Assembly (NCBI GenBank): GCA_023663185.1
Contig: JAMPHY010000001.1
Coordinates: 133,287-197,286 of the forward strand
From: Clostridiales bacterium
GTDB taxonomy: Bacteria > Bacillota > Clostridia > Lachnospirales > Lachnospiraceae
DNA: 64,000 bases
Reading direction: 5' to 3'
Below the pieces are notes generated by a model. The model was not told where the DNA came from, did no database searches, and saw nothing but the letters and a program-made list of their open reading frames with translations. Each line of letters opens with the position of its first letter. Position 1 is the first letter of the stretch. Of the stretch, positions 1 to 64,000 are shown piece after piece. The position numbers and the translations under genes were made by a program.

Positions 1-140
<140 letters not shown>

Positions 141-158
141 AAAGGATAAGGAACAATC

Positions 159-1346
159 ATGACAATGCAAAAATACATCGACGAAGCCGAACAAGCCCTT
201 CTACATACCTACAACCGCTATCAAGTAGTATTCGACAGGGGCGAAGGCGTGTATCTTTATGATGTGGAAGGAAAGAAGTACCTCGATTTTGTATCGGGTA
301 TTGCGGTTTTTGCGCTGGGCTATCAGAACAAGGAATATAATGACGCATTAAAAGCCCAGATAGACAAGATAATCCATACTTCCAACTATTACTATAATGT
401 ACCGGCGATTGAAGCGGCTAAGAAGCTGCAGGAAGTATCCGGCATGGACAGGGTGTTTTTTACCAATAGCGGCGCTGAAGCCGTCGAAGGTGCAATCAAG
501 GCGGCAAGAAAATATGCTTACCTTAAAGACGGCGCCACAGACCACGAAATCATCGCGATGAATAATTCGTTCCACGGAAGGACCTATGGGGCGCTCTCAG
601 TGACGGGCAATCCGCATTATCGCGAGCCCTTCGAGCCTATGATTGGGAATATCCGTTTTGCAGATTTGAACGATTTTGACAGCGTACTTGCCAATGTAAA
701 TGATAAAACATGCGCAATTATATTTGAAACCGTACAAGGTGAGGGCGGCTTATATCCTGCGGACGAAGCTTTTATGAGAAAAGTTAAAGAACTCTGTGAA
801 GAGCGTGACATTCTTCTTATTCTTGACGAAATTCAGTGCGGCATGGGAAGAACCGGGTATATGTACGCATGGCAGAGGTTTGGCATAAAGCCCGATATTC
901 TGACGACGGCGAAGGCTCTCGGCTGCGGCGTGCCTGTCGGCGCATTTCTGATGACGGAGAAAGTAGGCGCGCATTCGCTTGTAGCGGGGGACCACGGCTC
1001 GACCTACGGCGGCAATCCGCTTGCGTGCGCGGCGATATGCAAGGTGCTTGAGCTTTTTGAAAAAGAGCATGTGCTCGAAAATGTAAGGGAAGTCGGCGCA
1101 TATTTGGAGACGCAGCTTGATAAATTAGTGGAAGAGTTTGATTTTATAGAAACAAGACGCGGCGTAGGACTGATGCAGGGGCTTGTATTTAAAGAACCCG
1201 TCAGGGACATTATAGCAAGGTCGATAGAAAGCGGTCTGGTTTTAATCAACGCCGGAAGCAATATTATTCGTTTCGTGCCGCCGCTTGTTATTACGAAGCA
1301 GCATGTAGACGAAATGATTGACATTTTGCGAGGGAGCCTTAAATAA
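159..1346 (+). CDS. argD: acetylornithine aminotransferase (class III PLP aminotransferase)
   Basis: 395-aa ORF with SFHGRT, ILDEIQCGMGRTG and TTAKALG (PLP-Lys region) motifs; arg-gene context. Confidence 0.9.
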   Translation: MTMQKYIDEAEQALLHTYNRYQVVFDRGEGVYLYDVEGKKYLDFVSGIAVFALGYQNKEYNDALKAQIDKIIHTSNYYYNVPAIEAAKKLQEVSGMDRVFFTNSGAEAVEGAIKAARKYAYLKDGATDHEIIAMNNSFHGRTYGALSVTGNPHYREPFEPMIGNIRFADLNDFDSVLANVNDKTCAIIFETVQGEGGLYPADEAFMRKVKELCEERDILLILDEIQCGMGRTGYMYAWQRFGIKPDILTTAKALGCGVPVGAFLMTEKVGAHSLVAGDHGSTYGGNPLACAAICKVLELFEKEHVLENVREVGAYLETQLDKLVEEFDFIETRRGVGLMQGLVFKEPVRDIIARSIESGLVLINAGSNIIRFVPPLVITKQHVDEMIDILRGSLK

Positions 1347-1368
1347 GGCTATGGAATAGGAGAAAAAA

Positions 1369-2913
1369 GTGAGATTAAGAAATAGGGTTATCGCTGTTTT
1401 ATTAGCGGTATGCGTGGTCGGCGGAGTCGGAGCATACGCCGCTGCCAATAGAATAATGGAGACGAATCCGGAGGAAGCAGTAGAAGAAGCTGACGAATCT
1501 CTTTTCGGGCACAGGGAAACTCTGTATTTATGGTATACGGACGAGGCTTTAACGGACTATTTAAACAGCGTGGCGGTTGCGTATAATGAACACCAGCAGG
1601 AAGCGCGTATAATTCCGGTTTATACGTCAGGTTCGGAATACCTTGAGACGATTAACCGCACATCTTTGCAGTCGGAGCAGGTTCCGGATATGTATATTGT
1701 GGGGAATGACTCGCTGGAAAAAGCATATCTGGCGGGACTGGCTTCTGAGATTATGCCGCCGCAGGGCAGCGATGAGCTGGAAAATCTTTTTCCGGAATCA
1801 TCAATATATGCCATAACATATCATGGAAGGCAGGTTGCTTATCCATTCTACTTTGAGACAAGCTCTTTACTTTATAATAAAACTTATCTGGAAGAATGGG
1901 CGTATTCGCAGATTGAAGCCGAGATGGACGCTGCGGAAGGCGAGGCGGCGCAGGCAGCGATAGAAGAAGCAGGGAGCGGAGAGAATATAGATACGGCTGA
2001 CATGGCTGGAGAAGATTTTGATATAGAAGAAGCAGTGAGAGTCAGGGTGGAAGAAACGCTTCCGCGCACGATTGACGACATTCTGGGATTTGCGGATTCG
2101 TATATTGCGCCGGAGCAGGTTGAAGCCATATTCAAATGGGACGTGTCCGATATTTTTTACAATTACTTCTTTGTAGGTAACTATATAGATGTAGGAAGCA
2201 TGACGGGCGATGATGAAGAGTCAATCGACATATATAATGAAAACGCTATCAACTGTATGAAGGTCTATCAGGACTTGAACCAGTTTTTCTACATTGAAAC
2301 TGGTGAAAGCAACTATTCGGACGTTATACAGGATTTTATTGACGGTAAAATCGTATACACCGTAGTGACGACCGATGCGCTGGCAAAAATAGAAGCGGCT
2401 AAGGCAGAGGGAGACTTCTTATATGAATATGGGACTTCGATTATCCCTAATGTAAATGAAGAACTTGCTTCACGCTCCTTATCGGTGACTCAGTGCGTAG
2501 TTGTCAACGGCTACTCGATTCATAAGGATATTGCTAACGATTTTGCCATGTTTTTATCCTGCTATAATGAAGATGATTTATATGCCAGAACCGGAAAAGT
2601 GCCGGCGCTTAGCGGAGTCAGCTTTGAAAATCAGAATATTGACTCCTTTGTATTGGAATATGAGAAATCCGTTCCCGAACCTAAAATGATAGAGACGAGC
2701 AATTATTGGGTAGAAATGGAAATCGCCTTTGAGCGTATTTGGAACGGCGAAGACGCCAATATGGAGTTAAAAGGATTATCGGAAAAAATCATGACGCAGA
2801 TAAAGGGCGAGCAGTATACGGAAGATTATATTGAAATGCCGGAGGAAGAAGAGCCTGAAATTCTGGACGATGAATATATAGAAGAGCCGCCTGAGATGAA
2901 TATTGTAGGATAA
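1369..2913 (+). CDS. membrane-anchored, highly acidic extracytoplasmic protein (solute-binding-protein-like, function unknown)
   Basis: GTG start after GGAGAA; N-terminal TM helix VIAVLLAVCVVGGVGAYAAA; D/E-rich body; only weak resemblance to family-1 SBPs. Confidence 0.45.
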   Translation: MRLRNRVIAVLLAVCVVGGVGAYAAANRIMETNPEEAVEEADESLFGHRETLYLWYTDEALTDYLNSVAVAYNEHQQEARIIPVYTSGSEYLETINRTSLQSEQVPDMYIVGNDSLEKAYLAGLASEIMPPQGSDELENLFPESSIYAITYHGRQVAYPFYFETSSLLYNKTYLEEWAYSQIEAEMDAAEGEAAQAAIEEAGSGENIDTADMAGEDFDIEEAVRVRVEETLPRTIDDILGFADSYIAPEQVEAIFKWDVSDIFYNYFFVGNYIDVGSMTGDDEESIDIYNENAINCMKVYQDLNQFFYIETGESNYSDVIQDFIDGKIVYTVVTTDALAKIEAAKAEGDFLYEYGTSIIPNVNEELASRSLSVTQCVVVNGYSIHKDIANDFAMFLSCYNEDDLYARTGKVPALSGVSFENQNIDSFVLEYEKSVPEPKMIETSNYWVEMEIAFERIWNGEDANMELKGLSEKIMTQIKGEQYTEDYIEMPEEEEPEILDDEYIEEPPEMNIVG

Positions 2914-2981
2914 GGCTTGTATATTCCCTTAAAAAGCGGAAACAATTATATTGGAAACCGGCATTTTAAGGGGGTTATAAT

Positions 2982-3413
2982 ATGATAGGATTCTTTATCG
3001 CTCTTCTTTCGGGAGCGCTTATGAGTATTCAGGGAGTTTTTAATACGCAGGTTACTAAGTCGTCAAGTATCTGGGTGGCAAATGTTTTTGTACAGTTTAC
3101 GGCGCTTTTGGTCTGCCTGTGCGCGTGGCTTGTCACAGACCGTTCTTCTTTTGGCGCGCTGTTTAAGGTGCAGCCTAAATATATGCTGCTTGGCGGAGCT
3201 ATAGGGGCGTTCATTACCTATACCGTTATTAAAGCGATGGACGCGCTCGGACCTGCTAAGGCGGTTATGCTTATAGTCATTTCGCAGCTTATCGTCGCAT
3301 ATTTGATAGAACTGTTCGGGCTTTTTGGTACGGAAAAACAGCCTTTGGAGATGCGTAAGATTATCGGTATGGGAATTGCCATTGTAGGAATCGTTATTTT
3401 TAAGTGGACATAA
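2982..3413 (+). CDS. small DMT-superfamily membrane protein (DUF606/YdcZ-like)
   Basis: 143 aa, four to five hydrophobic helices, EamA-half-like layout. Confidence 0.55.
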   Translation: MIGFFIALLSGALMSIQGVFNTQVTKSSSIWVANVFVQFTALLVCLCAWLVTDRSSFGALFKVQPKYMLLGGAIGAFITYTVIKAMDALGPAKAVMLIVISQLIVAYLIELFGLFGTEKQPLEMRKIIGMGIAIVGIVIFKWT

Positions 3414-3497
3414 GGGAAAATTTATTTTAAAATAGAAATACGGTGCATAGCGGGGACTTCCTAAGTCTCTCATTGGTATGAGGGACGGAAAGGAACT

Positions 3498-4271
3498 ATG
3501 CAGATGTTAAAAATTAAAATAATAGTAAAAACAGTGATTTTTCTGCTTTCTGTGGTAATGCTGACTGCGTGTACCGGTAAGGAAGAGCTTGCTTTTGAGC
3601 TGGACGGGCAAAGTGGAGTACAGGAAGCGGAATATGCTGCTGGTGCGGGCGATTCATCTTATGAATTAGGGCTGTTGACAGAGGCATCGGCAGGTGAAGA
3701 AACTGCGGATAGAACCCTAACGGGTGCAGAAACCGTGGGCGCAGCGCAGGCGGATACGCCAGCCGTGATTTATGTACATATATGCGGAGCGGTGGTTAAT
3801 CCGGGAGTGTATGAGCTTGACGAAGGCAGCAGAGTGTTTGAAGGAATAGAGGCAGCAGGCGGATTTAGTGAAGATGCGTCTACGGATTATGTAAACCAAG
3901 CGCAACCCCTTAAAGACGGACAGCGGCTTATAATTCCAACGTTGGAAGAAGTTGAGGCAGCAAAAGAGAGCGGTCTGTATAAAGAACCGTGGAGTGCTAC
4001 GGATACGGGAAATTCGGATAGCGGCGCAGCCGCAGATATGGGAAATCCAGACGCTGCGGACTTAACAAATTCCGACGGACGCATAAATATCAATACCGCA
4101 GGCGAGAGCGAGCTTAGCACCATAGACGGTATCGGCGCGGGCAAGGCGGCGGCAATCGTTAAGTACAGGCAGGAGAACGGTAACTTTCAATCCATTGAGG
4201 ACATTATGAAGGTAAGCGGTATCAAAGAAGGAACATACGCGAAAATTAAAGATAAGATAACAGTGAAATGA
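3498..4271 (+). CDS. comEA: competence protein ComEA (SLBB + helix-hairpin-helix DNA receptor)
   Basis: N-terminal anchor; VHICGAVVNPGVYEL SLBB motif; C-terminal ININTAGESELSTIDGIGAGKAAAIVKYRQENGNFQSIEDIMKVSGI HhH motif. Confidence 0.85.
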   Translation: MQMLKIKIIVKTVIFLLSVVMLTACTGKEELAFELDGQSGVQEAEYAAGAGDSSYELGLLTEASAGEETADRTLTGAETVGAAQADTPAVIYVHICGAVVNPGVYELDEGSRVFEGIEAAGGFSEDASTDYVNQAQPLKDGQRLIIPTLEEVEAAKESGLYKEPWSATDTGNSDSGAAADMGNPDAADLTNSDGRININTAGESELSTIDGIGAGKAAAIVKYRQENGNFQSIEDIMKVSGIKEGTYAKIKDKITVK

Positions 4272-4342
4272 AAAATAACGGCAAAACAGATACAAAATGG
4301 TAGCAGAATAAATATTGTGGAAATATAGGACAGAGGTGCGCG

Positions 4343-5029
4343 ATGGCAAACAGGGTATTGGTTGTTGATGATGAGAAGTTGATTGTAAAGGGAATCCGTT
4401 TCAGCTTAGAACAGGACGGCATGGAAGTTGACTGTGCATACGACGGAGAGGAAGCTTTGGAATACGCAAGAAACAATCGGTATGATATGATTTTGTTAGA
4501 CGTTATGCTCCCTAAACTGACAGGCTTTGAAGTATGCCAGCAGATACGTGAATTTTCAAGCACGCCCATTGTCATGCTTACGGCAAAAGGCGAGGATATG
4601 GATAAAATTCTGGGGCTGGAATACGGCGCAGACGATTATATCACTAAGCCTTTTAATATTCTGGAAGTGAAAGCTCGCATTAAGGCGATTATGCGCAGAA
4701 CCGGCAAAAAGAATGAAGAAAATGCTGCTGCAAGGACAATAGAAAGCCGAGGTATGCGGTTAGATTTGGACGGCAGACGCGCCTATATTAACGATAAGGA
4801 AATAAATCTGACGGCAAAAGAGTTTGAGGTGCTTGAACTGCTGATGAAAAATCCGAATAAGGTATATAGTCGTGAAAAACTGCTCGATACCGTATGGGGA
4901 AGCGATTATCCGGGAGATGTACGCACCGTAGACGTACATATAAGAAGACTGAGGGAGAAGATTGAGGAAACGCCGAGCGATCCTATGTACGTTCATACAA
5001 AATGGGGAGTTGGGTACTACTTTGCGTAA
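4343..5029 (+). CDS. OmpR-family response regulator (WalR/YycF-like)
   Basis: Receiver domain (VVDDE, LLDVMLP, LTAKG) plus winged-helix C-terminus (RTVDVHIRRLREKIE, GVGYYF). Confidence 0.9.
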   Translation: MANRVLVVDDEKLIVKGIRFSLEQDGMEVDCAYDGEEALEYARNNRYDMILLDVMLPKLTGFEVCQQIREFSSTPIVMLTAKGEDMDKILGLEYGADDYITKPFNILEVKARIKAIMRRTGKKNEENAAARTIESRGMRLDLDGRRAYINDKEINLTAKEFEVLELLMKNPNKVYSREKLLDTVWGSDYPGDVRTVDVHIRRLREKIEETPSDPMYVHTKWGVGYYFA

Positions 5030-6506
5030 ATTAAAGAGTTTAAAAAAGCTGCAATTCTTACGCAGCCTTAAGATACGTATATTTCTAATTGCATTTTTAA
5101 TAGGCTTCTTGTCCTGCAATATGATGAGATATGCTATTTTGCAGAATTATGAGCAGCGGGCAGTCAGCCTGCGTATTTCTGATGTTCAGACACAGATGAA
5201 TATTCTTGCTAACCACCTTATTAATTACCGCTATTTACAGGGAACGGCGTCCGAGGCTATCGAGGCGGAGCTTAGTATGCTTTCAGATTTGTACGACGGG
5301 CGTGTTCTGATTATCAATAATAATTTAAGGGTAATCAGGGATACATACGGTATCAGCGAGGGCAAAACCATCATATCGGAGGAAGTTATCCGCTGTCTCA
5401 AGGGCAATAATATCAGCAATTATGATTCTGAGAATAATTTTATCGAAATGACTGTGCCGATTGTAGAAATAGTGGAAACAAATAAGGAGGGCGCAGACTC
5501 TAAAAATCTTGAACATGAATATTCTGCGCGCGGCGTTATGCTAATTAGCGTCTCAACAGATTATATTGCTACGACAATGGACATTTTGAACAGAAAAGCT
5601 ATTGTTATGGAAGTTATAATTATTCTGTTCATGTTTGCCGCCTCAATTATCGCCGCCTTTATTATTGTCAGACCGTTTGAAAAGATTACGGCGGCTCTAA
5701 GCCAAGTAAAAGCGGGTTATAGCAATGAGCCGATTTCTGTGACCGATTGTTTGGAAACGGAGCATATCGGTGATGCGTTTAACGAAGTTATTAGTCGTAT
5801 GAAGGTGCTGGACGATTCAAGACAGGAGTTTGTGTCCAATGTCTCACATGAACTGCGCACCCCGATTACGTCCATTAAGGTGCTTGCCGATTCCCTGCGT
5901 GTTCAGGAAGATGTTCCGATAGAGCTGTATAAAGAGTTTATGGAAGATATCGCTAACGAAATAGACCGGGAAGACGAGATAATTAACGACCTTCTCGCCC
6001 TGATTAAGATGGATAGAACAGACGCTGACCTTAATATATCGCAGGTTGATATCAATGCGCTAGTAGAAGTCATTATGAAAAGGCTCCGTCCGATAGCACT
6101 GAAAAAAGATGTTGAGCTTGTCTATGAGAGCGTAAGACCTGTGGTGGCGTCTGTGGACGAAGTGAAAATTACGCTTGTAATTACGAATTTAGTCGAAAAT
6201 GCGATTAAATATAATAAAGAGCATGGCTGGGTTAAGGTTACGCTTGATGCGGACCATCAGTTCTTTTCCATAGTAGTTGCAGATTCCGGAATAGGTATTC
6301 CGGGGGATTCCATAGAGCATATTTACGAGCGTTTCTATCGGGTTGATAAGTCGCATTCTAAGGAAATCGAAGGCACGGGGCTTGGGCTTGCGATTACGAG
6401 AAGCGCGATACTTAAGCATAGGGGTTCGATTAAGGCGGTCAGCGAAGAAGGGGAAGGGACGACGTTTATTGTGAAGATTCCGTTGACTTATATTGCGGTT
6501 TCGTAG
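5022..6506 (+). CDS. sensor histidine kinase (TM-sensor-TM-HAMP-HisKA-HATPase)
   Basis: H-box FVSNVSHELRTP; N-box NLVENAIKYN; G-boxes DSGIGI and GTGLGLAI. The track ORF starts at 4962 inside the RR gene, so the TTG at 5022 overlapping the RR stop is preferred. Confidence 0.8.
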   Translation: MRKLKSLKKLQFLRSLKIRIFLIAFLIGFLSCNMMRYAILQNYEQRAVSLRISDVQTQMNILANHLINYRYLQGTASEAIEAELSMLSDLYDGRVLIINNNLRVIRDTYGISEGKTIISEEVIRCLKGNNISNYDSENNFIEMTVPIVEIVETNKEGADSKNLEHEYSARGVMLISVSTDYIATTMDILNRKAIVMEVIIILFMFAASIIAAFIIVRPFEKITAALSQVKAGYSNEPISVTDCLETEHIGDAFNEVISRMKVLDDSRQEFVSNVSHELRTPITSIKVLADSLRVQEDVPIELYKEFMEDIANEIDREDEIINDLLALIKMDRTDADLNISQVDINALVEVIMKRLRPIALKKDVELVYESVRPVVASVDEVKITLVITNLVENAIKYNKEHGWVKVTLDADHQFFSIVVADSGIGIPGDSIEHIYERFYRVDKSHSKEIEGTGLGLAITRSAILKHRGSIKAVSEEGEGTTFIVKIPLTYIAVS

Positions 6507-6530
6507 AGCGGACTTTGGTGAAAGGAGAGT

Positions 6531-7484
6531 ATGATGTCAGGCTTTAGGAAGGTTTTATTTATGCTGCTGCTCATAGCTGCACTGTGTTGTACATCGGCAT
6601 GTGGCGCGGATACGGCGCAGGAAAGCACAGATGGCAGGGAATATAGCATATATTATGTAAATAATGAAGAAACTAAGATTTTTTCTAAATCATATATGAC
6701 GGTGACTGAGGACGGCAAGGAACTGCTTGACGAACTGATAGGGCAGCTTGGCGTCATATCGGAGAAAATGGAGTATAAGGCTCCGCTTTCCAGCGATTTT
6801 GCTGTGTTGGGGTATACATGGGACAGTGGAACCCTGACGCTTAATTTTGACGAACATTACAAGGAAATGGACAGTATCAAAGAGATTTTGGTGCGCGCGG
6901 CGATTGTCAGGACACTGTCGCAGGTGAACGATGTGAATTATATTTCTTTTACCGTGAACAACGAGCCGCTTATGGATAACGGCGGTGCGGCTGTCGGAAA
7001 TATGTCTGCGGATATGTTTATAGATAATGAAGGAAATGAAATAAACACTTATGAAAAAGTCAACCTGCATCTGTATTTTGCCAACGAAAACGGCGACAGG
7101 CTGGTGGAGGAGAACCAGAGGAACGTAGTGTATAACAGTAATATTTCCATAGAGAAGCTTGTGGTGGAGAAGTTGATTGAAGGACCGAAGGCAGCAGACA
7201 GTTATCCTACTATCAACCCCGAAACCAAAGTAGTAAGCGTGTCGGTAAAGGATAGGATATGTTATGTAAACTTAAGCGATGCGTTTTTAACCCAGCCATA
7301 TAACGTAACGTCGGACGTGACGATTTATTCCATCACCAATTCGCTTGTGGAGCTGCCCAACGTCAATAAGGTGCAGATTTCCATTAACGGCGATACCTCT
7401 GTGTATTATAAAGAGAGCGTGAGCCTTACGACGTTATTTGAAAGAAATCTGGATTTAATTAATTCCGCAGCCGCGGATAATTGA
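6531..7484 (+). CDS. GerMN-domain lipoprotein (GerM-like)
   Basis: Lipobox LCCTSAC-G; two GerMN-like repeats (ILVRAAIVRTLSQVNDVNYISFTVN and IYSITNSLVELPNVNKVQISING). Confidence 0.65.
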   Translation: MMSGFRKVLFMLLLIAALCCTSACGADTAQESTDGREYSIYYVNNEETKIFSKSYMTVTEDGKELLDELIGQLGVISEKMEYKAPLSSDFAVLGYTWDSGTLTLNFDEHYKEMDSIKEILVRAAIVRTLSQVNDVNYISFTVNNEPLMDNGGAAVGNMSADMFIDNEGNEINTYEKVNLHLYFANENGDRLVEENQRNVVYNSNISIEKLVVEKLIEGPKAADSYPTINPETKVVSVSVKDRICYVNLSDAFLTQPYNVTSDVTIYSITNSLVELPNVNKVQISINGDTSVYYKESVSLTTLFERNLDLINSAAADN

Positions 7485-7557
7485 GTGATTGCGATGTTCA
7501 TTTAGTCTAAACTCTGGTTGATGACATAAAGTTTCGCAGCTGCTTGTATAATGAAAC

Positions 7558-9840
7558 ATGAGAAAGGAGATATATTTGAGAAGACCGATTTGTATTATCG
7601 GACTTGCCTTTGTATTAGTGGTTGTCGTATATCTGTATATCAGTCCCTTTCCCGCTGTGTCTTTAGATGGGGTGGACAAAGAGATAGTTACTCTTACAGG
7701 TCAGGTCGAAAAGAAAGAATACCGCATTTCTAGCGAAAAAGAAGTTCTGGTTGTTTATCTGAGAGAAATTCAGGTTATAAATCCACAAATAAGCAATGAC
7801 AATAGTAACAGTTATAGCAATAATAATAGTAATAATAACAATAGCAATGGTAATAGCAGTGAAATTGAAGGCGTAATGTGTTATATTACCGAGGGCGTCG
7901 AGCCGAAGACCGGCAGCTATATATGCGTGCGCGGCAAGCTCCGCTCATTTGATACAGCGACAAATCCGGGGGAATTTGACGCAAGGCAGTATTATCAAAT
8001 TCTTAAGATACAGGCGCGGCTGCAGAATGCCATTATACTTAAAGAAAGTGAAAGTTACAGCAGATTTAAAGAAAGTCTATATAGCTTGAAAAGCTATCTT
8101 GCCGCCTTGCTTGACGCCTGCTATGAAGAAGGGGACGCTTCAATTATGAAGGCAATGCTTCTTGGAGAAAAGAGCGGCTTGGATACGGATACCAAGCAGC
8201 TCTATCAGTTGAATGGAGTCATTCATATCCTTACTATCAGCGGACTCCACATTTCCATTATAGGCATGGGGTTTTATAAGCTGCTGTGTAAGCTTAAAAC
8301 GCCGAATTTTATCAGTATTCCGCTTGCCTTAAGCGTTATATACTGCTATGGGGTTATGAGCGGAATGGGTGTTTCGACTTTTCGGGCAATAATCATGTTC
8401 GCGCTGAATATTGCGGCGGTTTTGTTTGGGCGTACATACGACATGCTTACGGCAATGTCTGTTGCGGGGATTTTGCTGCTTATAGAGCAGCCGTTGTATA
8501 TATACCATAGCGGCTTTTTGTTCTCATTTGGGGCGGTTCTGGCAATAGGGCTACTGCGCCCTGTAGTTAAGGAAAGACTTGGCGATAATGAAAAGGTAAA
8601 AGAAGTTATGTCAACTACGATATCCATATCCATTGCAACGCTTCCTGTATACCTGTGTTTTTACTATGAGTATCCGCTGTACTCGATATTCTTAAATCTG
8701 ATTATTATACCGGGCACGAGCCTGCTTGTATCCGACGGCTTCATAACCTGCGCGGCTGCCGTGTGCTTTCTTCCGCTTGGAAAAATTACCGCCTTTCCCG
8801 CACATATACTGCTCGCGTTCTATGAATTGTGTTGTAAACTTGTCATGAAGCTGCCGAACAGCCGGAATATTATCGGCGTGCCGGATATATGGCAAGTATT
8901 GATATTTATATTAATTTTGTGTTTTGCGACGTATTTCTGTGAAAAATGCACTGTTCTTCAATTTTGGCAGTTTATTTTAGCGGCGTTATTATGCCTTACC
9001 ATACGCTTTCAAGATGGCTTGCAGATTACGCTCATCGATGTGGGACAGGGCGATAGCATTTATATTTGCGCTGGAGCGGACGGACGTTTCCTGATTGACG
9101 GCGGCAGCTCAAGCAAGAGCGATGTCGGAACATATCAAATACTGCCTTTTTTAAAGGAAGAAGGAGCGGACACTTTGGACGCGGTCTTTGTGACGCATAT
9201 GGACAGCGACCACTATAACGGAATAAGTACGCTTATAGAAGAGACAGGGCAAAACGGCATAAAAATAGAAAATCTGATTTTACCGGATATAGATATGGAT
9301 TGCAGGAACGAGGAGTATCATAATTTAGAGAAAATGGCAGCCGAAAACGGAATCAGCGTAAAATATATCCATGACGGCGGAAGTATAAGAAGCGGCAGGC
9401 TTATCCTTACATGTTTGCATCCTAAGCAGAGCGAATATGCCGAGGATACCAACGCCGCGTCGATGGTGCTATACCTTGAATACGAGGCGTTTACTGCGCT
9501 TTTTACAGGCGATTTGGAAGGAACGGGCGAGGACGCGGTGAAGGAGAGGTTGAAAGATTATATTATTGATAAAAATGATAGCGGCAGCATGAACATTACC
9601 GTGCTAAAAGCAGCGCACCACGGTTCAAGAAATTCCATGCAGGAAGATTTTCTTAAGACGATTTCTCCACAGATAACCTTGATTTCAGCGGGGCGGGATA
9701 ACAGATACGGACACCCGCACGAAGAACTGCTTGAGCGCGTCGAAAATGCAGGCAGCAGGATATTTAGAACTGATTTAGGCGGAGCCGTCACGGTTACATA
9801 TAATAACGGAAGGGTGAGAGTGGAGTGTTTTTGTGAGTGA
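7558..9840 (+). CDS. comEC: DNA internalisation competence protein ComEC/Rec2 (with C-terminal metallo-beta-lactamase domain)
   Basis: 760 aa; polytopic competence domain (HILTISGLHISI); MBL motifs IDVGQGDS, THMDSDHYNG, AAHHGS. Confidence 0.9.
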   Translation: MRKEIYLRRPICIIGLAFVLVVVVYLYISPFPAVSLDGVDKEIVTLTGQVEKKEYRISSEKEVLVVYLREIQVINPQISNDNSNSYSNNNSNNNNSNGNSSEIEGVMCYITEGVEPKTGSYICVRGKLRSFDTATNPGEFDARQYYQILKIQARLQNAIILKESESYSRFKESLYSLKSYLAALLDACYEEGDASIMKAMLLGEKSGLDTDTKQLYQLNGVIHILTISGLHISIIGMGFYKLLCKLKTPNFISIPLALSVIYCYGVMSGMGVSTFRAIIMFALNIAAVLFGRTYDMLTAMSVAGILLLIEQPLYIYHSGFLFSFGAVLAIGLLRPVVKERLGDNEKVKEVMSTTISISIATLPVYLCFYYEYPLYSIFLNLIIIPGTSLLVSDGFITCAAAVCFLPLGKITAFPAHILLAFYELCCKLVMKLPNSRNIIGVPDIWQVLIFILILCFATYFCEKCTVLQFWQFILAALLCLTIRFQDGLQITLIDVGQGDSIYICAGADGRFLIDGGSSSKSDVGTYQILPFLKEEGADTLDAVFVTHMDSDHYNGISTLIEETGQNGIKIENLILPDIDMDCRNEEYHNLEKMAAENGISVKYIHDGGSIRSGRLILTCLHPKQSEYAEDTNAASMVLYLEYEAFTALFTGDLEGTGEDAVKERLKDYIIDKNDSGSMNITVLKAAHHGSRNSMQEDFLKTISPQITLISAGRDNRYGHPHEELLERVENAGSRIFRTDLGGAVTVTYNNGRVRVECFCE
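7789..7860 (+). repeat. in-frame AAT/AGY codon run (Asn/Ser low-complexity insert) inside comEC
   Basis: agcaatgacaatagtaacagttatagcaataataatagtaataataacaatagcaatggtaatagcagt encodes SNDNSNSYSNNNSNNNNSNGNSS. Confidence 0.8.
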
Positions 9841-9896
9841 GAAAAAGTAAATGGAATTAAAGTCTAAAGCTGAATTTAAAGTTTAAAGTTGAGATA

Positions 9897-9940
9897 AAGC
9901 GTTTTAGTGGTATTTTGCAGGAAAATATGATAAAATTAAA
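9897..9940 (+). repeat. 44-bp direct repeat, copy 1 (contains extended -10-like TGATAAAAT)
   Basis: AAGCGTTTTAGTGGTATTTTGCAGGAAAATATGATAAAATTAAA; 43/44 identical to 11661-11704. Confidence 0.9.
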
Positions 9941-9955
9941 GGAGATACATACAAA

Positions 9956-10458
9956 ATGAAAATGGAAGTTGATATTTTAATTGACAGAATTACAGACTGC
10001 CTGATAGATACAAGAACTGGGAAGAAAGTAGAGACAGAATATCGGATGCGCGAAACACCGATAAGAGCGAAGGACTATCAAGGGTGGAAATTCAACTGGA
10101 GTATCACAGAGAAAAACGGGTATGATATATATGAGCTGTTCTTAAAGGACGATGATACGGTTCAGGGTAGAATTTCTGTAAAGGTTGATGGTGGGGTTGC
10201 TGATGTGGATATAGTTGAAACTGCGCTGCATAATTATAGCCGCGCGGGAAGATATGAGGGAGTTGGAGCCCATTTATTTGCGATTGCCTGTCAAGTAAGT
10301 TATGATGCAGGTTATGATGGTTTTGTGGCATTACAGCAAAAAGTGATTTGGTGGAATACTACAAAGAAAAGCTAAATGCGAGTGTATTTCGTGACAGACG
10401 GATGTATATTGATGAAGAGGCTGCACAGATATTATTAGATAAATATATGAGAAAGTAG
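9956..10458 (+). pseudogene. GNAT-like protein gene interrupted by a +1 frameshift near 10330
   Basis: The 139-aa ORF ends in WWNTTKKS*. The next frame continues TAKSDLVEYYKEKLNASVFRDRRMYIDEEAAQILLDKYMRK* (stop 10456-10458). The frame switch lies at an A5 run. Confidence 0.55.
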
Positions 10459-10466
10459 GTGACAGT

Positions 10467-10649
10467 ATGTTGGCAATGGCTAAAAAATCAACAGACTATA
10501 CACATGATATTGCCTATTATGCAAAAGACAGCAGATTAACTGAGCAGTCTGATGGTAAAAAGTATGAATGGAGAAAGATGATTGAACTTTCAAAAGAATT
10601 AGACAGACCACTCACTGATGCAGAGGCAGAGAAATTTAGGATTGAGTAG
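10467..10649 (+). CDS. hypothetical 60-aa protein
   Basis: ORF with AGGTGA RBS about 8 nt upstream; no recognisable motif. Confidence 0.4.
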   Translation: MLAMAKKSTDYTHDIAYYAKDSRLTEQSDGKKYEWRKMIELSKELDRPLTDAEAEKFRIE

Positions 10650-10666
10650 TTTTGAGTAAGTGAAAA

Positions 10667-10696
10667 TTGACTTTTTCGCTGTCTATGTGTTATAAT
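10667..10696 (+). promoter_or_regulatory. sigma-A-type promoter for the FMN riboswitch-ribU unit
   Basis: TTGACT (10667-10672), 18-bp spacer, TGtTATAAT extended -10 (10688-10696). Confidence 0.55.
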
Positions 10697-10714
10697 TTCT
10701 TAAACAACTGAATA

Positions 10715-10835
10715 GTGTTGATGTCTTCAGGGCAGGGTGAAATTCCCGATCGGCGGTTACAGTCCGCGGGCGCGAAAGCGCGGGGTTTGGTGAAATTCCA
10801 AAACCGACGGTATAGTCCGGATTAAAGAAGGTGTA
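10715..10835 (+). promoter_or_regulatory. FMN riboswitch (RFN element) aptamer
   Basis: CTTCAGGGCAGGGTGAAATTCCCGATCGGCGGT...AGTCCGCG...GGTGAAATTCCAAAACCGACGGTATAGTCCGGAT..AGAAG matches the conserved RFN core. AAGGTGTATT (about 10828-10837) can pair with AATACACCTT (about 10908-10917), an anti-terminator-type alternative. Confidence 0.9.
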
Positions 10836-10921
10836 TTGAGATTGTCAGAATAAATCTGATTATGATTTTGTACACTTTTTTGTCAAATTGCTCTGTTGGC
10901 ATTTACAATACACCTTAAATT

Positions 10922-10967
10922 TTAACACCTGAAAGGCATTCAGATACTTTCAAGTGTTAATTTTTTT
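10922..10967 (+). terminator. riboswitch expression-platform terminator
   Basis: TTAACACCTGAAAG / CTTTCAAGTGTTAA stem (one mismatch) followed by T7, immediately before the ribU RBS. Confidence 0.7.
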
Positions 10968-10981
10968 AAGGAGGTATTCCA

Positions 10982-11632
10982 ATGAATATTAGTAAAACAA
11001 AGAAACTAACAACAATAGGTATGTTATGTGCACTTGCCTATGTCTCAGTGGTTGTAGGGCGTATACCACTCATTCTTTTTTTGAAGTATGATCCCAAAGA
11101 CGTTATTATAGTGATTGGCGGATTGATTTTTGGACCGTTTACGTCATTCACAGTAACGGTAATTGTTTCTTTAGTGCAGATGTTCACGATTAGCGGAACA
11201 GGAATTTTGGGTTGCATAATGAACATTATTTCAAGCTGTTCCTTTGCGTGTACTGCTGCATGTATCTACAAAAGAAAACATACGCTTGGTGGCGCTTTAC
11301 TTGGGCTTTTTTGTGGTTGTAGTTGTCAGGTTATAGTTATGATGTTTTGGAATTATTTGATTGCCCCAATTTATATGGGTTATCCGAGGGAAGCCATAGT
11401 AGAATTGTTGATTCCGGCATTTTTACCGTTTAATTTAATAAAGGGAGGGCTAAATGCAGCAATAACAATGCTCTTGTATAAACCTATTGTTACTGTTTTG
11501 CGCCGTTCAAATTTAGTCGAATCTAAACAAGATTCTAATAAAATGCGGGTAAATATCGGGGTTTTATTGGTGGCTCTGTTAATGATTATAACTTGTGTGC
11601 TATTGATACTTTCTTTTAATGATGTAATTTAG
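10982..11632 (+). CDS. ribU: riboflavin ECF-transporter S component
   Basis: 216-aa polytopic ECF-S-type protein directly downstream of an FMN riboswitch. Confidence 0.8.
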   Translation: MNISKTKKLTTIGMLCALAYVSVVVGRIPLILFLKYDPKDVIIVIGGLIFGPFTSFTVTVIVSLVQMFTISGTGILGCIMNIISSCSFACTAACIYKRKHTLGGALLGLFCGCSCQVIVMMFWNYLIAPIYMGYPREAIVELLIPAFLPFNLIKGGLNAAITMLLYKPIVTVLRRSNLVESKQDSNKMRVNIGVLLVALLMIITCVLLILSFNDVI

Positions 11633-11660
11633 GGTAACATGGAAAGAAAATGGAAACGAT

Positions 11661-11704
11661 AAGCGTTTTGGTGGTATTTTGCAGGAAAATATGATAAAAT
11701 TAAA
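11661..11704 (+). repeat. 44-bp direct repeat, copy 2
   Basis: Differs from copy 1 only at repeat position 10 (G at 11670 vs A at 9906). An inverted partial copy ATACCACTAAAACG lies at 11735-11748. Confidence 0.9.
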
Positions 11705-11773
11705 AAAGTGGATTCAGGGTTTTCTAAACAATTTATACCACTAAAACGGCTATCTTGGCTTATTAAATAATTT

Positions 11774-12205
11774 ATGGAGAAAATAGCAATCATGAAGTCA
11801 TTAAAAAGAATTATTATCATTAGCGTTTTTTCACTTGCTTTGATTTGTGGAGGCGTATATATTGTTCATATGAAATTAAACGCAGGGTATGATGCGTCAA
11901 TAGCTATAGTCTGTACTGTACAGGAATACGAAGAAAAATCCAATAATGGTTATTTGTCTTTTTCAGTAGATACTCCTGAAGGTCTGATTATTAAAACTAT
12001 TAGGGTTGATAGTTCTGAAATGAAAAAAGATTTTGCTTCGGTTGATGTGCAGGAGATAATAGGTCTTCTTATCTTTTTGGAACTGCCTAATCAGATTATT
12101 TCAGAAAGGCATTTTGACACCAAAACAATTAATGCTCTCGAATTATTGACAGATACGGATATGTATGATAGTTATTTCCGAATTGTTGATTATTCAACAA
12201 AATAA
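11774..12205 (+). CDS. hypothetical membrane-anchored protein
   Basis: 143 aa; N-terminal TM helix IIIISVFSLALICGGVYIV; no motif recognised. Confidence 0.5.
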   Translation: MEKIAIMKSLKRIIIISVFSLALICGGVYIVHMKLNAGYDASIAIVCTVQEYEEKSNNGYLSFSVDTPEGLIIKTIRVDSSEMKKDFASVDVQEIIGLLIFLELPNQIISERHFDTKTINALELLTDTDMYDSYFRIVDYSTK

Positions 12206-12477
12206 TATTTCTAAATATGATACGGTTGCTTATGTGCATTATTCTGATGTCTTGCCAGTGCCGTCCGTGCGGATTTTATAGGGTATTCCGCCCTTTTTAT
12301 AATAAATCCAGTCATCTTTTATCTTTTCTATTATGCTAAAACAGCATTAAGAAAAATATTGCAATGACTATCGTTATATAATAGAATATAGATAAGTAAA
12401 GTATGTATGAATGAAAAAAGAATAATACTATAATTTGCATGAGGATTATAGCCATTTATTAATGAGGAGATGTTTTT

Positions 12478-12660
12478 ATGGCAACTTCAAGCATAACAAA
12501 AAATTTTGTTATATCAGGTCAAAGGCAGGTTGAGATGTTTGCCGATGCAATAGAAGCGTCTGCCAATGACCAGACGCCTCCAATAAATGTCAACGCTACA
12601 TTTTTGACAGATCCGAAGGATATAGCAAAATTTATGGAAAAAAGGAAAAAACAATTCTAA
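12478..12660 (+). CDS. hypothetical 60-aa protein
   Basis: GAGGAG RBS upstream of the ATG; no recognisable motif. Confidence 0.35.
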   Translation: MATSSITKNFVISGQRQVEMFADAIEASANDQTPPINVNATFLTDPKDIAKFMEKRKKQF

Positions 12661-12667
12661 AGTAATG

Positions 12668-14260
12668 TCAAGCCCCTAATCTAATCTGAGTAAACTGCAC
12701 CTTCCTATCCGGAGTGAGATGATGGCTTACTAAAATCAGCGTCAGCTCCGGATTGGAGAGCAGGCTCTTTTCTACAATCTCGGCGTTCTCTTTATCAAGG
12801 GCGCTGGTGCCTTCGTCAACCAGAAGAACGGAACGTTCATGGATTAAGGCGCGGGCGATTGCCACACGCTGTTTTTGTCCGCCGGAAAGGTTATCGCCAT
12901 CTTCGCCCACGACGGTTTCTATGCCGTCGGGCAAAGAAGCCAAATCGCCTGCAAGAGCGCTATCATGCAGCGCTTTTTCCATTTGCTCGTCTGTAAAAGT
13001 CTCACCCAAAGTAATATTGTCGCGAATGGTGGAGTTGAATAAGAACACATTCTGCTCAATATAGCTCATCTGCTGTTGAAGCTGTTCAGGCGTGAAATCC
13101 TTAGCATTTTTATTATCGAAGCGGATAATTCCTGAATAGTCAGGCAGCCAGCCCAGCAAGAGTTTCAACAACGTAGATTTTCCACAGCCGGAAGGTCCGG
13201 TTATGGCGTACTTGCCGCCCTTTTTGAATTGCAGGGATAAGTCCTGCAAGATGGGCTGCCCGCCATAGCAGAAACTGAGATTTTCTATGGTGATAGCGTT
13301 GTTTAGCTTCATGGGTTCGCCCGCTGCGATTTCAGTATCGTCGGCGTGGACAGTGATATTTTTAAAATAAGGCTTGGCGGCCGCTAAAGACATACGGTGG
13401 TCAGCGATAGTGCGTAAGCCATTGGTAATTCCGGCGGTTAAGTTGCTAGCGCTCGCCATAGCGCCTAAGATAATTTTTCCGTTGAATGCCAGTATCACCG
13501 TTATTACCTGTTGAATAATTTGCAGGAAAATACTGAAAAATCCGCTCAGACAGGATATGCCGGCTTGCGTATGGCTGCGGCGGTAGTTGGGGGCTTCTAT
13601 TTGGTCGCTGATGTTATCGCCTTGTTGTAAAAAACGATTGCTACGTCCAAAGGAGCGCAGTACGTCAAAGCCGGACAGCAAATCCTTTAGCTTGTTGACG
13701 CCGTCGGCTTCTGCGGCAGCGCAAGTCTCGCCAAGCTGTTCCATGCGTTTGTGGAATAGCTTTGGCAGAATAAGCATAATTACAGCGGAAATAAGCCCTG
13801 CAGCCAGCATAATCCAGTGCAGAGAGATTAAGGCAAGAATACACCAGACCACCAGAGCAATATTGCCGACACAGCTAAAAAATGGCGTCCAAGCAAGACG
13901 TTCAATCTGTTTGACGTTGGTAGTCAGCCATGTGATATATTCGCCAGTATTTTGACTGTGATAGTCAACGTGACTTTTACTCAATAAAGACAAATATAAA
14001 TCATGGCGTATCTGGTTATTCATAGTGCGAACTGCCCTTGCTTCAAAGAAGTCCGTTATAGCCGCTATACCTAGATATACGCCATATCCAATGATTTCCG
14101 CCATAGTCCAAAGTAAGAAAATGCGGAAATTCAAATTGATTGCCGCGTCAAAAGCCTGCATCATAATAAGCTGTAAAATCACATAGACGCCATTACACAG
14201 CAGTCCGAGAAAACAGGCAAGCGTAAGTTTTTTCCAATTTTTCTTTAAATAATAGTTCAT
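12668..14260 (-). CDS. ABC exporter, fused permease/ATPase (type I exporter half-transporter)
   Basis: Six-helix N-terminal TMD; Walker A GPSGCGKST; signature LSGGQKQR; Walker B LLVDEGTSALD. Confidence 0.85.
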   Translation of the reverse strand: MNYYLKKNWKKLTLACFLGLLCNGVYVILQLIMMQAFDAAINLNFRIFLLWTMAEIIGYGVYLGIAAITDFFEARAVRTMNNQIRHDLYLSLLSKSHVDYHSQNTGEYITWLTTNVKQIERLAWTPFFSCVGNIALVVWCILALISLHWIMLAAGLISAVIMLILPKLFHKRMEQLGETCAAAEADGVNKLKDLLSGFDVLRSFGRSNRFLQQGDNISDQIEAPNYRRSHTQAGISCLSGFFSIFLQIIQQVITVILAFNGKIILGAMASASNLTAGITNGLRTIADHRMSLAAAKPYFKNITVHADDTEIAAGEPMKLNNAITIENLSFCYGGQPILQDLSLQFKKGGKYAITGPSGCGKSTLLKLLLGWLPDYSGIIRFDNKNAKDFTPEQLQQQMSYIEQNVFLFNSTIRDNITLGETFTDEQMEKALHDSALAGDLASLPDGIETVVGEDGDNLSGGQKQRVAIARALIHERSVLLVDEGTSALDKENAEIVEKSLLSNPELTLILVSHHLTPDRKVQFTQIRLGA

Positions 14261-15144
14261 GTCGATTTCTCCCGCAGCATAGGGGATTTCCGATATGGCG
14301 CGTCTAAAAAGGCGCCCCCGCCAGTGATGAGCCAGCGCGCGAAATAGAGCAGGGGGACAAGAGCTTCGTCCCCGTCCAGCATATAGGCGTGGAGCAATCC
14401 GTCTTCTGTTTCCAAATCTATTCTGCTTAGTATCTCTAATTCTGTCAGCGCATTCATTAAGTCTTCTGCCTTTGTTATCTCAAGCCCCATTGCTTTTGCA
14501 ACCGCCCCCGGCGTATAGCGGCGGCGCTCAAGACGCGGCTTAGTGTGCAGATATTCCAATAGTTCCAGACAATCAGGCGTCGCCAATACGGTAAAGAGTT
14601 TACGATACTGCTCATTTTCTGCGAAAAATGGTTTCCAGCCTGTTTTCGGCTCCGGCAAGACAGAAACGAAAGACATATTGTTGGCGCGGATACCTAAAAT
14701 GGTTCCGTCCTCCGTAGTAATCCGCGTGCGCCGAAGCCAGCGAGCCGCTCCGCTATCCGCCGTATCATCGGACTCGCAGCAGTTTTCGTATCCGCTGATA
14801 TCGATTGTATCGTCTTTACTATTACTTATAAGCGGTCCGGCGGCAATCCATACTAAGCGGCATAGCTGGTCTATCCGCTGCTCATGGGGAATGGCGGCAG
14901 CCCATTGCTGCACGGCTGTCTCTATGTCCACCGCTTTGCTGTTTTCTTTGCCAAAAAGGGCGTCGATGGACACTCCTAATCGTTTTGCAATATCGGGCAA
15001 CAGCGTGATATCGGGCGCACCGCCGCACTCCCAGCGACTCACCGCTTGGGCGCTGATTCCGACAGCCTTACCCAAATCCTCCTGAGTCAGCCCTGCCGCC
15101 TTTCTATATTTAGCAATCTGTTCACCTAAAAGGTTGTTATCCAT
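14257..15144 (-). CDS. XRE-family HTH regulator with uncharacterised C-terminal domain
   Basis: MDNNLLGEQIAKYRKAAGLTQEDLGKAVGISAQAVSRWE HTH; start chosen at 15144 (GGAAAGGAG RBS) rather than the track start 15354; 4-bp overlap with the ABC exporter start. Confidence 0.75.
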   Translation of the reverse strand: MDNNLLGEQIAKYRKAAGLTQEDLGKAVGISAQAVSRWECGGAPDITLLPDIAKRLGVSIDALFGKENSKAVDIETAVQQWAAAIPHEQRIDQLCRLVWIAAGPLISNSKDDTIDISGYENCCESDDTADSGAARWLRRTRITTEDGTILGIRANNMSFVSVLPEPKTGWKPFFAENEQYRKLFTVLATPDCLELLEYLHTKPRLERRRYTPGAVAKAMGLEITKAEDLMNALTELEILSRIDLETEDGLLHAYMLDGDEALVPLLYFARWLITGGGAFLDAPYRKSPMLREKST

Positions 15145-15323
15145 AATGGCTATGCTCCTTTCCGTATCCCATATCTTCATATTTATGTGGATTTTGGATT
15201 TAGCTTTATTGTATCTAAATCCACGCTTGTATGCAACGCATGGAAACTTGAGTAAAAACAACTGTAGCTTGTTTATAATACCGGTGATAGAATAAAAGAA
15301 AATAGATAAAAAGAGGTGCAAAT

Positions 15324-15986
15324 ATGAAGATATATATTGTTGAAGATGAATCAACTATAAGAATAGAACTGGAAACACTTTTGCAAAGATATGGCTATTC
15401 CTGTGAAAGCAGCGACGATTTTGAACATATTGCTGATTTAATCATTAAGGCGGAGCCGAATCTTGTGCTGGTTGACATAAATCTGCCGTTTCAGGACGGC
15501 TTTGTTATCTGCAGGCAGATACGCAGGATATCAGATGTGCCGATTATCGTGTTGACAAGCAGGAATACGGATTTTGATGAACTTTTGAGCCTTAATATTG
15601 GCGCAGATGATTTTATTTCCAAGCCTTATAATTCGCAGGTTTTGCTTGCCCGTATTCAGAAAATATTGAAAAGAACGTATGAGACTGGAGCGAATGCCCT
15701 GCTGTTCCATAAGGGGTTGGAAATCAATCTTTTAAAAGCAACTATGTCATACAATGATAAAGAAGTAGAACTGACAAAAAATGAATTGGGGATTTTGCGG
15801 CTGCTTGTCATGAATAAAGGAAGCGTGATACCAAGAGACGCCATTATTGATGAACTGTGGCAGAGTGAGGAATTTATTGACGAAAATACTTTGAATGTGA
15901 ATATAGTCCGGTTAAGGAAAAAACTGGCGGAAATCGGACTGCCTAATTATCTGGAAACAAAACGTGGATTGGGGTATCGGGTATGA
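15324..15986 (+). CDS. OmpR-family response regulator, BceR-like
   Basis: Receiver plus winged helix; first gene of an RR-HK-ABC ATPase-FtsX permease set. Confidence 0.85.
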   Translation: MKIYIVEDESTIRIELETLLQRYGYSCESSDDFEHIADLIIKAEPNLVLVDINLPFQDGFVICRQIRRISDVPIIVLTSRNTDFDELLSLNIGADDFISKPYNSQVLLARIQKILKRTYETGANALLFHKGLEINLLKATMSYNDKEVELTKNELGILRLLVMNKGSVIPRDAIIDELWQSEEFIDENTLNVNIVRLRKKLAEIGLPNYLETKRGLGYRV

Positions 15987-16999
15987 AAATTACGGAATAT
16001 TTAACAGACAAGTTGTTCTCTATTGCGGTCTGCCTTATAGCAGCTGCTTTTACGGGGTGGATTTTCTATCTGGCAGAAGTGCGGGTTGAATTTATTATTT
16101 TAGCAGAGTTTGTATTCTGCGCTGCATTTCTGGCAAGCTTTTTGTGGGATTTTAACCGAAAGGAAAAATATTATAAGGAATTATGGAAGATACTGGATAG
16201 TTTGGACGATAAGACCTTGCTTGCTGAACTTATGAAAAAGCCTGCTTTTTTAGATGGAAAGCTTGTATATCAGGTTATTAAAAGCGCTGATAAATTTATG
16301 AATGACCGTATATCAGAAGCCGATGCTGCAAATCGTGAATACCGAGAATATGTGGAAATGTGGATACATGAAGTAAAAACGCCGATTACTTCTGCACGTC
16401 TTATCGTTGAAAATAATAAGGACGAAACAACGCTGCGGATTGATAACGAACTGAGTAAAATTGAGCATTTCGTTGAGCAGGCGTTGTTTTATGCCAGAAG
16501 CACGACGTTAGAAAAGGATTTTAAACTGGAAAAGATAACTTTAAAAGAGTTAGTAAATGAGGCGTTAAAGAGTTATTCAAAGCAGATTATAGAAGTAAAT
16601 GGAGTTCCGGAGTTTGAAAATTTAGACATATCTGTCTTTGCAGACAGAAAATGGTGTGTATTCATCATTGGACAAATTATTGCCAATTCAGTCAAATATC
16701 ATAAGGGAGATTTAAAATTGTCATTTAGTGGGGGAGTCTATGAAAATGGCTGTTTTCTTTTGATTTCGGATAATGGGATAGGAATTGCAGATGTTGATAT
16801 TCCTTACATATTTGATAAAGGGTTTACAGGCGAAAACGGACGTGGAGCGGCGAAATCGACTGGTATCGGTCTTTATTTGTGTCGTAAGCTGTGCAGAAAA
16901 ATGAATATGGGCATATTGGCGCAAAGCGGGCAGGGAAATGGAACGGCAGTTAAAATCACATTCCCTAAAGACAGTTTTCATAACCTTACATTTTCGTAA
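15983..16999 (+). CDS. intramembrane-sensing histidine kinase, BceS-like
   Basis: Two N-terminal TM helices with almost no loop; H-box WIHEVKTPIT; DNGIGI and GIGLYLC G-boxes. Confidence 0.8.
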   Translation: MKITEYLTDKLFSIAVCLIAAAFTGWIFYLAEVRVEFIILAEFVFCAAFLASFLWDFNRKEKYYKELWKILDSLDDKTLLAELMKKPAFLDGKLVYQVIKSADKFMNDRISEADAANREYREYVEMWIHEVKTPITSARLIVENNKDETTLRIDNELSKIEHFVEQALFYARSTTLEKDFKLEKITLKELVNEALKSYSKQIIEVNGVPEFENLDISVFADRKWCVFIIGQIIANSVKYHKGDLKLSFSGGVYENGCFLLISDNGIGIADVDIPYIFDKGFTGENGRGAAKSTGIGLYLCRKLCRKMNMGILAQSGQGNGTAVKITFPKDSFHNLTFS

Positions 17000-17075
17000 T
17001 TTAAATGTAAGTTAATTTAATGGCAGGAATTTTGATAAGGCTATAAAATGAGGAAAACAAAGGAAGGGGATTGTT

Positions 17076-17858
17076 ATGAATAGCCTGATTTTAGAAGTTT
17101 CTGATATCCAAAAATATTATGGTAACAGGGGAAATATTACAAAAGCATTGAACAACATTTCTTTTTCGGTAAGAAAGGGCGAATTTGTGGGAATCATGGG
17201 TGCGTCCGGCTCTGGAAAAACCACATTGCTAAACTGCGTTTCTACCATTGATACTGTAACAAGCGGACATATTATGATAGAGGGCAGCGATATAACGCTG
17301 CTGCAGGGGAAAAAGTTAGCTGCTTTCAGGCGGGAAAAATTGGGATTTATTTTTCAGGATTTCAATTTACTTGATACACTGACAGCCTATGAAAATATTT
17401 CTCTTGCGCTTTCGATCTCAGGCGTTAAAGCGGTGGAGATTGATGAGAGAATGGAAAACATGGCAAAAGCTTTAAATATTACAGAGGTTATGGATAAATA
17501 TCCGTATCAGATGTCAGGCGGGCAAAAACAGCGTGTGGCGGCAGCTCGCGCCATGATAAGCAATCCTGCACTGGTTCTGGCTGACGAACCGACAGGGGCG
17601 TTGGATTCCCGTTCTTCAGAAATGCTGCTTGCCATGCTTGAAGAATTGAATCATAAATTTTCTGCAACAATTCTAATGGTGACACATGATGCTTTTTCTG
17701 CAAGTTTTTGCCAGCGCATATTGTTTATCAAAGATGGAAGGCTTTTTAATGAGCTTCACCGCGCGGCAAAGTTAAGAAAAGACTTTTTCAACGAAATAAT
17801 GGAAGTCGTTTCGGTGCTTGGCGGCACAAATTCGCAGACTGAGGAGTGTGATTATTAA
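17076..17858 (+). CDS. ABC transporter ATP-binding protein, BceA-like
   Basis: GASGSGKTT, MSGGQKQR, LADEPTGALD. Confidence 0.85.
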   Translation: MNSLILEVSDIQKYYGNRGNITKALNNISFSVRKGEFVGIMGASGSGKTTLLNCVSTIDTVTSGHIMIEGSDITLLQGKKLAAFRREKLGFIFQDFNLLDTLTAYENISLALSISGVKAVEIDERMENMAKALNITEVMDKYPYQMSGGQKQRVAAARAMISNPALVLADEPTGALDSRSSEMLLAMLEELNHKFSATILMVTHDAFSASFCQRILFIKDGRLFNELHRAAKLRKDFFNEIMEVVSVLGGTNSQTEECDY

Positions 17859-17859
17859 T

Positions 17860-19884
17860 ATGGCTAATATAAAATTGATTTTCCATAATACCAGAAAAAA
17901 TATAAAAGATTATATGGTTTATTTTCTAACATTGACTATTGCGGTCAGTATGTTCTACGCTTTCAATTCTATTCAGACACAACCTGCCCTGCATGAACTG
18001 GACGCCACAAAACAGTTGCTTTCTGACCAATTAGGAATTTTGCTTTCTGCATTGTCGGTCATTGTGGCGGTAGTGCTGGCTTTTTTAATCTTATATGCAA
18101 ATCAGTTTCTGCTAAAGCGGAGAAAGAAGGAATTAGGCATTTATACCCTGCTTGGCATGGAAAAGCGAAAAATCGCGGGGATTTTTGCAGGGGAAACGTT
18201 GTGCGTGGGTTTTTTGTCCCTTGTATGCGGTCTTGCTCTAGGTTTTTTGCTTTCTCAAGGGGTGTCGTTATTTTCCCTACGTCTGTTTGCTGTTGACATG
18301 GGTAAATTTAAGATGTTGTTTTCCCTAAGCGCCTTAAAAAAGACGGTAGGCTGTTTTGACTTGATTTTCTTTATTGTTATATTGTTTAATGTACGGACGA
18401 TTTCGGGCGTAAAATTGATTGACTTATTGACTGCTGGCAGAAAAAATGAAGCGTTGGCTATAAAAAGCAATGCAATTCATATTTTGCTGCTTGCTTTATC
18501 TATCGTCAGTATTATATTATCGGGAGTTATTTTGGAACATAATGGAATTTTGCCAAGCAGGGAAAATTCATGGTTTCAGATAGCAGTATTATGTCTGGTG
18601 GTTGGAACTGTTTTATTTTTCTATTCTGTTTCCGCGGTATTGCTTGCGGCTGTTCAGGGTAATAGAAAAGTATATTTAAGGGGTTTAAATACTTTTCTGG
18701 CAAGGCAGATTGGGAGTAAAATCCGCACTGATTTTGTGGTCCTATCTATTGTATGTGGACTGCTTACTGTTGCTATCTGTGGAATTTCTATCGGTATCAG
18801 TTCGGCAGTTACAATGAATAAAGCATCTAAAGCTGCCCTGCCTTTTGACCTTAATGTATTGGCACAGACAGATATCTGCGGCGAAACGGATATTGTATCT
18901 TATTTGAAAACGCGAAATGTTGATATGGACGAATATGCTAAGAAAATGGAACAAATAAGCTTATATGAAGCAGATATGACATATGGGAAGCTGTTTGATG
19001 GACAAGACGTGGACTTATGGCATATAGACAAGGATATTCAGGAAGTCGGGGTGACGGTGATTTCCATTACTGATTTTAACCGTTCCCTTGCGATGCAGGG
19101 CAGGCAGGAGTATTCGTTAGGCGACAATGCTTTTCTTATGAACTGTAATTATGAAGGAACCAGACGCTATATAGAGAGATTTTTAGAGAGCCATAAACAG
19201 ATTGAAATTGAAGGATTTACACTTGACGCGGCGCTAGACGATGTGTTGTCAGAAACATACTATATGACATCGGTAGGAAATAATGATCGCGGTACATTTG
19301 TTGTGCCGGACAAAGTAGCGGAAGCTTGTAATAAAGACGTTGACGCTTTGCTTGTCATATATAAGGAAACAACCAATTCAGACGAAGTGCTGCAGAAAAT
19401 GATTCCAATCGGGTTAGAATGGGAGACGGAAGGATATCGCTATTCAGAAAAAGTTATGTTAAGCGGTATGTATTATGGCGTGGGTGCGCTTATGGTATTC
19501 TTATGCTGCTATATCGGACTTATTTTCCTTTTAATATGCGCCGCACTATTGTCCCTGAAACAGTTGACGGAAACGACTGATAATATATATCGGTATGGTT
19601 TGCTGCAAAAACTTGGGGCTGACGGAGATATGCTTTATAAGACGCTTTTTAAGCAGGTATCCGTTTTCTTTATCGCGCCGCTTCTTCCTGCGGGTATCTT
19701 TTCAGCTTTCGGCATAGGAAAAGTGTGCGTGGTTATAGGGGATTTTATGAATATGCATATTTCCGCGAACTTAGGAATTGCGGTAATCATGTTGCTGATT
19801 GTCTATGGCGGTTATTTTCTTGCTACATACTTTGCTTGTAAACGTATGGTGCAGGAAAGGGTGGATATATATTGGCATCCCTAA
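17860..19884 (+). CDS. FtsX-family ten-helix permease with large extracellular domain, BceB-like
   Basis: About 674 aa from the ATG at 17860 (right after the bceA-like stop); two FtsX-type four-helix blocks flank a roughly 200-aa soluble domain. Confidence 0.85.
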   Translation: MANIKLIFHNTRKNIKDYMVYFLTLTIAVSMFYAFNSIQTQPALHELDATKQLLSDQLGILLSALSVIVAVVLAFLILYANQFLLKRRKKELGIYTLLGMEKRKIAGIFAGETLCVGFLSLVCGLALGFLLSQGVSLFSLRLFAVDMGKFKMLFSLSALKKTVGCFDLIFFIVILFNVRTISGVKLIDLLTAGRKNEALAIKSNAIHILLLALSIVSIILSGVILEHNGILPSRENSWFQIAVLCLVVGTVLFFYSVSAVLLAAVQGNRKVYLRGLNTFLARQIGSKIRTDFVVLSIVCGLLTVAICGISIGISSAVTMNKASKAALPFDLNVLAQTDICGETDIVSYLKTRNVDMDEYAKKMEQISLYEADMTYGKLFDGQDVDLWHIDKDIQEVGVTVISITDFNRSLAMQGRQEYSLGDNAFLMNCNYEGTRRYIERFLESHKQIEIEGFTLDAALDDVLSETYYMTSVGNNDRGTFVVPDKVAEACNKDVDALLVIYKETTNSDEVLQKMIPIGLEWETEGYRYSEKVMLSGMYYGVGALMVFLCCYIGLIFLLICAALLSLKQLTETTDNIYRYGLLQKLGADGDMLYKTLFKQVSVFFIAPLLPAGIFSAFGIGKVCVVIGDFMNMHISANLGIAVIMLLIVYGGYFLATYFACKRMVQERVDIYWHP

Positions 19885-19911
19885 AAATTCCTAAATTTTA
19901 TGGCTGTTGAG

Positions 19912-19940
19912 TTGATTTTGCATTGCAAATAACATATACT
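19912..19940 (+). promoter_or_regulatory. putative dinJ-yafQ promoter with operator-like palindrome
   Basis: TTGATT-17-TATACT; the spacer holds the 13-bp palindrome TTTGCATTGCAAA (19917-19929). Confidence 0.4.
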
Positions 19941-19974
19941 ATAAGTATATTGAAATGTGAAAGGGGTTGATATT

Positions 19975-20250
19975 ATGGCAAGCACAACAAATTTCAGCGT
20001 CCGTATGGACAGCGATATTAAAAAACAGTGCGAAACGCTCTACGGTGAGTTAGGAATGAACCTGACTACTGCTATTAATGTTTTCCTGCGCCAATCGTTG
20101 CGTGTTGGTGGTTTTCCCTTTGAAGTAAAACTGGAACAGCCCAACAAGGAAACCATTGCCGCCATGCTGGAAGCAGAGTGGATTGCGCGTGATTCCAGCG
20201 TGAAACGCTACTCGGATGTAGAAGAAGCACTTCAGGAGCTAAAGCGATGA
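19975..20250 (+). CDS. dinJ: type II antitoxin, RelB/DinJ family
   Basis: MASTTNFSVRMDSDIKKQCE...NLTTAINVFLRQ ribbon-helix-helix N-terminus; 4-bp overlap with the toxin gene. Confidence 0.8.
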   Translation: MASTTNFSVRMDSDIKKQCETLYGELGMNLTTAINVFLRQSLRVGGFPFEVKLEQPNKETIAAMLEAEWIARDSSVKRYSDVEEALQELKR

Positions 20251-20531
20251 GCCGCCGCGATATTGTTTGGACAACACAGTTCAAAAAAGACTATAAGCTG
20301 GCATTGAAGCGTCATATGAACATTGATCTTTTAGATGATATCATCAGGGCATTGTCTCGTGGAGAAACATTGCCGGAGAAAAACAAAGATCACGCGCTGT
20401 CCGGAAACTGGGAAGGACACAGGGAATGTCATATTCTTCCAGACTGGTTGTTGATTTACCGCATTGAAGGTGATTTGTTAATACTTACACTGTCTCGCAC
20501 CGGAACGCACAGTGATTTATTTGGAAAATGA
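20247..20531 (+). CDS. yafQ: type II toxin, YafQ family (RelE/ParE superfamily mRNA interferase)
   Basis: TQFKKDYKLALKR...DHALSGNWEGHRECHILPDWLLIYR...LTLSRTGTHSDLF. Confidence 0.85.
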   Translation: MSRRDIVWTTQFKKDYKLALKRHMNIDLLDDIIRALSRGETLPEKNKDHALSGNWEGHRECHILPDWLLIYRIEGDLLILTLSRTGTHSDLFGK

Positions 20532-20639
20532 AAAATTTCTCTTTTCTCTCAAATTATATTTACTTTTTCCTGCATTCATGTTATTTTCAATATGTATTGT
20601 ATCTCCGCTAAAGGAGAATAATAACAGGAGGAAATAAAA

Positions 20640-21296
20640 ATGAATAACACAAAAACTTTCAGCATGGTTGTGACAGCCTTGTTTATTGCCATTATTGCCG
20701 TCATGACCTTCATTCCCAATGTAGGTTACATTAACCTCATTGTCATCAAAGCAACTCTGCTTCATGTACCTGTCATTGTCGGATCCATAGTGCTTGGACC
20801 GAAAAAGGGCGCGGTTTTAGGAGCAGCATTTGGTATTACCAGTCTGATTAAGAACACCTTAGAGCCAAGCCTTTTGTCTTTTGCCTTTTCACCTTTTTAC
20901 TCGGTGGGCGAAATAGGCGGAAACGGCTGGAGCGTCGTAATCGCTCTGGTGCCTAGAATTCTGGTCGGCGTTATTCCTTACTATGTATACATAGGAATGG
21001 AAAAATTATTTAAAGATTTCAAGAAGCGTAGACTTATTGCGATTCCGGTAGCATCGGCGCTCGGAGCATTGACCAATACTTTGCTGGTTATGAATTTGAT
21101 ATACTTCTGCTTTAGGGAAGAGTTTGCAGCGGCGCAGAATATAGCCCTTGAAGCCGTGTATGATGTTATTCTGGGAATTATTGCAGCTAACGGAATCCCG
21201 GAGGCTATCGTAGCGGTAGTATTGGGTACGGCAGTCAGTATGGCGCTGCTTAAGATTATGCCGCGGACACAAGAAAATGCAAAACAAACGGCGTAG
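20640..21296 (+). CDS. ECF-transporter S component, probably pantothenate-specific (PanT-like)
   Basis: 218-aa polytopic ECF-S-type protein 9 bp upstream of coaBC; specificity inferred from context only. Confidence 0.55.
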   Translation: MNNTKTFSMVVTALFIAIIAVMTFIPNVGYINLIVIKATLLHVPVIVGSIVLGPKKGAVLGAAFGITSLIKNTLEPSLLSFAFSPFYSVGEIGGNGWSVVIALVPRILVGVIPYYVYIGMEKLFKDFKKRRLIAIPVASALGALTNTLLVMNLIYFCFREEFAAAQNIALEAVYDVILGIIAANGIPEAIVAVVLGTAVSMALLKIMPRTQENAKQTA

Positions 21297-21305
21297 GAGA
21301 GAACT

Positions 21306-22496
21306 ATGTTAAATGGAAAAAATATTATTTTAGCGGTAACAGGCAGCATTGCGGCATATAAGATTGCTAATCTGGCGAGTATGCTCAAGAAACTGCATGC
21401 GGATATTACCGTATTAATGACGGAAAATGCGACAAACTTCATAAACCCTATTACATTCGAGACTTTGACGGGGAATAAATGCCTAATTGACACGTTTGAC
21501 AGAAATTTTCAGTACAATGTGGAACATGTGTCACTTGCTAAAAAGGCAGACGTAGTGCTGGTTGCGCCCGCTTCCGCCAATGTTATAGGGAAAATCGCCT
21601 GCGGAATTGCAGACGATATGTTGACTACAACGGTCATGGCATGTAAATGTAAGAAAATCATAGCTCCGGCAATGAATACGAACATGTACGAGAATCCCAT
21701 AGTGCAGGATAATATAAAGAAGCTTGCACATTACGGCATGGAAGTAATTGCGCCGGATACAGGCTATCTTGCTTGCGGCGATACGGGGGCGGGGAAGCTG
21801 CCCTCAGAGCAGACATTGCTTGAGTATATACTGAAAGAGACGGCTTGCGAAAAGGATTTATCCGGCAAAAAAGTCTTAGTCACGGCGGGACCGACTATTG
21901 AGAGGATAGATCCCGTGCGCTACATTACTAACCATTCTACAGGCAAGATGGGGTATGCCATCGCAAGACACTGTATGCACAGGGGAGCGGAAGTGACTCT
22001 GGTTACAGGCAGAACTGATACGCCAAAGCCCCCGTTTGTAACAATAGTTGAAGTGGAATCGGCAAAAGATATGGCGGACGCGGTAAAAAAATGTTATGAT
22101 AAACAGGATATAATTATTAAAGCGGCGGCGGTAGCGGACTACCGCCCCGCACATATTGCCGATGAAAAGATTAAGAAAAAAGACGACGAATTATCCATTG
22201 CGCTTGAACGCACGGAAGATATCCTGCAGTTTTTAGGCGATAACCGCAAAGAAGGACAGTTTATCTGCGGATTTTCTATGGAGACGGAAAACCTTCTTAA
22301 GAACTCCCGCGCTAAGCTTGAGAAGAAGCATGTGGATATGATAGTTGCCAATAACGTAAAGCAGTCCGGAGCGGGCTTCGGGACGGATACTAATATTGTG
22401 ACGCTGATTACGAAAGATAGCGTCAAAGAACTGCCGATTATGAGCAAGGAAGAGGTTGCAAAGCAGATTATTGATGAAATACTGTCACGAGTTTAG
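21306..22496 (+). CDS. coaBC: bifunctional phosphopantothenoylcysteine decarboxylase / phosphopantothenate-cysteine ligase
   Basis: N-terminal flavoprotein (ILAVTGSIAAYK, PAMNTNMYENP) plus C-terminal DFP ligase (VTAGPTIERIDPVRYITNHSTGKMG, AAAVADYRP). Confidence 0.9.
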   Translation: MLNGKNIILAVTGSIAAYKIANLASMLKKLHADITVLMTENATNFINPITFETLTGNKCLIDTFDRNFQYNVEHVSLAKKADVVLVAPASANVIGKIACGIADDMLTTTVMACKCKKIIAPAMNTNMYENPIVQDNIKKLAHYGMEVIAPDTGYLACGDTGAGKLPSEQTLLEYILKETACEKDLSGKKVLVTAGPTIERIDPVRYITNHSTGKMGYAIARHCMHRGAEVTLVTGRTDTPKPPFVTIVEVESAKDMADAVKKCYDKQDIIIKAAAVADYRPAHIADEKIKKKDDELSIALERTEDILQFLGDNRKEGQFICGFSMETENLLKNSRAKLEKKHVDMIVANNVKQSGAGFGTDTNIVTLITKDSVKELPIMSKEEVAKQIIDEILSRV

Positions 22497-22569
22497 ATAA
22501 AATGAACAAAAACGGAGCTCCAATGCCTGAAAAGCGGTAAGTCGCTCCTTATTTTGTTCATTTTATCTA
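22494..22569 (+). terminator. long imperfect hairpin overlapping the coaBC stop codon (possible terminator or REP-like element)
   Basis: TAGATAAAATGAACAAAA (22494-22511) is the perfect reverse complement of 22552-22569; inner GGAGC/GCTCC pairing; no clear T-run. Confidence 0.4.
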
Positions 22570-22610
22570 AACTCTGGTATTAAAATATAATATAAAAGGA
22601 AATATGAAGT

Positions 22611-23558
22611 ATGAAAGATTTTAAAGGTTTTAAAAGGGGCGTAAACTTGGGGGGCTGGCTTTCACAGTGCGATTACAGCACCGAACGGCTGACGCAGTTT
22701 ATCGTCGAAGACGACTTTAAGAAAATAGCTTCATGGGGCGTTGACCATGTCAGACTACCAATCGATTATAACATAGTGCAGAACGAGGACGGCACTATTA
22801 ACGAGACAGGCTTCGGCTACATAGACCATGCGCTTGAGATGTGTGGAAAGTACGGACTCAATATTGTTTTAGACCTTCATAAAACGGCAGGCTGGTCTTT
22901 TGATAAAGGGGAAAACGAAGTCGGTTTCTTTGTAAAGAAAGAGTATCAGGAGCGTTTCTATAGTCTGTGGCAGGAATTTGCAAGGCGTTACGGAGATGCG
23001 GATAAAATAGCATTTGAACTGCTTAACGAAGTTACTGACAAAGAATATTGCGCAGAATGGAATAGAATAGCGCACGAATGTATTCGACTAATTCGGTCAA
23101 TAGCTCCGGAGACGGTGATTTTAGTAGGCGGATACTGGAATAACAGCGCCGCTGCGGTAAAAGATTTGGATAAGCCGTATGATGATAAAGTTGTATATAA
23201 TTTTCACTGCTATGATCCGATAGGCTTTACTCATCAGGGGGCGGATTGGGTTGAGGATATGGACCCCGATATGAGAATGTCATACGCAGAAAGTGGCTGG
23301 AATAGCGGAAAGTTTATCGAGGTGTTCAAGGAAGCCTTTGATACGGCGCAGAAGAACGGGACAGTGCTTTACTGCGGAGAGTACGGCGTAATTGATAAAG
23401 CGTCGAATGAAGATATATTACAGTGGTATAAAGATATTCATGCTGCATTTGAACACTACGGAATCGGCAGATGTACATGGAATTATAAAGAGATGGATTT
23501 CGGCTTGTCAGACGACAGATTGAGCGGCATAATCGACGAACTGGTGCAATATCTGTAA
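22611..23558 (+). CDS. glycoside hydrolase family 5 (cellulase/glucanase-like), cytoplasmic (no signal peptide)
   Basis: GVNLGGWL, HVRLPIDY, FELLNEV (acid/base Glu), CGEYG (nucleophile Glu). Confidence 0.8.
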   Translation: MKDFKGFKRGVNLGGWLSQCDYSTERLTQFIVEDDFKKIASWGVDHVRLPIDYNIVQNEDGTINETGFGYIDHALEMCGKYGLNIVLDLHKTAGWSFDKGENEVGFFVKKEYQERFYSLWQEFARRYGDADKIAFELLNEVTDKEYCAEWNRIAHECIRLIRSIAPETVILVGGYWNNSAAAVKDLDKPYDDKVVYNFHCYDPIGFTHQGADWVEDMDPDMRMSYAESGWNSGKFIEVFKEAFDTAQKNGTVLYCGEYGVIDKASNEDILQWYKDIHAAFEHYGIGRCTWNYKEMDFGLSDDRLSGIIDELVQYL

Positions 23559-23584
23559 AAGTGCGAAAGAAAGGCGGGCTAAAG

Positions 23585-24562
23585 ATGCAGAAACTGAATG
23601 AAGAAATAAAATCCGGTCAGTTAAGGCAGTTTTACCTGCTTTATGGAGAAGAAGCGTATCTGCGCCGTCAGTACAGAGATAAATTGAAAGCGGCGCTTGT
23701 AAACGACGGCGATACCATGAATTATAATTACTTTGAAGGCAAGGGTATAGATGTGGGGGAAATTATCGACCTTGCGGAAACCCTGCCGTTTCTTGCCGAG
23801 CGGCGTGTCATTATTATAGAAAACAGCGGACTTTTCAAACACGGCGGAGAACAGCTTGCAGACTATCTGAAAGAGCCGTGCGAAACTACTTTTTTCGTGC
23901 TGGTAGAGCCTGAGATTGACAAGCGCAGCAAGCTTTTTAAGGCGCTTACGGCTAAAGGGCGTGCGATTGAATTTAAAGCGCAGGACGAAAGCATATTGAA
24001 ACGCTGGATTATCGGCACGCTTAATAAAGAAAACAAGAAAATTACTGAGCGCGATTTGTCGCTTTTTCTGGAAAAGACGGGAACTGATATGGAGAATATC
24101 AGCAAAGAGTTGGAGAAGATAATCTGCTACTGCATGGACAAGGATGTTATTACGGGGGCGGACATTGAAGAAATATGTACCAGACAAGTCAATAACCAGA
24201 TTTTTGATATGATGGACGCCATTGCTGCCAAAAGACAAAAAGAAGCGATGGATTTGTACTACGACCTTCTGACCTTGAAAGAACCGCCGATGCGCATTCT
24301 TTTCCTGCTGGCAAGACAGTTTAACCTTCTGCTTCAAGTCAAGGAATTAAAGCAAAAAGGATATCCGGCGAAGGTGATAGGGGAGAATGTCGGTCTGCCC
24401 GGCTTCATTGCGGGTAAATATGTAAATCAGGCGTCAAAATTTTCCACGCAATACTTAAGAGACGCCGTGACCGACTGCGTAGAGACCGAAGAGGCGGTCA
24501 AAACCGGGAAAATGAACGATGTTTTAAGCGTGGAACTGTTGTTGATAAAATATAGCGCGTAG
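23585..24562 (+). CDS. holA: DNA polymerase III delta subunit
   Basis: QFYLLYGEEAYL start, RVIIIEN, C-terminal clamp-loader helical domain; ATG at 23585 preferred over the GTG at 23561. Confidence 0.85.
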   Translation: MQKLNEEIKSGQLRQFYLLYGEEAYLRRQYRDKLKAALVNDGDTMNYNYFEGKGIDVGEIIDLAETLPFLAERRVIIIENSGLFKHGGEQLADYLKEPCETTFFVLVEPEIDKRSKLFKALTAKGRAIEFKAQDESILKRWIIGTLNKENKKITERDLSLFLEKTGTDMENISKELEKIICYCMDKDVITGADIEEICTRQVNNQIFDMMDAIAAKRQKEAMDLYYDLLTLKEPPMRILFLLARQFNLLLQVKELKQKGYPAKVIGENVGLPGFIAGKYVNQASKFSTQYLRDAVTDCVETEEAVKTGKMNDVLSVELLLIKYSA

Positions 24563-24577
24563 GAGGAAAACATCAAT

Positions 24578-25081
24578 ATGAGAAGTAGAGGCAGTATCAT
24601 ATTTTGGATTATATTATTGATTTGGATTGTCATGAACAGGCGTGTCAATTCACGTAGGAATGATAATGGCAATGGAACTAATATGGATAGAACGCCGCGC
24701 ATTGATAACAGAACCATGCAGAATAATCCGGCAAACAGGCAGCAGCCTTATAATAAGCAGCAGAAATCACAGCAGCAAAGACCGCAGGCAGCGGCGAAGG
24801 CTGACGTGGAAGATACAGAGCCGGAGGCAGGCTCTACTATGGCGTATTTGGAAGAAAAAGCCAGACAGGACGCTATGGAACATGCTAGAGAGAAACGGGA
24901 AGAGGCAAGGCGGCTTAATATAACATACGGCGGTCTGCGCGCAGCACAGCGCTGCTATGAGGGCGACAGCGTACCGAGCGACAAAAAGTGTATAGTCTGC
25001 TCATACTGCGGCGCAAACAATCTTATTCCACAGGCGGCAAGAGAACGCTATAGCTGCTATTTCTGCAGGGAAGCGTTGTAA
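24578..25081 (+). CDS. membrane-anchored Q/N-rich protein with C-terminal zinc ribbon
   Basis: N-terminal helix IIFWIILLIWIV; CIVCSYCG...CYFC (CxxC-x16-CxxC). Confidence 0.5.
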   Translation: MRSRGSIIFWIILLIWIVMNRRVNSRRNDNGNGTNMDRTPRIDNRTMQNNPANRQQPYNKQQKSQQQRPQAAAKADVEDTEPEAGSTMAYLEEKARQDAMEHAREKREEARRLNITYGGLRAAQRCYEGDSVPSDKKCIVCSYCGANNLIPQAARERYSCYFCREAL

Positions 25082-25188
25082 AAATTAACAAATATGTCAC
25101 TTTTTATTCATTTATTATTGATATTGATGTCAAATTATGATAACATTTTAAACAATAAAATATTTTACTGGAAAGGAAGATAAATTTT

Positions 25189-25371
25189 ATGGTTAAACCG
25201 AAAAGTTACTTGGATTTTATTGCCGAGGACAAGAGCCTGACCAAAAAAATGACATTGGAAGAATATGAAAACAATGAATTTGCGCCGGAAAATTCAGATG
25301 AAACAATTGAAGAAGCATATGACGCATATAAAAGAGTTATGGAAAAATTAAACACTGAGGTATTGATGTGA
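25189..25371 (+). CDS. hypothetical acidic 60-aa protein
   Basis: GGAAAGGAAG RBS; AT-rich; overlaps the next ORF by 4 bp. Confidence 0.4.
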   Translation: MVKPKSYLDFIAEDKSLTKKMTLEEYENNEFAPENSDETIEEAYDAYKRVMEKLNTEVLM

Positions 25372-26003
25372 CGTTTGATAAATTTACTGAGATATTTGAT
25401 GAAAGTGTATTGCCGGAAATACATATGATGGGAAATAACAACCCTTTAATTACGATTAAAAATATAGATATATGCCGCAGGGAAATATATAGGGAGTATG
25501 TAAAATTAAACACCTTATACAAAGAGCAGATTTTTAACAAAAGTGAAAAAGTTCTATTGGATCGCCACAAGGTTGCGGCATGTATATGTGGAGCATTTTT
25601 AAAAGTATCTGTTTTTCAAAAAGATGCTCTTATTGCATCTCTTAAAGAAACTCGTCAGGCGATAGATCCCGTTTTCTTTTATGTAAATGAATTCATTGCT
25701 TTTATAGCGGCAACTAAATTTCTTTCATATTTTATGGTCTCGGAAAAGGAAAAAGAGAAGGATTATGAAGCCGCAGGCGAGATAATTAATAAGTTTCCTT
25801 TATTGCCTCCGGTTTCTAATAGTAAGCTGGGGTTTTGGGGTATCACACTCTATAATTTGAGCCAAATAAAAGTCTATGCGCCGGAAGATTCAACAAAATA
25901 CAGTATTGGTCTTGAACACTATGATATATACAGCTATGCAATGTACTTCTATTGGCTGGAATTATATTTTAAGCGAACTCAACATACAAGCAAGGATAAA
26001 TAG
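25368..26003 (+). CDS. hypothetical protein (211 aa)
   Basis: GTG start coupled to the upstream ORF; AT-rich; no motif recognised. Confidence 0.5.
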   Translation: MTFDKFTEIFDESVLPEIHMMGNNNPLITIKNIDICRREIYREYVKLNTLYKEQIFNKSEKVLLDRHKVAACICGAFLKVSVFQKDALIASLKETRQAIDPVFFYVNEFIAFIAATKFLSYFMVSEKEKEKDYEAAGEIINKFPLLPPVSNSKLGFWGITLYNLSQIKVYAPEDSTKYSIGLEHYDIYSYAMYFYWLELYFKRTQHTSKDK

Positions 26004-26093
26004 AGCAATTTTATACAATCCAAAAAGTCTCCATAATCGTATGATACTATCATGCAACCCAATGCAAATATACGATTAAGGAGAGATTAGGAA

Positions 26094-26489
26094 ATGGACT
26101 ATCAAAATCTATTTGAGCAATTTAGCAATGAGGGGAAATTAATTTTATCGAATACGGAAATCTCTTTTGCGGATATTCCGTGGTCTAAGCACCCAACCTT
26201 TGAAGGAGTAGAACTAAAGCATATCGTTACTTCTAAGCAGACAAATGGACAATTCAGCTATCACCTTGTAAGGATTGCCCCGAACAAAAAAATAGGAAAT
26301 CATGTGCATAAGACACAATTGGAAACGCATGAGGTAATTTCCGGCAGCGGCGTATGTATTAATGCAGGCGCAGAGATAAAATATGAGCCGGGCGTAATAT
26401 CCATACTGCCTATGAATATGCCGCATGAAGTTAGAGCAGGAGATGAAGGTTTATACATTTTTGCCAAGTTCATGCCCGCATTGAATTAG
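26094..26489 (+). CDS. cupin-domain protein
   Basis: GNHVHKTQLETHEVISGSG...PMNMPHEV two-motif cupin signature. Confidence 0.7.
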   Translation: MDYQNLFEQFSNEGKLILSNTEISFADIPWSKHPTFEGVELKHIVTSKQTNGQFSYHLVRIAPNKKIGNHVHKTQLETHEVISGSGVCINAGAEIKYEPGVISILPMNMPHEVRAGDEGLYIFAKFMPALN

Positions 26490-26500
26490 TGGAAATGCCT

Positions 26501-27247
26501 TTATGTCAGCGCCTTATAAGAAGTTTTGTAGGCAGTAGGTGTAAGTCCCACATATTTTTCAAAGGATTTTATGAAATGGCTTTGATCACAAAAACCGGTG
26601 TTCAGAGCCACTTCTGTTATATTGTCAATCTTGCTTAACATGTGTTGTGCTTTACGAACACGGTTCTGAATTAGAAATTGATGCGGCGTTAAACCAACAG
26701 CTTGTTTAAAGCTTCTGATAAAGTGATACTTGCTAATGTACAAAGAATGTGCCATTTCGTCAATACTTAACTTCATTTCGGGATAACGTTCTATCTGTTT
26801 TTGCGCTAAATCAATAAATGGTTCCGCAGAATCCGGAAATAAAATACTATCGCATGAGTCCAAGCAATTTAATAATTGCAATATCTGTATATCGGTTAGT
26901 TTAGGCTCAGGTATAGAAGATAGTAAATGGAAAATATTATTTTTGATTTTGTCCTTACTATATTCCTTTATGACATTTTTATTGATACATAATGTCAATA
27001 GTGAGTACGGATTTTGAGCCTTAATTATGTGCGGTACATATGGCGGAATAGTAAAAGAATTGCTTTTTTCACAGATAGAAGAATTATCACCAATAGTCAA
27101 AAGGATTGAACCGCATAAAACTAAGCCGATAGTGAGAACCGAAACATGATTATGCAGCGGATATGAAATTACGGAATTATTGCAAACTATCAATTCAATA
27201 TTGGCGTTTTTGTCGTACATATATTGAATATTGTTTACTTTTCGCAT
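26501..27247 (-). CDS. AraC-family transcriptional regulator (cupin-like N-terminus)
   Basis: C-terminal double HTH: SIDEMAHSLYISKYHFIRSFK...ITEVALNTGFCDQSHFIKSFEKYVGLTP. Confidence 0.85.
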   Translation of the reverse strand: MRKVNNIQYMYDKNANIELIVCNNSVISYPLHNHVSVLTIGLVLCGSILLTIGDNSSICEKSNSFTIPPYVPHIIKAQNPYSLLTLCINKNVIKEYSKDKIKNNIFHLLSSIPEPKLTDIQILQLLNCLDSCDSILFPDSAEPFIDLAQKQIERYPEMKLSIDEMAHSLYISKYHFIRSFKQAVGLTPHQFLIQNRVRKAQHMLSKIDNITEVALNTGFCDQSHFIKSFEKYVGLTPTAYKTSYKALT

Positions 27248-27422
27248 AGTGGCTGCTCCCTGTTTGAGTGTTTTGGAAATTATATCATGAAAGTATAGAA
27301 AATAAAAGGTATTAGAACTCTCAAAACAGTTGCTATTTTGGCACTGTTTAAGTATACTAAATGTAGGTTAATACCATTGGCTTAGGCATAGATAATCTCA
27401 TACTTTAATAGGGGTAATTCTA

Positions 27423-27731
27423 ATGATAATAGAAGGAAATCCAAAAGAAATCGAAGCTATGGAAGAATTTCATAAAGGAAATCGGCAAAAAGGACTTGAA
27501 CTTCAGGAAGAATTTGCCGCCAAGTTTCGTGAAGAATATAAGGAAAAAGACCATTGTCCATGTCAAAAAGCGTGTAGATACCACGGTAATTGCAAAGAGT
27601 GTGTCGCAATCCATAGAGCACATCAGGAACATGTACCGAACTGTATGCGTTCCATGATAAATTCAAAAATTAAGCTGCTGTCGGAATTAACGGAGCATAC
27701 GATAGCGCGAGAAATAGAGGCGCCGATGTAA
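27423..27731 (+). CDS. small Cys/His-rich protein (putative metal-binding)
   Basis: HCPCQKACRYHGNCKECVAIHRAHQEHVPNC cluster. Confidence 0.5.
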   Translation: MIIEGNPKEIEAMEEFHKGNRQKGLELQEEFAAKFREEYKEKDHCPCQKACRYHGNCKECVAIHRAHQEHVPNCMRSMINSKIKLLSELTEHTIAREIEAPM

Positions 27732-27849
27732 TTACATAATATGACAATCGGCAGAGCCAAAACTGCTATTTTCTGCAAAAAATAACCGCTTTCTGCAAGG
27801 AATATTGCTATTTTTTGAAAGTATGGTATTATCAAAATAATAGCAGGGG

Positions 27850-28614
27850 GTGATTAATGTGAAAATTCAACAAACTTTTTGTTGTCAAAGCGCTAATTTT
27901 TTGAATATGTCAGAAAGGCATAGAATAGAAAAATCAGACGAAGGGTTAAAGGCATTACGAGAGAGAGTAAACGAATTAAAACCTGAGTCAGATGATATCG
28001 ATTTTGATAAACTGCATCCGGTAGAAACAAACGAGGTTGAATTTGAACATTACATGAAAATGATGCATTTGAGTAGTTTGACTTTGGGAGAAGGCGGAGA
28101 CTATGATGTTGTTGATGTAATGAATTCTATCATGGAAACTTATGAAACTCTATATAATCAGATTGTAGAGGAACATGAATATGGAGACCGTCAGGTTTCA
28201 TACTATATTTCGGGTGCCAGATCATTAACTCTTGAGGAGGATTTAGCAGGACTGGAAAAAGCGTTTGAAAGGCGGTTAGATGACTTAGAGGGGTATATTA
28301 CATGTAGGCAAACAAATAAAGCATTTGCGAATCAGGGCTATGATGGCTGGCTTGACCGTAGAATAAATAACACGATAGATTTTCAAAGCACGCAAAGAAA
28401 AAGCAAAGCAGCAAAACATGATGATTATAATTATCTTGATGATGAATACATTGATACGGCTGTCGCAATGATGAAATTGGCTCGCGAGAACTTTTTGGTA
28501 TTATTTGATAGTAAAAACTACATAAAGGGAGCAGCAAATGGTATAATTTCAGATATTATGAATAAAAATGCTGATTTTATGGCAAAAACTAAAAAGTTGT
28601 TTTCTAAGGATTAA
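27850..28614 (+). CDS. hypothetical acidic protein
   Basis: ORF follows an AGGGGG RBS. The start is ambiguous (GTG 27850 or GTG 27859). No motif recognised. Confidence 0.5.
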   Translation: MINVKIQQTFCCQSANFLNMSERHRIEKSDEGLKALRERVNELKPESDDIDFDKLHPVETNEVEFEHYMKMMHLSSLTLGEGGDYDVVDVMNSIMETYETLYNQIVEEHEYGDRQVSYYISGARSLTLEEDLAGLEKAFERRLDDLEGYITCRQTNKAFANQGYDGWLDRRINNTIDFQSTQRKSKAAKHDDYNYLDDEYIDTAVAMMKLARENFLVLFDSKNYIKGAANGIISDIMNKNADFMAKTKKLFSKD

Positions 28615-28641
28615 TATGTGGGAAATCCGATAGGGAAAAGT

Positions 28642-28690
28642 CCTCTTGAATTAAACTACGCTTTGATTCAAGGGGATATTTTTTGTTTTT
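28642..28690 (+). terminator. rho-independent terminator
   Basis: CCTCTTGAAT / ATTCAAGGGG stem followed by ATATTTTTTGTTTTT. Confidence 0.55.
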
Positions 28691-28783
28691 CTGATATTTA
28701 GTTGACTAATGCGCTAAAGAAAAATAAAGTATAAAATATAAGAGGAGACTGCTGTTAAATGGCAGGAAAAGAGGAGAAAACAG

Positions 28784-29509
28784 ATGTTCAAAATTGCAAT
28801 ATGTGATGATGAAAATCTTTTTACAGAAGAACTAAAAGAAATGCTCTCCGGCTATATGATGGAAAAAGGTCTTGTTTTTGAAATAGATACATACAGCTCC
28901 GGAGAGGCATTGGTAGAATTGGGGCTTGAGGTAGTAAAATATACCGTCATATTTTTAGACATAAACATGGAGAAAGTTGATGGCATCAAGGCAGCAGAAA
29001 AGATTAGAGAAGTAAGCAGGGAAGTGTTTATCGTATTTGTGACTGCATATGTGGACTATTCGCTGGAAGGATACCGGTTAGATGTTGTAAGGTACTTGCT
29101 AAAGAGCAATGCCAACTTTCAGAGCAAAGTTAATGAATGTATGGATGCCATTATTGATAAAATGAATTATTCCGTGACAAAAAGGGAATTTGATTTTAAG
29201 GAAGGCAGAAAAGAAATATCACTGGAAAGATTATTGTATATTGAGAGCAATCTGCATATACTTGAGTTTCATGTTATGGAGGATGATATGAAAGTCTATA
29301 CCATGTATGAAACATTAAATGTATTTGAAACCAGACTGGCAGAGAATAATTTTATAAGGATACATCAGAGTTACCTTGTGAATGCAAAACATATCAGGAA
29401 TGTAGTACGTTGCAAAGCGATATTGACAAACGGGGTTGAGTTATCCATACCGAAAGCAAGGTATACAGCAGTCAAGAATAAGTTTATAGCGTGTCGGGGA
29501 GAAGTGTAG
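28784..29509 (+). CDS. LytTR-family response regulator (AgrA-like)
   Basis: Receiver (ICDDE, FLDINM) plus LytTR domain (FIRIHQSYLVN). Confidence 0.85.
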   Translation: MFKIAICDDENLFTEELKEMLSGYMMEKGLVFEIDTYSSGEALVELGLEVVKYTVIFLDINMEKVDGIKAAEKIREVSREVFIVFVTAYVDYSLEGYRLDVVRYLLKSNANFQSKVNECMDAIIDKMNYSVTKREFDFKEGRKEISLERLLYIESNLHILEFHVMEDDMKVYTMYETLNVFETRLAENNFIRIHQSYLVNAKHIRNVVRCKAILTNGVELSIPKARYTAVKNKFIACRGEV

Positions 29510-30808
29510 ATGTTTGTTTTAATGCGGAATGTATTATTAATATTTATTGAAGTAACATGTTGTAGTATTTTTTTTGAAACTTTTGGTGAAATACGGCGTA
29601 AAGGCTGGATTAATTTAATACAGGGGCTACTATTGTTTGGCAGTATGTGTTTTTATTCATATGGCTTATCTGAACATTTTGTACTAAGGCAGATTGTTGC
29701 GATTTTGGTATTTTCAGTATTTATGCTTTGGCATGTTAAAATCAGTTTGAAAAAATCTTTTGCCTTGGCAATACTATTTGATGCATTGCTGTTGGCAATG
29801 GATTGTCTGATTTATTTGATTAGCAGATGGTTTTCTTTAAGCAGCGAATCATTAGGAACGCAGTATGCAATTGGACTTACTTTTGTCTCTTTGCTGGCAA
29901 AGGTTATATTGTTTTTTATTGTTCTTATTATCAGAAAACAGTTTGGTAAAAAATCAATGGAAATAATGCTGGATACAGAGTGGTTAAGGCTTCTATTCTT
30001 TCCGGTCTTTACCATAGCAGCCATTTCAGCAATGCTGCCTGTTTTTGGACATATGCAGACAATAGAACAAGCGAATCTATTGTCAATCATTACATTTGGA
30101 ATGGTGGTAATGAATATCGTTGTGTTTTATTTAATTAACGATATTTTAGAAAGAGAAGCACAGATGCGTGAAAACAAGGTTTTACAGATTCAGGCGAAAA
30201 ACCAGTTGGAAATGTATAGGTCTATCTCTGAAAACTTTGATAACCAAAAAAGAAAGACGCACGAATATAAAAATCAGATTTCATGTATAGAATCTTTGCT
30301 GAACAAAAAGCAATATTTTAAATTAGAAGAATATGTAAAAAAGATTTATGGTTCTCTGAATAATGAACCGGACGCCATTAACACCAATAATGTAATAGTA
30401 AATGCCATACTTAATACAAAGTATCAGGAGGCAGAAGCAAAGGGAATTGTTTTTGTTTTCAGGGTAAATGACCTTTCAGGGCTGAAAATAAAAGATGAAG
30501 ATGTGGTTACTATCCTTGCAAACCTTCTGAACAATGCCATTGAAGCGTGTGAGACCTGTGAGGATAAAAAGGTAATCAAGTTCAAGTTCGTTAAAGAAGA
30601 TGATATGATAATCGTTGCTGTAAAAAATACATTTAATTATGATGTTATATACGAGAATGGAGAGATAAAATCTACGAAAACATCAAGTGTGTCTGAGCAT
30701 GGTGCAGGAATTAAGAATGTATTAAAAATCGTTGAGAAATATGGTGGATCATATGTCATTGAAGATAAGAATAAAGAATTTTTCTTTTCAATTATCATTC
30801 CTGCATGA
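29510..30808 (+). CDS. AgrC-like (HPK10-type) membrane histidine kinase
   Basis: Six or more N-terminal TM helices; H-box-like KRKTHEYKNQISC; NLLNNAIEA N-box; EHGAGIKN G-box; ATG abuts the RR stop. Confidence 0.75.
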   Translation: MFVLMRNVLLIFIEVTCCSIFFETFGEIRRKGWINLIQGLLLFGSMCFYSYGLSEHFVLRQIVAILVFSVFMLWHVKISLKKSFALAILFDALLLAMDCLIYLISRWFSLSSESLGTQYAIGLTFVSLLAKVILFFIVLIIRKQFGKKSMEIMLDTEWLRLLFFPVFTIAAISAMLPVFGHMQTIEQANLLSIITFGMVVMNIVVFYLINDILEREAQMRENKVLQIQAKNQLEMYRSISENFDNQKRKTHEYKNQISCIESLLNKKQYFKLEEYVKKIYGSLNNEPDAINTNNVIVNAILNTKYQEAEAKGIVFVFRVNDLSGLKIKDEDVVTILANLLNNAIEACETCEDKKVIKFKFVKEDDMIIVAVKNTFNYDVIYENGEIKSTKTSSVSEHGAGIKNVLKIVEKYGGSYVIEDKNKEFFFSIIIPA

Positions 30809-30916
30809 ATGTAGTGTAAAATGATTGGTTCTAAAATTATAAAGTCCCATTTTTTGTACATCATATCTGCTATCATGTTTATAACATATCAATTCAACTC
30901 AATCAAAAACTTAGTA

Positions 30917-30965
30917 TTGCATAAATCGAACATTTGTTTTATTATATAAATAGAACATCTGTTCT
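30917..30965 (+). promoter_or_regulatory. promoter with two LexA-box-like (GAAC-N4-GTTY) sites
   Basis: TTGCAT (30917-22), 17-bp spacer, TATTAT (30940-45). CGAACATTTGTTTT (30927-40) lies in the spacer and AGAACATCTGTTCT (30952-65) just downstream. Confidence 0.45.
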
Positions 30966-30986
30966 GATTTAAGAACGGAGGCATTA

Positions 30987-31361
30987 ATGAAAAGGAAGAA
31001 TTTTTTAATGACAATTACTACCATCTTTCTTGTTTTCGTAATTGTATTCTGCCATGCGGAAACGGTGATGAGCCAGAACAAAATAGGAGATACGCAGGTC
31101 CGTCGATATTATGACGCTATGGAGGAAGAGTACCGTGCTAATATCGCGGAGGCGCTTAAAGAGAGAGGCTTTGCGAACAGCGGCGTTAATATCAGATGGG
31201 TGTCGGACGGTGACGGAATCAGGACTTACACCATAATAATCCATCATAGCGGCATTAATATGTTGGATAATCAGGGCAGAGAAGAATTGTTAAAGGAGTT
31301 TGCTAAGTTCGAGTTTGCAGACGAGGAATGCAGCTTTAATTATGAGTTTTTGAAAATATAG
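30987..31361 (+). CDS. hypothetical secreted/anchored protein (124 aa)
   Basis: N-terminal hydrophobic signal/anchor ITTIFLVFVIVFCHA; GGAGG RBS. Confidence 0.55.
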   Translation: MKRKNFLMTITTIFLVFVIVFCHAETVMSQNKIGDTQVRRYYDAMEEEYRANIAEALKERGFANSGVNIRWVSDGDGIRTYTIIIHHSGINMLDNQGREELLKEFAKFEFADEECSFNYEFLKI

Positions 31362-31510
31362 TGTAATTACCCGGCATTAATTTATATTTTTCGCAATAGA
31401 AGTGAATGACATTTTTCAGGTTTGGGATTATAATACAATAAGAAAATCCGGTCCGGCAAATTTGGACGCGGATATTTCTAAATCATGTTTAACGGAAACG
31501 GAGCCGCAAA

Positions 31511-32023
31511 ATGAGACATAATCCACAACCACAGGAAATTTACAGACACTTTAAAGGTAATCTATATCAAATAAGATGCCTCGCGAAGCATAGCGAGACC
31601 GGTGAAATGATGGTAGTTTATCAGGCGATGTACGGTGATTTTCAAATTTTTGTAAGACCGCTTTCATCGTTTATGGAAGAGGTTGACCGTGGAAAATACC
31701 CCGACGCCATACAGCAGTACCGGTTTGAGATAGCGGGAGCAGACGATGAGCCTGTATTGAATGATGAGCCTGTCTTGAACGACGAGGCGCAGGAAGAACT
31801 GAATATTGATCCTCTGGTAATGCAATTTCTGGAAGCGGATACCTATGAACGAAGACTGGAAATTTTAAGTATGCTTCACCCACGTATTAACGACGACATG
31901 ATTAATACGATGGCTGTTGCCGTGGATATCGAAGTCAAGGACGGGGAAATAGAAGACAGATACGAGGAACTTAAAAACTGTCTCCTTACCTTTAAAAGAT
32001 ATGAGTGCAACAGATTGAGGTGA
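31511..32023 (+). CDS. DUF1653-domain protein
   Basis: YRHFKGNLYQIRCLAKHSETGEMMVVYQAMYG N-terminal signature. Confidence 0.6.
   Translation: MRHNPQPQEIYRHFKGNLYQIRCLAKHSETGEMMVVYQAMYGDFQIFVRPLSSFMEEVDRGKYPDAIQQYRFEIAGADDEPVLNDEPVLNDEAQEELNIDPLVMQFLEADTYERRLEILSMLHPRINDDMINTMAVAVDIEVKDGEIEDRYEELKNCLLTFKRYECNRLR
31745..31780 (+). repeat. 18-bp in-frame tandem duplication (x2)
   Basis: gatgagcctgtattgaat / gatgagcctgtcttgaac, encoding DEPVLN-DEPVLN. Confidence 0.85.
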
Positions 32024-32111
32024 TATAAAACTTACAGCCTGACATACAAGTACCGTATCTGACAGAGAGCTTGGAGAGTCAATAGACAGTCGGATAATAG
32101 GAGGTATTGGT

Positions 32112-33032
32112 ATGTCATATGATTTGGAGAGCAGACTGGTTGTAGGGGTTTCTTCAAGGGCATTGTTTGATTTGTCCATTGAGAATCAGATTTTTGAGGC
32201 TGACGGAGTAGACGCTTACTGTCGCTATCAGGTTGAGCATGAAGACGATATATTGCAGCCGGGACCGGGCTTCCCGCTTATTAGGGCGCTGCTTAACTTG
32301 AATAATCTGCCCGGCAGGGAAGGCTGCGTGGAAGTCATTATTATGTCGCGTAACAGTCCGGACACGTCCCTTCGTGTTTTTAACGCTATCAGGCATTATG
32401 GGCTTAATATTACCAGAGCGGTATTGGCAAGCGGCGCATCATTAGCGCCATATCTGGAAGCCTTTAGGACCGACCTTTTTTTGTCGGCGTATGAAGATGA
32501 TGTACAGAGTGCGATAGATTCTAATATTGCGGCGGGAATTATCTGCAGCGACGGGATTCACACATATGATTGTGAACATCAGATTAAGCAGATACGAATT
32601 GCATTTGACGGAGACGCAGTGCTGTTTTCTGACGAATCAGAGCAGATATTTAAAGAGAAAGGGTTGGAAGCGTTTGAGGAGAATGAGCGTAAGAATGCTG
32701 ATAATCCGCTTAATGCAGGACCTTTTGCGAGATTTTTAAAGATATTATCCGATTTGCAGAAAGATTTCACCACAGACGAGGCTCCAATCAGAACCGCGCT
32801 TGTGACCTCAAGGTGCGCGCCTGCGCATGAGCGGGTTATTCGTACTTTGCGGGCGTGGAATGTCAGAATTGACGAGGCGTTTTTCTTAGGCGGAGTACAG
32901 AAGAAAGATGTGCTTAAAGCGTTCGGGGCGCATATTTTCTTCGACGACCAGCAAGTACATACGGATACTGCCTCGGAAGTAGTGCCTGCGGCAAGGGTTC
33001 CATATAAAAATAGGGAAAATGATAGTAGCTGA
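32112..33032 (+). CDS. 5'-nucleotidase-family protein (PF06189-like)
   Basis: LVVGVSSRALFDLSIENQIF...YCRYQVEHEDDILQPGPGFPLIRALLNLN resembles that family; recognised from memory only. Confidence 0.55.
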   Translation: MSYDLESRLVVGVSSRALFDLSIENQIFEADGVDAYCRYQVEHEDDILQPGPGFPLIRALLNLNNLPGREGCVEVIIMSRNSPDTSLRVFNAIRHYGLNITRAVLASGASLAPYLEAFRTDLFLSAYEDDVQSAIDSNIAAGIICSDGIHTYDCEHQIKQIRIAFDGDAVLFSDESEQIFKEKGLEAFEENERKNADNPLNAGPFARFLKILSDLQKDFTTDEAPIRTALVTSRCAPAHERVIRTLRAWNVRIDEAFFLGGVQKKDVLKAFGAHIFFDDQQVHTDTASEVVPAARVPYKNRENDSS

Positions 33033-33074
33033 TGAAACAGCAGAGTACAGTTCGGGAAAGGAATAGTGAATTAA

Positions 33075-34100
33075 ATGAAACTGCTATCAATAGTGATACC
33101 CAGTTATAATTCGGAAGCATATATGCGTAAAAGCATAGAATCGCTGCTTATCGGCGGCGACGAAGTAGAGATTATTATTGTAGACGACGGTTCTACGGAT
33201 AATACGGGGAAGATAGCCGACGAGTATGCGAAGGAGTATCCGAGTATTATTAAAGCGATACATCAGGAAAATGGGGGACACGGAGCTGCGGTTAATACCG
33301 GGTTAAATGCAGCGACCGGGCTGTTTTTCAAAGTGGTTGACAGCGACGACTGGGTTAAGGAGAGCGCATACCTCAAGATTCTTGAGAAGCTTGAAGAATT
33401 GTCGGGTACTGATACCGCGCTTGATATGCTTATCAGTAACTTTGTATATGAAAAAGAGGGAGAGAAGAAGAAAAAGGTAATGCGATACCACTTTGCTCTT
33501 CCGCAGGATAGAATTTTTACATGGAAAGATATCAAGCATTTCCGCAAAGGACAGTATATGCTGATGCATTCCGTTATATACAGGACTAAGCTGCTTAGGG
33601 AGTGTGGGCTTAAGCTGCCTGAGCATACTTTCTATGTGGACAACCTTTTTGTATTTGAGCCGCTTCCATCTGTAAGGAATATGTACTATCTTGACGTAAA
33701 CTTTTACCGTTATTACATCGGCAGAGAGGATCAGTCGGTCAATGAGAAGGTTATGATATCCAGAATCGACCAGCAGATATGCGTTAATAAGCTGATGCTT
33801 GATTTTCTCATACAGAAGAAGGCGGAGATAAGGAAACAGCGCAAGATGCGGATTTATATGGAGAATTATCTGGAAATTATTACTGTGATTTCTTCAATTA
33901 TGCTTATCCGTTCAGGCACCGAGGAAAATCTGGAGAAAAAGAAGGAGCTCTGGGAGTATATCAGGCAAAAAGACTTCTTTGTTTATTTAAGATTAAGATA
34001 CGGCATTCTGGGAAGTTCAATGAACCTTCCGGGCAAAGGCGGAAGAAAGATATCAGTTGAAGGCTATAAGATATGCAGACGTTTCTTTAAGTTTAACTAA
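33075..34100 (+). CDS. family 2 glycosyltransferase
   Basis: LSIVIPSYNSEAYM, IIVDDGSTD, VDSDD motifs. Confidence 0.85.
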   Translation: MKLLSIVIPSYNSEAYMRKSIESLLIGGDEVEIIIVDDGSTDNTGKIADEYAKEYPSIIKAIHQENGGHGAAVNTGLNAATGLFFKVVDSDDWVKESAYLKILEKLEELSGTDTALDMLISNFVYEKEGEKKKKVMRYHFALPQDRIFTWKDIKHFRKGQYMLMHSVIYRTKLLRECGLKLPEHTFYVDNLFVFEPLPSVRNMYYLDVNFYRYYIGREDQSVNEKVMISRIDQQICVNKLMLDFLIQKKAEIRKQRKMRIYMENYLEIITVISSIMLIRSGTEENLEKKKELWEYIRQKDFFVYLRLRYGILGSSMNLPGKGGRKISVEGYKICRRFFKFN

Positions 34101-34108
34101 AAAGGGGC

Positions 34109-34786
34109 TCAGAGAACCTCTGGGCCCGCTTTCCTTTTATTTCTGTTCTGAAAGCTGTGTCTAAAGTTAATCAGTACATCGGACTGATATACTATTACAT
34201 ACATTACTGCCGCCATAATGAAAGCGGTCGTTACATCAAATACCGAATGCTGTTTAATAAACATGGTTGACATAATAATTGATATACAAAGAACAAGGGA
34301 AGCAGAACGTATTACTTTGTGTTGTTTAAAATGTCTGCTCTTTGTAATCGCAATGTGGCAGCCGAGCGAGTTATATACGTGAATGCTGGGCCATAAGTTA
34401 GTAGGCGTATCAGTCAAATAAATCATATTGACCAACTGCGTGAAAATATTATCTCTTGGAAAAAGATAAGGTCTTAAACGCTGACCATTAGGCCATAAAG
34501 TCGAAACTATCAGGAAAATGGTCATGCCTGTAAAAAGGAAGGCACAGCATTTAAAATAATCATCTTTGTCCTTAAAAAAGAAATATAGTATAACCACAGC
34601 TACATAAGCAAACCATAATAAATAAGGAATTATGAATACCTCGCAGAACGGGATATAATCGTCTAAGGCAACATGGATAAGTTTATAATGTTTGACGTTG
34701 CGCTCTAAATATCCAAACCATGCTAAGTATATGATTCCATATATGATTGCCGGAATTGCATGTTTATATTTAGCTAGATACTTCAT
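34109..34786 (-). CDS. PAP2-superfamily membrane phosphatase/transferase
   Basis: PSIHV (PSxH) and QHSVFDV (HxxxD) motifs in a polytopic protein; start uncertain (ATG 34786 or TTG 34873). Confidence 0.55.
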   Translation of the reverse strand: MKYLAKYKHAIPAIIYGIIYLAWFGYLERNVKHYKLIHVALDDYIPFCEVFIIPYLLWFAYVAVVILYFFFKDKDDYFKCCAFLFTGMTIFLIVSTLWPNGQRLRPYLFPRDNIFTQLVNMIYLTDTPTNLWPSIHVYNSLGCHIAITKSRHFKQHKVIRSASLVLCISIIMSTMFIKQHSVFDVTTAFIMAAVMYVIVYQSDVLINFRHSFQNRNKRKAGPEVL

Positions 34787-34869
34787 TACCGTATTTCGAC
34801 TCCTTTTCAAAGAAAAATAGTCATTAGGTTCTACCCATGAAAAATATCTTAGCAGAATAGTTGGAAATG

Positions 34870-35826
34870 TCAAGCAAGAAATTTAATTTTTTGCTTCTCA
34901 CATGATAAATATATGTGGTTGGATTTAAAATATACTTCCCCATCGGTATGAACCCAGAGCGGAGCCGAGGTTTTTATCTCTATTTTACGGGCTTTGTAAG
35001 GAGTGATATGCGGGAACATATAGTGTTTTCCAAAAAAAGCGGTAGGCAGGGCGAGCAGTATTAACGGCTTAGGAATTTTTCCGACAAAGCATATATCGAG
35101 CACGCCGTCAGACGCATCGGCATGAGGACAGAATTTGAATCCGCCGCCTTCATATTTATGTATCATAGCCGCGATGAATAAAAAACGCTCTGCGTGGACA
35201 GGTTCTTTGCCGTCTAAGTACATATCGCAGGCTATGGATTTTGCCGCGATAAGCTGCTTAAGCGCAACGCCAAGATAAGTTAGCTTCCCAAGTTTTAATT
35301 TATTGAGTACGTTTTTGATGCTTGAAGAAAGCGCCTCTTCGCATACGGCGGCGTCGAAACCGATTCCGCTGCTTACTATAAAGTATCTTTTATCAGGGAA
35401 ATCTGCCTGCGCATATTTGGACTCGGTGCAGTCTGACCTGTCAAATTTAAGCATACCGATATCAACCATATGGGACGATTTGCCGTCCAGAATGGTTTCA
35501 AGGGTTTTAAGCGGATTTTTACCGATGCGCATAGCCCTTGCCAAATCGTTGCTTGAACCGGTAGGGATATAACCAATGCTCACTTTGCTAAAATCCCGTA
35601 TGCCTTGCAGCGCTTCATTAATAGTGCCGTCTCCACCCAGAATGATTAAATTGACGTCTGCTTTATCTTTTGTAAGCTCGTTAGTAATCTCCGCAATATG
35701 TCCTGCGTGGGTGGAGAGCATAAGCTCATACGGTATGTTTCTTTCAATAAAAATAGGTTTAAGTTTCTGCCATATGCGTATCCCCCTGCCCGATTGTGAC
35801 GAGGGGTTGACTATAATATAGTACAT
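34870..35826 (-). CDS. diacylglycerol/lipid kinase (DagK/YegS family)
   Basis: YIIVNPSSQSGRG, ILGGDGTINE motifs; start at 35826 with AAAGGTGA RBS. Confidence 0.8.
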   Translation of the reverse strand: MYYIIVNPSSQSGRGIRIWQKLKPIFIERNIPYELMLSTHAGHIAEITNELTKDKADVNLIILGGDGTINEALQGIRDFSKVSIGYIPTGSSNDLARAMRIGKNPLKTLETILDGKSSHMVDIGMLKFDRSDCTESKYAQADFPDKRYFIVSSGIGFDAAVCEEALSSSIKNVLNKLKLGKLTYLGVALKQLIAAKSIACDMYLDGKEPVHAERFLFIAAMIHKYEGGGFKFCPHADASDGVLDICFVGKIPKPLILLALPTAFFGKHYMFPHITPYKARKIEIKTSAPLWVHTDGEVYFKSNHIYLSCEKQKIKFLA

Positions 35827-35994
35827 AATGTTTTCACCTTTATCCTTAGAGATTTCAAATAACTTATATATACAGTTTAACACGATTTACTGAAACTGGA
35901 AAGAAAATATTGCGTCCCTGTCGTTTCTTGTGATATACTTACTCTGGATTTTTATATTATGAGAATATAGGAAAGAAGAAAGGCGGTAAAATTA

Positions 35995-37233
35995 ATGTAT
36001 TCATTTGACGAAATAAAGACAGCGGACCCGGAAATAGCGCAGGCGATTATGGACGAGCAGGAGCGCCAGAACTCGCATATTGAGTTGATTGCCTCTGAGA
36101 ACTGGGTAAGCAAGGCGGTTATGGCGGCGATGGGAAGTCCGCTTACTAATAAGTATGCAGAAGGATATCCGGGTAAAAGATATTATGGCGGCTGCGAATG
36201 TGTGGACGTAGTGGAGGACTTGGCAAGGGAACGCGCTAAGAAACTGTTTAACTGCGAGTATGTTAATGTTCAGCCTCATTCAGGCGCACAGGCTAATATG
36301 GCGGTATTTTTTGCCGTAATGGAGCCGGGCGATACATTTATGGGAATGAACTTAGACCACGGCGGACATCTTTCGCATGGTTCACCGGTAAATATGTCGG
36401 GAAAATATTTTAACTGCGTGCCTTATGGAGTCAATGACGACGGCTTCCTTGATTATGATAAAGTTCGTGAGATTGCCTTAGAATGTAAACCTAAAATGAT
36501 TGTAGCAGGAGCCTCGGCTTATGCAAGGACGCTGGATTTTAAGAAATTCAGAGAGATTGCCGACGAGGTTGGCGCGGTTTTGATGGTGGATATAGCGCAT
36601 ATCGCAGGACTTGTGGCGACAGGACTGCACCCAAGCCCGATTCCTTATGCTCATGTAACTACCACTACGACGCATAAGACTCTGCGCGGACCACGCGGCG
36701 GCATGATAATGTCAAGTCAAGAAGTGGCGGATAAATATAACTTTAACAAGGCTATCTTCCCCGGTATTCAGGGCGGTCCGCTTATGCACGTGATTGCGGC
36801 TAAGGCTGTCTGCTTTAAAGAAGCGATATCTACAGAGTTTAAAGTATATCAGCAGGGAATTATCGACAATGCACAGGCACTTTGCAAGGGGCTTCTTGCA
36901 AGAGATGTTAGAATTGTATCCGGCGGAACGGACAACCATCTGATGTTAGTAGATTTGACTAACTATGATTTAACAGGTAAAGCTGTAGAGAAACTTTTAG
37001 ACGAGGCGCATATTACCGCGAATAAGAATACGATTCCGAACGATCCGAAGTCTCCGTTCGTGACAAGCGGTATCCGTCTGGGAACCCCCGCGGTAACTTC
37101 CAGAGGACTAAATACCGAGGATATGGATAAGGTAGCGGAAGCGGTTTCCGTTGTTATAAAAGAAGGCGAAGCGGGAGTGACGAAAGCGCAGAAAATCGTG
37201 AAGGAACTGACCGATAAATATCCGCTTATTTAG
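35995..37233 (+). CDS. glyA: serine hydroxymethyltransferase
   Basis: [33 protein letters not shown] (PLP-Lys). Confidence 0.95.
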
Positions 37234-37285
37234 AAAATTGACTTAACTTAAGAAAAATCATGAATTTTATTTAAAACTAACTAAC

Positions 37286-38143
37286 ATGGAGGACAACATT
37301 GTGATTGAAATAAAAATGAGATTTCCGGAAGGCAGGAGAAAAGCGCTGACACTCAGCTATGATGACGGAGTGGAGCAGGATATCCGCCTTATAGATATAA
37401 TGAAACATAACGGACTTAAAGGCACATTTAACCTTAACAGCGACTGCTATGCGGACGAGGGTACTATATATAAGCCCGGCACCATTCATAGAAGAATGTC
37501 TATGAAAGAAGCTACGGAAGTTTATGCAGAAAGCGGTATGGAGGTAGCGCTGCATGGTCTGACGCACCCTTTCCTTGAGCGGATTCCCAAAGCGCTTTGC
37601 CTTGAAGAAATCGTTAGAGATAGGGATAATTTAGAGAAGCAGTTTGGTACTATAGTGCGCGGGGCGGCATATCCGTTCGGCACCTATAATGATTATGTAG
37701 TAGATGTGCTGCGTATGTCGGGCATTGTTTATGCAAGAACTACAGTCAGTACGGAAAATTTTGATATTCCGCAGGACTGGTTAAGAATGCCCGCGACCTG
37801 CCACCATAACAATCCGCGCCTTAAGGAGCTTGCCTCAGATTTTGTCGAGGACAAGCAGGACAGGCACGGAAACCCGCAGTTGTTCTATCTATGGGGGCAC
37901 AGCTATGAATTTGAGAAAGATGATAACTGGGAAGTAATAGAGCGTTTTGCTTCCTATATCGGCGGAAGAAAAGATATTTGGTATGCGACCAACATAGAAG
38001 TATGCGATTATGTGGAAAATTACAGACGTCTGATTTTCAGCTTTGAAGGGACACGCGTATTTAATCCGACGAATCAGGACGTCTATGTAGAAGCGAATGG
38101 AGAACTTGTATGTATTCATTCGGGAGAGACGGTTGAATTATAG
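37286..38143 (+). CDS. polysaccharide deacetylase (CE4) family protein
   Basis: LTLSYDDG and HGLTHP motifs. Confidence 0.75.
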   Translation: MEDNIVIEIKMRFPEGRRKALTLSYDDGVEQDIRLIDIMKHNGLKGTFNLNSDCYADEGTIYKPGTIHRRMSMKEATEVYAESGMEVALHGLTHPFLERIPKALCLEEIVRDRDNLEKQFGTIVRGAAYPFGTYNDYVVDVLRMSGIVYARTTVSTENFDIPQDWLRMPATCHHNNPRLKELASDFVEDKQDRHGNPQLFYLWGHSYEFEKDDNWEVIERFASYIGGRKDIWYATNIEVCDYVENYRRLIFSFEGTRVFNPTNQDVYVEANGELVCIHSGETVEL

Positions 38144-38172
38144 AGAGGCAGAAAGAGAGGAAGAACGGAAAA

Positions 38173-39378
38173 ATGGTTCACGTAGCAGTTTTAGGATACG
38201 GTACCGTGGGAAGCGGCGTCGTAGAAGTAATCGAGACTAATAAAGAGGATATAGATAAGAAGGCGGGAGAACAGTTAAATGTAAAATATATTTTGGATTT
38301 AAGAGATTTTCCCGGAGATCCTTATGAGAAAAAAGTGGTTCATGATTTTAATATCATCTTAAACGATCCGGAGGTTTCAGTTATCTGCGAGACGATGGGA
38401 GGCAACGAACCGGCTTATACTTTTTCTAAAAATGCTCTGCTTGCGGGTAAAAGCGTATGTACCTCGAATAAAGAACTGGTTGCGAATCATGGACCTGAGC
38501 TGCTTAAGATAGCAAGGCAGAATCATTGCAATTATCTGTTTGAAGCGAGCGTGGGCGGCGGGATACCGATTATCCGTCCCTTGAATTATTCGCTGACGGC
38601 GGAGAAGATAGATTCTATCACAGGTATTTTAAACGGAACGACTAATTATATTCTTACCAGAATGGATAAGGACGGCGCAGGCTTTGACGAGGTGTTAAAA
38701 GAGGCGCAGGAGAAAGGCTATGCGGAGAAAAATCCGGAGGCTGACGTGGAAGGCTACGACGCATGCCGCAAGATTGCGATTCTTTCTTCTCTTATGAAAG
38801 GTAAAAATGTAGATTACAAAGACATATATACGGAGGGTATTACAAGAATTACGTCGCAAGACTTTAAATATGCGGGAAAAATGAACCGTTCAATTAAACT
38901 CCTTGCCATGAGTAAGGATACCGAAGAGGGATTTCTGGCAATGGTTGCGCCCTTTATGATTTCCAAAGACCACCCGTTATACAGCGTAAGCGACGTATTT
39001 AACGCAGTCTATGTACACGGCAATATGCTTGGAGACTCCATGTATTATGGAAGGGGAGCCGGCAAGCTGCCTACTGCAAGCGCGGTGGTTTCCGATGTAG
39101 TGGACTGTGCAAGACACCCCGGCAAGACCATTATGTGCTTCTGGGACGAGGAAAAAATCACCCTGACGGATATTGACGATGTAAGACACAGATTTTTTGT
39201 ACGTGTTAGCGCGGATAAAAAGGAAGCGGCGTTATCGGCGTTTCCTGAGGCTGAGGCGCTTGATGCAGGAATAGAGGGCGAATATGCTTTTGTCACTAAG
39301 ATAATGACGGAAAAAGAATTTAACGATAAACTGGCTTCTGTCGGCGGTGCAATCAACAGAATCCGTATGGAAGAATAA
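38173..39378 (+). CDS. hom: homoserine dehydrogenase
   Basis: VAVLGYGTVGSG NAD fold, TSNKELVA, GGIPII, C-terminal ACT-like domain. Confidence 0.9.
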   Translation: MVHVAVLGYGTVGSGVVEVIETNKEDIDKKAGEQLNVKYILDLRDFPGDPYEKKVVHDFNIILNDPEVSVICETMGGNEPAYTFSKNALLAGKSVCTSNKELVANHGPELLKIARQNHCNYLFEASVGGGIPIIRPLNYSLTAEKIDSITGILNGTTNYILTRMDKDGAGFDEVLKEAQEKGYAEKNPEADVEGYDACRKIAILSSLMKGKNVDYKDIYTEGITRITSQDFKYAGKMNRSIKLLAMSKDTEEGFLAMVAPFMISKDHPLYSVSDVFNAVYVHGNMLGDSMYYGRGAGKLPTASAVVSDVVDCARHPGKTIMCFWDEEKITLTDIDDVRHRFFVRVSADKKEAALSAFPEAEALDAGIEGEYAFVTKIMTEKEFNDKLASVGGAINRIRMEE

Positions 39379-39411
39379 TTCACAGGCTGAGAAAGGGGCA
39401 TAGTTGCTAAA

Positions 39412-40611
39412 ATGAAGTATATAATAGTTTTAGGAGACGGCATGGCGGACGAACCAATAGAGAGTCTAAACGGTAAGACTCCTTTAGAGTATGCTAAGAC
39501 TCCGACGATGGATTTTCTTAGTAAAAAGTCGCAGATTGGCATGGTTCACACTATTCCTGAGGGAATGAAGCCGGGTTCAGATACCGCGAACTTGTCTGTG
39601 TTAGGATATAACCCTAAGGAGTATTATTCAGGGCGTTCTCCGCTGGAAGCGTTGAGCATAGGCGTGCCGATGAAGGATACGGATATTGCATTAAGGTGCA
39701 ATATTGTGACCATATCGGAAGATGATGTGCCTTTTGAAGAGCAAACCATAATAGACCACAGCTCCGGCGAGATAAGCACCGAGGACTGTGCCGTTTTGCT
39801 TAATGCCGTAAGGAAAGAACTGGAAACGGAAACTTACAAGTTTTATGTGGGAACCAGCTACAGACATTGTCTTATCTGGGATAAAGGAGAGGTATTAGAG
39901 CTGACTCAGCCGCATGACGTGCTGACTCAGGTAATCGGACCGCACCTTCCAGAAGATGAGACGTTGCGCAGTATGATGAAGAAAAGCTATGATATTCTGG
40001 TAAATCACCCGATTAATATAGAGCGTAAGAAACAGGGCAAGAATCCAGCCAACTGTTGTTGGTTCTGGGGCGCGGGAACGAAGCCGAAGCTTTCTTCTTT
40101 TGAAGAAAAGACAGGTAAAAAGGGCATGATGGTTTCCGCCGTTGATTTACTTAAGGGAATCGCCGTAGGCGCAGGCATGGGAGTAGCTAATGTGGAAGGT
40201 GCAAACGGCGGCTTGCATACCAATTATGAAGGAAAGACGCAGGCGGCACTGGACGCCCTGCTTAAAGACGGCTATGATTTTGCCTATATACATCTGGAAG
40301 CTCCTGACGAGATGGGACATCAGGGCAGCGTAGAACGTAAAGTTCAGGCAATTGAATATCTGGATTCCAGAGTGATAAAGCCTTTAACGGAAGCTTTAGA
40401 TAAAGAAGGAACAGACTATCGCCTGCTGGTACTGCCGGATCACCCTACGCCTATAAGGGTAAGGACGCATACCTCGGATAGCGTGCCTTATATGCTCTAT
40501 GATAGCACTAATGAGCTTAATGAGACATGGAATTATAATGAAAGAGAAGGCAGAGATAGCAAGAATTACGTCGCAAAAGGCTATGAACTGATTGAGCATT
40601 TGCTGAAATAA
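39412..40611 (+). CDS. ApgM-type cofactor-independent phosphoglycerate-mutase-like protein; probable non-canonical homoserine kinase
   Basis: IIVLGDGMADEP, HLEAPDEMGHQG, LPDHPTP metalloenzyme-superfamily motifs; sits between hom and ask. Confidence 0.75.
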   Translation: MKYIIVLGDGMADEPIESLNGKTPLEYAKTPTMDFLSKKSQIGMVHTIPEGMKPGSDTANLSVLGYNPKEYYSGRSPLEALSIGVPMKDTDIALRCNIVTISEDDVPFEEQTIIDHSSGEISTEDCAVLLNAVRKELETETYKFYVGTSYRHCLIWDKGEVLELTQPHDVLTQVIGPHLPEDETLRSMMKKSYDILVNHPINIERKKQGKNPANCCWFWGAGTKPKLSSFEEKTGKKGMMVSAVDLLKGIAVGAGMGVANVEGANGGLHTNYEGKTQAALDALLKDGYDFAYIHLEAPDEMGHQGSVERKVQAIEYLDSRVIKPLTEALDKEGTDYRLLVLPDHPTPIRVRTHTSDSVPYMLYDSTNELNETWNYNEREGRDSKNYVAKGYELIEHLLK

Positions 40612-40655
40612 TAGAAAAGCAAGTAATAAAGATGGAAAAGAGGAACATATCAACA

Positions 40656-41975
40656 ATGAAAAAGGTAGTAAAATTTGGCGGAAGCTCTCTCGCCAGTGCA
40701 GACCAGTTTAAAAAGGCAGCAGACATAATCCGTGCGGATAAGGAGCGCAGATTCGTAGTTCCGTCCGCTCCCGGCAAAAGATTTGCGGACGATACAAAAG
40801 TAACGGATATGCTTTATGAATGTTATGAATTGGCGGATAAAGGGAAGGATTTTGACAAGCTGCTTAAAGCAATCAAAGAAAGATATCAGGAGATTATCGA
40901 CGGACTTAAGCTTAAATTGTCTTTGGACGATGAATTTAAGACCATCGAGAAGAATTTTAAGGATAAATCGGGCAAAGACTATGCGGCTTCCCGCGGCGAA
41001 TATCTGAATGGTATTATTATGGCAAAGTATCTGGATTTTACGTTTGTTGACGCCGCCGAGGTTATTCTTTTTAAAGAAAACGGCGAATACGACGCCGATA
41101 AGACCAACGAGCTTATGAGAGAAAAGCTTAAAACTCTGGACTGTGCGGTAATTCCCGGATTTTACGGAGCAAAAGCGGACGGAAGCGTTAAGACTTTTTC
41201 CCGCGGCGGCTCAGATATTACGGGCTCTATCGTAGCAAGGGCGGTCAAGGCGGATATTTATGAGAACTGGACGGACGTATCGGGCGTTCTGATTGCCGAT
41301 CCCAGAATTATATATAAGCCGGAAAATATTGAAGTCGTTACTTATAAGGAGCTGCGCGAGCTTGCATATATGGGCTTTAATGTACTGCATGAAGATGCGA
41401 TTTTCCCTGTTAGAAGCGAGGGGATTCCGATTAATATCAGAAATACCAATGCGCCGGAGGACGAAGGCACTTGGATAGTTGAAAGCACCTGCCAGAAGCC
41501 TAAATATGTTATTACAGGAATTGCCGGAAAGAAGGGTTTCTGCGCTGTAAATATTGATAAAGACCATATGAACTCTGAAATAGGCTTTGGACGCAAAGTG
41601 CTTCAGGCTTTTGAAGAAAACGGAATTTCCTTCGAGCATGTGCCATCAGGGATAGATACAATGACGGTTTTTGTACATCAAGATGAGTTTATGCACAAAG
41701 AGCAGAAGGTAGTTTCAGGAATACATAGGCTTGCCGATCCGGATTCGATTGATATTGAGGCGGACTTGGCGCTTGTTGCAGTCGTAGGGCGCGGCATGAA
41801 ATCCATGCGCGGAACTGCGGGCAGGATTTTTTCAGCGCTTGCACATGCCAATGTCAATGTCAAGATGATAGATCAGGGTTCAAGCGAGCTAAATATTATT
41901 ATCGGAGTGGCAAATGCCGACTTCGAGACGGCAATCAAAGCAATTTATGATATTTTTGTGCTTTATCAACTATAA
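40656..41975 (+). CDS. aspartate kinase
   Basis: VVKFGGSSL, SRGGSDITG, C-terminal tandem ACT domains; ATG 40656 preferred (GAGGAA RBS). Confidence 0.9.
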   Translation: MKKVVKFGGSSLASADQFKKAADIIRADKERRFVVPSAPGKRFADDTKVTDMLYECYELADKGKDFDKLLKAIKERYQEIIDGLKLKLSLDDEFKTIEKNFKDKSGKDYAASRGEYLNGIIMAKYLDFTFVDAAEVILFKENGEYDADKTNELMREKLKTLDCAVIPGFYGAKADGSVKTFSRGGSDITGSIVARAVKADIYENWTDVSGVLIADPRIIYKPENIEVVTYKELRELAYMGFNVLHEDAIFPVRSEGIPINIRNTNAPEDEGTWIVESTCQKPKYVITGIAGKKGFCAVNIDKDHMNSEIGFGRKVLQAFEENGISFEHVPSGIDTMTVFVHQDEFMHKEQKVVSGIHRLADPDSIDIEADLALVAVVGRGMKSMRGTAGRIFSALAHANVNVKMIDQGSSELNIIIGVANADFETAIKAIYDIFVLYQL

Positions 41976-42007
41976 ACTTGCTTATTTTTGTTCATTGTGG
42001 TATAATT

Positions 42008-42049
42008 AGCACATTATGTGGTATGGATCGCATAATGTGCTTATTTTTT
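42008..42049 (+). terminator. rho-independent terminator after ask
   Basis: AGCACATTATG / CATAATGTGCT perfect 11-bp stem followed by a T-run. Confidence 0.65.
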
Positions 42050-42111
42050 ACTGTTCTTATACACACTGCTACACCGTCACACCGTTACACTAAAATACTC
42101 AGGAGGTTAAT

Positions 42112-44067
42112 ATGGCAAGAACTACAGAAAATTCATTAGTATATACTAATGAAAAATGTATCGGCTGCAACAAATGTATATCAGTCTGTCCTGTACTCAC
42201 CGTTAATTATGCCGTAGAGGAAAACGGAAAAAACAGAATTGCAGTAGATGGGAAACAATGTATAGCATGCGGCGCGTGTTTTGATGCGTGCGAACATGGG
42301 GCAAGAAATTATAATGATGATACAGAACGCTTTTTTGCGGACTTAAAGAAGGGGGAAAAGATTTCCCTGCTCCTTGCGCCCGCGTTTCTGGCAAATTATC
42401 CCCAAGAATATGCCTCAGTGTTAGGAGGATTAAAGAAACTTGGAGTCAATCGTATTATAAGTATCAGCTTCGGCGCGGATATTACGACATGGGCTTATAT
42501 TAAATATATTACAGAACATAATTTTACAGGCGGAATCTCACAGCCTTGTCCGGCTATTGTGGGCTATATCGAGAAATATGTCCCTGAACTGATTCCCAGC
42601 CTTGTGCCTATTCATTCACCGATGATGTGCGGCGCCATATATGCTAAGAAATATATGAAGATACCGGATAAATTAGCGTTTATCAGTCCTTGTATCGCCA
42701 AGAAGAATGAAATCGACGACGCTAACTGTGGCGGATATGTATCTTACAATGTTACCTTCGACCATTTGATGAAATATGTCAGGGCAAATAATATTTCCGG
42801 CACGCCGATATCCGATGAGATTGAATACGGACTCGGTTCCATCTATCCCATGCCGGGCGGACTTAAAGAGAATGTATACTGGTTCTGCGGAGAAGATGTT
42901 TTTATCCGTCAGATAGAAGGCGAAAGACATGCCTATGAATTTATAGAAGACTATAAAGAAAGGGTTCTGGGCGGAAAAAACCTTCCGTTCATGGTTGACG
43001 CGCTTAACTGTGCGAAGGGCTGCTTATACGGTACGGCGGTAGAGCCGGAAAAAGCGCAGGGCGACGATACCCTTTATGAAATGCAGAAGATTAAGGCGGC
43101 AAGCAAACGCAACAGCAAAAAAAGCGCATGGGGAGTAAATATGACTCCTAAGCAGAGGCTTGCCGCTTTCAATAAGCAGTTTAGCAATCTGGATATAAAT
43201 GATTTTATCAGGCACTATACCGATAAATCCGCAGGGGTGAAGGTACAATATCCGAGTACATCGGAGCTTAATGCCATCTTTAACGATATGGATAAGCGCG
43301 ATGAGAGCGAACGTAAAATCAACTGTTCAGCATGCGGCTACAGAACATGTAAGGATATGGCGGCTGCGATACATAATAGCTGTAATACCAAAGAAAACTG
43401 CGTACATTACATGAAAGACGTAATCGGTAAAGAGAAGGAGCTTGCAGAAAACTTGTCCGCTGAAATGCAGCAGAAGAACGCTGAGATTGAAGAACGGGAT
43501 ATTCAGATATCCATGCTTTTAAAAGAGGTTGGAAGCGACTTTGAAAATCTGGATATCTCCATTAATGAGATGACGTCCGGAAATAATAATAACGCGCGGG
43601 AAAGCACGGGAATTTCTGCTGACATGAGCAACGTTGTGGAATTTTGCGACGCACTTAAGTCAGAACTGCAGCAAATTCAGGGGCTATTGGTAAAACTGGA
43701 AGAAAACAATCTGGAAATTACCGATGTGGCGGAAGAAACTAACCTGTTAGCGTTAAACGCAAGTATTGAGGCTGCAAGAGCAGGAGATTCAGGAAGGGGC
43801 TTTGCCATCATTGCCGAGAATATTAAGAAGCTTTCAGATTCGTCTAAGGAAACGGCAAACGACAGTGACAGAAATAAAGAAGAGATTCAAAATTCGATTA
43901 ACGGACTGCTTAATAATGCCGAAAAGCTTATTTCCGTGATTGACAGCGTAAATTTACGTGTAACGAATCTTGCTTCGTCCACGGAGGAAATCGCAGCGTC
44001 GGCGGATATGGTAAGCACTATTTCGGGTAGTTTAAGGGATAAGATGATTAAACTGCAAAGAGGTTAA
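42112..44067 (+). CDS. soluble chemoreceptor: 2x[4Fe-4S] ferredoxin + [FeFe]-hydrogenase-like domain + Cys-rich Fe-S motif + MCP signalling domain
   Basis: [12 protein letters not shown] and [14 protein letters not shown]; H-domain-like [25 protein letters not shown]; [13 protein letters not shown]; MCP hairpin [34 protein letters not shown]; no TM helix. Confidence 0.8.
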
Positions 44068-44243
44068 AAAGATAAGCTGGCTAAACAGCAAAGAGGCTAG
44101 TGTGCATAAAGATTAATATGTAATAAACAAGGGCTGTCGCTTTACAGTTTTTATTCGTATGGCGGCAGTCGATTTTTATGTAATTTTTTGATAATTGCCT
44201 ATACTATCGCCTACTATTAACTGTGAAAAGTAAAGTAATGTCT

Positions 44244-44339
44244 AAAAAATGGAATAAAATGGTAAAAATTGTAAAATTATGAAAAAATTTAAGAAAATTT
44301 GAAAAAATGTGTTGACAAATAAGAATCATATGCTATAAT
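44244..44339 (+). promoter_or_regulatory. near-consensus promoter preceded by phased A-tracts
   Basis: TTGACA (44312-17), 16-bp spacer, TGcTATAAT (44331-39). Upstream there are six or seven A4-6 tracts at roughly 10-bp spacing (44244-44308). Confidence 0.6.
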
Positions 44340-44345
44340 AAAATT

Positions 44346-44542
44346 ACCAACCAACCTCAATAGTAAGGTACTAAAGAACAAGGTACTTAAGATAAACAGA
44401 ATGAATGCTCTAGATTGAATATTCAAACTAATTCATTCAAATGAGGAACATAGAAATACGAACGACGAAGATGGAGGTATGGACCAATGGATAGTATAGT
44501 TTAGAGGCGGATATTAATCGCAAGATTGATATCCGCTTTCTC
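44346..44542 (+). ncRNA. candidate ~200-nt small RNA or leader transcript (unclassified)
   Basis: Bounded by the promoter above and the hairpin GCGGATATTAATC-GCAA-GATTGATATCCGC (44507-44536) plus TTTCTC. Internal palindrome TTGAATATTCAA and GAATGAAT/ATTCATTC pairing. No ORF with an RBS. Confidence 0.3.
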
Positions 44543-44751
44543 ATGCGTTTAAAAGAAGATATGGGAAGCATATTGTCATTAGTAAACTGCCGCGCGTTAA
44601 GTTAAAAAACATGAGCGACAGTTAATTTTTGCCCTAAAATATATAACTATGCGTCAGTTGTTGATTTCCTTTACGTTTGATATGATTGTACCAGCAGAGG
44701 CCGATGCAATAAAAATTATCATTTTAGAAAGTTGATAGGAGGACGTTTAGT

Positions 44752-45789
44752 ATGTCAATAGGAAAGGTTATTAGGAAATATAGGAAAATCAGAAACATGA
44801 CGCAGGAGGAGATGGCGCTGCGTCTGGGTGTGACGGCTCCGGCGGTTAATAAATGGGAGAACGAAAATTCCCTGCCGGATATCACGCTCTTAGCGCCGAT
44901 TGCAAGGCTGCTTGAGATTTCGCTGGATACGCTTTTGTCATTTCAGGAAGAGTTGACAATGGACGAGGTAACTGAGATTGTCCACGAAGTAGACGCAATG
45001 GCTAAAGAGAAACCGTATGCTGAGGTTTTTGCATGGACGAAGAAAAAGCTGGAGCAGTATCCTAATTGCGAAGTGCTTACGCTCAATCTTGCCACATTTT
45101 TGGACGCACAGCGGATAGTGCAGGAGATTCCGGTTGCAGCGGACTACGATGAGTATTTATGTTCTTTATATAGCCGCGTCTTAAATAGTAATGACGAGGC
45201 TTTGCGCATAAGGGCTGCCGACGCGCTGATTGGCTTTTTCATGAGGAAAGAGCAGTATGATAAGGCGGAAAAATATTTGGAATATTTATCCATACAAAAT
45301 CCGGAAAGAAAAAGAAAGCAGGCGCAGATTTACAGCGAAACCGGACGGATTAAAGAGGCGTATAAGGCATACGAAGAACTGCTTTTTGCAGACTATGGCA
45401 GGGTGAGCATGGAGCTTCATGGAATGTATATGCTTGCGCTTAAGAGTGATGATACAGAAAGGGCGCGCATGCTGCTTGATAAGCAGGAGGAGCTGGCAAA
45501 ATGCTTCGAGATGGGAGCATACCATGAGATTTCCTGCCGGCTTGAGAGCGTCGTTAAGGAAAAAGACGCAGACGCCGTAATTGAGATTATGGATAAAATG
45601 CTCTCCGCCGTGGAAGAGATTGACGCTTTTAGAAACTCTATGCTCTATGAACATATGGAATTTAAGGAAACGAGTGAAGAGTTTAAAAAAGGGCTAAAGG
45701 AGAAAATTCGGGAAGGTTTTGCCAATGAAGAAGAGTTCGGATTTTTAAAGAATGATAAAAGATGGCAGGAGATTATCATAAGGCATTGA
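44752..45789 (+). CDS. XRE-family HTH regulator with TPR-like helical C-terminal domain (RNPP-like architecture)
   Basis: IRKYRKIRNMTQEEMALRLGVTAPAVNKWEN HTH followed by about 280 aa of helical repeats; strong AGGAGG RBS. Confidence 0.7.
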   Translation: MSIGKVIRKYRKIRNMTQEEMALRLGVTAPAVNKWENENSLPDITLLAPIARLLEISLDTLLSFQEELTMDEVTEIVHEVDAMAKEKPYAEVFAWTKKKLEQYPNCEVLTLNLATFLDAQRIVQEIPVAADYDEYLCSLYSRVLNSNDEALRIRAADALIGFFMRKEQYDKAEKYLEYLSIQNPERKRKQAQIYSETGRIKEAYKAYEELLFADYGRVSMELHGMYMLALKSDDTERARMLLDKQEELAKCFEMGAYHEISCRLESVVKEKDADAVIEIMDKMLSAVEEIDAFRNSMLYEHMEFKETSEEFKKGLKEKIREGFANEEEFGFLKNDKRWQEIIIRH

Positions 45790-45862
45790 CACGCGCTGCA
45801 TAATCGTATACAATAATACGAAAATGCAAAGTCAGGAAAAAACAAGGGAGAAAAACACGAAA

Positions 45863-47299
45863 ATGGAAAATGCAGTGGAAAAAAATGCCGAATATTTTGA
45901 AAACCGTCCGGTCACAATGAATGAGAAAAATAATCTTCTGGAAATCGAAGAGCATATGTATCAGCTTCAAGATGTTAAAAAGCCGAATGCGTTTAGGAAC
46001 ATGTTCCCATATGATGAGATACCTAAGATACCCTTCAACGATAGGGTGGTTCCGCATAATATGCCTAAGGAAATCTGGATTACGGACACTACTTTCCGTG
46101 ACGGGCAGCAGTCAAGAGCGCCGTACAGCACGGAACAGATTGTAACAATCTATGATTATCTGCATAAACTCGGCGGTCCTAACGGAATGATACGCCAGAG
46201 CGAGTTTTTCTTATACAGTAAGAAGGACAGGGACGCGGTATATAAATGTATGGAGCGCGGCTATAAGTTTCCGGAAGTCACGTCATGGATTCGGGCAAGC
46301 AAGGAAGATTTTAAGCTTGTAAAAGAAATAGGCTTGAAGCAGACTGGTATTCTCGTAAGCTGCTCAGATTACCACATTTTCTTAAAGCTGAAAATGACAA
46401 GGCGGCAGGCGATGGAGCATTATCTTTCCGTGGTAAAGGAATGCCTTGACGAAGGAATCATCGTGCGCTGCCATCTGGAAGATATTACAAGAGCGGATAT
46501 ATACGGCTATGTCGTGCCGTTCTGCCAAGAGCTTATGAAGCTGTCGGAGCAGTATAAACTGCCGATTATAGTACGCGCCTGCGATACGATGGGATATGGG
46601 GTGAACTTTCCCGGCGCGGTTATTCCTAGAAGCGTGCAGGGAATTATCTACGCGATTCATACACACGCCGGAGTGCCGCATGAGTGGATTGAATGGCATG
46701 GACATAACGACTTCTACAAAGCGGTCACGAACTCCACGACGGCGTGGCTTTACGGCTGTGCGGGCGTCAATACCTCGCTTTTTGGTATCGGAGAACGTAC
46801 CGGCAATACGCCGCTTGAGGCGATGGTCTTTGAGTACGCGCAGTTAAGGGGAACTTTAAATGGCATGGATACAACTGTCATTACGGAGCTTGCGGAATAT
46901 TATGAAAAGGAAATCGGATATCAGATTCCGCCGCGCACGCCGTTTGTCGGTAAGAATTTTAATATCACAAGGGCGGGCATTCATGCGGACGGTCTTTTGA
47001 AAAACGAGGAAATCTACAATATCTTTGATACCGAGAAATTCCTGCACAGACCTGTGCTGTGTGCGGTTTCCAATACTTCCGGACTGGCGGGCATCGCTCA
47101 TTGGATTAATACATATTTCAAGCTTGCCGATGCAGATAAGATTGAGAAGTCCTCCGAACTGGTTGCCTATGTGAAGACATGGGTGGACGCAGAGTATGAA
47201 GGCGGACGCGTCACAGTGCTTACGGACGACGAGCTGCTAAAAGTAATTGATGATGGCTGTAAGACGCTTGGTATTACTCTCCCAAAGAACAACAAATAA
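45863..47299 (+). CDS. HMGL-like (LeuA/NifV/CimA superfamily) synthase, probable Re-citrate synthase
   Basis: ITDTTFRDGQQS, HGHNDFY, ERTGNTPLE motifs; N-terminal extension and lack of a LeuA regulatory domain; start ambiguous (45824 or 45863). Confidence 0.5.
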   Translation: MENAVEKNAEYFENRPVTMNEKNNLLEIEEHMYQLQDVKKPNAFRNMFPYDEIPKIPFNDRVVPHNMPKEIWITDTTFRDGQQSRAPYSTEQIVTIYDYLHKLGGPNGMIRQSEFFLYSKKDRDAVYKCMERGYKFPEVTSWIRASKEDFKLVKEIGLKQTGILVSCSDYHIFLKLKMTRRQAMEHYLSVVKECLDEGIIVRCHLEDITRADIYGYVVPFCQELMKLSEQYKLPIIVRACDTMGYGVNFPGAVIPRSVQGIIYAIHTHAGVPHEWIEWHGHNDFYKAVTNSTTAWLYGCAGVNTSLFGIGERTGNTPLEAMVFEYAQLRGTLNGMDTTVITELAEYYEKEIGYQIPPRTPFVGKNFNITRAGIHADGLLKNEEIYNIFDTEKFLHRPVLCAVSNTSGLAGIAHWINTYFKLADADKIEKSSELVAYVKTWVDAEYEGGRVTVLTDDELLKVIDDGCKTLGITLPKNNK

Positions 47300-47310
47300 G
47301 TATATAAAAG

Positions 47311-47340
47311 GGACGGCATGTGTGGAAATATATGCCGTCC
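47311..47340. terminator. bidirectional terminator between convergent genes
   Basis: GGACGGCAT / ATGCCGTCC perfect 9-bp stem, A-run upstream and T-run downstream. Confidence 0.7.
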
Positions 47341-47342
47341 TT

Positions 47343-47996
47343 TCAAGCTTTCTTCATAATAAAATCATAAACCTCTTTTACATGTGCGCCTATGAAAACA
47401 TTCCGGTGCAATCCAAACTCTTCCCTTGTCGTCGTCCCTGTTAATACGCCGGCAAAATTTACCTGTGCATTTTCTGCGGTTTTGGCGTCTACAAGGCTGT
47501 CTCCGACATAAAGAATATCTTCTTTACTTAACTTAAGTCTGTCAATGACCTGAAGCAGCCCGTCGGGAGCAGGTTTTTCTATTTTAACATCTTCCGCACC
47601 AATAATTATGTCAACCAAATCAAATACGTTAAACTTATTTAATATTTGTTCAATCCTATAACGAAGCTTGGTGGTAACAATCCCGATTTTAAATCCTTCT
47701 GCCTTTAAATTGGAAAGAACTTCTTTTACGTCATCATACAACTGAGTATTTTCTACCATCACAATGTCGGCTTTTTCAATAAAATATTTGGCAAATTGTT
47801 CTGCTTCGTCCATATTATCGGTTTTAGTCAATGTCCAAAAGGTATCTTTTAATGACAAGCCGATGGTTTTCCTTATCGCTTCCGTATCTTTTGCGCTGTA
47901 CTTAAGTTTCTCTAAAGCGTAATTGACGCTTAAAACAATGCCGTTTGTTGAATCGCCTAACGTATAGTCAAAATCAAAAATAATGGCTTTTATCAT
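47343..47996 (-). CDS. HAD-superfamily hydrolase (phosphoglycolate-phosphatase-like)
   Basis: IIFDFDYTLGDS (DxD), VTTK, YVGDSLVDAKTA. Confidence 0.8.
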   Translation of the reverse strand: MIKAIIFDFDYTLGDSTNGIVLSVNYALEKLKYSAKDTEAIRKTIGLSLKDTFWTLTKTDNMDEAEQFAKYFIEKADIVMVENTQLYDDVKEVLSNLKAEGFKIGIVTTKLRYRIEQILNKFNVFDLVDIIIGAEDVKIEKPAPDGLLQVIDRLKLSKEDILYVGDSLVDAKTAENAQVNFAGVLTGTTTREEFGLHRNVFIGAHVKEVYDFIMKKA

Positions 47997-48406
47997 TTTT
48001 TATCTTCTTTCCGCTTCTGTATGCTCCTTATGATACTGCTGATAACCCATATTAAAGATAAGGCTATAAATACAATTCCAAACGTAGTGTTAAAACGCAT
48101 AATAATGAGCCCTATTATAACGAAAAGCACACAAACTATAATAAATACAGGAATTGTCTTTTTGGGATCATTTGTCGTATAATGAACGCCGGTCTGCGTG
48201 CCCTTTACATATAGATTATTCCTTATTTCGTTATTGACGCCGCGGTCTGGCATGATATCATAAGCCGCATTTTTATGCCAGTTTTCCTTATCGTCGATTT
48301 TATACTTTTGAGTAACGGAATGCACTTTTCCGTCATTCCAATCGACATTATTGGGGTTTTCGTTTGTATTCTGCATATCTTTTTTATCTCTGTCATTATA
48401 TTCCAA
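47993..48406 (-). CDS. hypothetical membrane protein
   Basis: Two C-terminal TM helices; 4-bp overlap with the HAD gene start. Confidence 0.5.
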   Translation of the reverse strand: MEYNDRDKKDMQNTNENPNNVDWNDGKVHSVTQKYKIDDKENWHKNAAYDIMPDRGVNNEIRNNLYVKGTQTGVHYTTNDPKKTIPVFIIVCVLFVIIGLIIMRFNTTFGIVFIALSLIWVISSIIRSIQKRKEDKK

Positions 48407-48469
48407 TTCAGTTTACCTCCAAAATTTAGTTTTCAGCTTGTATACAGTGCCTAATATACTGCCGTATAT

Positions 48470-50245
48470 TTATTTATCATTAAAAATAAGTTCAATAATC
48501 TTACTTATATATGTTAGGTTAGCAATATCGCCTTCGGGCCATTGACGCGATGTTTCGCTTTTCTTATAGTAAGCAATATACCCTTCATGGTTCTTTAAGC
48601 CCATCTTGTAAATCAATGCCACTTTTACATCATGCTTTGTCAAATAATTATAGGTCTGCGGACACAACTGCTTTATCACATCAACTTTGTCGATTACTGC
48701 CATGCCATGCTCATTATAAAGGTGGGCGAAGTTTTCCTCATTCACGTAATCGACAGATGCTTCGGCAGGAGCATCCTGTCCGGTGGCGCTCCAGTGGTTT
48801 TCCATTGTAAGCTTTTGCACATCGCCATAGAATAAATAAATCTCATCTAAATCAAAAGCGCCGCCAATGTCCCTAAGTATCATACTAAAAGTAATTCCGG
48901 TTTGATGCGTCAGATATTCCAGCATTTTTAGGACAAGCTGCTGTTTGTTCTTTTTTTGTCCGGAATTTACGGGCAGACTTACCGGAGCGTTTTCAGAAAG
49001 CACATCTCCGTGGACAGCTTGTTCATAAATAATATAACGGTTTTTGCCCTTATGTTTAGCGCGATAGAGCATTTTATCAGCAATTCTAAATAAATCGTCA
49101 TAGTTAAGCGCGTCGGTAGGATAAGTTGACACGCCGATAGAACAGGTTACTTTTGGCACGTCTTTACGTTCCTTATATGCCCATTCCACATTGTTTCTGA
49201 CGCTGCGTAAGATCCCACGCAGGTCGGAAAGATAGTTTACGCCCTCCAGAACGATAAATATCTCATCTCCGCCGATTCTGCCTACCAGACCGTTGCCGGC
49301 AACCGTCTCTTTTACGATTTCGGATACGGTGGCAAGAACTTCGTCACCCACCAAATGTCCCAAAGTATCATTAACCTGTTTGAAATTATCAATATCCAAT
49401 ATACAGATATTGATATTATGCTTCGGCTTACGATGTAAAAGATTTTCCGTATACTCGATAATCGTCTTTTTGGTAAGAAGTCCGGTTGTTACGTCTTTAT
49501 CGTAATCGCTGTGCAGGTATTCGCTCCTGACGGAACCGGAATTGTCCAGACATTGAATACAGCCGATAACAATAGGCTCATTATGTGAGTTCAAAATGGT
49601 CCGTCCTTTTATAAAATGAATATCACGTTCAGGATTTATGGATTTATCCAGAAAAAGCAGTTTATGCTCAAAATTCTTGGTTCCGTTGGCAATATTTTCA
49701 TATAAATCATTAAAGTCAGGAATATGTTCCTTTTTTACGAGTTCTTTTCCCAGCATGACCTCGCGGAATTTGCCAAGCGTTCCCCGGAAAGAGAAAATCC
49801 TGTTTAAACGCCCGCCGTTAAAAATCTGAAAATAGTCTCGTTTTTTATCATATAAGAAAAGATATTCTTTCCAAATATCCAGAAATTCGTCGCAAATATG
49901 GTTTTCATCATAGAGAGAGTCAAGATTTTGGGCAAGACTATCTATATCCAAAATTTTGATTTCGATAAAATCTTTTTCCTCGTCTTCAAGAGAAAATTTG
50001 GAAAACTCGGTCAAAACATGGTGATACTGCTTATCTACAGACAGTAAACGAATTACAAGCATGGTGGAGTTATCAAAACCAAGCTGTGTAAGCGCTTTTT
50101 TTAGCGGCTCTAAATCTTCCGGGTGTATGTTTTCAGCAAGAGACGCATAATTTTCAAAACCTATGTATTCATAAAAGGTCTTATCAGCCCTGATAATCTG
50201 CAGCCTTTCATCAATAGTAGCAGTGATATTATATAAATTCGCCAT
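48470..50245 (-). CDS. GGDEF-domain protein (putative diguanylate cyclase) with N- and C-terminal uncharacterised domains
   Basis: ILDIDNFKQVNDTLGHLVGDEVL ... GRIGGDEIFIVLEG. Confidence 0.8.
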   Translation of the reverse strand: MANLYNITATIDERLQIIRADKTFYEYIGFENYASLAENIHPEDLEPLKKALTQLGFDNSTMLVIRLLSVDKQYHHVLTEFSKFSLEDEEKDFIEIKILDIDSLAQNLDSLYDENHICDEFLDIWKEYLFLYDKKRDYFQIFNGGRLNRIFSFRGTLGKFREVMLGKELVKKEHIPDFNDLYENIANGTKNFEHKLLFLDKSINPERDIHFIKGRTILNSHNEPIVIGCIQCLDNSGSVRSEYLHSDYDKDVTTGLLTKKTIIEYTENLLHRKPKHNINICILDIDNFKQVNDTLGHLVGDEVLATVSEIVKETVAGNGLVGRIGGDEIFIVLEGVNYLSDLRGILRSVRNNVEWAYKERKDVPKVTCSIGVSTYPTDALNYDDLFRIADKMLYRAKHKGKNRYIIYEQAVHGDVLSENAPVSLPVNSGQKKNKQQLVLKMLEYLTHQTGITFSMILRDIGGAFDLDEIYLFYGDVQKLTMENHWSATGQDAPAEASVDYVNEENFAHLYNEHGMAVIDKVDVIKQLCPQTYNYLTKHDVKVALIYKMGLKNHEGYIAYYKKSETSRQWPEGDIANLTYISKIIELIFNDK

Positions 50246-50411
50246 TTGTCATACCTTCCTTCAATATGAGCCACATCATGAGATGAATATTAATATATAT
50301 AATTCCTATTATATTTATTGTACGTTATTTTGGAAATTAAAACAATATTTTTTCCAAACTTGCGGCAATTTTTTCTTTATAAAAAGAGCGTAAGAGCAAA
50401 CCGCATGTATT

Positions 50412-50846
50412 TTACTCTGTCCAGTGCTCAAGCTCATCAACCGAATAGGCGCTTGTCCAGTGATAAGGCTGTAATTCCTTTAATTCTACAAATTTAATTT
50501 CATTATCTGTGGTTGTTACCGCGACCTGCACATCTTCACCCCAATAGCGCAGTCTTTCCTGACAAATTCCGCAAGGCGACAACACCCTGTATGGAGAGTC
50601 CTCATCATCTCGGACAAGGCACATACAATGCGTCACTTTTTCATTGTATTTGTGGGCTTCAAGCATGGCTCCAAGCTCAATGCACACGACTGCGGACGCA
50701 TTGGCAGTCTCAATGGAGACGCTTGTATAGTAATTCCCTTTGGAAGTGTGGACGACTCCTGCACCGCCCCAGCCGACAGGATACCTTGTTTCTATCAGCG
50801 TGGCAGCTCTTTTATACATTTCGTTTTCTATTTCGTGATATCTCAT
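50412..50846 (-). CDS. cytidine/blasticidin-S deaminase-like zinc enzyme
   Basis: VCIELGA (C-x-E) and SPCGICQERL (PCxxC) zinc and catalytic motifs. Confidence 0.7.
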   Translation of the reverse strand: MRYHEIENEMYKRAATLIETRYPVGWGGAGVVHTSKGNYYTSVSIETANASAVVCIELGAMLEAHKYNEKVTHCMCLVRDDEDSPYRVLSPCGICQERLRYWGEDVQVAVTTTDNEIKFVELKELQPYHWTSAYSVDELEHWTE

Positions 50847-50887
50847 AAAACCTCCATTGCAGACCTATTTGGTATCGTGTGACGGCT

Positions 50888-51418
50888 TCACTCATCTTTT
50901 AGATAATCCCAGAGCAGAATATCCGGCTCATCATCTACGCCGTGCATATAACAACCGTCTGTATAGCTGTCATTATACCGCTCCCATATCTGTAACGAAT
51001 ACCAGCCCAGCTTGCTTTCATCTTCATCAGATTTTTTATAATAAATAATGCGCATGCGATATATTTTATCGTCTATAACAAAGTCATAAGACGGCGTCAG
51101 GATATTTGTTATTTTTCCGTGGTTCGACCAACGTTGAAATGTATCGCTTAATTCATAATCCTCATTCCAACCCGGAAATTCGTCTATGAAACGGTCTATT
51201 TTTTCATCAAAATTATCGATTTTACTTACGGCGTAAGGAGAAAACATATCTTTAATTGCATCGGCGTCTTTTCTGTCTATGGCGTCAATCAGAAAGGCAA
51301 TCGTGTCCTGCGCGTCTGCATAGACAGGGTTGACCGTCCTTTTTTCAGAAGCGCCGCAACCCGTTATTCCTAAAATCATCATAATACATATTAAAATGGC
51401 TGATATCTTTTTCTTCAT
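50888..51418 (-). CDS. hypothetical lipoprotein
   Basis: MKKKISAILICIMMILGITG-C lipobox; start moved to 51418. Confidence 0.6.
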   Translation of the reverse strand: MKKKISAILICIMMILGITGCGASEKRTVNPVYADAQDTIAFLIDAIDRKDADAIKDMFSPYAVSKIDNFDEKIDRFIDEFPGWNEDYELSDTFQRWSNHGKITNILTPSYDFVIDDKIYRMRIIYYKKSDEDESKLGWYSLQIWERYNDSYTDGCYMHGVDDEPDILLWDYLKDE

Positions 51419-51548
51419 AGGTATTTTTCCTTTCAAAATCAAATGCCGCTCCGCGTCGCTTGATTTTCCTTTGCGGTTATTATATCATATATTTATAAGG
51501 AAGCGTATAATTTTTAAGCAGAATAGCTAAAATGTGAGGTGGATAAAA

Positions 51549-51953
51549 ATGTATCGTCATATTGTGCAGTATTATGAAACGAATAAAATGGGGATTACGC
51601 ATCATTCAAATTATATTCGCTGGCTGGAGGAAGCCAGAATTGATTTTCTTTCACAAATCGGCTGGAGTTATGCCAAACTGGAAGAAGAGGGGATTATTTC
51701 TCCGGTAGTGTCAGTCGAATGTAAATATATGAAAACGACAACGTTTATGGATGCTGTTGACATAGAGGTGAGCGTCAGGGAGTTTAAGGGCGTGAAATTA
51801 AAGCTTAAATATATTATGAAAAATAGCAAAGGCGATACAGTGTGCGAGGCGGGTTCAGAGCATTGTTTTCTTAATGAAAAGGGGATTCCGATAAAACTGC
51901 ATAAAGAATATCCGCTTTTTTATAATGCGCTGATAGAATGTTGTTCAGAATGA
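51549..51953 (+). CDS. hotdog-fold acyl-CoA thioesterase (YbgC/4HBT-like)
   Basis: VQYYETNKMGITHHSNYIRWLEEARIDFL typical 4HBT N-terminus. Confidence 0.75.
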   Translation: MYRHIVQYYETNKMGITHHSNYIRWLEEARIDFLSQIGWSYAKLEEEGIISPVVSVECKYMKTTTFMDAVDIEVSVREFKGVKLKLKYIMKNSKGDTVCEAGSEHCFLNEKGIPIKLHKEYPLFYNALIECCSE

Positions 51954-51992
51954 TATGTAAGGACAAAAAATGTGCAATGCACAAACAACATA

Positions 51993-52021
51993 TTGACATG
52001 GCAAATTGCTAATAATATAAT
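51993..52021 (+). promoter_or_regulatory. consensus promoter of the second dinJ locus
   Basis: TTGACA-17-TATAAT exact; the 13-bp palindrome TGTGCAATGCACA lies at 51971-51983 just upstream. Confidence 0.6.
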
Positions 52022-52046
52022 ATAGTAGAAGAAGGGAGCGGATTTT

Positions 52047-52322
52047 ATGGCAACAACTAATATAACGATGCGAATGGATACAGGGGTAAAAGCTCAGTTG
52101 CAGGAGTTAATGTCTGAACTTGGGTTAGATATGACAACCTTTTTTACTATGGCGGCAAAACAGGCAATCAGAGAGCAAAGAATACCATTTGAGATTTCAA
52201 GAGATGTTCCTAATGCGGAGACAATTGCGGCTATAGAAGAGGTTAAAATGATGAAACAGAATCATTCTATTGGTAAATCTTATACGGATATTGATAAAAT
52301 GATGGAGGAATTATTGCTATGA
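52047..52322 (+). CDS. dinJ: type II antitoxin, RelB/DinJ family
   Basis: MATTNITMRMDTGVKAQLQEL...MTTFFTMAAKQAIREQRIPFE. Confidence 0.8.
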   Translation: MATTNITMRMDTGVKAQLQELMSELGLDMTTFFTMAAKQAIREQRIPFEISRDVPNAETIAAIEEVKMMKQNHSIGKSYTDIDKMMEELLL

Positions 52323-52434
52323 TTTATACCGTAAAAAACTGGCAAATGGCGAACAATTACCAGAGAAGAATAAAGACCATTCTCTCAGTGGCGATTACAT
52401 TGGATGCAGGGAGTGTCATATTACACCAGATTGA
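52319..52434 (+). pseudogene. decayed yafQ-family toxin remnant
   Basis: Begins MIYTVK, then in the +1 frame reads KLANGEQLPEKNKDHSLSGDYIGCRECHITPD* (stop 52432-34). The N-terminal FKKDY block and the C-terminal WLLIY..THSDLF half are missing. Confidence 0.6.
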
Positions 52435-52893
52435 TTATACAACATCAATCCAAATGCCAATATCCCTCATTTCAGAGTTGGAAACACTCTTATAAAAGCG
52501 CTGTGCTTCTTCGTTGGCGGCGGTCAAGGCAACCAGTGTGTTAATATGCCTGTCTTTTAGAATTTTCAGTAAAGCTTCTAACAATCGTTGCGCTACCCCT
52601 TGGTGTCTACTGCTTTTTATAACGCAAATCCAATCAAGATATGCCTTTTTTGAACCGTCAAAGCGGCTTGCAATAAGTGAGGCATCAATCCGACCAATAA
52701 CCGCACTATCATTATATGCCAGCAGAGAAACAGAGTCGTCGAAACTCTTGTCTTCAAAGCTCTTTTCTACAGCATTAATATAGGCGTGATTGATTTCCCA
52801 GCCCCAGAAATTTTCCTCTTCGCGTAATCTTCTCTCAAAATCCAAGACGTCAGGTATTTTATCCTTTGTATAAGTTTGAATTTCTAACTTCAT
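52435..52893 (-). CDS. GNAT-family N-acetyltransferase
   Basis: ICVIKSSRHQGVAQRLLEAL acetyl-CoA-binding (Q/RxxGxA) motif. Confidence 0.8.
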   Translation of the reverse strand: MKLEIQTYTKDKIPDVLDFERRLREEENFWGWEINHAYINAVEKSFEDKSFDDSVSLLAYNDSAVIGRIDASLIASRFDGSKKAYLDWICVIKSSRHQGVAQRLLEALLKILKDRHINTLVALTAANEEAQRFYKSVSNSEMRDIGIWIDVV

Positions 52894-52919
52894 ATGGCGC
52901 GTCTCCGTAACTTCTAAAT

Positions 52920-53621
52920 TTATTTCAGTAACTCAAGCTCAATTTGTTCTTTTACCAATTTGCCATTATTAAATCTCAAGATGTACGCATTTGATGATTT
53001 ATTACATTTAATATAACTTATTTTACCATTTATCTCTACAAACGCCGTATCCGATTCCATCGCCAATCCCGACAGCTCTTTTTCCCTTAGCATTTCGTCA
53101 AAGCTTGCTTTGCGCTGTTCATAGTGTGGACAATATACATATTGATAAATGTTTAATAGATTGTTTATCCAACCATAGCCTATTTTGCCATCACTCCAAA
53201 AGATTTCACTATCACTATGTCCGCAATTAAACCAACATATTGCACCGGCGCTTATTCCCGCTAAAACAGCCGTATTTTTTAAATATATTTCTTTCAACTT
53301 CTTATCAAGTCCATACTTTCGCCAGACTTCCATCATAAAAAACGTATCGCCGCCGCCGACATAAATAATATCAGCCCAAGCCAAAAGTTCATCTACTTCA
53401 TTCTGCGTATATTCTTTTGTGACTAAGCACAATTCCCCTACATTACAATTCAACGGCTCAAATGTTCTCTTAATATTGTCAATATACTCTTGTGCATCTT
53501 TACTTGCCGTCCCGATAAATAAAAAATTATGCAGCTTTTTTTCGTTCATATTCACAATATATTTATTAATAGCATAAGTTGACTCTAAATCGCCGCCTGC
53601 TATTGCAACAATTCTTCCCAT
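52920..53621 (-). CDS. peptidase S51 (dipeptidase E-like)
   Basis: YVGGGDTF, AGISAGAICW (Ser nucleophile region), CPHY. Confidence 0.7.
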   Translation of the reverse strand: MGRIVAIAGGDLESTYAINKYIVNMNEKKLHNFLFIGTASKDAQEYIDNIKRTFEPLNCNVGELCLVTKEYTQNEVDELLAWADIIYVGGGDTFFMMEVWRKYGLDKKLKEIYLKNTAVLAGISAGAICWFNCGHSDSEIFWSDGKIGYGWINNLLNIYQYVYCPHYEQRKASFDEMLREKELSGLAMESDTAFVEINGKISYIKCNKSSNAYILRFNNGKLVKEQIELELLK

Positions 53622-53819
53622 AGCAATACCTCGCCAATGCTGAGTTGTTATACTTCATTATTTTATATGGTATAGAATAATTTTGCAACATAAAGCAGCT
53701 TTTATTTTATCCTGTTTTTGTTGTAATAATAATTTGAAGTGTATATAATATTATGTGAGGACAGAAATGTTCTTGTTGGTGTTTCTCCACCAAAGGCGAT
53801 GAAGTGAGAAACGATAACG

Positions 53820-53855
53820 GGGGCTGTCGCACTAAGTACTTAGTGCGACAGCCCC
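53820..53855. repeat. perfect 36-bp palindrome just 3' of tRNA-Leu(AAG)
   Basis: GGGGCTGTCGCACTAAGT|ACTTAGTGCGACAGCCCC, no mismatch and no loop. Confidence 0.85.
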
Positions 53856-53869
53856 ATACTTTAATCAAC

Positions 53870-53953
53870 TGCGGAAGATGGGACTTGAACCCACACGGTG
53901 TAACCACCACAAGATCCTTAGTCTTGCTCGTCTGCCAGTTCCGACACTTCCGC
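53870..53953 (-). tRNA. tRNA-Leu, anticodon AAG (type II, long variable arm, no encoded CCA)
   Basis: Reverse complement is GCGGAAG-TG-TCG-GAACTGGCAGA-CGA-G-CAAGA-CTAAGGA-TCTTG-TGGTGGTTACACCGT-GTGGG-TTCAAGT-CCCAT-CTTCCGC-A. Confidence 0.8.
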
Positions 53954-54042
53954 TTACGTTTACAACGCAAGTAATATCTTACTATTTCATTATCAAAAAG
54001 TCAATACATTTTTTGAGTTTTTTTAAAACTGTAGTAAGCTGC

Positions 54043-54072
54043 TTTACAATTCTTTTAAAAAAATGGTATAAT
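54043..54072 (+). promoter_or_regulatory. putative promoter of the GTPase operon
   Basis: TTTACA (54043-48), 18-bp spacer, TGgTATAAT (54064-72). Confidence 0.45.
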
Positions 54073-54110
54073 TAAAAATACTATTATACAGTATTATAAG
54101 GGAGATTATA

Positions 54111-55334
54111 ATGTTTTGGAAGAAAAGACACAAAAGCATTAATAAATATACCATAGAGGATATTGATATTTTAGTTTTGGGTAATAGAGGTTCGGGTAAG
54201 ACCAGTCTGCTGGCTACTACGCTTTATAATATGAATGAATCATTGCAGACAAACGGCGTAGTTTTTGAACCGGCAGACGAGGAAACTGATAAGCGGTTAA
54301 AAAATTCTATATCTGAAATAGAGAATATGTTTACTTCGAAAGGCAGCGTTGAGGTCGGAGAGGGAATTGCGGGCACAGATGGTTTTATTGATTACAGTTT
54401 TCGAATGACATTTACAGATGAATTATGGAATACGGAATCTGATTTTAATATTGTATTTCATGATTATGCAGGTAGTGTACTAGCAAATGGTGATAGGGAT
54501 AAACAGTATGAAGAATTAAAAAAGTGGTTTTTGAAATCAAGAATTGTCTATATTCTCATTGATACACCATACCTCATGGAATCAACAAGAAAGACTATTG
54601 CAGAATATAGTGCTAAAGATGAAATTTTGACACTGCTTCAAAGGACAGGCACTGATAGTACCGATAAAATGATAGCTATTGTTCCAACAAAGTGCGAGTA
54701 TTATTTGCGTAATTCCAGGACTACAGATATAATAGATCATATAAGGTCAGAATTTAAGGAGATTTTATCTTATGCGGGACAGTTAAATAAAACTGAGTGT
54801 AGGGAAAAATATAAATTATATATTACGCCTGTACAGACTGTTGGGGGATTGGAATTTAGTAAAATGGAGATTAAAGAAGGTAGGCAAATTGCTTCATTCA
54901 GGCGAACGAAACCAAATTCTCAGTTTAAACCTGTAAATACGGATTTATTGCTTTTGTTCTGTATGGATTATTTGTTTGACTGTTTTTTTAAACAGTTGGC
55001 AGTACAGGTTAAACCTAAAAATAGGAAGGCAGTTATGGGATTAATGTCAGAGCTGGATGAGGAAAATGTTCTCGGTAGCTATATGGAAAAGCATGAGAAT
55101 TATATTTCAGCAAAGAAAAATAAGGATGAAGCAGAACAAGAAGCAAGGGAAATATTTAAGGATGCGCTTTATAGCTTCTTTTCAGAATATGATAGAAGGG
55201 AATCAAAAATAGAGAAAATTTGTAAGGTATATGAGGATATACAAAATTGTTATATTGTATATAGTAGTAAAAAGAAACTGGAGAAAAATTGGGAAAAACG
55301 GTTTCGACAGCAGTTTACCCGGTTATATTTATAA
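54111..55334 (+). CDS. divergent P-loop (TRAFAC-type) GTPase with K/E-rich helical C-terminus
   Basis: AAGGGAG RBS; G1 GNRGSGKTS (aa 24-32); G3 DYAG (118-121); G4-like TKCE (193-196). Confidence 0.6.
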   Translation: MFWKKRHKSINKYTIEDIDILVLGNRGSGKTSLLATTLYNMNESLQTNGVVFEPADEETDKRLKNSISEIENMFTSKGSVEVGEGIAGTDGFIDYSFRMTFTDELWNTESDFNIVFHDYAGSVLANGDRDKQYEELKKWFLKSRIVYILIDTPYLMESTRKTIAEYSAKDEILTLLQRTGTDSTDKMIAIVPTKCEYYLRNSRTTDIIDHIRSEFKEILSYAGQLNKTECREKYKLYITPVQTVGGLEFSKMEIKEGRQIASFRRTKPNSQFKPVNTDLLLLFCMDYLFDCFFKQLAVQVKPKNRKAVMGLMSELDEENVLGSYMEKHENYISAKKNKDEAEQEAREIFKDALYSFFSEYDRRESKIEKICKVYEDIQNCYIVYSSKKKLEKNWEKRFRQQFTRLYL

Positions 55335-55350
55335 TTTTTTGGAGGTCTAG

Positions 55351-56094
55351 ATGCAGATATATATTAAAAGTGCGGGATTTTCTGTGAATCAGGATTATTC
55401 ATGGATAGATCAGAGTGGGAAGAATGTAGATATAGATTTATCGATATTATGTTATAATGTTGATGACGTTAAATTTGTTTGGAAAGGTACAGGAGAGGCA
55501 ATCTATATATTTGGAAATGCTTTTACGGATAAGAGCAGGACAGATTTGTATAACAGACCGTTAAGAAACTACATATTGTTGGTAGGACAGATTGATGATG
55601 CGGTGGCTATGTCTGAGCGTTTTGAAAAGATGCTGCTGGATCAGAAAAATTTTGAAGAATTGTTAAATAGCAGTATAAGAAATGAGAGCGGCGACTCAAC
55701 AGTAGGTTTTTCTGTTGACTTTCAGAGAATAAGAATATATTTGGATTCCAGTTTGCCTAATAATAGAGAGGCACGTAAGCTAAAACGCCGTTTATATGAG
55801 AAAGATTCTTATGAGGCAAGGCAGAGATTGCTGGATGAACTTTGGAATATACGACAGAAACCTATTACTTTGTTGGTTGGTGGTGAATTGTCTGACAGTC
55901 GTATGCAGACAATTGCTCCGGATAGAGCATTATTAGATTATATTGAGGATACTAGATATGCAGAAACCAAGAGGTCAAGAGTAGTAGAATCTTATACATC
56001 ACGTATGGATATAATAACTGTGGCGACAGCTATTGGAGCAGTTGCAATGACAGCTTTGGTTTTAGCTATGGTTTTACCCAAAAAACAAGACTGA
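55351..56094 (+). CDS. tail-anchored membrane protein, unknown family
   Basis: GGAGG RBS; single C-terminal TM helix IITVATAIGAVAMTALVLAMVLP then KKQD*. Confidence 0.55.
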   Translation: MQIYIKSAGFSVNQDYSWIDQSGKNVDIDLSILCYNVDDVKFVWKGTGEAIYIFGNAFTDKSRTDLYNRPLRNYILLVGQIDDAVAMSERFEKMLLDQKNFEELLNSSIRNESGDSTVGFSVDFQRIRIYLDSSLPNNREARKLKRRLYEKDSYEARQRLLDELWNIRQKPITLLVGGELSDSRMQTIAPDRALLDYIEDTRYAETKRSRVVESYTSRMDIITVATAIGAVAMTALVLAMVLPKKQD

Positions 56095-56115
56095 TAGTGA
56101 ATTTGGAGGCGGCAA

Positions 56116-58002
56116 ATGATAAATGATGTAGATGCAATACGGAAAGAATTGGAAAATCTGGTAGATTTTTATGAAAATAAAAACTTACAGTCCTTAACAT
56201 ATAATAAATGTTTTAAAAAAACGGTTGATATGCTGGACAGAGCTAAAAGAGAATTTGATTCGAGCCTGTTCTTCATTTTGATGTTTGGACCTTTAAAGGC
56301 AGGAAAATCTACATTGACCAATTTGCTTGCGAGAGAATATGTAAGTCCTACTGGTTTTGGGATTGAAACAACACTCAGACCGTCTATTATTATGAAAAGT
56401 TGTACAAAAGAATACGTGATTGATGTGTATGAAATAGTAGATGCAAAAGATGATAAAGAAGAGCTGTTTAATTTGGTAATGGATGTTCTACGTGGTATTT
56501 TGGATTTTCAGGCTATAAGGTCAAGAATACGTAAAGTGACTATTCCACTGACACAGCCAAACGTAGAAGCTCGGTTGATTCGATATTTGGACTGCGAACC
56601 GTTGGTTACGGTTCTGAACGTACCTGGTGGAGATTTGATAACAGAGCATATTGCTTTAATAGATATGCCTGGGTTGGATGGAATTAAATCTAACTGGGAA
56701 GATTCTGTTGTACATAAATGGATTTTAAAAAGAGCGGACTTTTTGATTTTTATCCAAAGTTCGATGGCTGCATTAAATAAGGCCACTTTTGAATTTTTGC
56801 AAGATGCTTATTTGGGAAGTCGAAAACCACCATTATGGTTAGTACAAAACATTATTGATGCAAAATATTGGCGTAGTGATGAGGACAGACGTTCTGACAA
56901 TGATACACAGCGTAGGAGCGCAAAAGAACATATATCCAGTTTGCTGGGGATTTCAGAAGATTTGCGGAGTACGGCTATCAATCTTGGAAAAGCCTCTGAT
57001 GGAATGAGTACCGATAATTTTAATTATTTGTTGAAAGAGTCAGGGTTTATTGAATTTGAAAATAACTTGAAGGATATATTAAATGAGAGCCGTATTCGTA
57101 TCCAGCAGGAGAATAGCGTAAAAGGGGTATTGAATGCTATTCATAATTGTAATTATGAGTTTGAAGATTATAGGAAAGAATTGGGAAACATCTTTGTAGA
57201 GTATGATGAACGGATAAAAAAACTTGCAGAGCCACAAAATATTCTTGATGTTATGTGTAAGATTATTAGACCTGAAGCGATTAAATTGCAGTTAGAAAAC
57301 ATACTTAGAGAATATGTGGAAGAATGGAAGAAACAATGCTATCATTATTTGGACAAGGACATACTATCCAGAGGTTTAAGTAATAATATAACTAAGGAAG
57401 AACTACAGAGAAAGATTGATAATATAGTAGATGATATCAATACTTCACGTAAGGAGGATTATTTAGAGAATTCTTATAAATTCAAGCAAGAGATTAATGG
57501 AATTGCAAAACAATATATATGCGATTTACAGAGCGATAGTTTTATAAGATTAAATGATTCTTTGACTGAGATAGGTATAAAACCTTTTGATAGTGAATTT
57601 TGCTTTGAACCACAGTTGGAAGTGCCACAATTTAGTATTACATCTCATGTCTCCAATATTATAAAAAAGATAACTGGATTTAATATAAAATTTGTTGGGA
57701 AAAGGGAAGAAAAGATAGACAAAAATATTTTTGAATTGTGCAAGGTGCTTAGAAGTGAATATGAAGAATATGCTGATAAGCTTCTTAAGAAAATGACTTC
57801 TGAAATATCAGGAGAATTTGATGTTTGGATACAGCATTCTTATAGGGAGGTATTGTGGGAGTATCTGAATGAACAGACAGAGTATAAGAAACAGGAAATT
57901 TTGCAAGAAAAAGATAGGATTGAAGACACGTTGGCATATATTGAACAGTTGGAAAAAATGTGTGCTAATCTGGAACAATTTATAAAAAAGAATAGTATAT
58001 AA
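56116..58002 (+). CDS. bacterial dynamin-like GTPase
   Basis: GGAGG RBS; G1 GPLKAGKST (58-66); G2-like ETTLRPS; G3 DMPG (183-186); about 400-aa helical stalk-like C-terminus; canonical N/TKxD not evident (NIID). Confidence 0.6.
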   Translation: MINDVDAIRKELENLVDFYENKNLQSLTYNKCFKKTVDMLDRAKREFDSSLFFILMFGPLKAGKSTLTNLLAREYVSPTGFGIETTLRPSIIMKSCTKEYVIDVYEIVDAKDDKEELFNLVMDVLRGILDFQAIRSRIRKVTIPLTQPNVEARLIRYLDCEPLVTVLNVPGGDLITEHIALIDMPGLDGIKSNWEDSVVHKWILKRADFLIFIQSSMAALNKATFEFLQDAYLGSRKPPLWLVQNIIDAKYWRSDEDRRSDNDTQRRSAKEHISSLLGISEDLRSTAINLGKASDGMSTDNFNYLLKESGFIEFENNLKDILNESRIRIQQENSVKGVLNAIHNCNYEFEDYRKELGNIFVEYDERIKKLAEPQNILDVMCKIIRPEAIKLQLENILREYVEEWKKQCYHYLDKDILSRGLSNNITKEELQRKIDNIVDDINTSRKEDYLENSYKFKQEINGIAKQYICDLQSDSFIRLNDSLTEIGIKPFDSEFCFEPQLEVPQFSITSHVSNIIKKITGFNIKFVGKREEKIDKNIFELCKVLRSEYEEYADKLLKKMTSEISGEFDVWIQHSYREVLWEYLNEQTEYKKQEILQEKDRIEDTLAYIEQLEKMCANLEQFIKKNSI

Positions 58003-58123
58003 GATATAGGCAATTAGAATAAATTGCATAGGCTTGGCGGTGATAGCGATTAGTGCAAGTTTTATGTGCAAAGACGGATGTAGAATTGTGTAGATTAAGA
58101 CGATTAAAAATCCATAGTAAACA

Positions 58124-58158
58124 AAAATGCAGACTAGTATTAGTAGTTTGCATTTTTG
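58124..58158 (+). terminator. rho-independent terminator of the GTPase operon
   Basis: AAAAATGCAGACT / AGTTTGCATTTTT stem (one G:T pair) with a T-run. Confidence 0.65.
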
Positions 58159-58283
58159 CTTATTATATGCTTCAAAATTAACACATGAAAAATTCTTTTG
58201 AAATTGTGTTACAACCCGCCAATATTTGACTTACATATCATATTATGGTAAGTTAATCCGGTAGGCTGGATAATTGAGAAGGA

Positions 58284-59378
58284 ATGGAACTGATAATGGA
58301 AACATTAAAAGAAACTGACATAAAGGTTACAAGAGAAAAGCTGCCTGACGTACTTAAAGGATTTGGCATCATACTGGTTGTGCTTGGACACTGCATTCAG
58401 GTGGGAAACGGAGCTGAATTTAATGCAGAATCGCTATATTTTAGCGACAAATTGTATCAGTTTATATATAGCTTCCATATGCCGCTTTTTATGATGGTAA
58501 GCGGATATCTTTGCTGGGGTAGCATGAAAAGGGCGCTTGATGGCAGGCAGCGGCTTAGCTTGCTTAAACGCCGTATCCTTGCATTGCCTGTGCCTATCTT
58601 TGTATGGACTGCATTGGAATTTCTTATCAAGACTGTGATAAATCTTTTTAACGGCAATGTTTTGTCGTGGAGAATTATATTTGATTATCTTTACAGCGTG
58701 TTTAACAATTTTTGGTTCTTATGGGCGGTATTCTGGTGTTTTCTTATCGTGTTCATAATGCACTTTTATTTTCATGACTCCATAATACTGTATATATTGG
58801 GCTTTCTGGCGCTTTTCTTTATTCCCGACGGAATGGCGCTTGGGGCGTATAAATATATGCTGCCTTATTTTATCGCGCCCTTTTATCTGCATAAATATAT
58901 GGAGCAGAAAAAAGTGAGTCTTGACAAGGCTCCTAAGATAAAATGGCTTGCATTGACCGGATTAGTCTATATAATTCTGTTTCTGTTTTTTGATGAAAAT
59001 TCTTTTATCTATCTATCTGGATATAAGCTGATTGGGAAAGATATGATAAGCGTGATACGGCAGTTGAGGATTGACTTTTACAGAATGGTAATAGGTTTTG
59101 TCGGAAGTGCGTTCTTTATTCTTCTGTGGCAGTATATAATCGCCAAATTAAAAAACAGATATGAATTTAAGATTATGAGCGCCTTAGGAAAGGATAGCAT
59201 GGGGATTTATATTTTATCTACCTATATTCTGTCATATGTGGTTCAAAATATTTACCGAACGAGTCAACCTAATTACCTGCTAAATCTGGCGCAGGCGGCT
59301 GCGGTACTGGCTGTTTCCCTATTATTGACTGAACTGATTGGACTAATTCCTATTGTAAGAAAACTTGTAGGAAAATGA
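58284..59378 (+). CDS. acyltransferase family 3 membrane protein
   Basis: LKGFGIILVVLGH N-terminal motif; ten predicted TM helices. Confidence 0.8.
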   Translation: MELIMETLKETDIKVTREKLPDVLKGFGIILVVLGHCIQVGNGAEFNAESLYFSDKLYQFIYSFHMPLFMMVSGYLCWGSMKRALDGRQRLSLLKRRILALPVPIFVWTALEFLIKTVINLFNGNVLSWRIIFDYLYSVFNNFWFLWAVFWCFLIVFIMHFYFHDSIILYILGFLALFFIPDGMALGAYKYMLPYFIAPFYLHKYMEQKKVSLDKAPKIKWLALTGLVYIILFLFFDENSFIYLSGYKLIGKDMISVIRQLRIDFYRMVIGFVGSAFFILLWQYIIAKLKNRYEFKIMSALGKDSMGIYILSTYILSYVVQNIYRTSQPNYLLNLAQAAAVLAVSLLLTELIGLIPIVRKLVGK

Positions 59379-59480
59379 TGGCTAATTCTGAATTGTTGCA
59401 AATTTACGACTCATTTCTCCACATATTGTTGAAAAACATGGAAAAAGGAGTATAATAATTTTATCAATAAATTTTATAGT

Positions 59481-61310
59481 ATGGGGGTTAGAGAAGTGAA
59501 TGAGGTAAAGAATGAGAACACAACAAAGTGGTCAAAAAGCATCGCGACTGTTCTTGTAGCGGTTGTCTTTTGCATGATTGCGTGTACGGTGATTGTTCTT
59601 GGCTTTCTGGGAATCTCTTTCCTAAGAAGGTCTATGAATGAAAGTCTTACAAGTTATGAAGCGACTATGTATGACGGATACAGACGGGAGATTAAATCTG
59701 AAATCCAGACGTCGATTGCGATTATCCAGTCATATTATGACCGCAGCCAGTCCGGTGAATTGACCGAAGAAGAAGCAAAAGAGATGGCGAAGGAAGACAT
59801 ACGTTACATGCGCTATCGAGATGACGGTTCGGGGTATATGTGGATTGACGATACGGATTACAATCTGGTAATGCATCCTATTCTTCCGGAGCAGGAAGGC
59901 AATAACCGCTATGATTTGACGGACCAGAACGGAGTCAAGATTATCCAGAATATTATGAAAAGCGCCAATGAAGGCGGGGGGTATAACGAATTTTACTTCA
60001 CGAAGGCTGACGGCGTAACGGTAGCGCCCAAGCTTGCCTATTCGGAGAAATTCGACGCATGGAACTGGGTTGTAACGACGGGCAACTATACCGATGATAT
60101 GGACGCGGAAATTGCAGTAAATGAGCAGTACATAACACAGCAGTTCACTACTATGCTTACAGCATATATCGGCAGCATTATAGTAATTCTGATAGTGGTG
60201 CTGGTTATTTCCATATACTTCGGCAGACGTCTTGCAGGTGGAATTAAGCGGATTGAAGCTAATCTTCGTAAAATTGAAGAGGGCGACCTTTCCTTTGAAA
60301 TTGAACCTAAGTTAATCAAGCGTTCTGATGAAATTGGAAAGATTGCGCAGTCGCTTAATCAGGTCAAGCTAGCCTTAGCGGGAATGATTGGCGACGTCAG
60401 CGATTCCAGTCAGAAGCTTAAAAAGAGCAGCGGTGATTTCAGTGAGAAATTCAGCGATATTACCGCAAGTATAAATGATACGAACCGCGCTGTTGATGAG
60501 ATGGCGAAGGGAACCGCAAGTCTGGCGGCGGAGACAGAGGTTGTTAATGATAAAGTCCAGAAGCTTGGCGAGGTAATTGATGTAGAAAATCAGGAGATGA
60601 GTAAACTTGGAACTTCGGTAGATACGATGATGCAGTTCTCGAACGGGGCTTCCGACAGCATTAAGAAGCTATATGAGATTACAGAAGTCACCACAGACGC
60701 TATTCAGGTAGTATCGGATCAGACGAAGCAGACTAATGATTCAGCGATACATATTAATGAAATGGTGGAAATTATTAAAGATATGGCTTCCCAGACGAAC
60801 CTGCTGTCGCTGAATGCAAGTATTGAATCCGCACGCGCAGGAGAAGCAGGAAGGGGCTTTGCCGTAGTTGCCGAAGAAATTCGTAAGCTTGCTGAGAAAT
60901 CGGCGGAGAGCGCAGCAGGCATTGAAGTTGTTGTTAATGAGCTGACTTCAAATGTGGAAGTTTCCAGCGAGAGAATGCAGTCGGTTATGGTAAATGTGGC
61001 GGAGCAGGAGAAGCAGCTTAGAGAAACCAAGACAGCTTTTGATAATCTGTATAAGGAAATCAGCCTTGTCGGTGATGTGGCTAAGGAGATTAACAGGCAG
61101 ACGGATATCTTAAATGAACTTAAAGGCGTGGTATCCGACTCAGTATCTAACCTTAGTAGTGTAGTAGAAGAAAATTCCGCTTCGGCGCAGGAGACAAGCG
61201 CAGGAATGCAGGTAGTAGCGGAATCTATTGACGAATGCTATCAGGATACAAGAATGTTAGTAGAACTCAGCGACAGTCAGAACGAGAAGACGCAGAGATT
61301 TAAATTGTAA
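59481..61310 (+). CDS. methyl-accepting chemotaxis protein (TM - Cache-like sensor - TM - HAMP - MCP signalling)
   Basis: GYMWIDD Cache-type motif; HAMP; [37 protein letters not shown]. Confidence 0.9.
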
Positions 61311-61329
61311 AAGAAAAGATAAAAGTGTC

Positions 61330-61358
61330 TTGACAGCAAGGCTAAAAGAAGTTACAAT
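61330..61358 (+). promoter_or_regulatory. promoter upstream of tRNA-Leu(CAG)
   Basis: TTGACA-17-TACAAT. Confidence 0.55.
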
Positions 61359-61432
61359 ATCATTTGTCTTTGATTGGATTAGTTTTATAATAACAGTAAG
61401 TACGTGTGATGGTTTGCGTACTTTCTGTTTAT

Positions 61433-61516
61433 GCAGGAATGGCGGAATTGGCAGACGCGCACGGTTCAGGTCCGTGTGATAGCAATATCATGAGGGTTCA
61501 AGTCCCTTTTCCTGCA
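61433..61516 (+). tRNA. tRNA-Leu, anticodon CAG
   Basis: GCAGGAA-TG-GCG-GAATTGGCAGA-CGC-G-CACGG-TTCAGGT-CCGTG-variable arm-GAGGG-TTCAAGT-CCCTT-TTCCTGC-A. Confidence 0.9.
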
Positions 61517-61531
61517 CTAATTATACATAGG

Positions 61532-61557
61532 AACACCGTTTTCGCGGTGTTTTTTTG
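61532..61557 (+). terminator. rho-independent terminator after the tRNA
   Basis: AACACCG / CGGTGTT stem followed by T6. Confidence 0.7.
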
Positions 61558-61591
61558 TACTATCTATATGTTTTAAGGAAAGCGGCGCTTC

Positions 61592-62716
61592 ATGGACAAA
61601 ATCAGGGGAATAATATATACGGAAAGGTTCATCTTTGAGCCGGGGATAATAACTATAGACGGCGATAGAATAAGTTCCGTTGAAAAATGTGATATGGCAA
61701 ATCTGACAACGGAGGAGTCGCAGCGTTATTTGCTTCCAGGGCTTGTTGATATACACCTGCACGGCGCGGTGGGCTATGATTTTTGCGACGCGGATAAGGA
61801 AGCGATAGAGGCTATAAATAGCTATGAGATAAGCTGCGGAGTCACTTCCTTTTGCCTTGCGACAATGACGCTGCCTATGGAAAGGCTTAAGGAGATATGC
61901 ACAGCAGCCAGATATTTTCAGACGGAGGGTATGCGGGGAATTTACCTTGAAGGTCCTTTTATTGCCGAGAAAAGGAAAGGCGCGCAGAAGTCTGAATTTA
62001 TCCGCACGCCTGATATAGAATTAATAGAAAGCCTGCAGGAGTTATCCGGCGGATTGGTGAAAATAGTTACCATTGCGCCTGAAATAGAAGGGGCGCTTGC
62101 ATGTATAGAGAATAATAAAGATAATAAATTAGGCGCGCGCTTTTCCCTTGCACATACCGACGCGGACTATGAGACGGCTTTAAGGGCGATAGACGCTGGG
62201 GCGGCGCATATAACGCATATGTATAATGCAATGCCGCCGTTCTTACATAGAGCGCCGGGTGTGATAGGGGCGGCAGCCGAGCGCGAAGAGACAGAAATAG
62301 AGCTTATCTGCGACGGCGTTCATATACACTCCGCGGTGGTAAGGAGTACATTTAAGTTATTTGGCGATGAGCGCATTATTCTTATCAGCGACAGCATGAT
62401 GGCGGCGGGAATGAAGGACGGCTTATATACGCTGGGCGGACAGGAAGTTCTGGTTAAGAATAAAAAGGCTGTACTTAAAGACGGTACTATTGCCGGAAGC
62501 GCAAGTAATCTCTACGACTGTATGCTGATGGCGGTATCAATGGGGATTTCTAAGGAAGTTGCGATTAAAGCAGCCACTTATAATCCAACTCGGTCAATAG
62601 GAATAGATAGGGAATATGGTACGCTGGAAGCCGGAAAAATAGCGGATATTCTGATTACAGATTTGGACTTAGGTTTATGCGGAGTGATAAAGTCAGGACG
62701 CCGTATAGCTCCTTAA
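61592..62716 (+). CDS. nagA: N-acetylglucosamine-6-phosphate deacetylase
   Basis: PGLVDIHLHG, EGPFI, LAHTDA, THMYNAM, ISDSM amidohydrolase motifs. Confidence 0.9.
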   Translation: MDKIRGIIYTERFIFEPGIITIDGDRISSVEKCDMANLTTEESQRYLLPGLVDIHLHGAVGYDFCDADKEAIEAINSYEISCGVTSFCLATMTLPMERLKEICTAARYFQTEGMRGIYLEGPFIAEKRKGAQKSEFIRTPDIELIESLQELSGGLVKIVTIAPEIEGALACIENNKDNKLGARFSLAHTDADYETALRAIDAGAAHITHMYNAMPPFLHRAPGVIGAAAEREETEIELICDGVHIHSAVVRSTFKLFGDERIILISDSMMAAGMKDGLYTLGGQEVLVKNKKAVLKDGTIAGSASNLYDCMLMAVSMGISKEVAIKAATYNPTRSIGIDREYGTLEAGKIADILITDLDLGLCGVIKSGRRIAP

Positions 62717-63414
62717 AAATGTAGGCGTCTTCTGACTTCGTTACGCAGGCGTTTTTTAGTCAAAATCGTAATAAGCGCAATGTCAATAATGACGCATACG
62801 GTCAATACGACTGCTGACCATGTTATATGATAGGAGCTCTGACAAAATCGCCTTATAAGCAGCTCTAACGCTATGCACAAAATCGGAATCTCCACAAATA
62901 TATAGAGTGAAGCCGACAGAATTGTGAACGGTAACTTATGCGCCAGCAAAGCAAACAGTTCAAGCAGCATGGTTGACATAACTACGATGGGGATTCCCAA
63001 CTCCCACAACCATTTTGAAGAAGTTGTAAGGTAGCTTATCAGATATAAATATACTCCGACGGCGATACCGTCAATCAAAAGTATGAGGTAAACTGAAGCT
63101 TTGGTATAAAAGACCGCTGGAGCGGCAAAGAAAAACAGGCATATACAGGCGCCGATAACCGTAAAAGACCACATATGCCCCTGAAAAACAAGAAGATTTA
63201 AAAGCAGGCATGTGATACTGGTCGCAGATAATACAACCGATATCAGAATGCCGAAATCTTTTTTGCTGGCAATCTCTACCTGTCCTTTAGATACAGGATA
63301 GGGGGATTTAGCGGTAATGGACGGTTGATTTGGATTAATGACAGGCGTGTTACAAAGTGGACATTCCTTTAAGGAAGGTTCCAGTTCTACGCCGCAATTC
63401 ACGCAATATGACAT
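62713..63414 (-). CDS. zinc-ribbon membrane protein
   Basis: MSYCVNCGVELEPSLKECPLC followed by about six TM helices; start at 63414 (AAAGGAG RBS). Confidence 0.6.
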   Translation of the reverse strand: MSYCVNCGVELEPSLKECPLCNTPVINPNQPSITAKSPYPVSKGQVEIASKKDFGILISVVLSATSITCLLLNLLVFQGHMWSFTVIGACICLFFFAAPAVFYTKASVYLILLIDGIAVGVYLYLISYLTTSSKWLWELGIPIVVMSTMLLELFALLAHKLPFTILSASLYIFVEIPILCIALELLIRRFCQSSYHITWSAVVLTVCVIIDIALITILTKKRLRNEVRRRLHF

Positions 63415-63469
63415 AAGTGTCACTCCTTTATACATTAATAAACTATGAAAATAAACTTTCATACTGAAT

Positions 63470-64000
63470 TTATGACTTAAGTTTCGAGTCGCGGTTGCTT
63501 TCGATAGTCACATGAATGCCGTCTTTGACAAGTTTCTGGAAGAAACAGCGTTCAACGTCGCTCTCGGCTATACTACTGGCAAAATTTATCGTAAGGATAT
63601 CCTCGAAACTGATAATAGCGCAGTTGGTACGGGAAGAAAAGGGCTGTCCCATATAGATGTCAAAACGTTCTATAAAGGGCTTCATTTCATCGGGAACCTT
63701 CAAAGCGCCCATATTCGTAAGTCCGGCGGAAGAATTTTTATCCTGAACCTTCGTATAAAATGTGCGGACTACGAAATCCTTAATAAAAAGCGGTACGATA
63801 CGAATAACGGGATTACGCTGCGTGGCTGCATTGGTGGTAATATCGCCGCAGAGGAACTTTTCATTTATATAATAGTTCATATAGTTACGTACATGGTCCA
63901 CAATTTCTTCAAAGCTGTAATCGCCCAGCCGAGGATCTATCGACGGATATATCATCGTGATAAAGTTGCGCAGAGTCCTTGAAGGGAAAAAGCGCCTTAA
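63470..64000 (-). CDS. C-terminal part of an uncharacterised (possibly acyltransferase/condensation-like) protein; gene continues beyond the window
   Basis: The reading frame stays open to position 64000 (LRRFFPSRTLRNFITMIYPSID...); family assignment is tentative. Confidence 0.3.
   Translation of the reverse strand, partial: LRRFFPSRTLRNFITMIYPSIDPRLGDYSFEEIVDHVRNYMNYYINEKFLCGDITTNAATQRNPVIRIVPLFIKDFVVRTFYTKVQDKNSSAGLTNMGALKVPDEMKPFIERFDIYMGQPFSSRTNCAIISFEDILTINFASSIAESDVERCFFQKLVKDGIHVTIESNRDSKLKS

Follow-up and report, generated by a model that had tools for sequence, protein, structure and literature searches.

What do a divergent GTPase, a tail-anchored membrane protein and a dynamin-like GTPase do when they are encoded side by side, and do they belong to a system that has already been described? 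This question is raised by a short locus within a 64,000-nucleotide stretch of a Clostridiales genome (contig JAMPHY010000001.1; hereafter the window), for which an initial annotation had proposed a self-contained accessory operon, with membrane remodelling or phage defence as its possible function.

The three-gene operon is real and self-contained. The co-directional open reading frames given in the initial annotation were recovered exactly, all on the + strand, namely gene 1 at 54111-55334 (407 aa), gene 2 at 55351-56094 (247 aa) and gene 3 at 56116-58002 (628 aa), separated by gaps of 16 and 21 nt; as each has homologues, all three are real genes. The extended -10 promoter that had been read upstream of them (TTTACA-18-TGgTATAAT) is of the sigma-70 type, occupies 54043..54072 on the + strand with a -35 TTTACA, an 18-nt spacer and a TGn-extended -10 TATAAT, and precedes the gene-1 ATG by 39 nt. 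It was the best-scoring site in a 4.9-kb scan (11 of 12 matches, plus the upstream TG), a scan that overall returned 27 promoter-like sites against 22.9 expected and hence no enrichment. GGAG-type ribosome-binding sites can likewise be read before each gene on the + strand, as GGGAG at 54100..54104 (6 nt ahead of the ATG at 54111), GGAGG at 55341..55345 and GGAGG at 56105..56109. The claim of a hairpin with a T-run downstream held for the hairpin itself (58114..58166 on the + strand, core stem 58122-58158), which has a folding energy of -22.7 kcal/mol (z = -5.65 relative to shuffled sequences), but only 4 of its 15 pairs are G-C and the T-run falls partly within the stem, so that it is terminator-like rather than of textbook form. 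Gene order and signals are compatible with a single transcription unit. As had been judged by eye, the unit is AT-rich, its GC content of 0.336 (33.6%) against 0.406 (40.6%) for the window being the second lowest among 599 windows of the same size, and it is transcribed divergently from a tRNA-Leu(aag) gene, which is on the - strand (53870-53953).

Gene 1 is not a dynamin but a TRAFAC GTPase of DO-GTPase2/YcjX-like type whose C-terminal domain is helical; it lies on the margin of the DO-GTPase2 family. The motifs by which it had been called a divergent GTPase contain residues that are invariant in an alignment of homologues (G24, G29, K30, T31 and S32 of the P-loop; D118 and G121 of DYAG; P192, K194 and E196 of PTKCE), and its Pfam DO-GTPase2 score is 26.0 bits, short of the cut-off of 27 that relatives of gene 1 exceed. 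YcjX (6nz5) is the top Foldseek match of its AF2 model (pLDDT 88.7), and the structure search also finds a resemblance to the G domains of a Lokiarchaeal RagA-like protein and human RagD. At the sequence level the similarity to YcjX is weak or marginal (hhalign probability 21%), Pfam yields no match to the YcjX/DUF463 family at E <= 1, and the motif DYAGS is without the Walker-B glutamate; the sub-threshold DO-GTPase2 score, the hhalign value and the absent glutamate are points that we count against the explanation favoured below. There is no hydrophobic (TM) segment in gene 1.

Gene 2 alone of the three proteins is membrane-embedded. Its conserved cytosolic domain of ~195 aa is joined by a variable linker to a C-terminal TM anchor (residues 221-243), which is its one hydrophobic segment, as the initial annotation had recognised, and is followed by 4 residues to the C-terminus. 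Profile and structure searches, which had been suggested for the three proteins, placed gene 1 but not gene 2. Pfam, NCBIfam, PADLOC and PHROG offered no family for gene 2, and its own family is very rare, with 35 representatives among 1.84 billion proteins. The same single TM is found in 58 of 69 relatives; 30 relatives are tail-anchored and 20 have extracytoplasmic extensions of >60 aa, and a database-wide search found varied C-terminal domains on distant relatives (SH3_3, DUF6174 and a pilin-like domain, for example). Two residues, G9 and R63, are invariant in alignments of the wider family. The AF2 model of gene 2 has its secondary-structure elements in an order that would fit a longin fold, and its longin-like matches are weak and all non-significant (TM <= 0.41), the best being the Lst4 longin domain, a Lokiarchaeal Roadblock-Longin protein, Sec22b and entries for the GATOR1/FLCN-FNIP2/LAMTOR complexes. 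Because the cytosolic domain has no significant structural or sequence relative (best Foldseek E = 0.034), it is only position and conservation that suggest a regulatory role for it, which also counts against the favoured explanation.

Judged from its sequence, gene 3 is a bacterial dynamin-like GTPase that is soluble and belongs to the mitofusin/BDLP class. The Pfam Dynamin_N model matches it with E = 4.5e-14 (53 bits against a cut-off of 27), and the profile of its family finds mitofusin-2 and the BDLP of Nostoc punctiforme (NpBDLP, 2j68). In the alignment of homologues, G1 (G58, P59, K61, G63, K64, S65 and T66), T86, D183, P185 and G186 are invariant, as is N245 of QNIID, in keeping with the G1, DMPG and unusual NIID at G4 that had been pointed out. 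Its maximum 19-residue Kyte-Doolittle score is 1.15, and neither a TM segment nor a hydrophobic membrane-binding segment or paddle was found in it. Homologues of gene 3 at <=38% identity form a sister clade in which a DUF697 membrane protein takes the place of genes 1 and 2 as partner, so that a soluble dynamin of this lineage is always accompanied by a membrane partner.

How firmly do the three genes belong together? Close homologues are always found as a trio. They fall into 21, 22 and 22 clusters on shared contigs, with the trio intact in loci L001-L009 and L014 (L007 is interrupted by its contig end). These loci hold just the three genes, in unrelated surroundings (an ATP synthase operon; trehalase/AraC; MarR/GSHPx), and the co-occurrence check that had been called for and the idea of a self-contained accessory operon, here running from promoter to hairpin, were both borne out. 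A search of 185,579 species genomes turned up a single close homologue; two copies are present in some genomes, and megaplasmids harbour some of the copies. Among distant homologues, 81 of 91 loci have a gene-2-like protein directly after the gene-1-like GTPase, and at least 70 of 80 have an ORF of ~720-795 aa (roughly 730 aa) just upstream, most of them being from filamentous cyanobacteria. All six of the upstream ORFs sampled match Dynamin_N, two above and four below the Pfam cut-off, and the upstream type aligns with the window-type dynamin over the G domain only. As two dynamin subfamilies occupy the same slot, what stays constant is the gene-1/gene-2 core, to which a dynamin is added as the obligatory third part; in some gene-1 relatives the operon contains 2-4 paralogous GTPases. 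This three-way gene linkage across phyla is very strong. The trio is a rare offshoot, with permuted gene order, of a wider module of dynamin, DO-GTPase2-like GTPase and gene-2-like membrane protein, which is unannotated and occurs in many filamentous cyanobacteria and other bacteria. The earlier view of a distant or new variant was right in that the locus is not canonical LeoABC/Eleos and needs revision in that it is not isolated.

With about even confidence, we propose that the operon encodes a three-part GTPase machine acting at the membrane, in which gene 2 would be the anchor and regulator, gene 1 the switch and gene 3 the dynamin output. The starting points established for the operon are the family assignments, the single TM of gene 2, genes 1 and 3 being without a membrane element, and the gene linkage; from these we infer physical interactions, control exerted by genes 1 and 2 on gene 3, and a physiological trigger. 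The conserved cytosolic domain of gene 2 would serve as docking and regulatory partner of gene 1, a putative switch GTPase of the YcjX/DO-GTPase2 type, and gene 3, having no membrane-binding element of its own, would provide the mechanical output. The gene-1/gene-2 pair may then set the time and place at which the dynamin engages the cytoplasmic membrane, where it could remodel, seal or stabilise the membrane under envelope stress, potentially including damage inflicted by phages. The operon would accordingly have envelope-stress or conflict functions; DO-GTPase-family proteins such as YcjX have been discussed as membrane-stress factors (PMC11237479).

A dedicated anti-phage or conflict system, as the initial annotation had suggested, is a possibility that we regard as rather doubtful. 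Here gene 1 would be a thresholding switch, as proposed for DO-GTPases, which were defined as conflict-system switches (PMC7159879), gene 2 a sensor or anchor, and the dynamin an effector that traps or excludes phage components, delays lysis like DynA or protects like Eleos. Dynamins do defend, Eleos acting against jumbo phages and DynA delaying lysis, and the low GC of the unit, the rare and patchy trio with its varying flanks, the occasional second or megaplasmid-borne copies and the variable ectodomains of gene-2 relatives, reminiscent of an arms race, would all suit such a role. Set against this, no PADLOC model matched genes 1 and 2 or their cyanobacterial and Bacteroidaceae relatives, the flanks in the window consist of metabolic or housekeeping genes and a single RelB remnant, not a defence island, and those of the trio family elsewhere are heterogeneous housekeeping genes. 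The sole recurrent defence-like family in the flanks was Uma2 (8 of 137 flanking proteins, 45 loci), a family abundant in cyanobacteria. No copies were found in phage and viral collections, and a toxic effector domain is absent from the trio. An anti-phage role has no positive support in the defence-island, phage or PADLOC evidence.

A different precedent counts against the three-part membrane machine, since a soluble dynamin need not remodel a membrane: in E. coli the soluble dynamin-like GTPase RdcA (YjdA), with its small operon partner RdcB (YjcZ), signals to a diguanylate cyclase, activating DgcE via its MASE1 domain (PMC6510439). By analogy, gene 3 and its partners might sense GTP level or stress and, rather than remodelling lipid, dock onto and regulate an enzyme or receptor in the membrane (a diguanylate cyclase or chemoreceptor, for instance), which we consider improbable. 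Gene 3 too has no membrane paddle, and the genes <=4 kb away include one for a GGDEF protein (48470-50245) and one for a receptor of the methyl-accepting chemotaxis type (59481-61310; identified by its translation), but neither neighbour is kept at other trio loci, RdcA resembles gene 3 only at a generic dynamin level, and gene 2 already supplies a dedicated membrane partner. RdcA/RdcB itself was rejected as the identity of the operon, RdcB having no similarity to gene 1 or 2. The likeness is that of a soluble dynamin-like GTPase with a small operon partner, acting on a membrane protein; the E. coli pair differs in having neither a second GTPase nor a TM partner.

That the locus is a canonical example of a system already described is very improbable and largely refuted, whether that system be Eleos/LeoABC or the DO-GTPase-GAP1 ternary type, in which gene 2 would be a cryptic GAP1. 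The PADLOC LeoBC (3.6e-14) and LeoA (3.7e-8) models do match gene 3, with Leo HMM scores of 50.8 and 30.9 bits, but weakly and no other gene of the trio, and Eleos requires two consecutive dynamin genes where there is one here; it was rejected. Compared with bacterial dynamin operons generally (Eleos/LeoABC, DynA, IniA/IniC, Cj-DLP1/2, NpBDLP), gene 3 has the same Dynamin_N G domain and, after it, a long stretch that aligns to the helical parts of LeoBC, LeoA and mitofusin, and is operonic with a second GTPase. It differs in having no TM or paddle, in a G4 reading QNIID with invariant N245 versus N/TKxD, and in that its partner is not a dynamin, which makes the paired-dynamin frame of the initial annotation (LeoABC, IniA/IniC, DynA/DynB) the wrong analogy.

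The DO-GTPase-GAP1 systems (Kaur, Burroughs, Iyer and Aravind 2020; PMC7159879) resemble the locus in several respects: gene 1 and its relatives, which DO-GTPase2 matches, fall in or at the edge of that family, paralogous GTPases (2-4) share one operon in some relatives, and a conserved, co-evolving gene, whose product often bears a TM and variable ectodomain, lies immediately downstream, the position of GAP1, some members of which also have C-terminal TMs and ectodomains. However, Pfam GAP1-N, GAP1-M and GAP1-C did not match gene 2 or 42 relatives, and the canonical system was rejected for want of a detected GAP1 domain. The close-clade loci have no GASH-, FNIII- or effector-type component, gene 1 is without the Walker-B glutamate, and the constant third component here is a dynamin, never mentioned in PMC7159879, which moreover reports DO-GTPase systems as nearly absent from cyanobacteria, where the trio-type module is abundant.

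As an analogy only, gene 1 and gene 2, with its invariant R63, recall the pairing of Rag GTPase G domains with longin/roadblock platforms in eukaryotes and Asgard archaea, although the gene-2 matches are below significance, there is no sequence relationship and GAP/GEF activity is not in evidence. The stress-induced YcjX-YcjF pair of E. coli differs in that ycjXF has no dynamin and gene 2 is not a DUF697 protein. YcjX, too, is a TRAFAC GTPase that has a helical domain, and its gene stands directly ahead of, and in one operon with, that of its membrane-protein partner, the DUF697 inner-membrane protein YcjF; YcjX has the GxxGxGKT and hhhhDYPG(E) signatures common to gene-1 relatives, and the sister clade of gene 3 also pairs with DUF697 proteins.

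The three genes make up what reads as a bacterial dynamin operon that also carries a non-dynamin switch GTPase and a new family of membrane protein. They lie co-directionally on the + strand, with gene 1 (54111-55334; 407 aa) encoding the switch GTPase, gene 2 (55351-56094; 247 aa) a tail-anchored membrane protein and gene 3 (56116-58002; 628 aa) the dynamin-like GTPase, the three being separated by gaps of 16 and 21 nt and each preceded by a ribosome-binding site of the form GGGAG or GGAGG, as the initial annotation had described. The extended -10 promoter proposed for the unit, TTTACA-18 nt-TGgTATAAT at 54043-54072, is the top-scoring site in the region, with 11/12 matches plus the TG, and promoter-like sites are not enriched overall in the AT-rich DNA of the trio (27 found vs 22.9 expected). 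At the 3′ end, the proposed hairpin and T-run terminator stands in part: the core at 58122-58158 folds stably (-22.7 kcal/mol, z = -5.65 vs shuffles), but it contains few G-C pairs and the T-run falls partly within the stem. A search for Rfam elements found none in the leader of the trio, the neighbouring tRNA being the sole Rfam family.

The unit is AT-richer than its surroundings, as had been judged by eye, with a GC content of 33.6% vs 40.6% for the window (second lowest of 599 same-size windows), and it is divergent from a tRNA-Leu(aag) at 53870-53953 on the opposite strand. An integration signature at this tRNA can be rejected, as no att-like direct repeats were found around the unit and the tRNA faces the trio with its 5′ side rather than its 3′ end. 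A strong G+C-rich hairpin (53820-53855, - strand; 16 pairs, 10 of them G-C) directly downstream of the tRNA is probably its terminator. A further tRNA-Leu, with the cag anticodon, is encoded at 61433-61517 on the + strand, 3.4 kb beyond the trio on its downstream side. The window also holds another patch as AT-rich as the trio, at ~26900-31000 (minimum GC 0.335 for a 4.1-kb window), with ORFs at 27850-28614, 28784-29509 and 29510-30808.

Judged by its motifs and profile matches, gene 3 is a predicted dynamin-family GTPase of the BDLP/mitofusin class. It matches Pfam Dynamin_N with E = 4.5e-14 (53.2 bits, cut-off 27), and its G1 GPxKxGKST, G2 threonine T86, G3 DxPG and N245 of an unusual G4, ‘QNIIDAKYW’, are all invariant across 22 homologues, which bears out the dynamin-like assignment first made from the layout. 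The PDB returned no match to the single gene-3 sequence, but the family profile finds mitofusin-2 (1.5e-7), mitofusin-1 and the Nostoc punctiforme BDLP, NpBDLP (2j68; 1.1e-6). PADLOC models of LeoBC and LeoA match weakly, at 50.8 and 30.9 bits, and a putative helical stalk after the G domain is suggested by sequence alignment, these two HMMs aligning to residues 178-621 and the helical-bundle constructs of mitofusins to 179-410. No membrane paddle or transmembrane (TM) hairpin was detected, the 19-residue Kyte-Doolittle maximum being 1.15 against a threshold of 1.6; because it has no hydrophobic segment at all, gene 3 is predicted to be a soluble dynamin-like protein, in which it is akin to LeoA and RdcA, both of which have been described in these terms.

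Gene 1, left unplaced in the initial annotation, scores 26.0 bits against Pfam DO-GTPase2 (PF19993), slightly under the 27-bit cut-off; its cyanobacterial and Bacteroidaceae relatives exceed that cut-off (27.4-36.7 bits), and PF19993 is present in the precomputed annotation of more distant homologues of ~320 aa. Invariant positions fall in the P-loop (G24, G29, K30, T31 and S32), in the Walker B/G3 motif ‘FHDYAG’ (F116/D118/G121) and at T243/G245, as well as at P192/K194/E196 of ‘PTKCE’, and the stretch initially noted as a G4-like TKCE is therefore a conserved motif. The Walker-B glutamate is absent from gene 1, which has DYAGS, and is variable across the clade. In the AlphaFold model, a confident one (pLDDT 88.7), residues 277-401 form a helical domain after the G domain, and the best PDB match found by Foldseek is YcjX with GDPCP (6nz5; E = 8e-5 over 419 columns), albeit at a low TM-score of 0.33-0.36 (about 0.35), with Lokiarchaeal RagA-like, RagD, G-alpha and mitofusin G domains next. 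In sequence, gene 1 is only marginally similar to E. coli YcjX (hhalign probability 21%), although the YcjX P-loop and its ‘hhhhDYPGE’ Walker B align with the ‘DYPGE’ of distant gene-1 relatives, and a PDB sequence search with the gene-1 profile returned P-loop noise alone. In a large protein collection, genes 2 and 3 have 100% identical entries from a MAG named ‘Clostridiales bacterium’ (gene 2 being NC433_00990) and the best match to gene 1 (54111-55334) is just 80% identical; gene 1 may have gone uncalled, or been called otherwise, in the deposited MAG annotation.

Gene 2 is the one membrane-embedded component of the trio. Its ~195-aa N-terminal domain is conserved and is joined by a variable linker to one TM helix (221-243), after which only four residues remain. 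Gene 2 has no match in Pfam, NCBIfam, PADLOC or PHROGs, and so defines a protein family absent from all four; NCBIfam and PHROGs gave nothing useful for any of the trio proteins. When 1.84 billion representative proteins were searched with its profile, 35 family members in all were recovered at E <= 1e-3, in which G9 and R63 are invariant even among divergent members and S7, Y16, W18, D65, N73 and L164 nearly so. Beyond the TM helix, many distant members have extracytoplasmic regions that vary, with SH3_3, DUF6174 and pilin-like domains among them. Of the AlphaFold model, the N-domain alone can be used (block-mean pLDDT 59-95), and there the order of strands and helices is compatible with the longin order beta-beta-alpha-beta-beta-beta-alpha-alpha. 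Foldseek gave no significant match to this model, including against viral structures, and a PDB sequence search with the gene-2 profile gave none. The top non-significant match is the Lst4 longin domain (E = 0.034, probability 0.85, TM 0.41), with a Lokiarchaeal Roadblock-Longin protein, Sec22b, GATOR1, FLCN-FNIP2 and LAMTOR complex entries recurring near the top and several further longin/roadblock matches at E between 0.25 and 2; we regard this modelled likeness as no more than a lead.

For genes 1, 2 and 3, close homologues fall into 21, 22 and 22 clusters, and wherever contigs are long enough they form the same ordered trio in unrelated flanks. Among the related loci compared, the trio adjoins an ATP synthase operon (L001-L004), follows a trehalase/AraC pair (L005-L007), lies between flavodoxin-type and MarR genes (L008 and L009) or occurs in a Eubacterium MAG (L014). 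In L008, a 294-aa ORF (5112-5996) immediately upstream of gene 1 has a weak PD-(D/E)XK transposase-family match and is a possible trace of mobility. The window itself derives from a gut-type Clostridiales MAG, and just one close homologue is present among 185,579 species-representative genomes. No copies of the trio were found in phage or viral collections, and exact-sequence look-ups of the flanking peptidase and gene 3 returned nothing on record that would indicate presence/absence polymorphism.

The flanking genes in the window are all ordinary: the tRNA side has HAD, GGDEF, deaminase, thioesterase, a RelB antitoxin plus a short remnant ORF, GNAT and peptidase S51, and the far side has an acyltransferase and a chemoreceptor. 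A 58-aa ORF (52319-52495) comes after the RelB-family antitoxin gene (52047-52322; Pfam RelB 5.8e-11), overlapping it, and seems too short for an intact RelE/YafQ-type toxin, and thus 52047-52495 may be a decayed toxin-antitoxin pair; a weak deaminase-domain ORF lies at 50412-50846. The GGDEF diguanylate cyclase (48470-50245, - strand) is ~4 kb upstream of the trio, and a methyl-accepting chemotaxis-type protein, identified by translation, is encoded 1.5 kb downstream (59481-61310, + strand). Together with the predicted solubility of the trio dynamin, these two neighbours recall the link between RdcA/RdcB and DgcE, and a signalling role of the RdcA/RdcB type was weighed on these grounds. We consider it improbable, given that neither neighbour is conserved in other trio loci and that RdcB (YjcZ), the protein encoded beside the RdcA dynamin, is unrelated to the trio proteins: the gene-1 HMM does not match it and the gene-2 HMM does so only at E = 0.45, and homology to RdcA/RdcB is rejected.

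The chief finding beyond the initial annotation comes from a wider search of species genomes, which, with the gene-1 alignment as query, gave 117 relatives, from which 80 loci were kept and all ORFs of all loci were scanned with HMMs of the three families. Most of the 80 are from filamentous cyanobacteria (Oscillatoriales, Lyngbya, Coleofasciculus, Moorena and Tolypothrix), the remainder including Acrocarpospora, Bacteroidaceae, Lachnospiraceae and Verrucomicrobia, among others. A gene-2-like gene directly follows the gene-1-like gene in 81/91 loci, and an ORF of 720-795 aa lies directly upstream in at least 70 of the 80, a count in which five more loci are masked by overlapping ORF calls and two are cut by contig ends. 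All six upstream ORFs sampled match Dynamin_N (E 8e-9 to 3.5e-3), two above the Pfam gathering cut-off and four below. These adjacencies point to a general form in which a predicted dynamin is followed by one to four DO-GTPase2-like paralogues and then by a gene-2-like single-pass membrane protein. The dynamin-first arrangement has two further examples, one from a Bacillota-type metagenome contig (L013) and one from a Nostoc megaplasmid whose three module genes are each labelled ‘hypothetical protein’. In the window clade the module is permuted and runs GTPase, membrane protein, dynamin. Of the gene-2 relatives in the wider loci, 58/69 have a single TM helix, 30 are tail-anchored and 20 have more than 60 residues outside the membrane. 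The three-way linkage is very strong and spans phyla.

The upstream dynamins are not those of the window clade, since the two align over their G domains alone (hhalign probability 96%, columns 38-256), and a single dynamin subfamily for the window and cyanobacterial modules is rejected; what stays constant is the gene-1/gene-2 pair, the third slot being filled by two distinct dynamin lineages. Genes 1 and 2 do not accompany the sister clade of the window dynamin, made up of more distant gene-3 relatives at <=38% identity. Of five loci of this clade examined, four (L010, L011, L012 and L096) have a DUF697 membrane protein next after the dynamin, and the fifth (L097) ends directly after the dynamin; DUF697 partners were seen with this sister clade alone. 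As YcjF, which shares an operon with YcjX, is itself a DUF697 protein, three pairings interlock, namely dynamin with DUF697, YcjX with DUF697, and dynamin with a YcjX-like GTPase and gene 2. A dCMP/MafB19-type deaminase gene adjoins the dynamin in L096 (9590-10189) and L097 (5454-5981).

The module has expanded versions in Bacteroidaceae and Lachnospiraceae that include three or four GTPase paralogues along with M48 peptidases. In L058, a ~790-aa dynamin precedes three DO-GTPase2 paralogues interleaved with ~285- and 350-405-aa proteins of no known family, with M48-family peptidase genes on both sides of the operon; L053, L062, L069 and L081 have similar layouts, the five coming from Bacteroidaceae, Alistipes and Lachnospiraceae MAGs. 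In L028, from a Bacillota MAG, the core pair is tandemly duplicated (gene-1-like, gene-2-like, gene-1-like, gene-2-like; 3476-7601) directly after a 735-aa dynamin-size ORF.

With two predicted soluble GTPases of intact nucleotide-binding motifs beside a single membrane protein, we give roughly even odds to a mechanism in which gene 2 would dock and regulate gene 1 at the membrane, gene 1 would control the recruitment or assembly of the dynamin, and the dynamin would perform mechanical work on the membrane, be it for envelope-stress repair or for defence. Invariant R63 of gene 2 is a candidate catalytic or interface residue in such a scheme. Judging by the ectodomains that many gene-2 relatives carry, the module may be able to read envelope or extracellular cues, in which case the window clade would have lost the cue-reading ectodomain and kept the anchor alone. 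Small GTPases work with longin-type platforms in several systems, among them Rag-Ragulator, the GATOR1/FLCN GTPase-activating complexes and MglA-MglB. A more specific version of the mechanism, to which we attach rather little weight, would make genes 1 and 2 a bacterial counterpart of these pairs, a membrane-anchored platform bearing R63 setting the nucleotide state of the GTPase and the GTPase recruiting and activating the dynamin; a membrane-trafficking logic of the type ‘GTPase cascade to dynamin’ would then exist in prokaryotes, embodied in a three-gene module that has escaped annotation and is conserved across filamentous cyanobacteria, Actinobacteria, Bacteroidota and Firmicutes.

A dedicated anti-phage or conflict system, as the initial annotation had entertained, is less likely than this general regulatory mechanism, though not far-fetched. 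The DO-GTPase concept (PMC7159879), the precedents of Eleos and DynA, and the low GC, patchiness and variable ectodomains of the module all fit such a role, but PADLOC has no match for genes 1 or 2 or their relatives, a toxic effector is absent, and no defence-island signal appears in the window or among the flanking proteins. Among 137 flanking proteins, the Uma2 family accounts for 8/137 by Pfam, and the top PADLOC matches are to PDC-S03, from the candidate-system models, with at most six members, which we suspect to be the same Uma2-family proteins; being without a control set, this result is weak or negative. Uma2-family putative endonuclease genes do recur beside cyanobacterial loci, for example in L065 at 2985-3626, 8309-8869 and 8901-9461.

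To our knowledge, bacterial dynamins are known almost solely as lone proteins or dynamin-dynamin pairs. The trio is not categorically new, as all its parts belong to or resemble known superfamilies, but in this locus and the larger family a dynamin is tied genetically to a switch GTPase that is not itself a dynamin and to a dedicated membrane protein with a single TM pass, an arrangement that would make the regulated recruitment of a bacterial dynamin directly testable. We found no paper in a literature search linking DO-GTPases or YcjX-like GTPases with dynamins, and the module, sizeable and so far unannotated, connects three gene sets hitherto treated apart (YcjX/DO-GTPases, DUF697 partners and dynamins) while giving a concrete way to test how bacterial dynamins might be directed to their site of action and controlled. 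Were it antiviral, it would be a new type of defence; were it a membrane-repair or membrane-shaping device, it would bear on thylakoid and envelope dynamics in filamentous cyanobacteria.

Set against named systems, membership of canonical Eleos or of the DO-GTPase-GAP1 systems is essentially excluded. Eleos/LeoABC is defined by two consecutive dynamin-like genes (LeoA and LeoBC), whereas the trio has one, gene 3 alone matching the Dynamin_N and Leo models and gene 1 being DO-GTPase2-like; Eleos is also often found in defence islands, unlike the housekeeping-type flanks of the window and the heterogeneous ones of other loci. The YcjX/YcjF pair may resemble the module in its GTPase, YcjX being the best structural match of gene 1, with a low TM-score and a marginal likeness in sequence, but differs in its DUF697 membrane partner, as gene 2 has no DUF697 match in Pfam and its HMM does not match YcjF. 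The DO-GTPase systems of Kaur et al. 2020 share a family member with the trio, if gene 1, slightly short of the cut-off that its relatives pass, is counted as one. Neither gene 2 (Pfam, E <= 1) nor 33 of its family members (E <= 0.1) nor 10 further downstream proteins (E <= 0.01) gave a match to the N, M or C domains of GAP1, and where DO-GTPase systems carry GASH or FNIII and variable effector domains, the trio operon consists of three genes only, with neither such components nor any other conserved gene in close-clade loci. Kaur et al. make no mention of dynamin and describe DO-GTPase systems as nearly absent from cyanobacteria (PMC7159879), whereas the wider module is commonest there, and the DO-GTPase2 family is thereby extended into that phylum.
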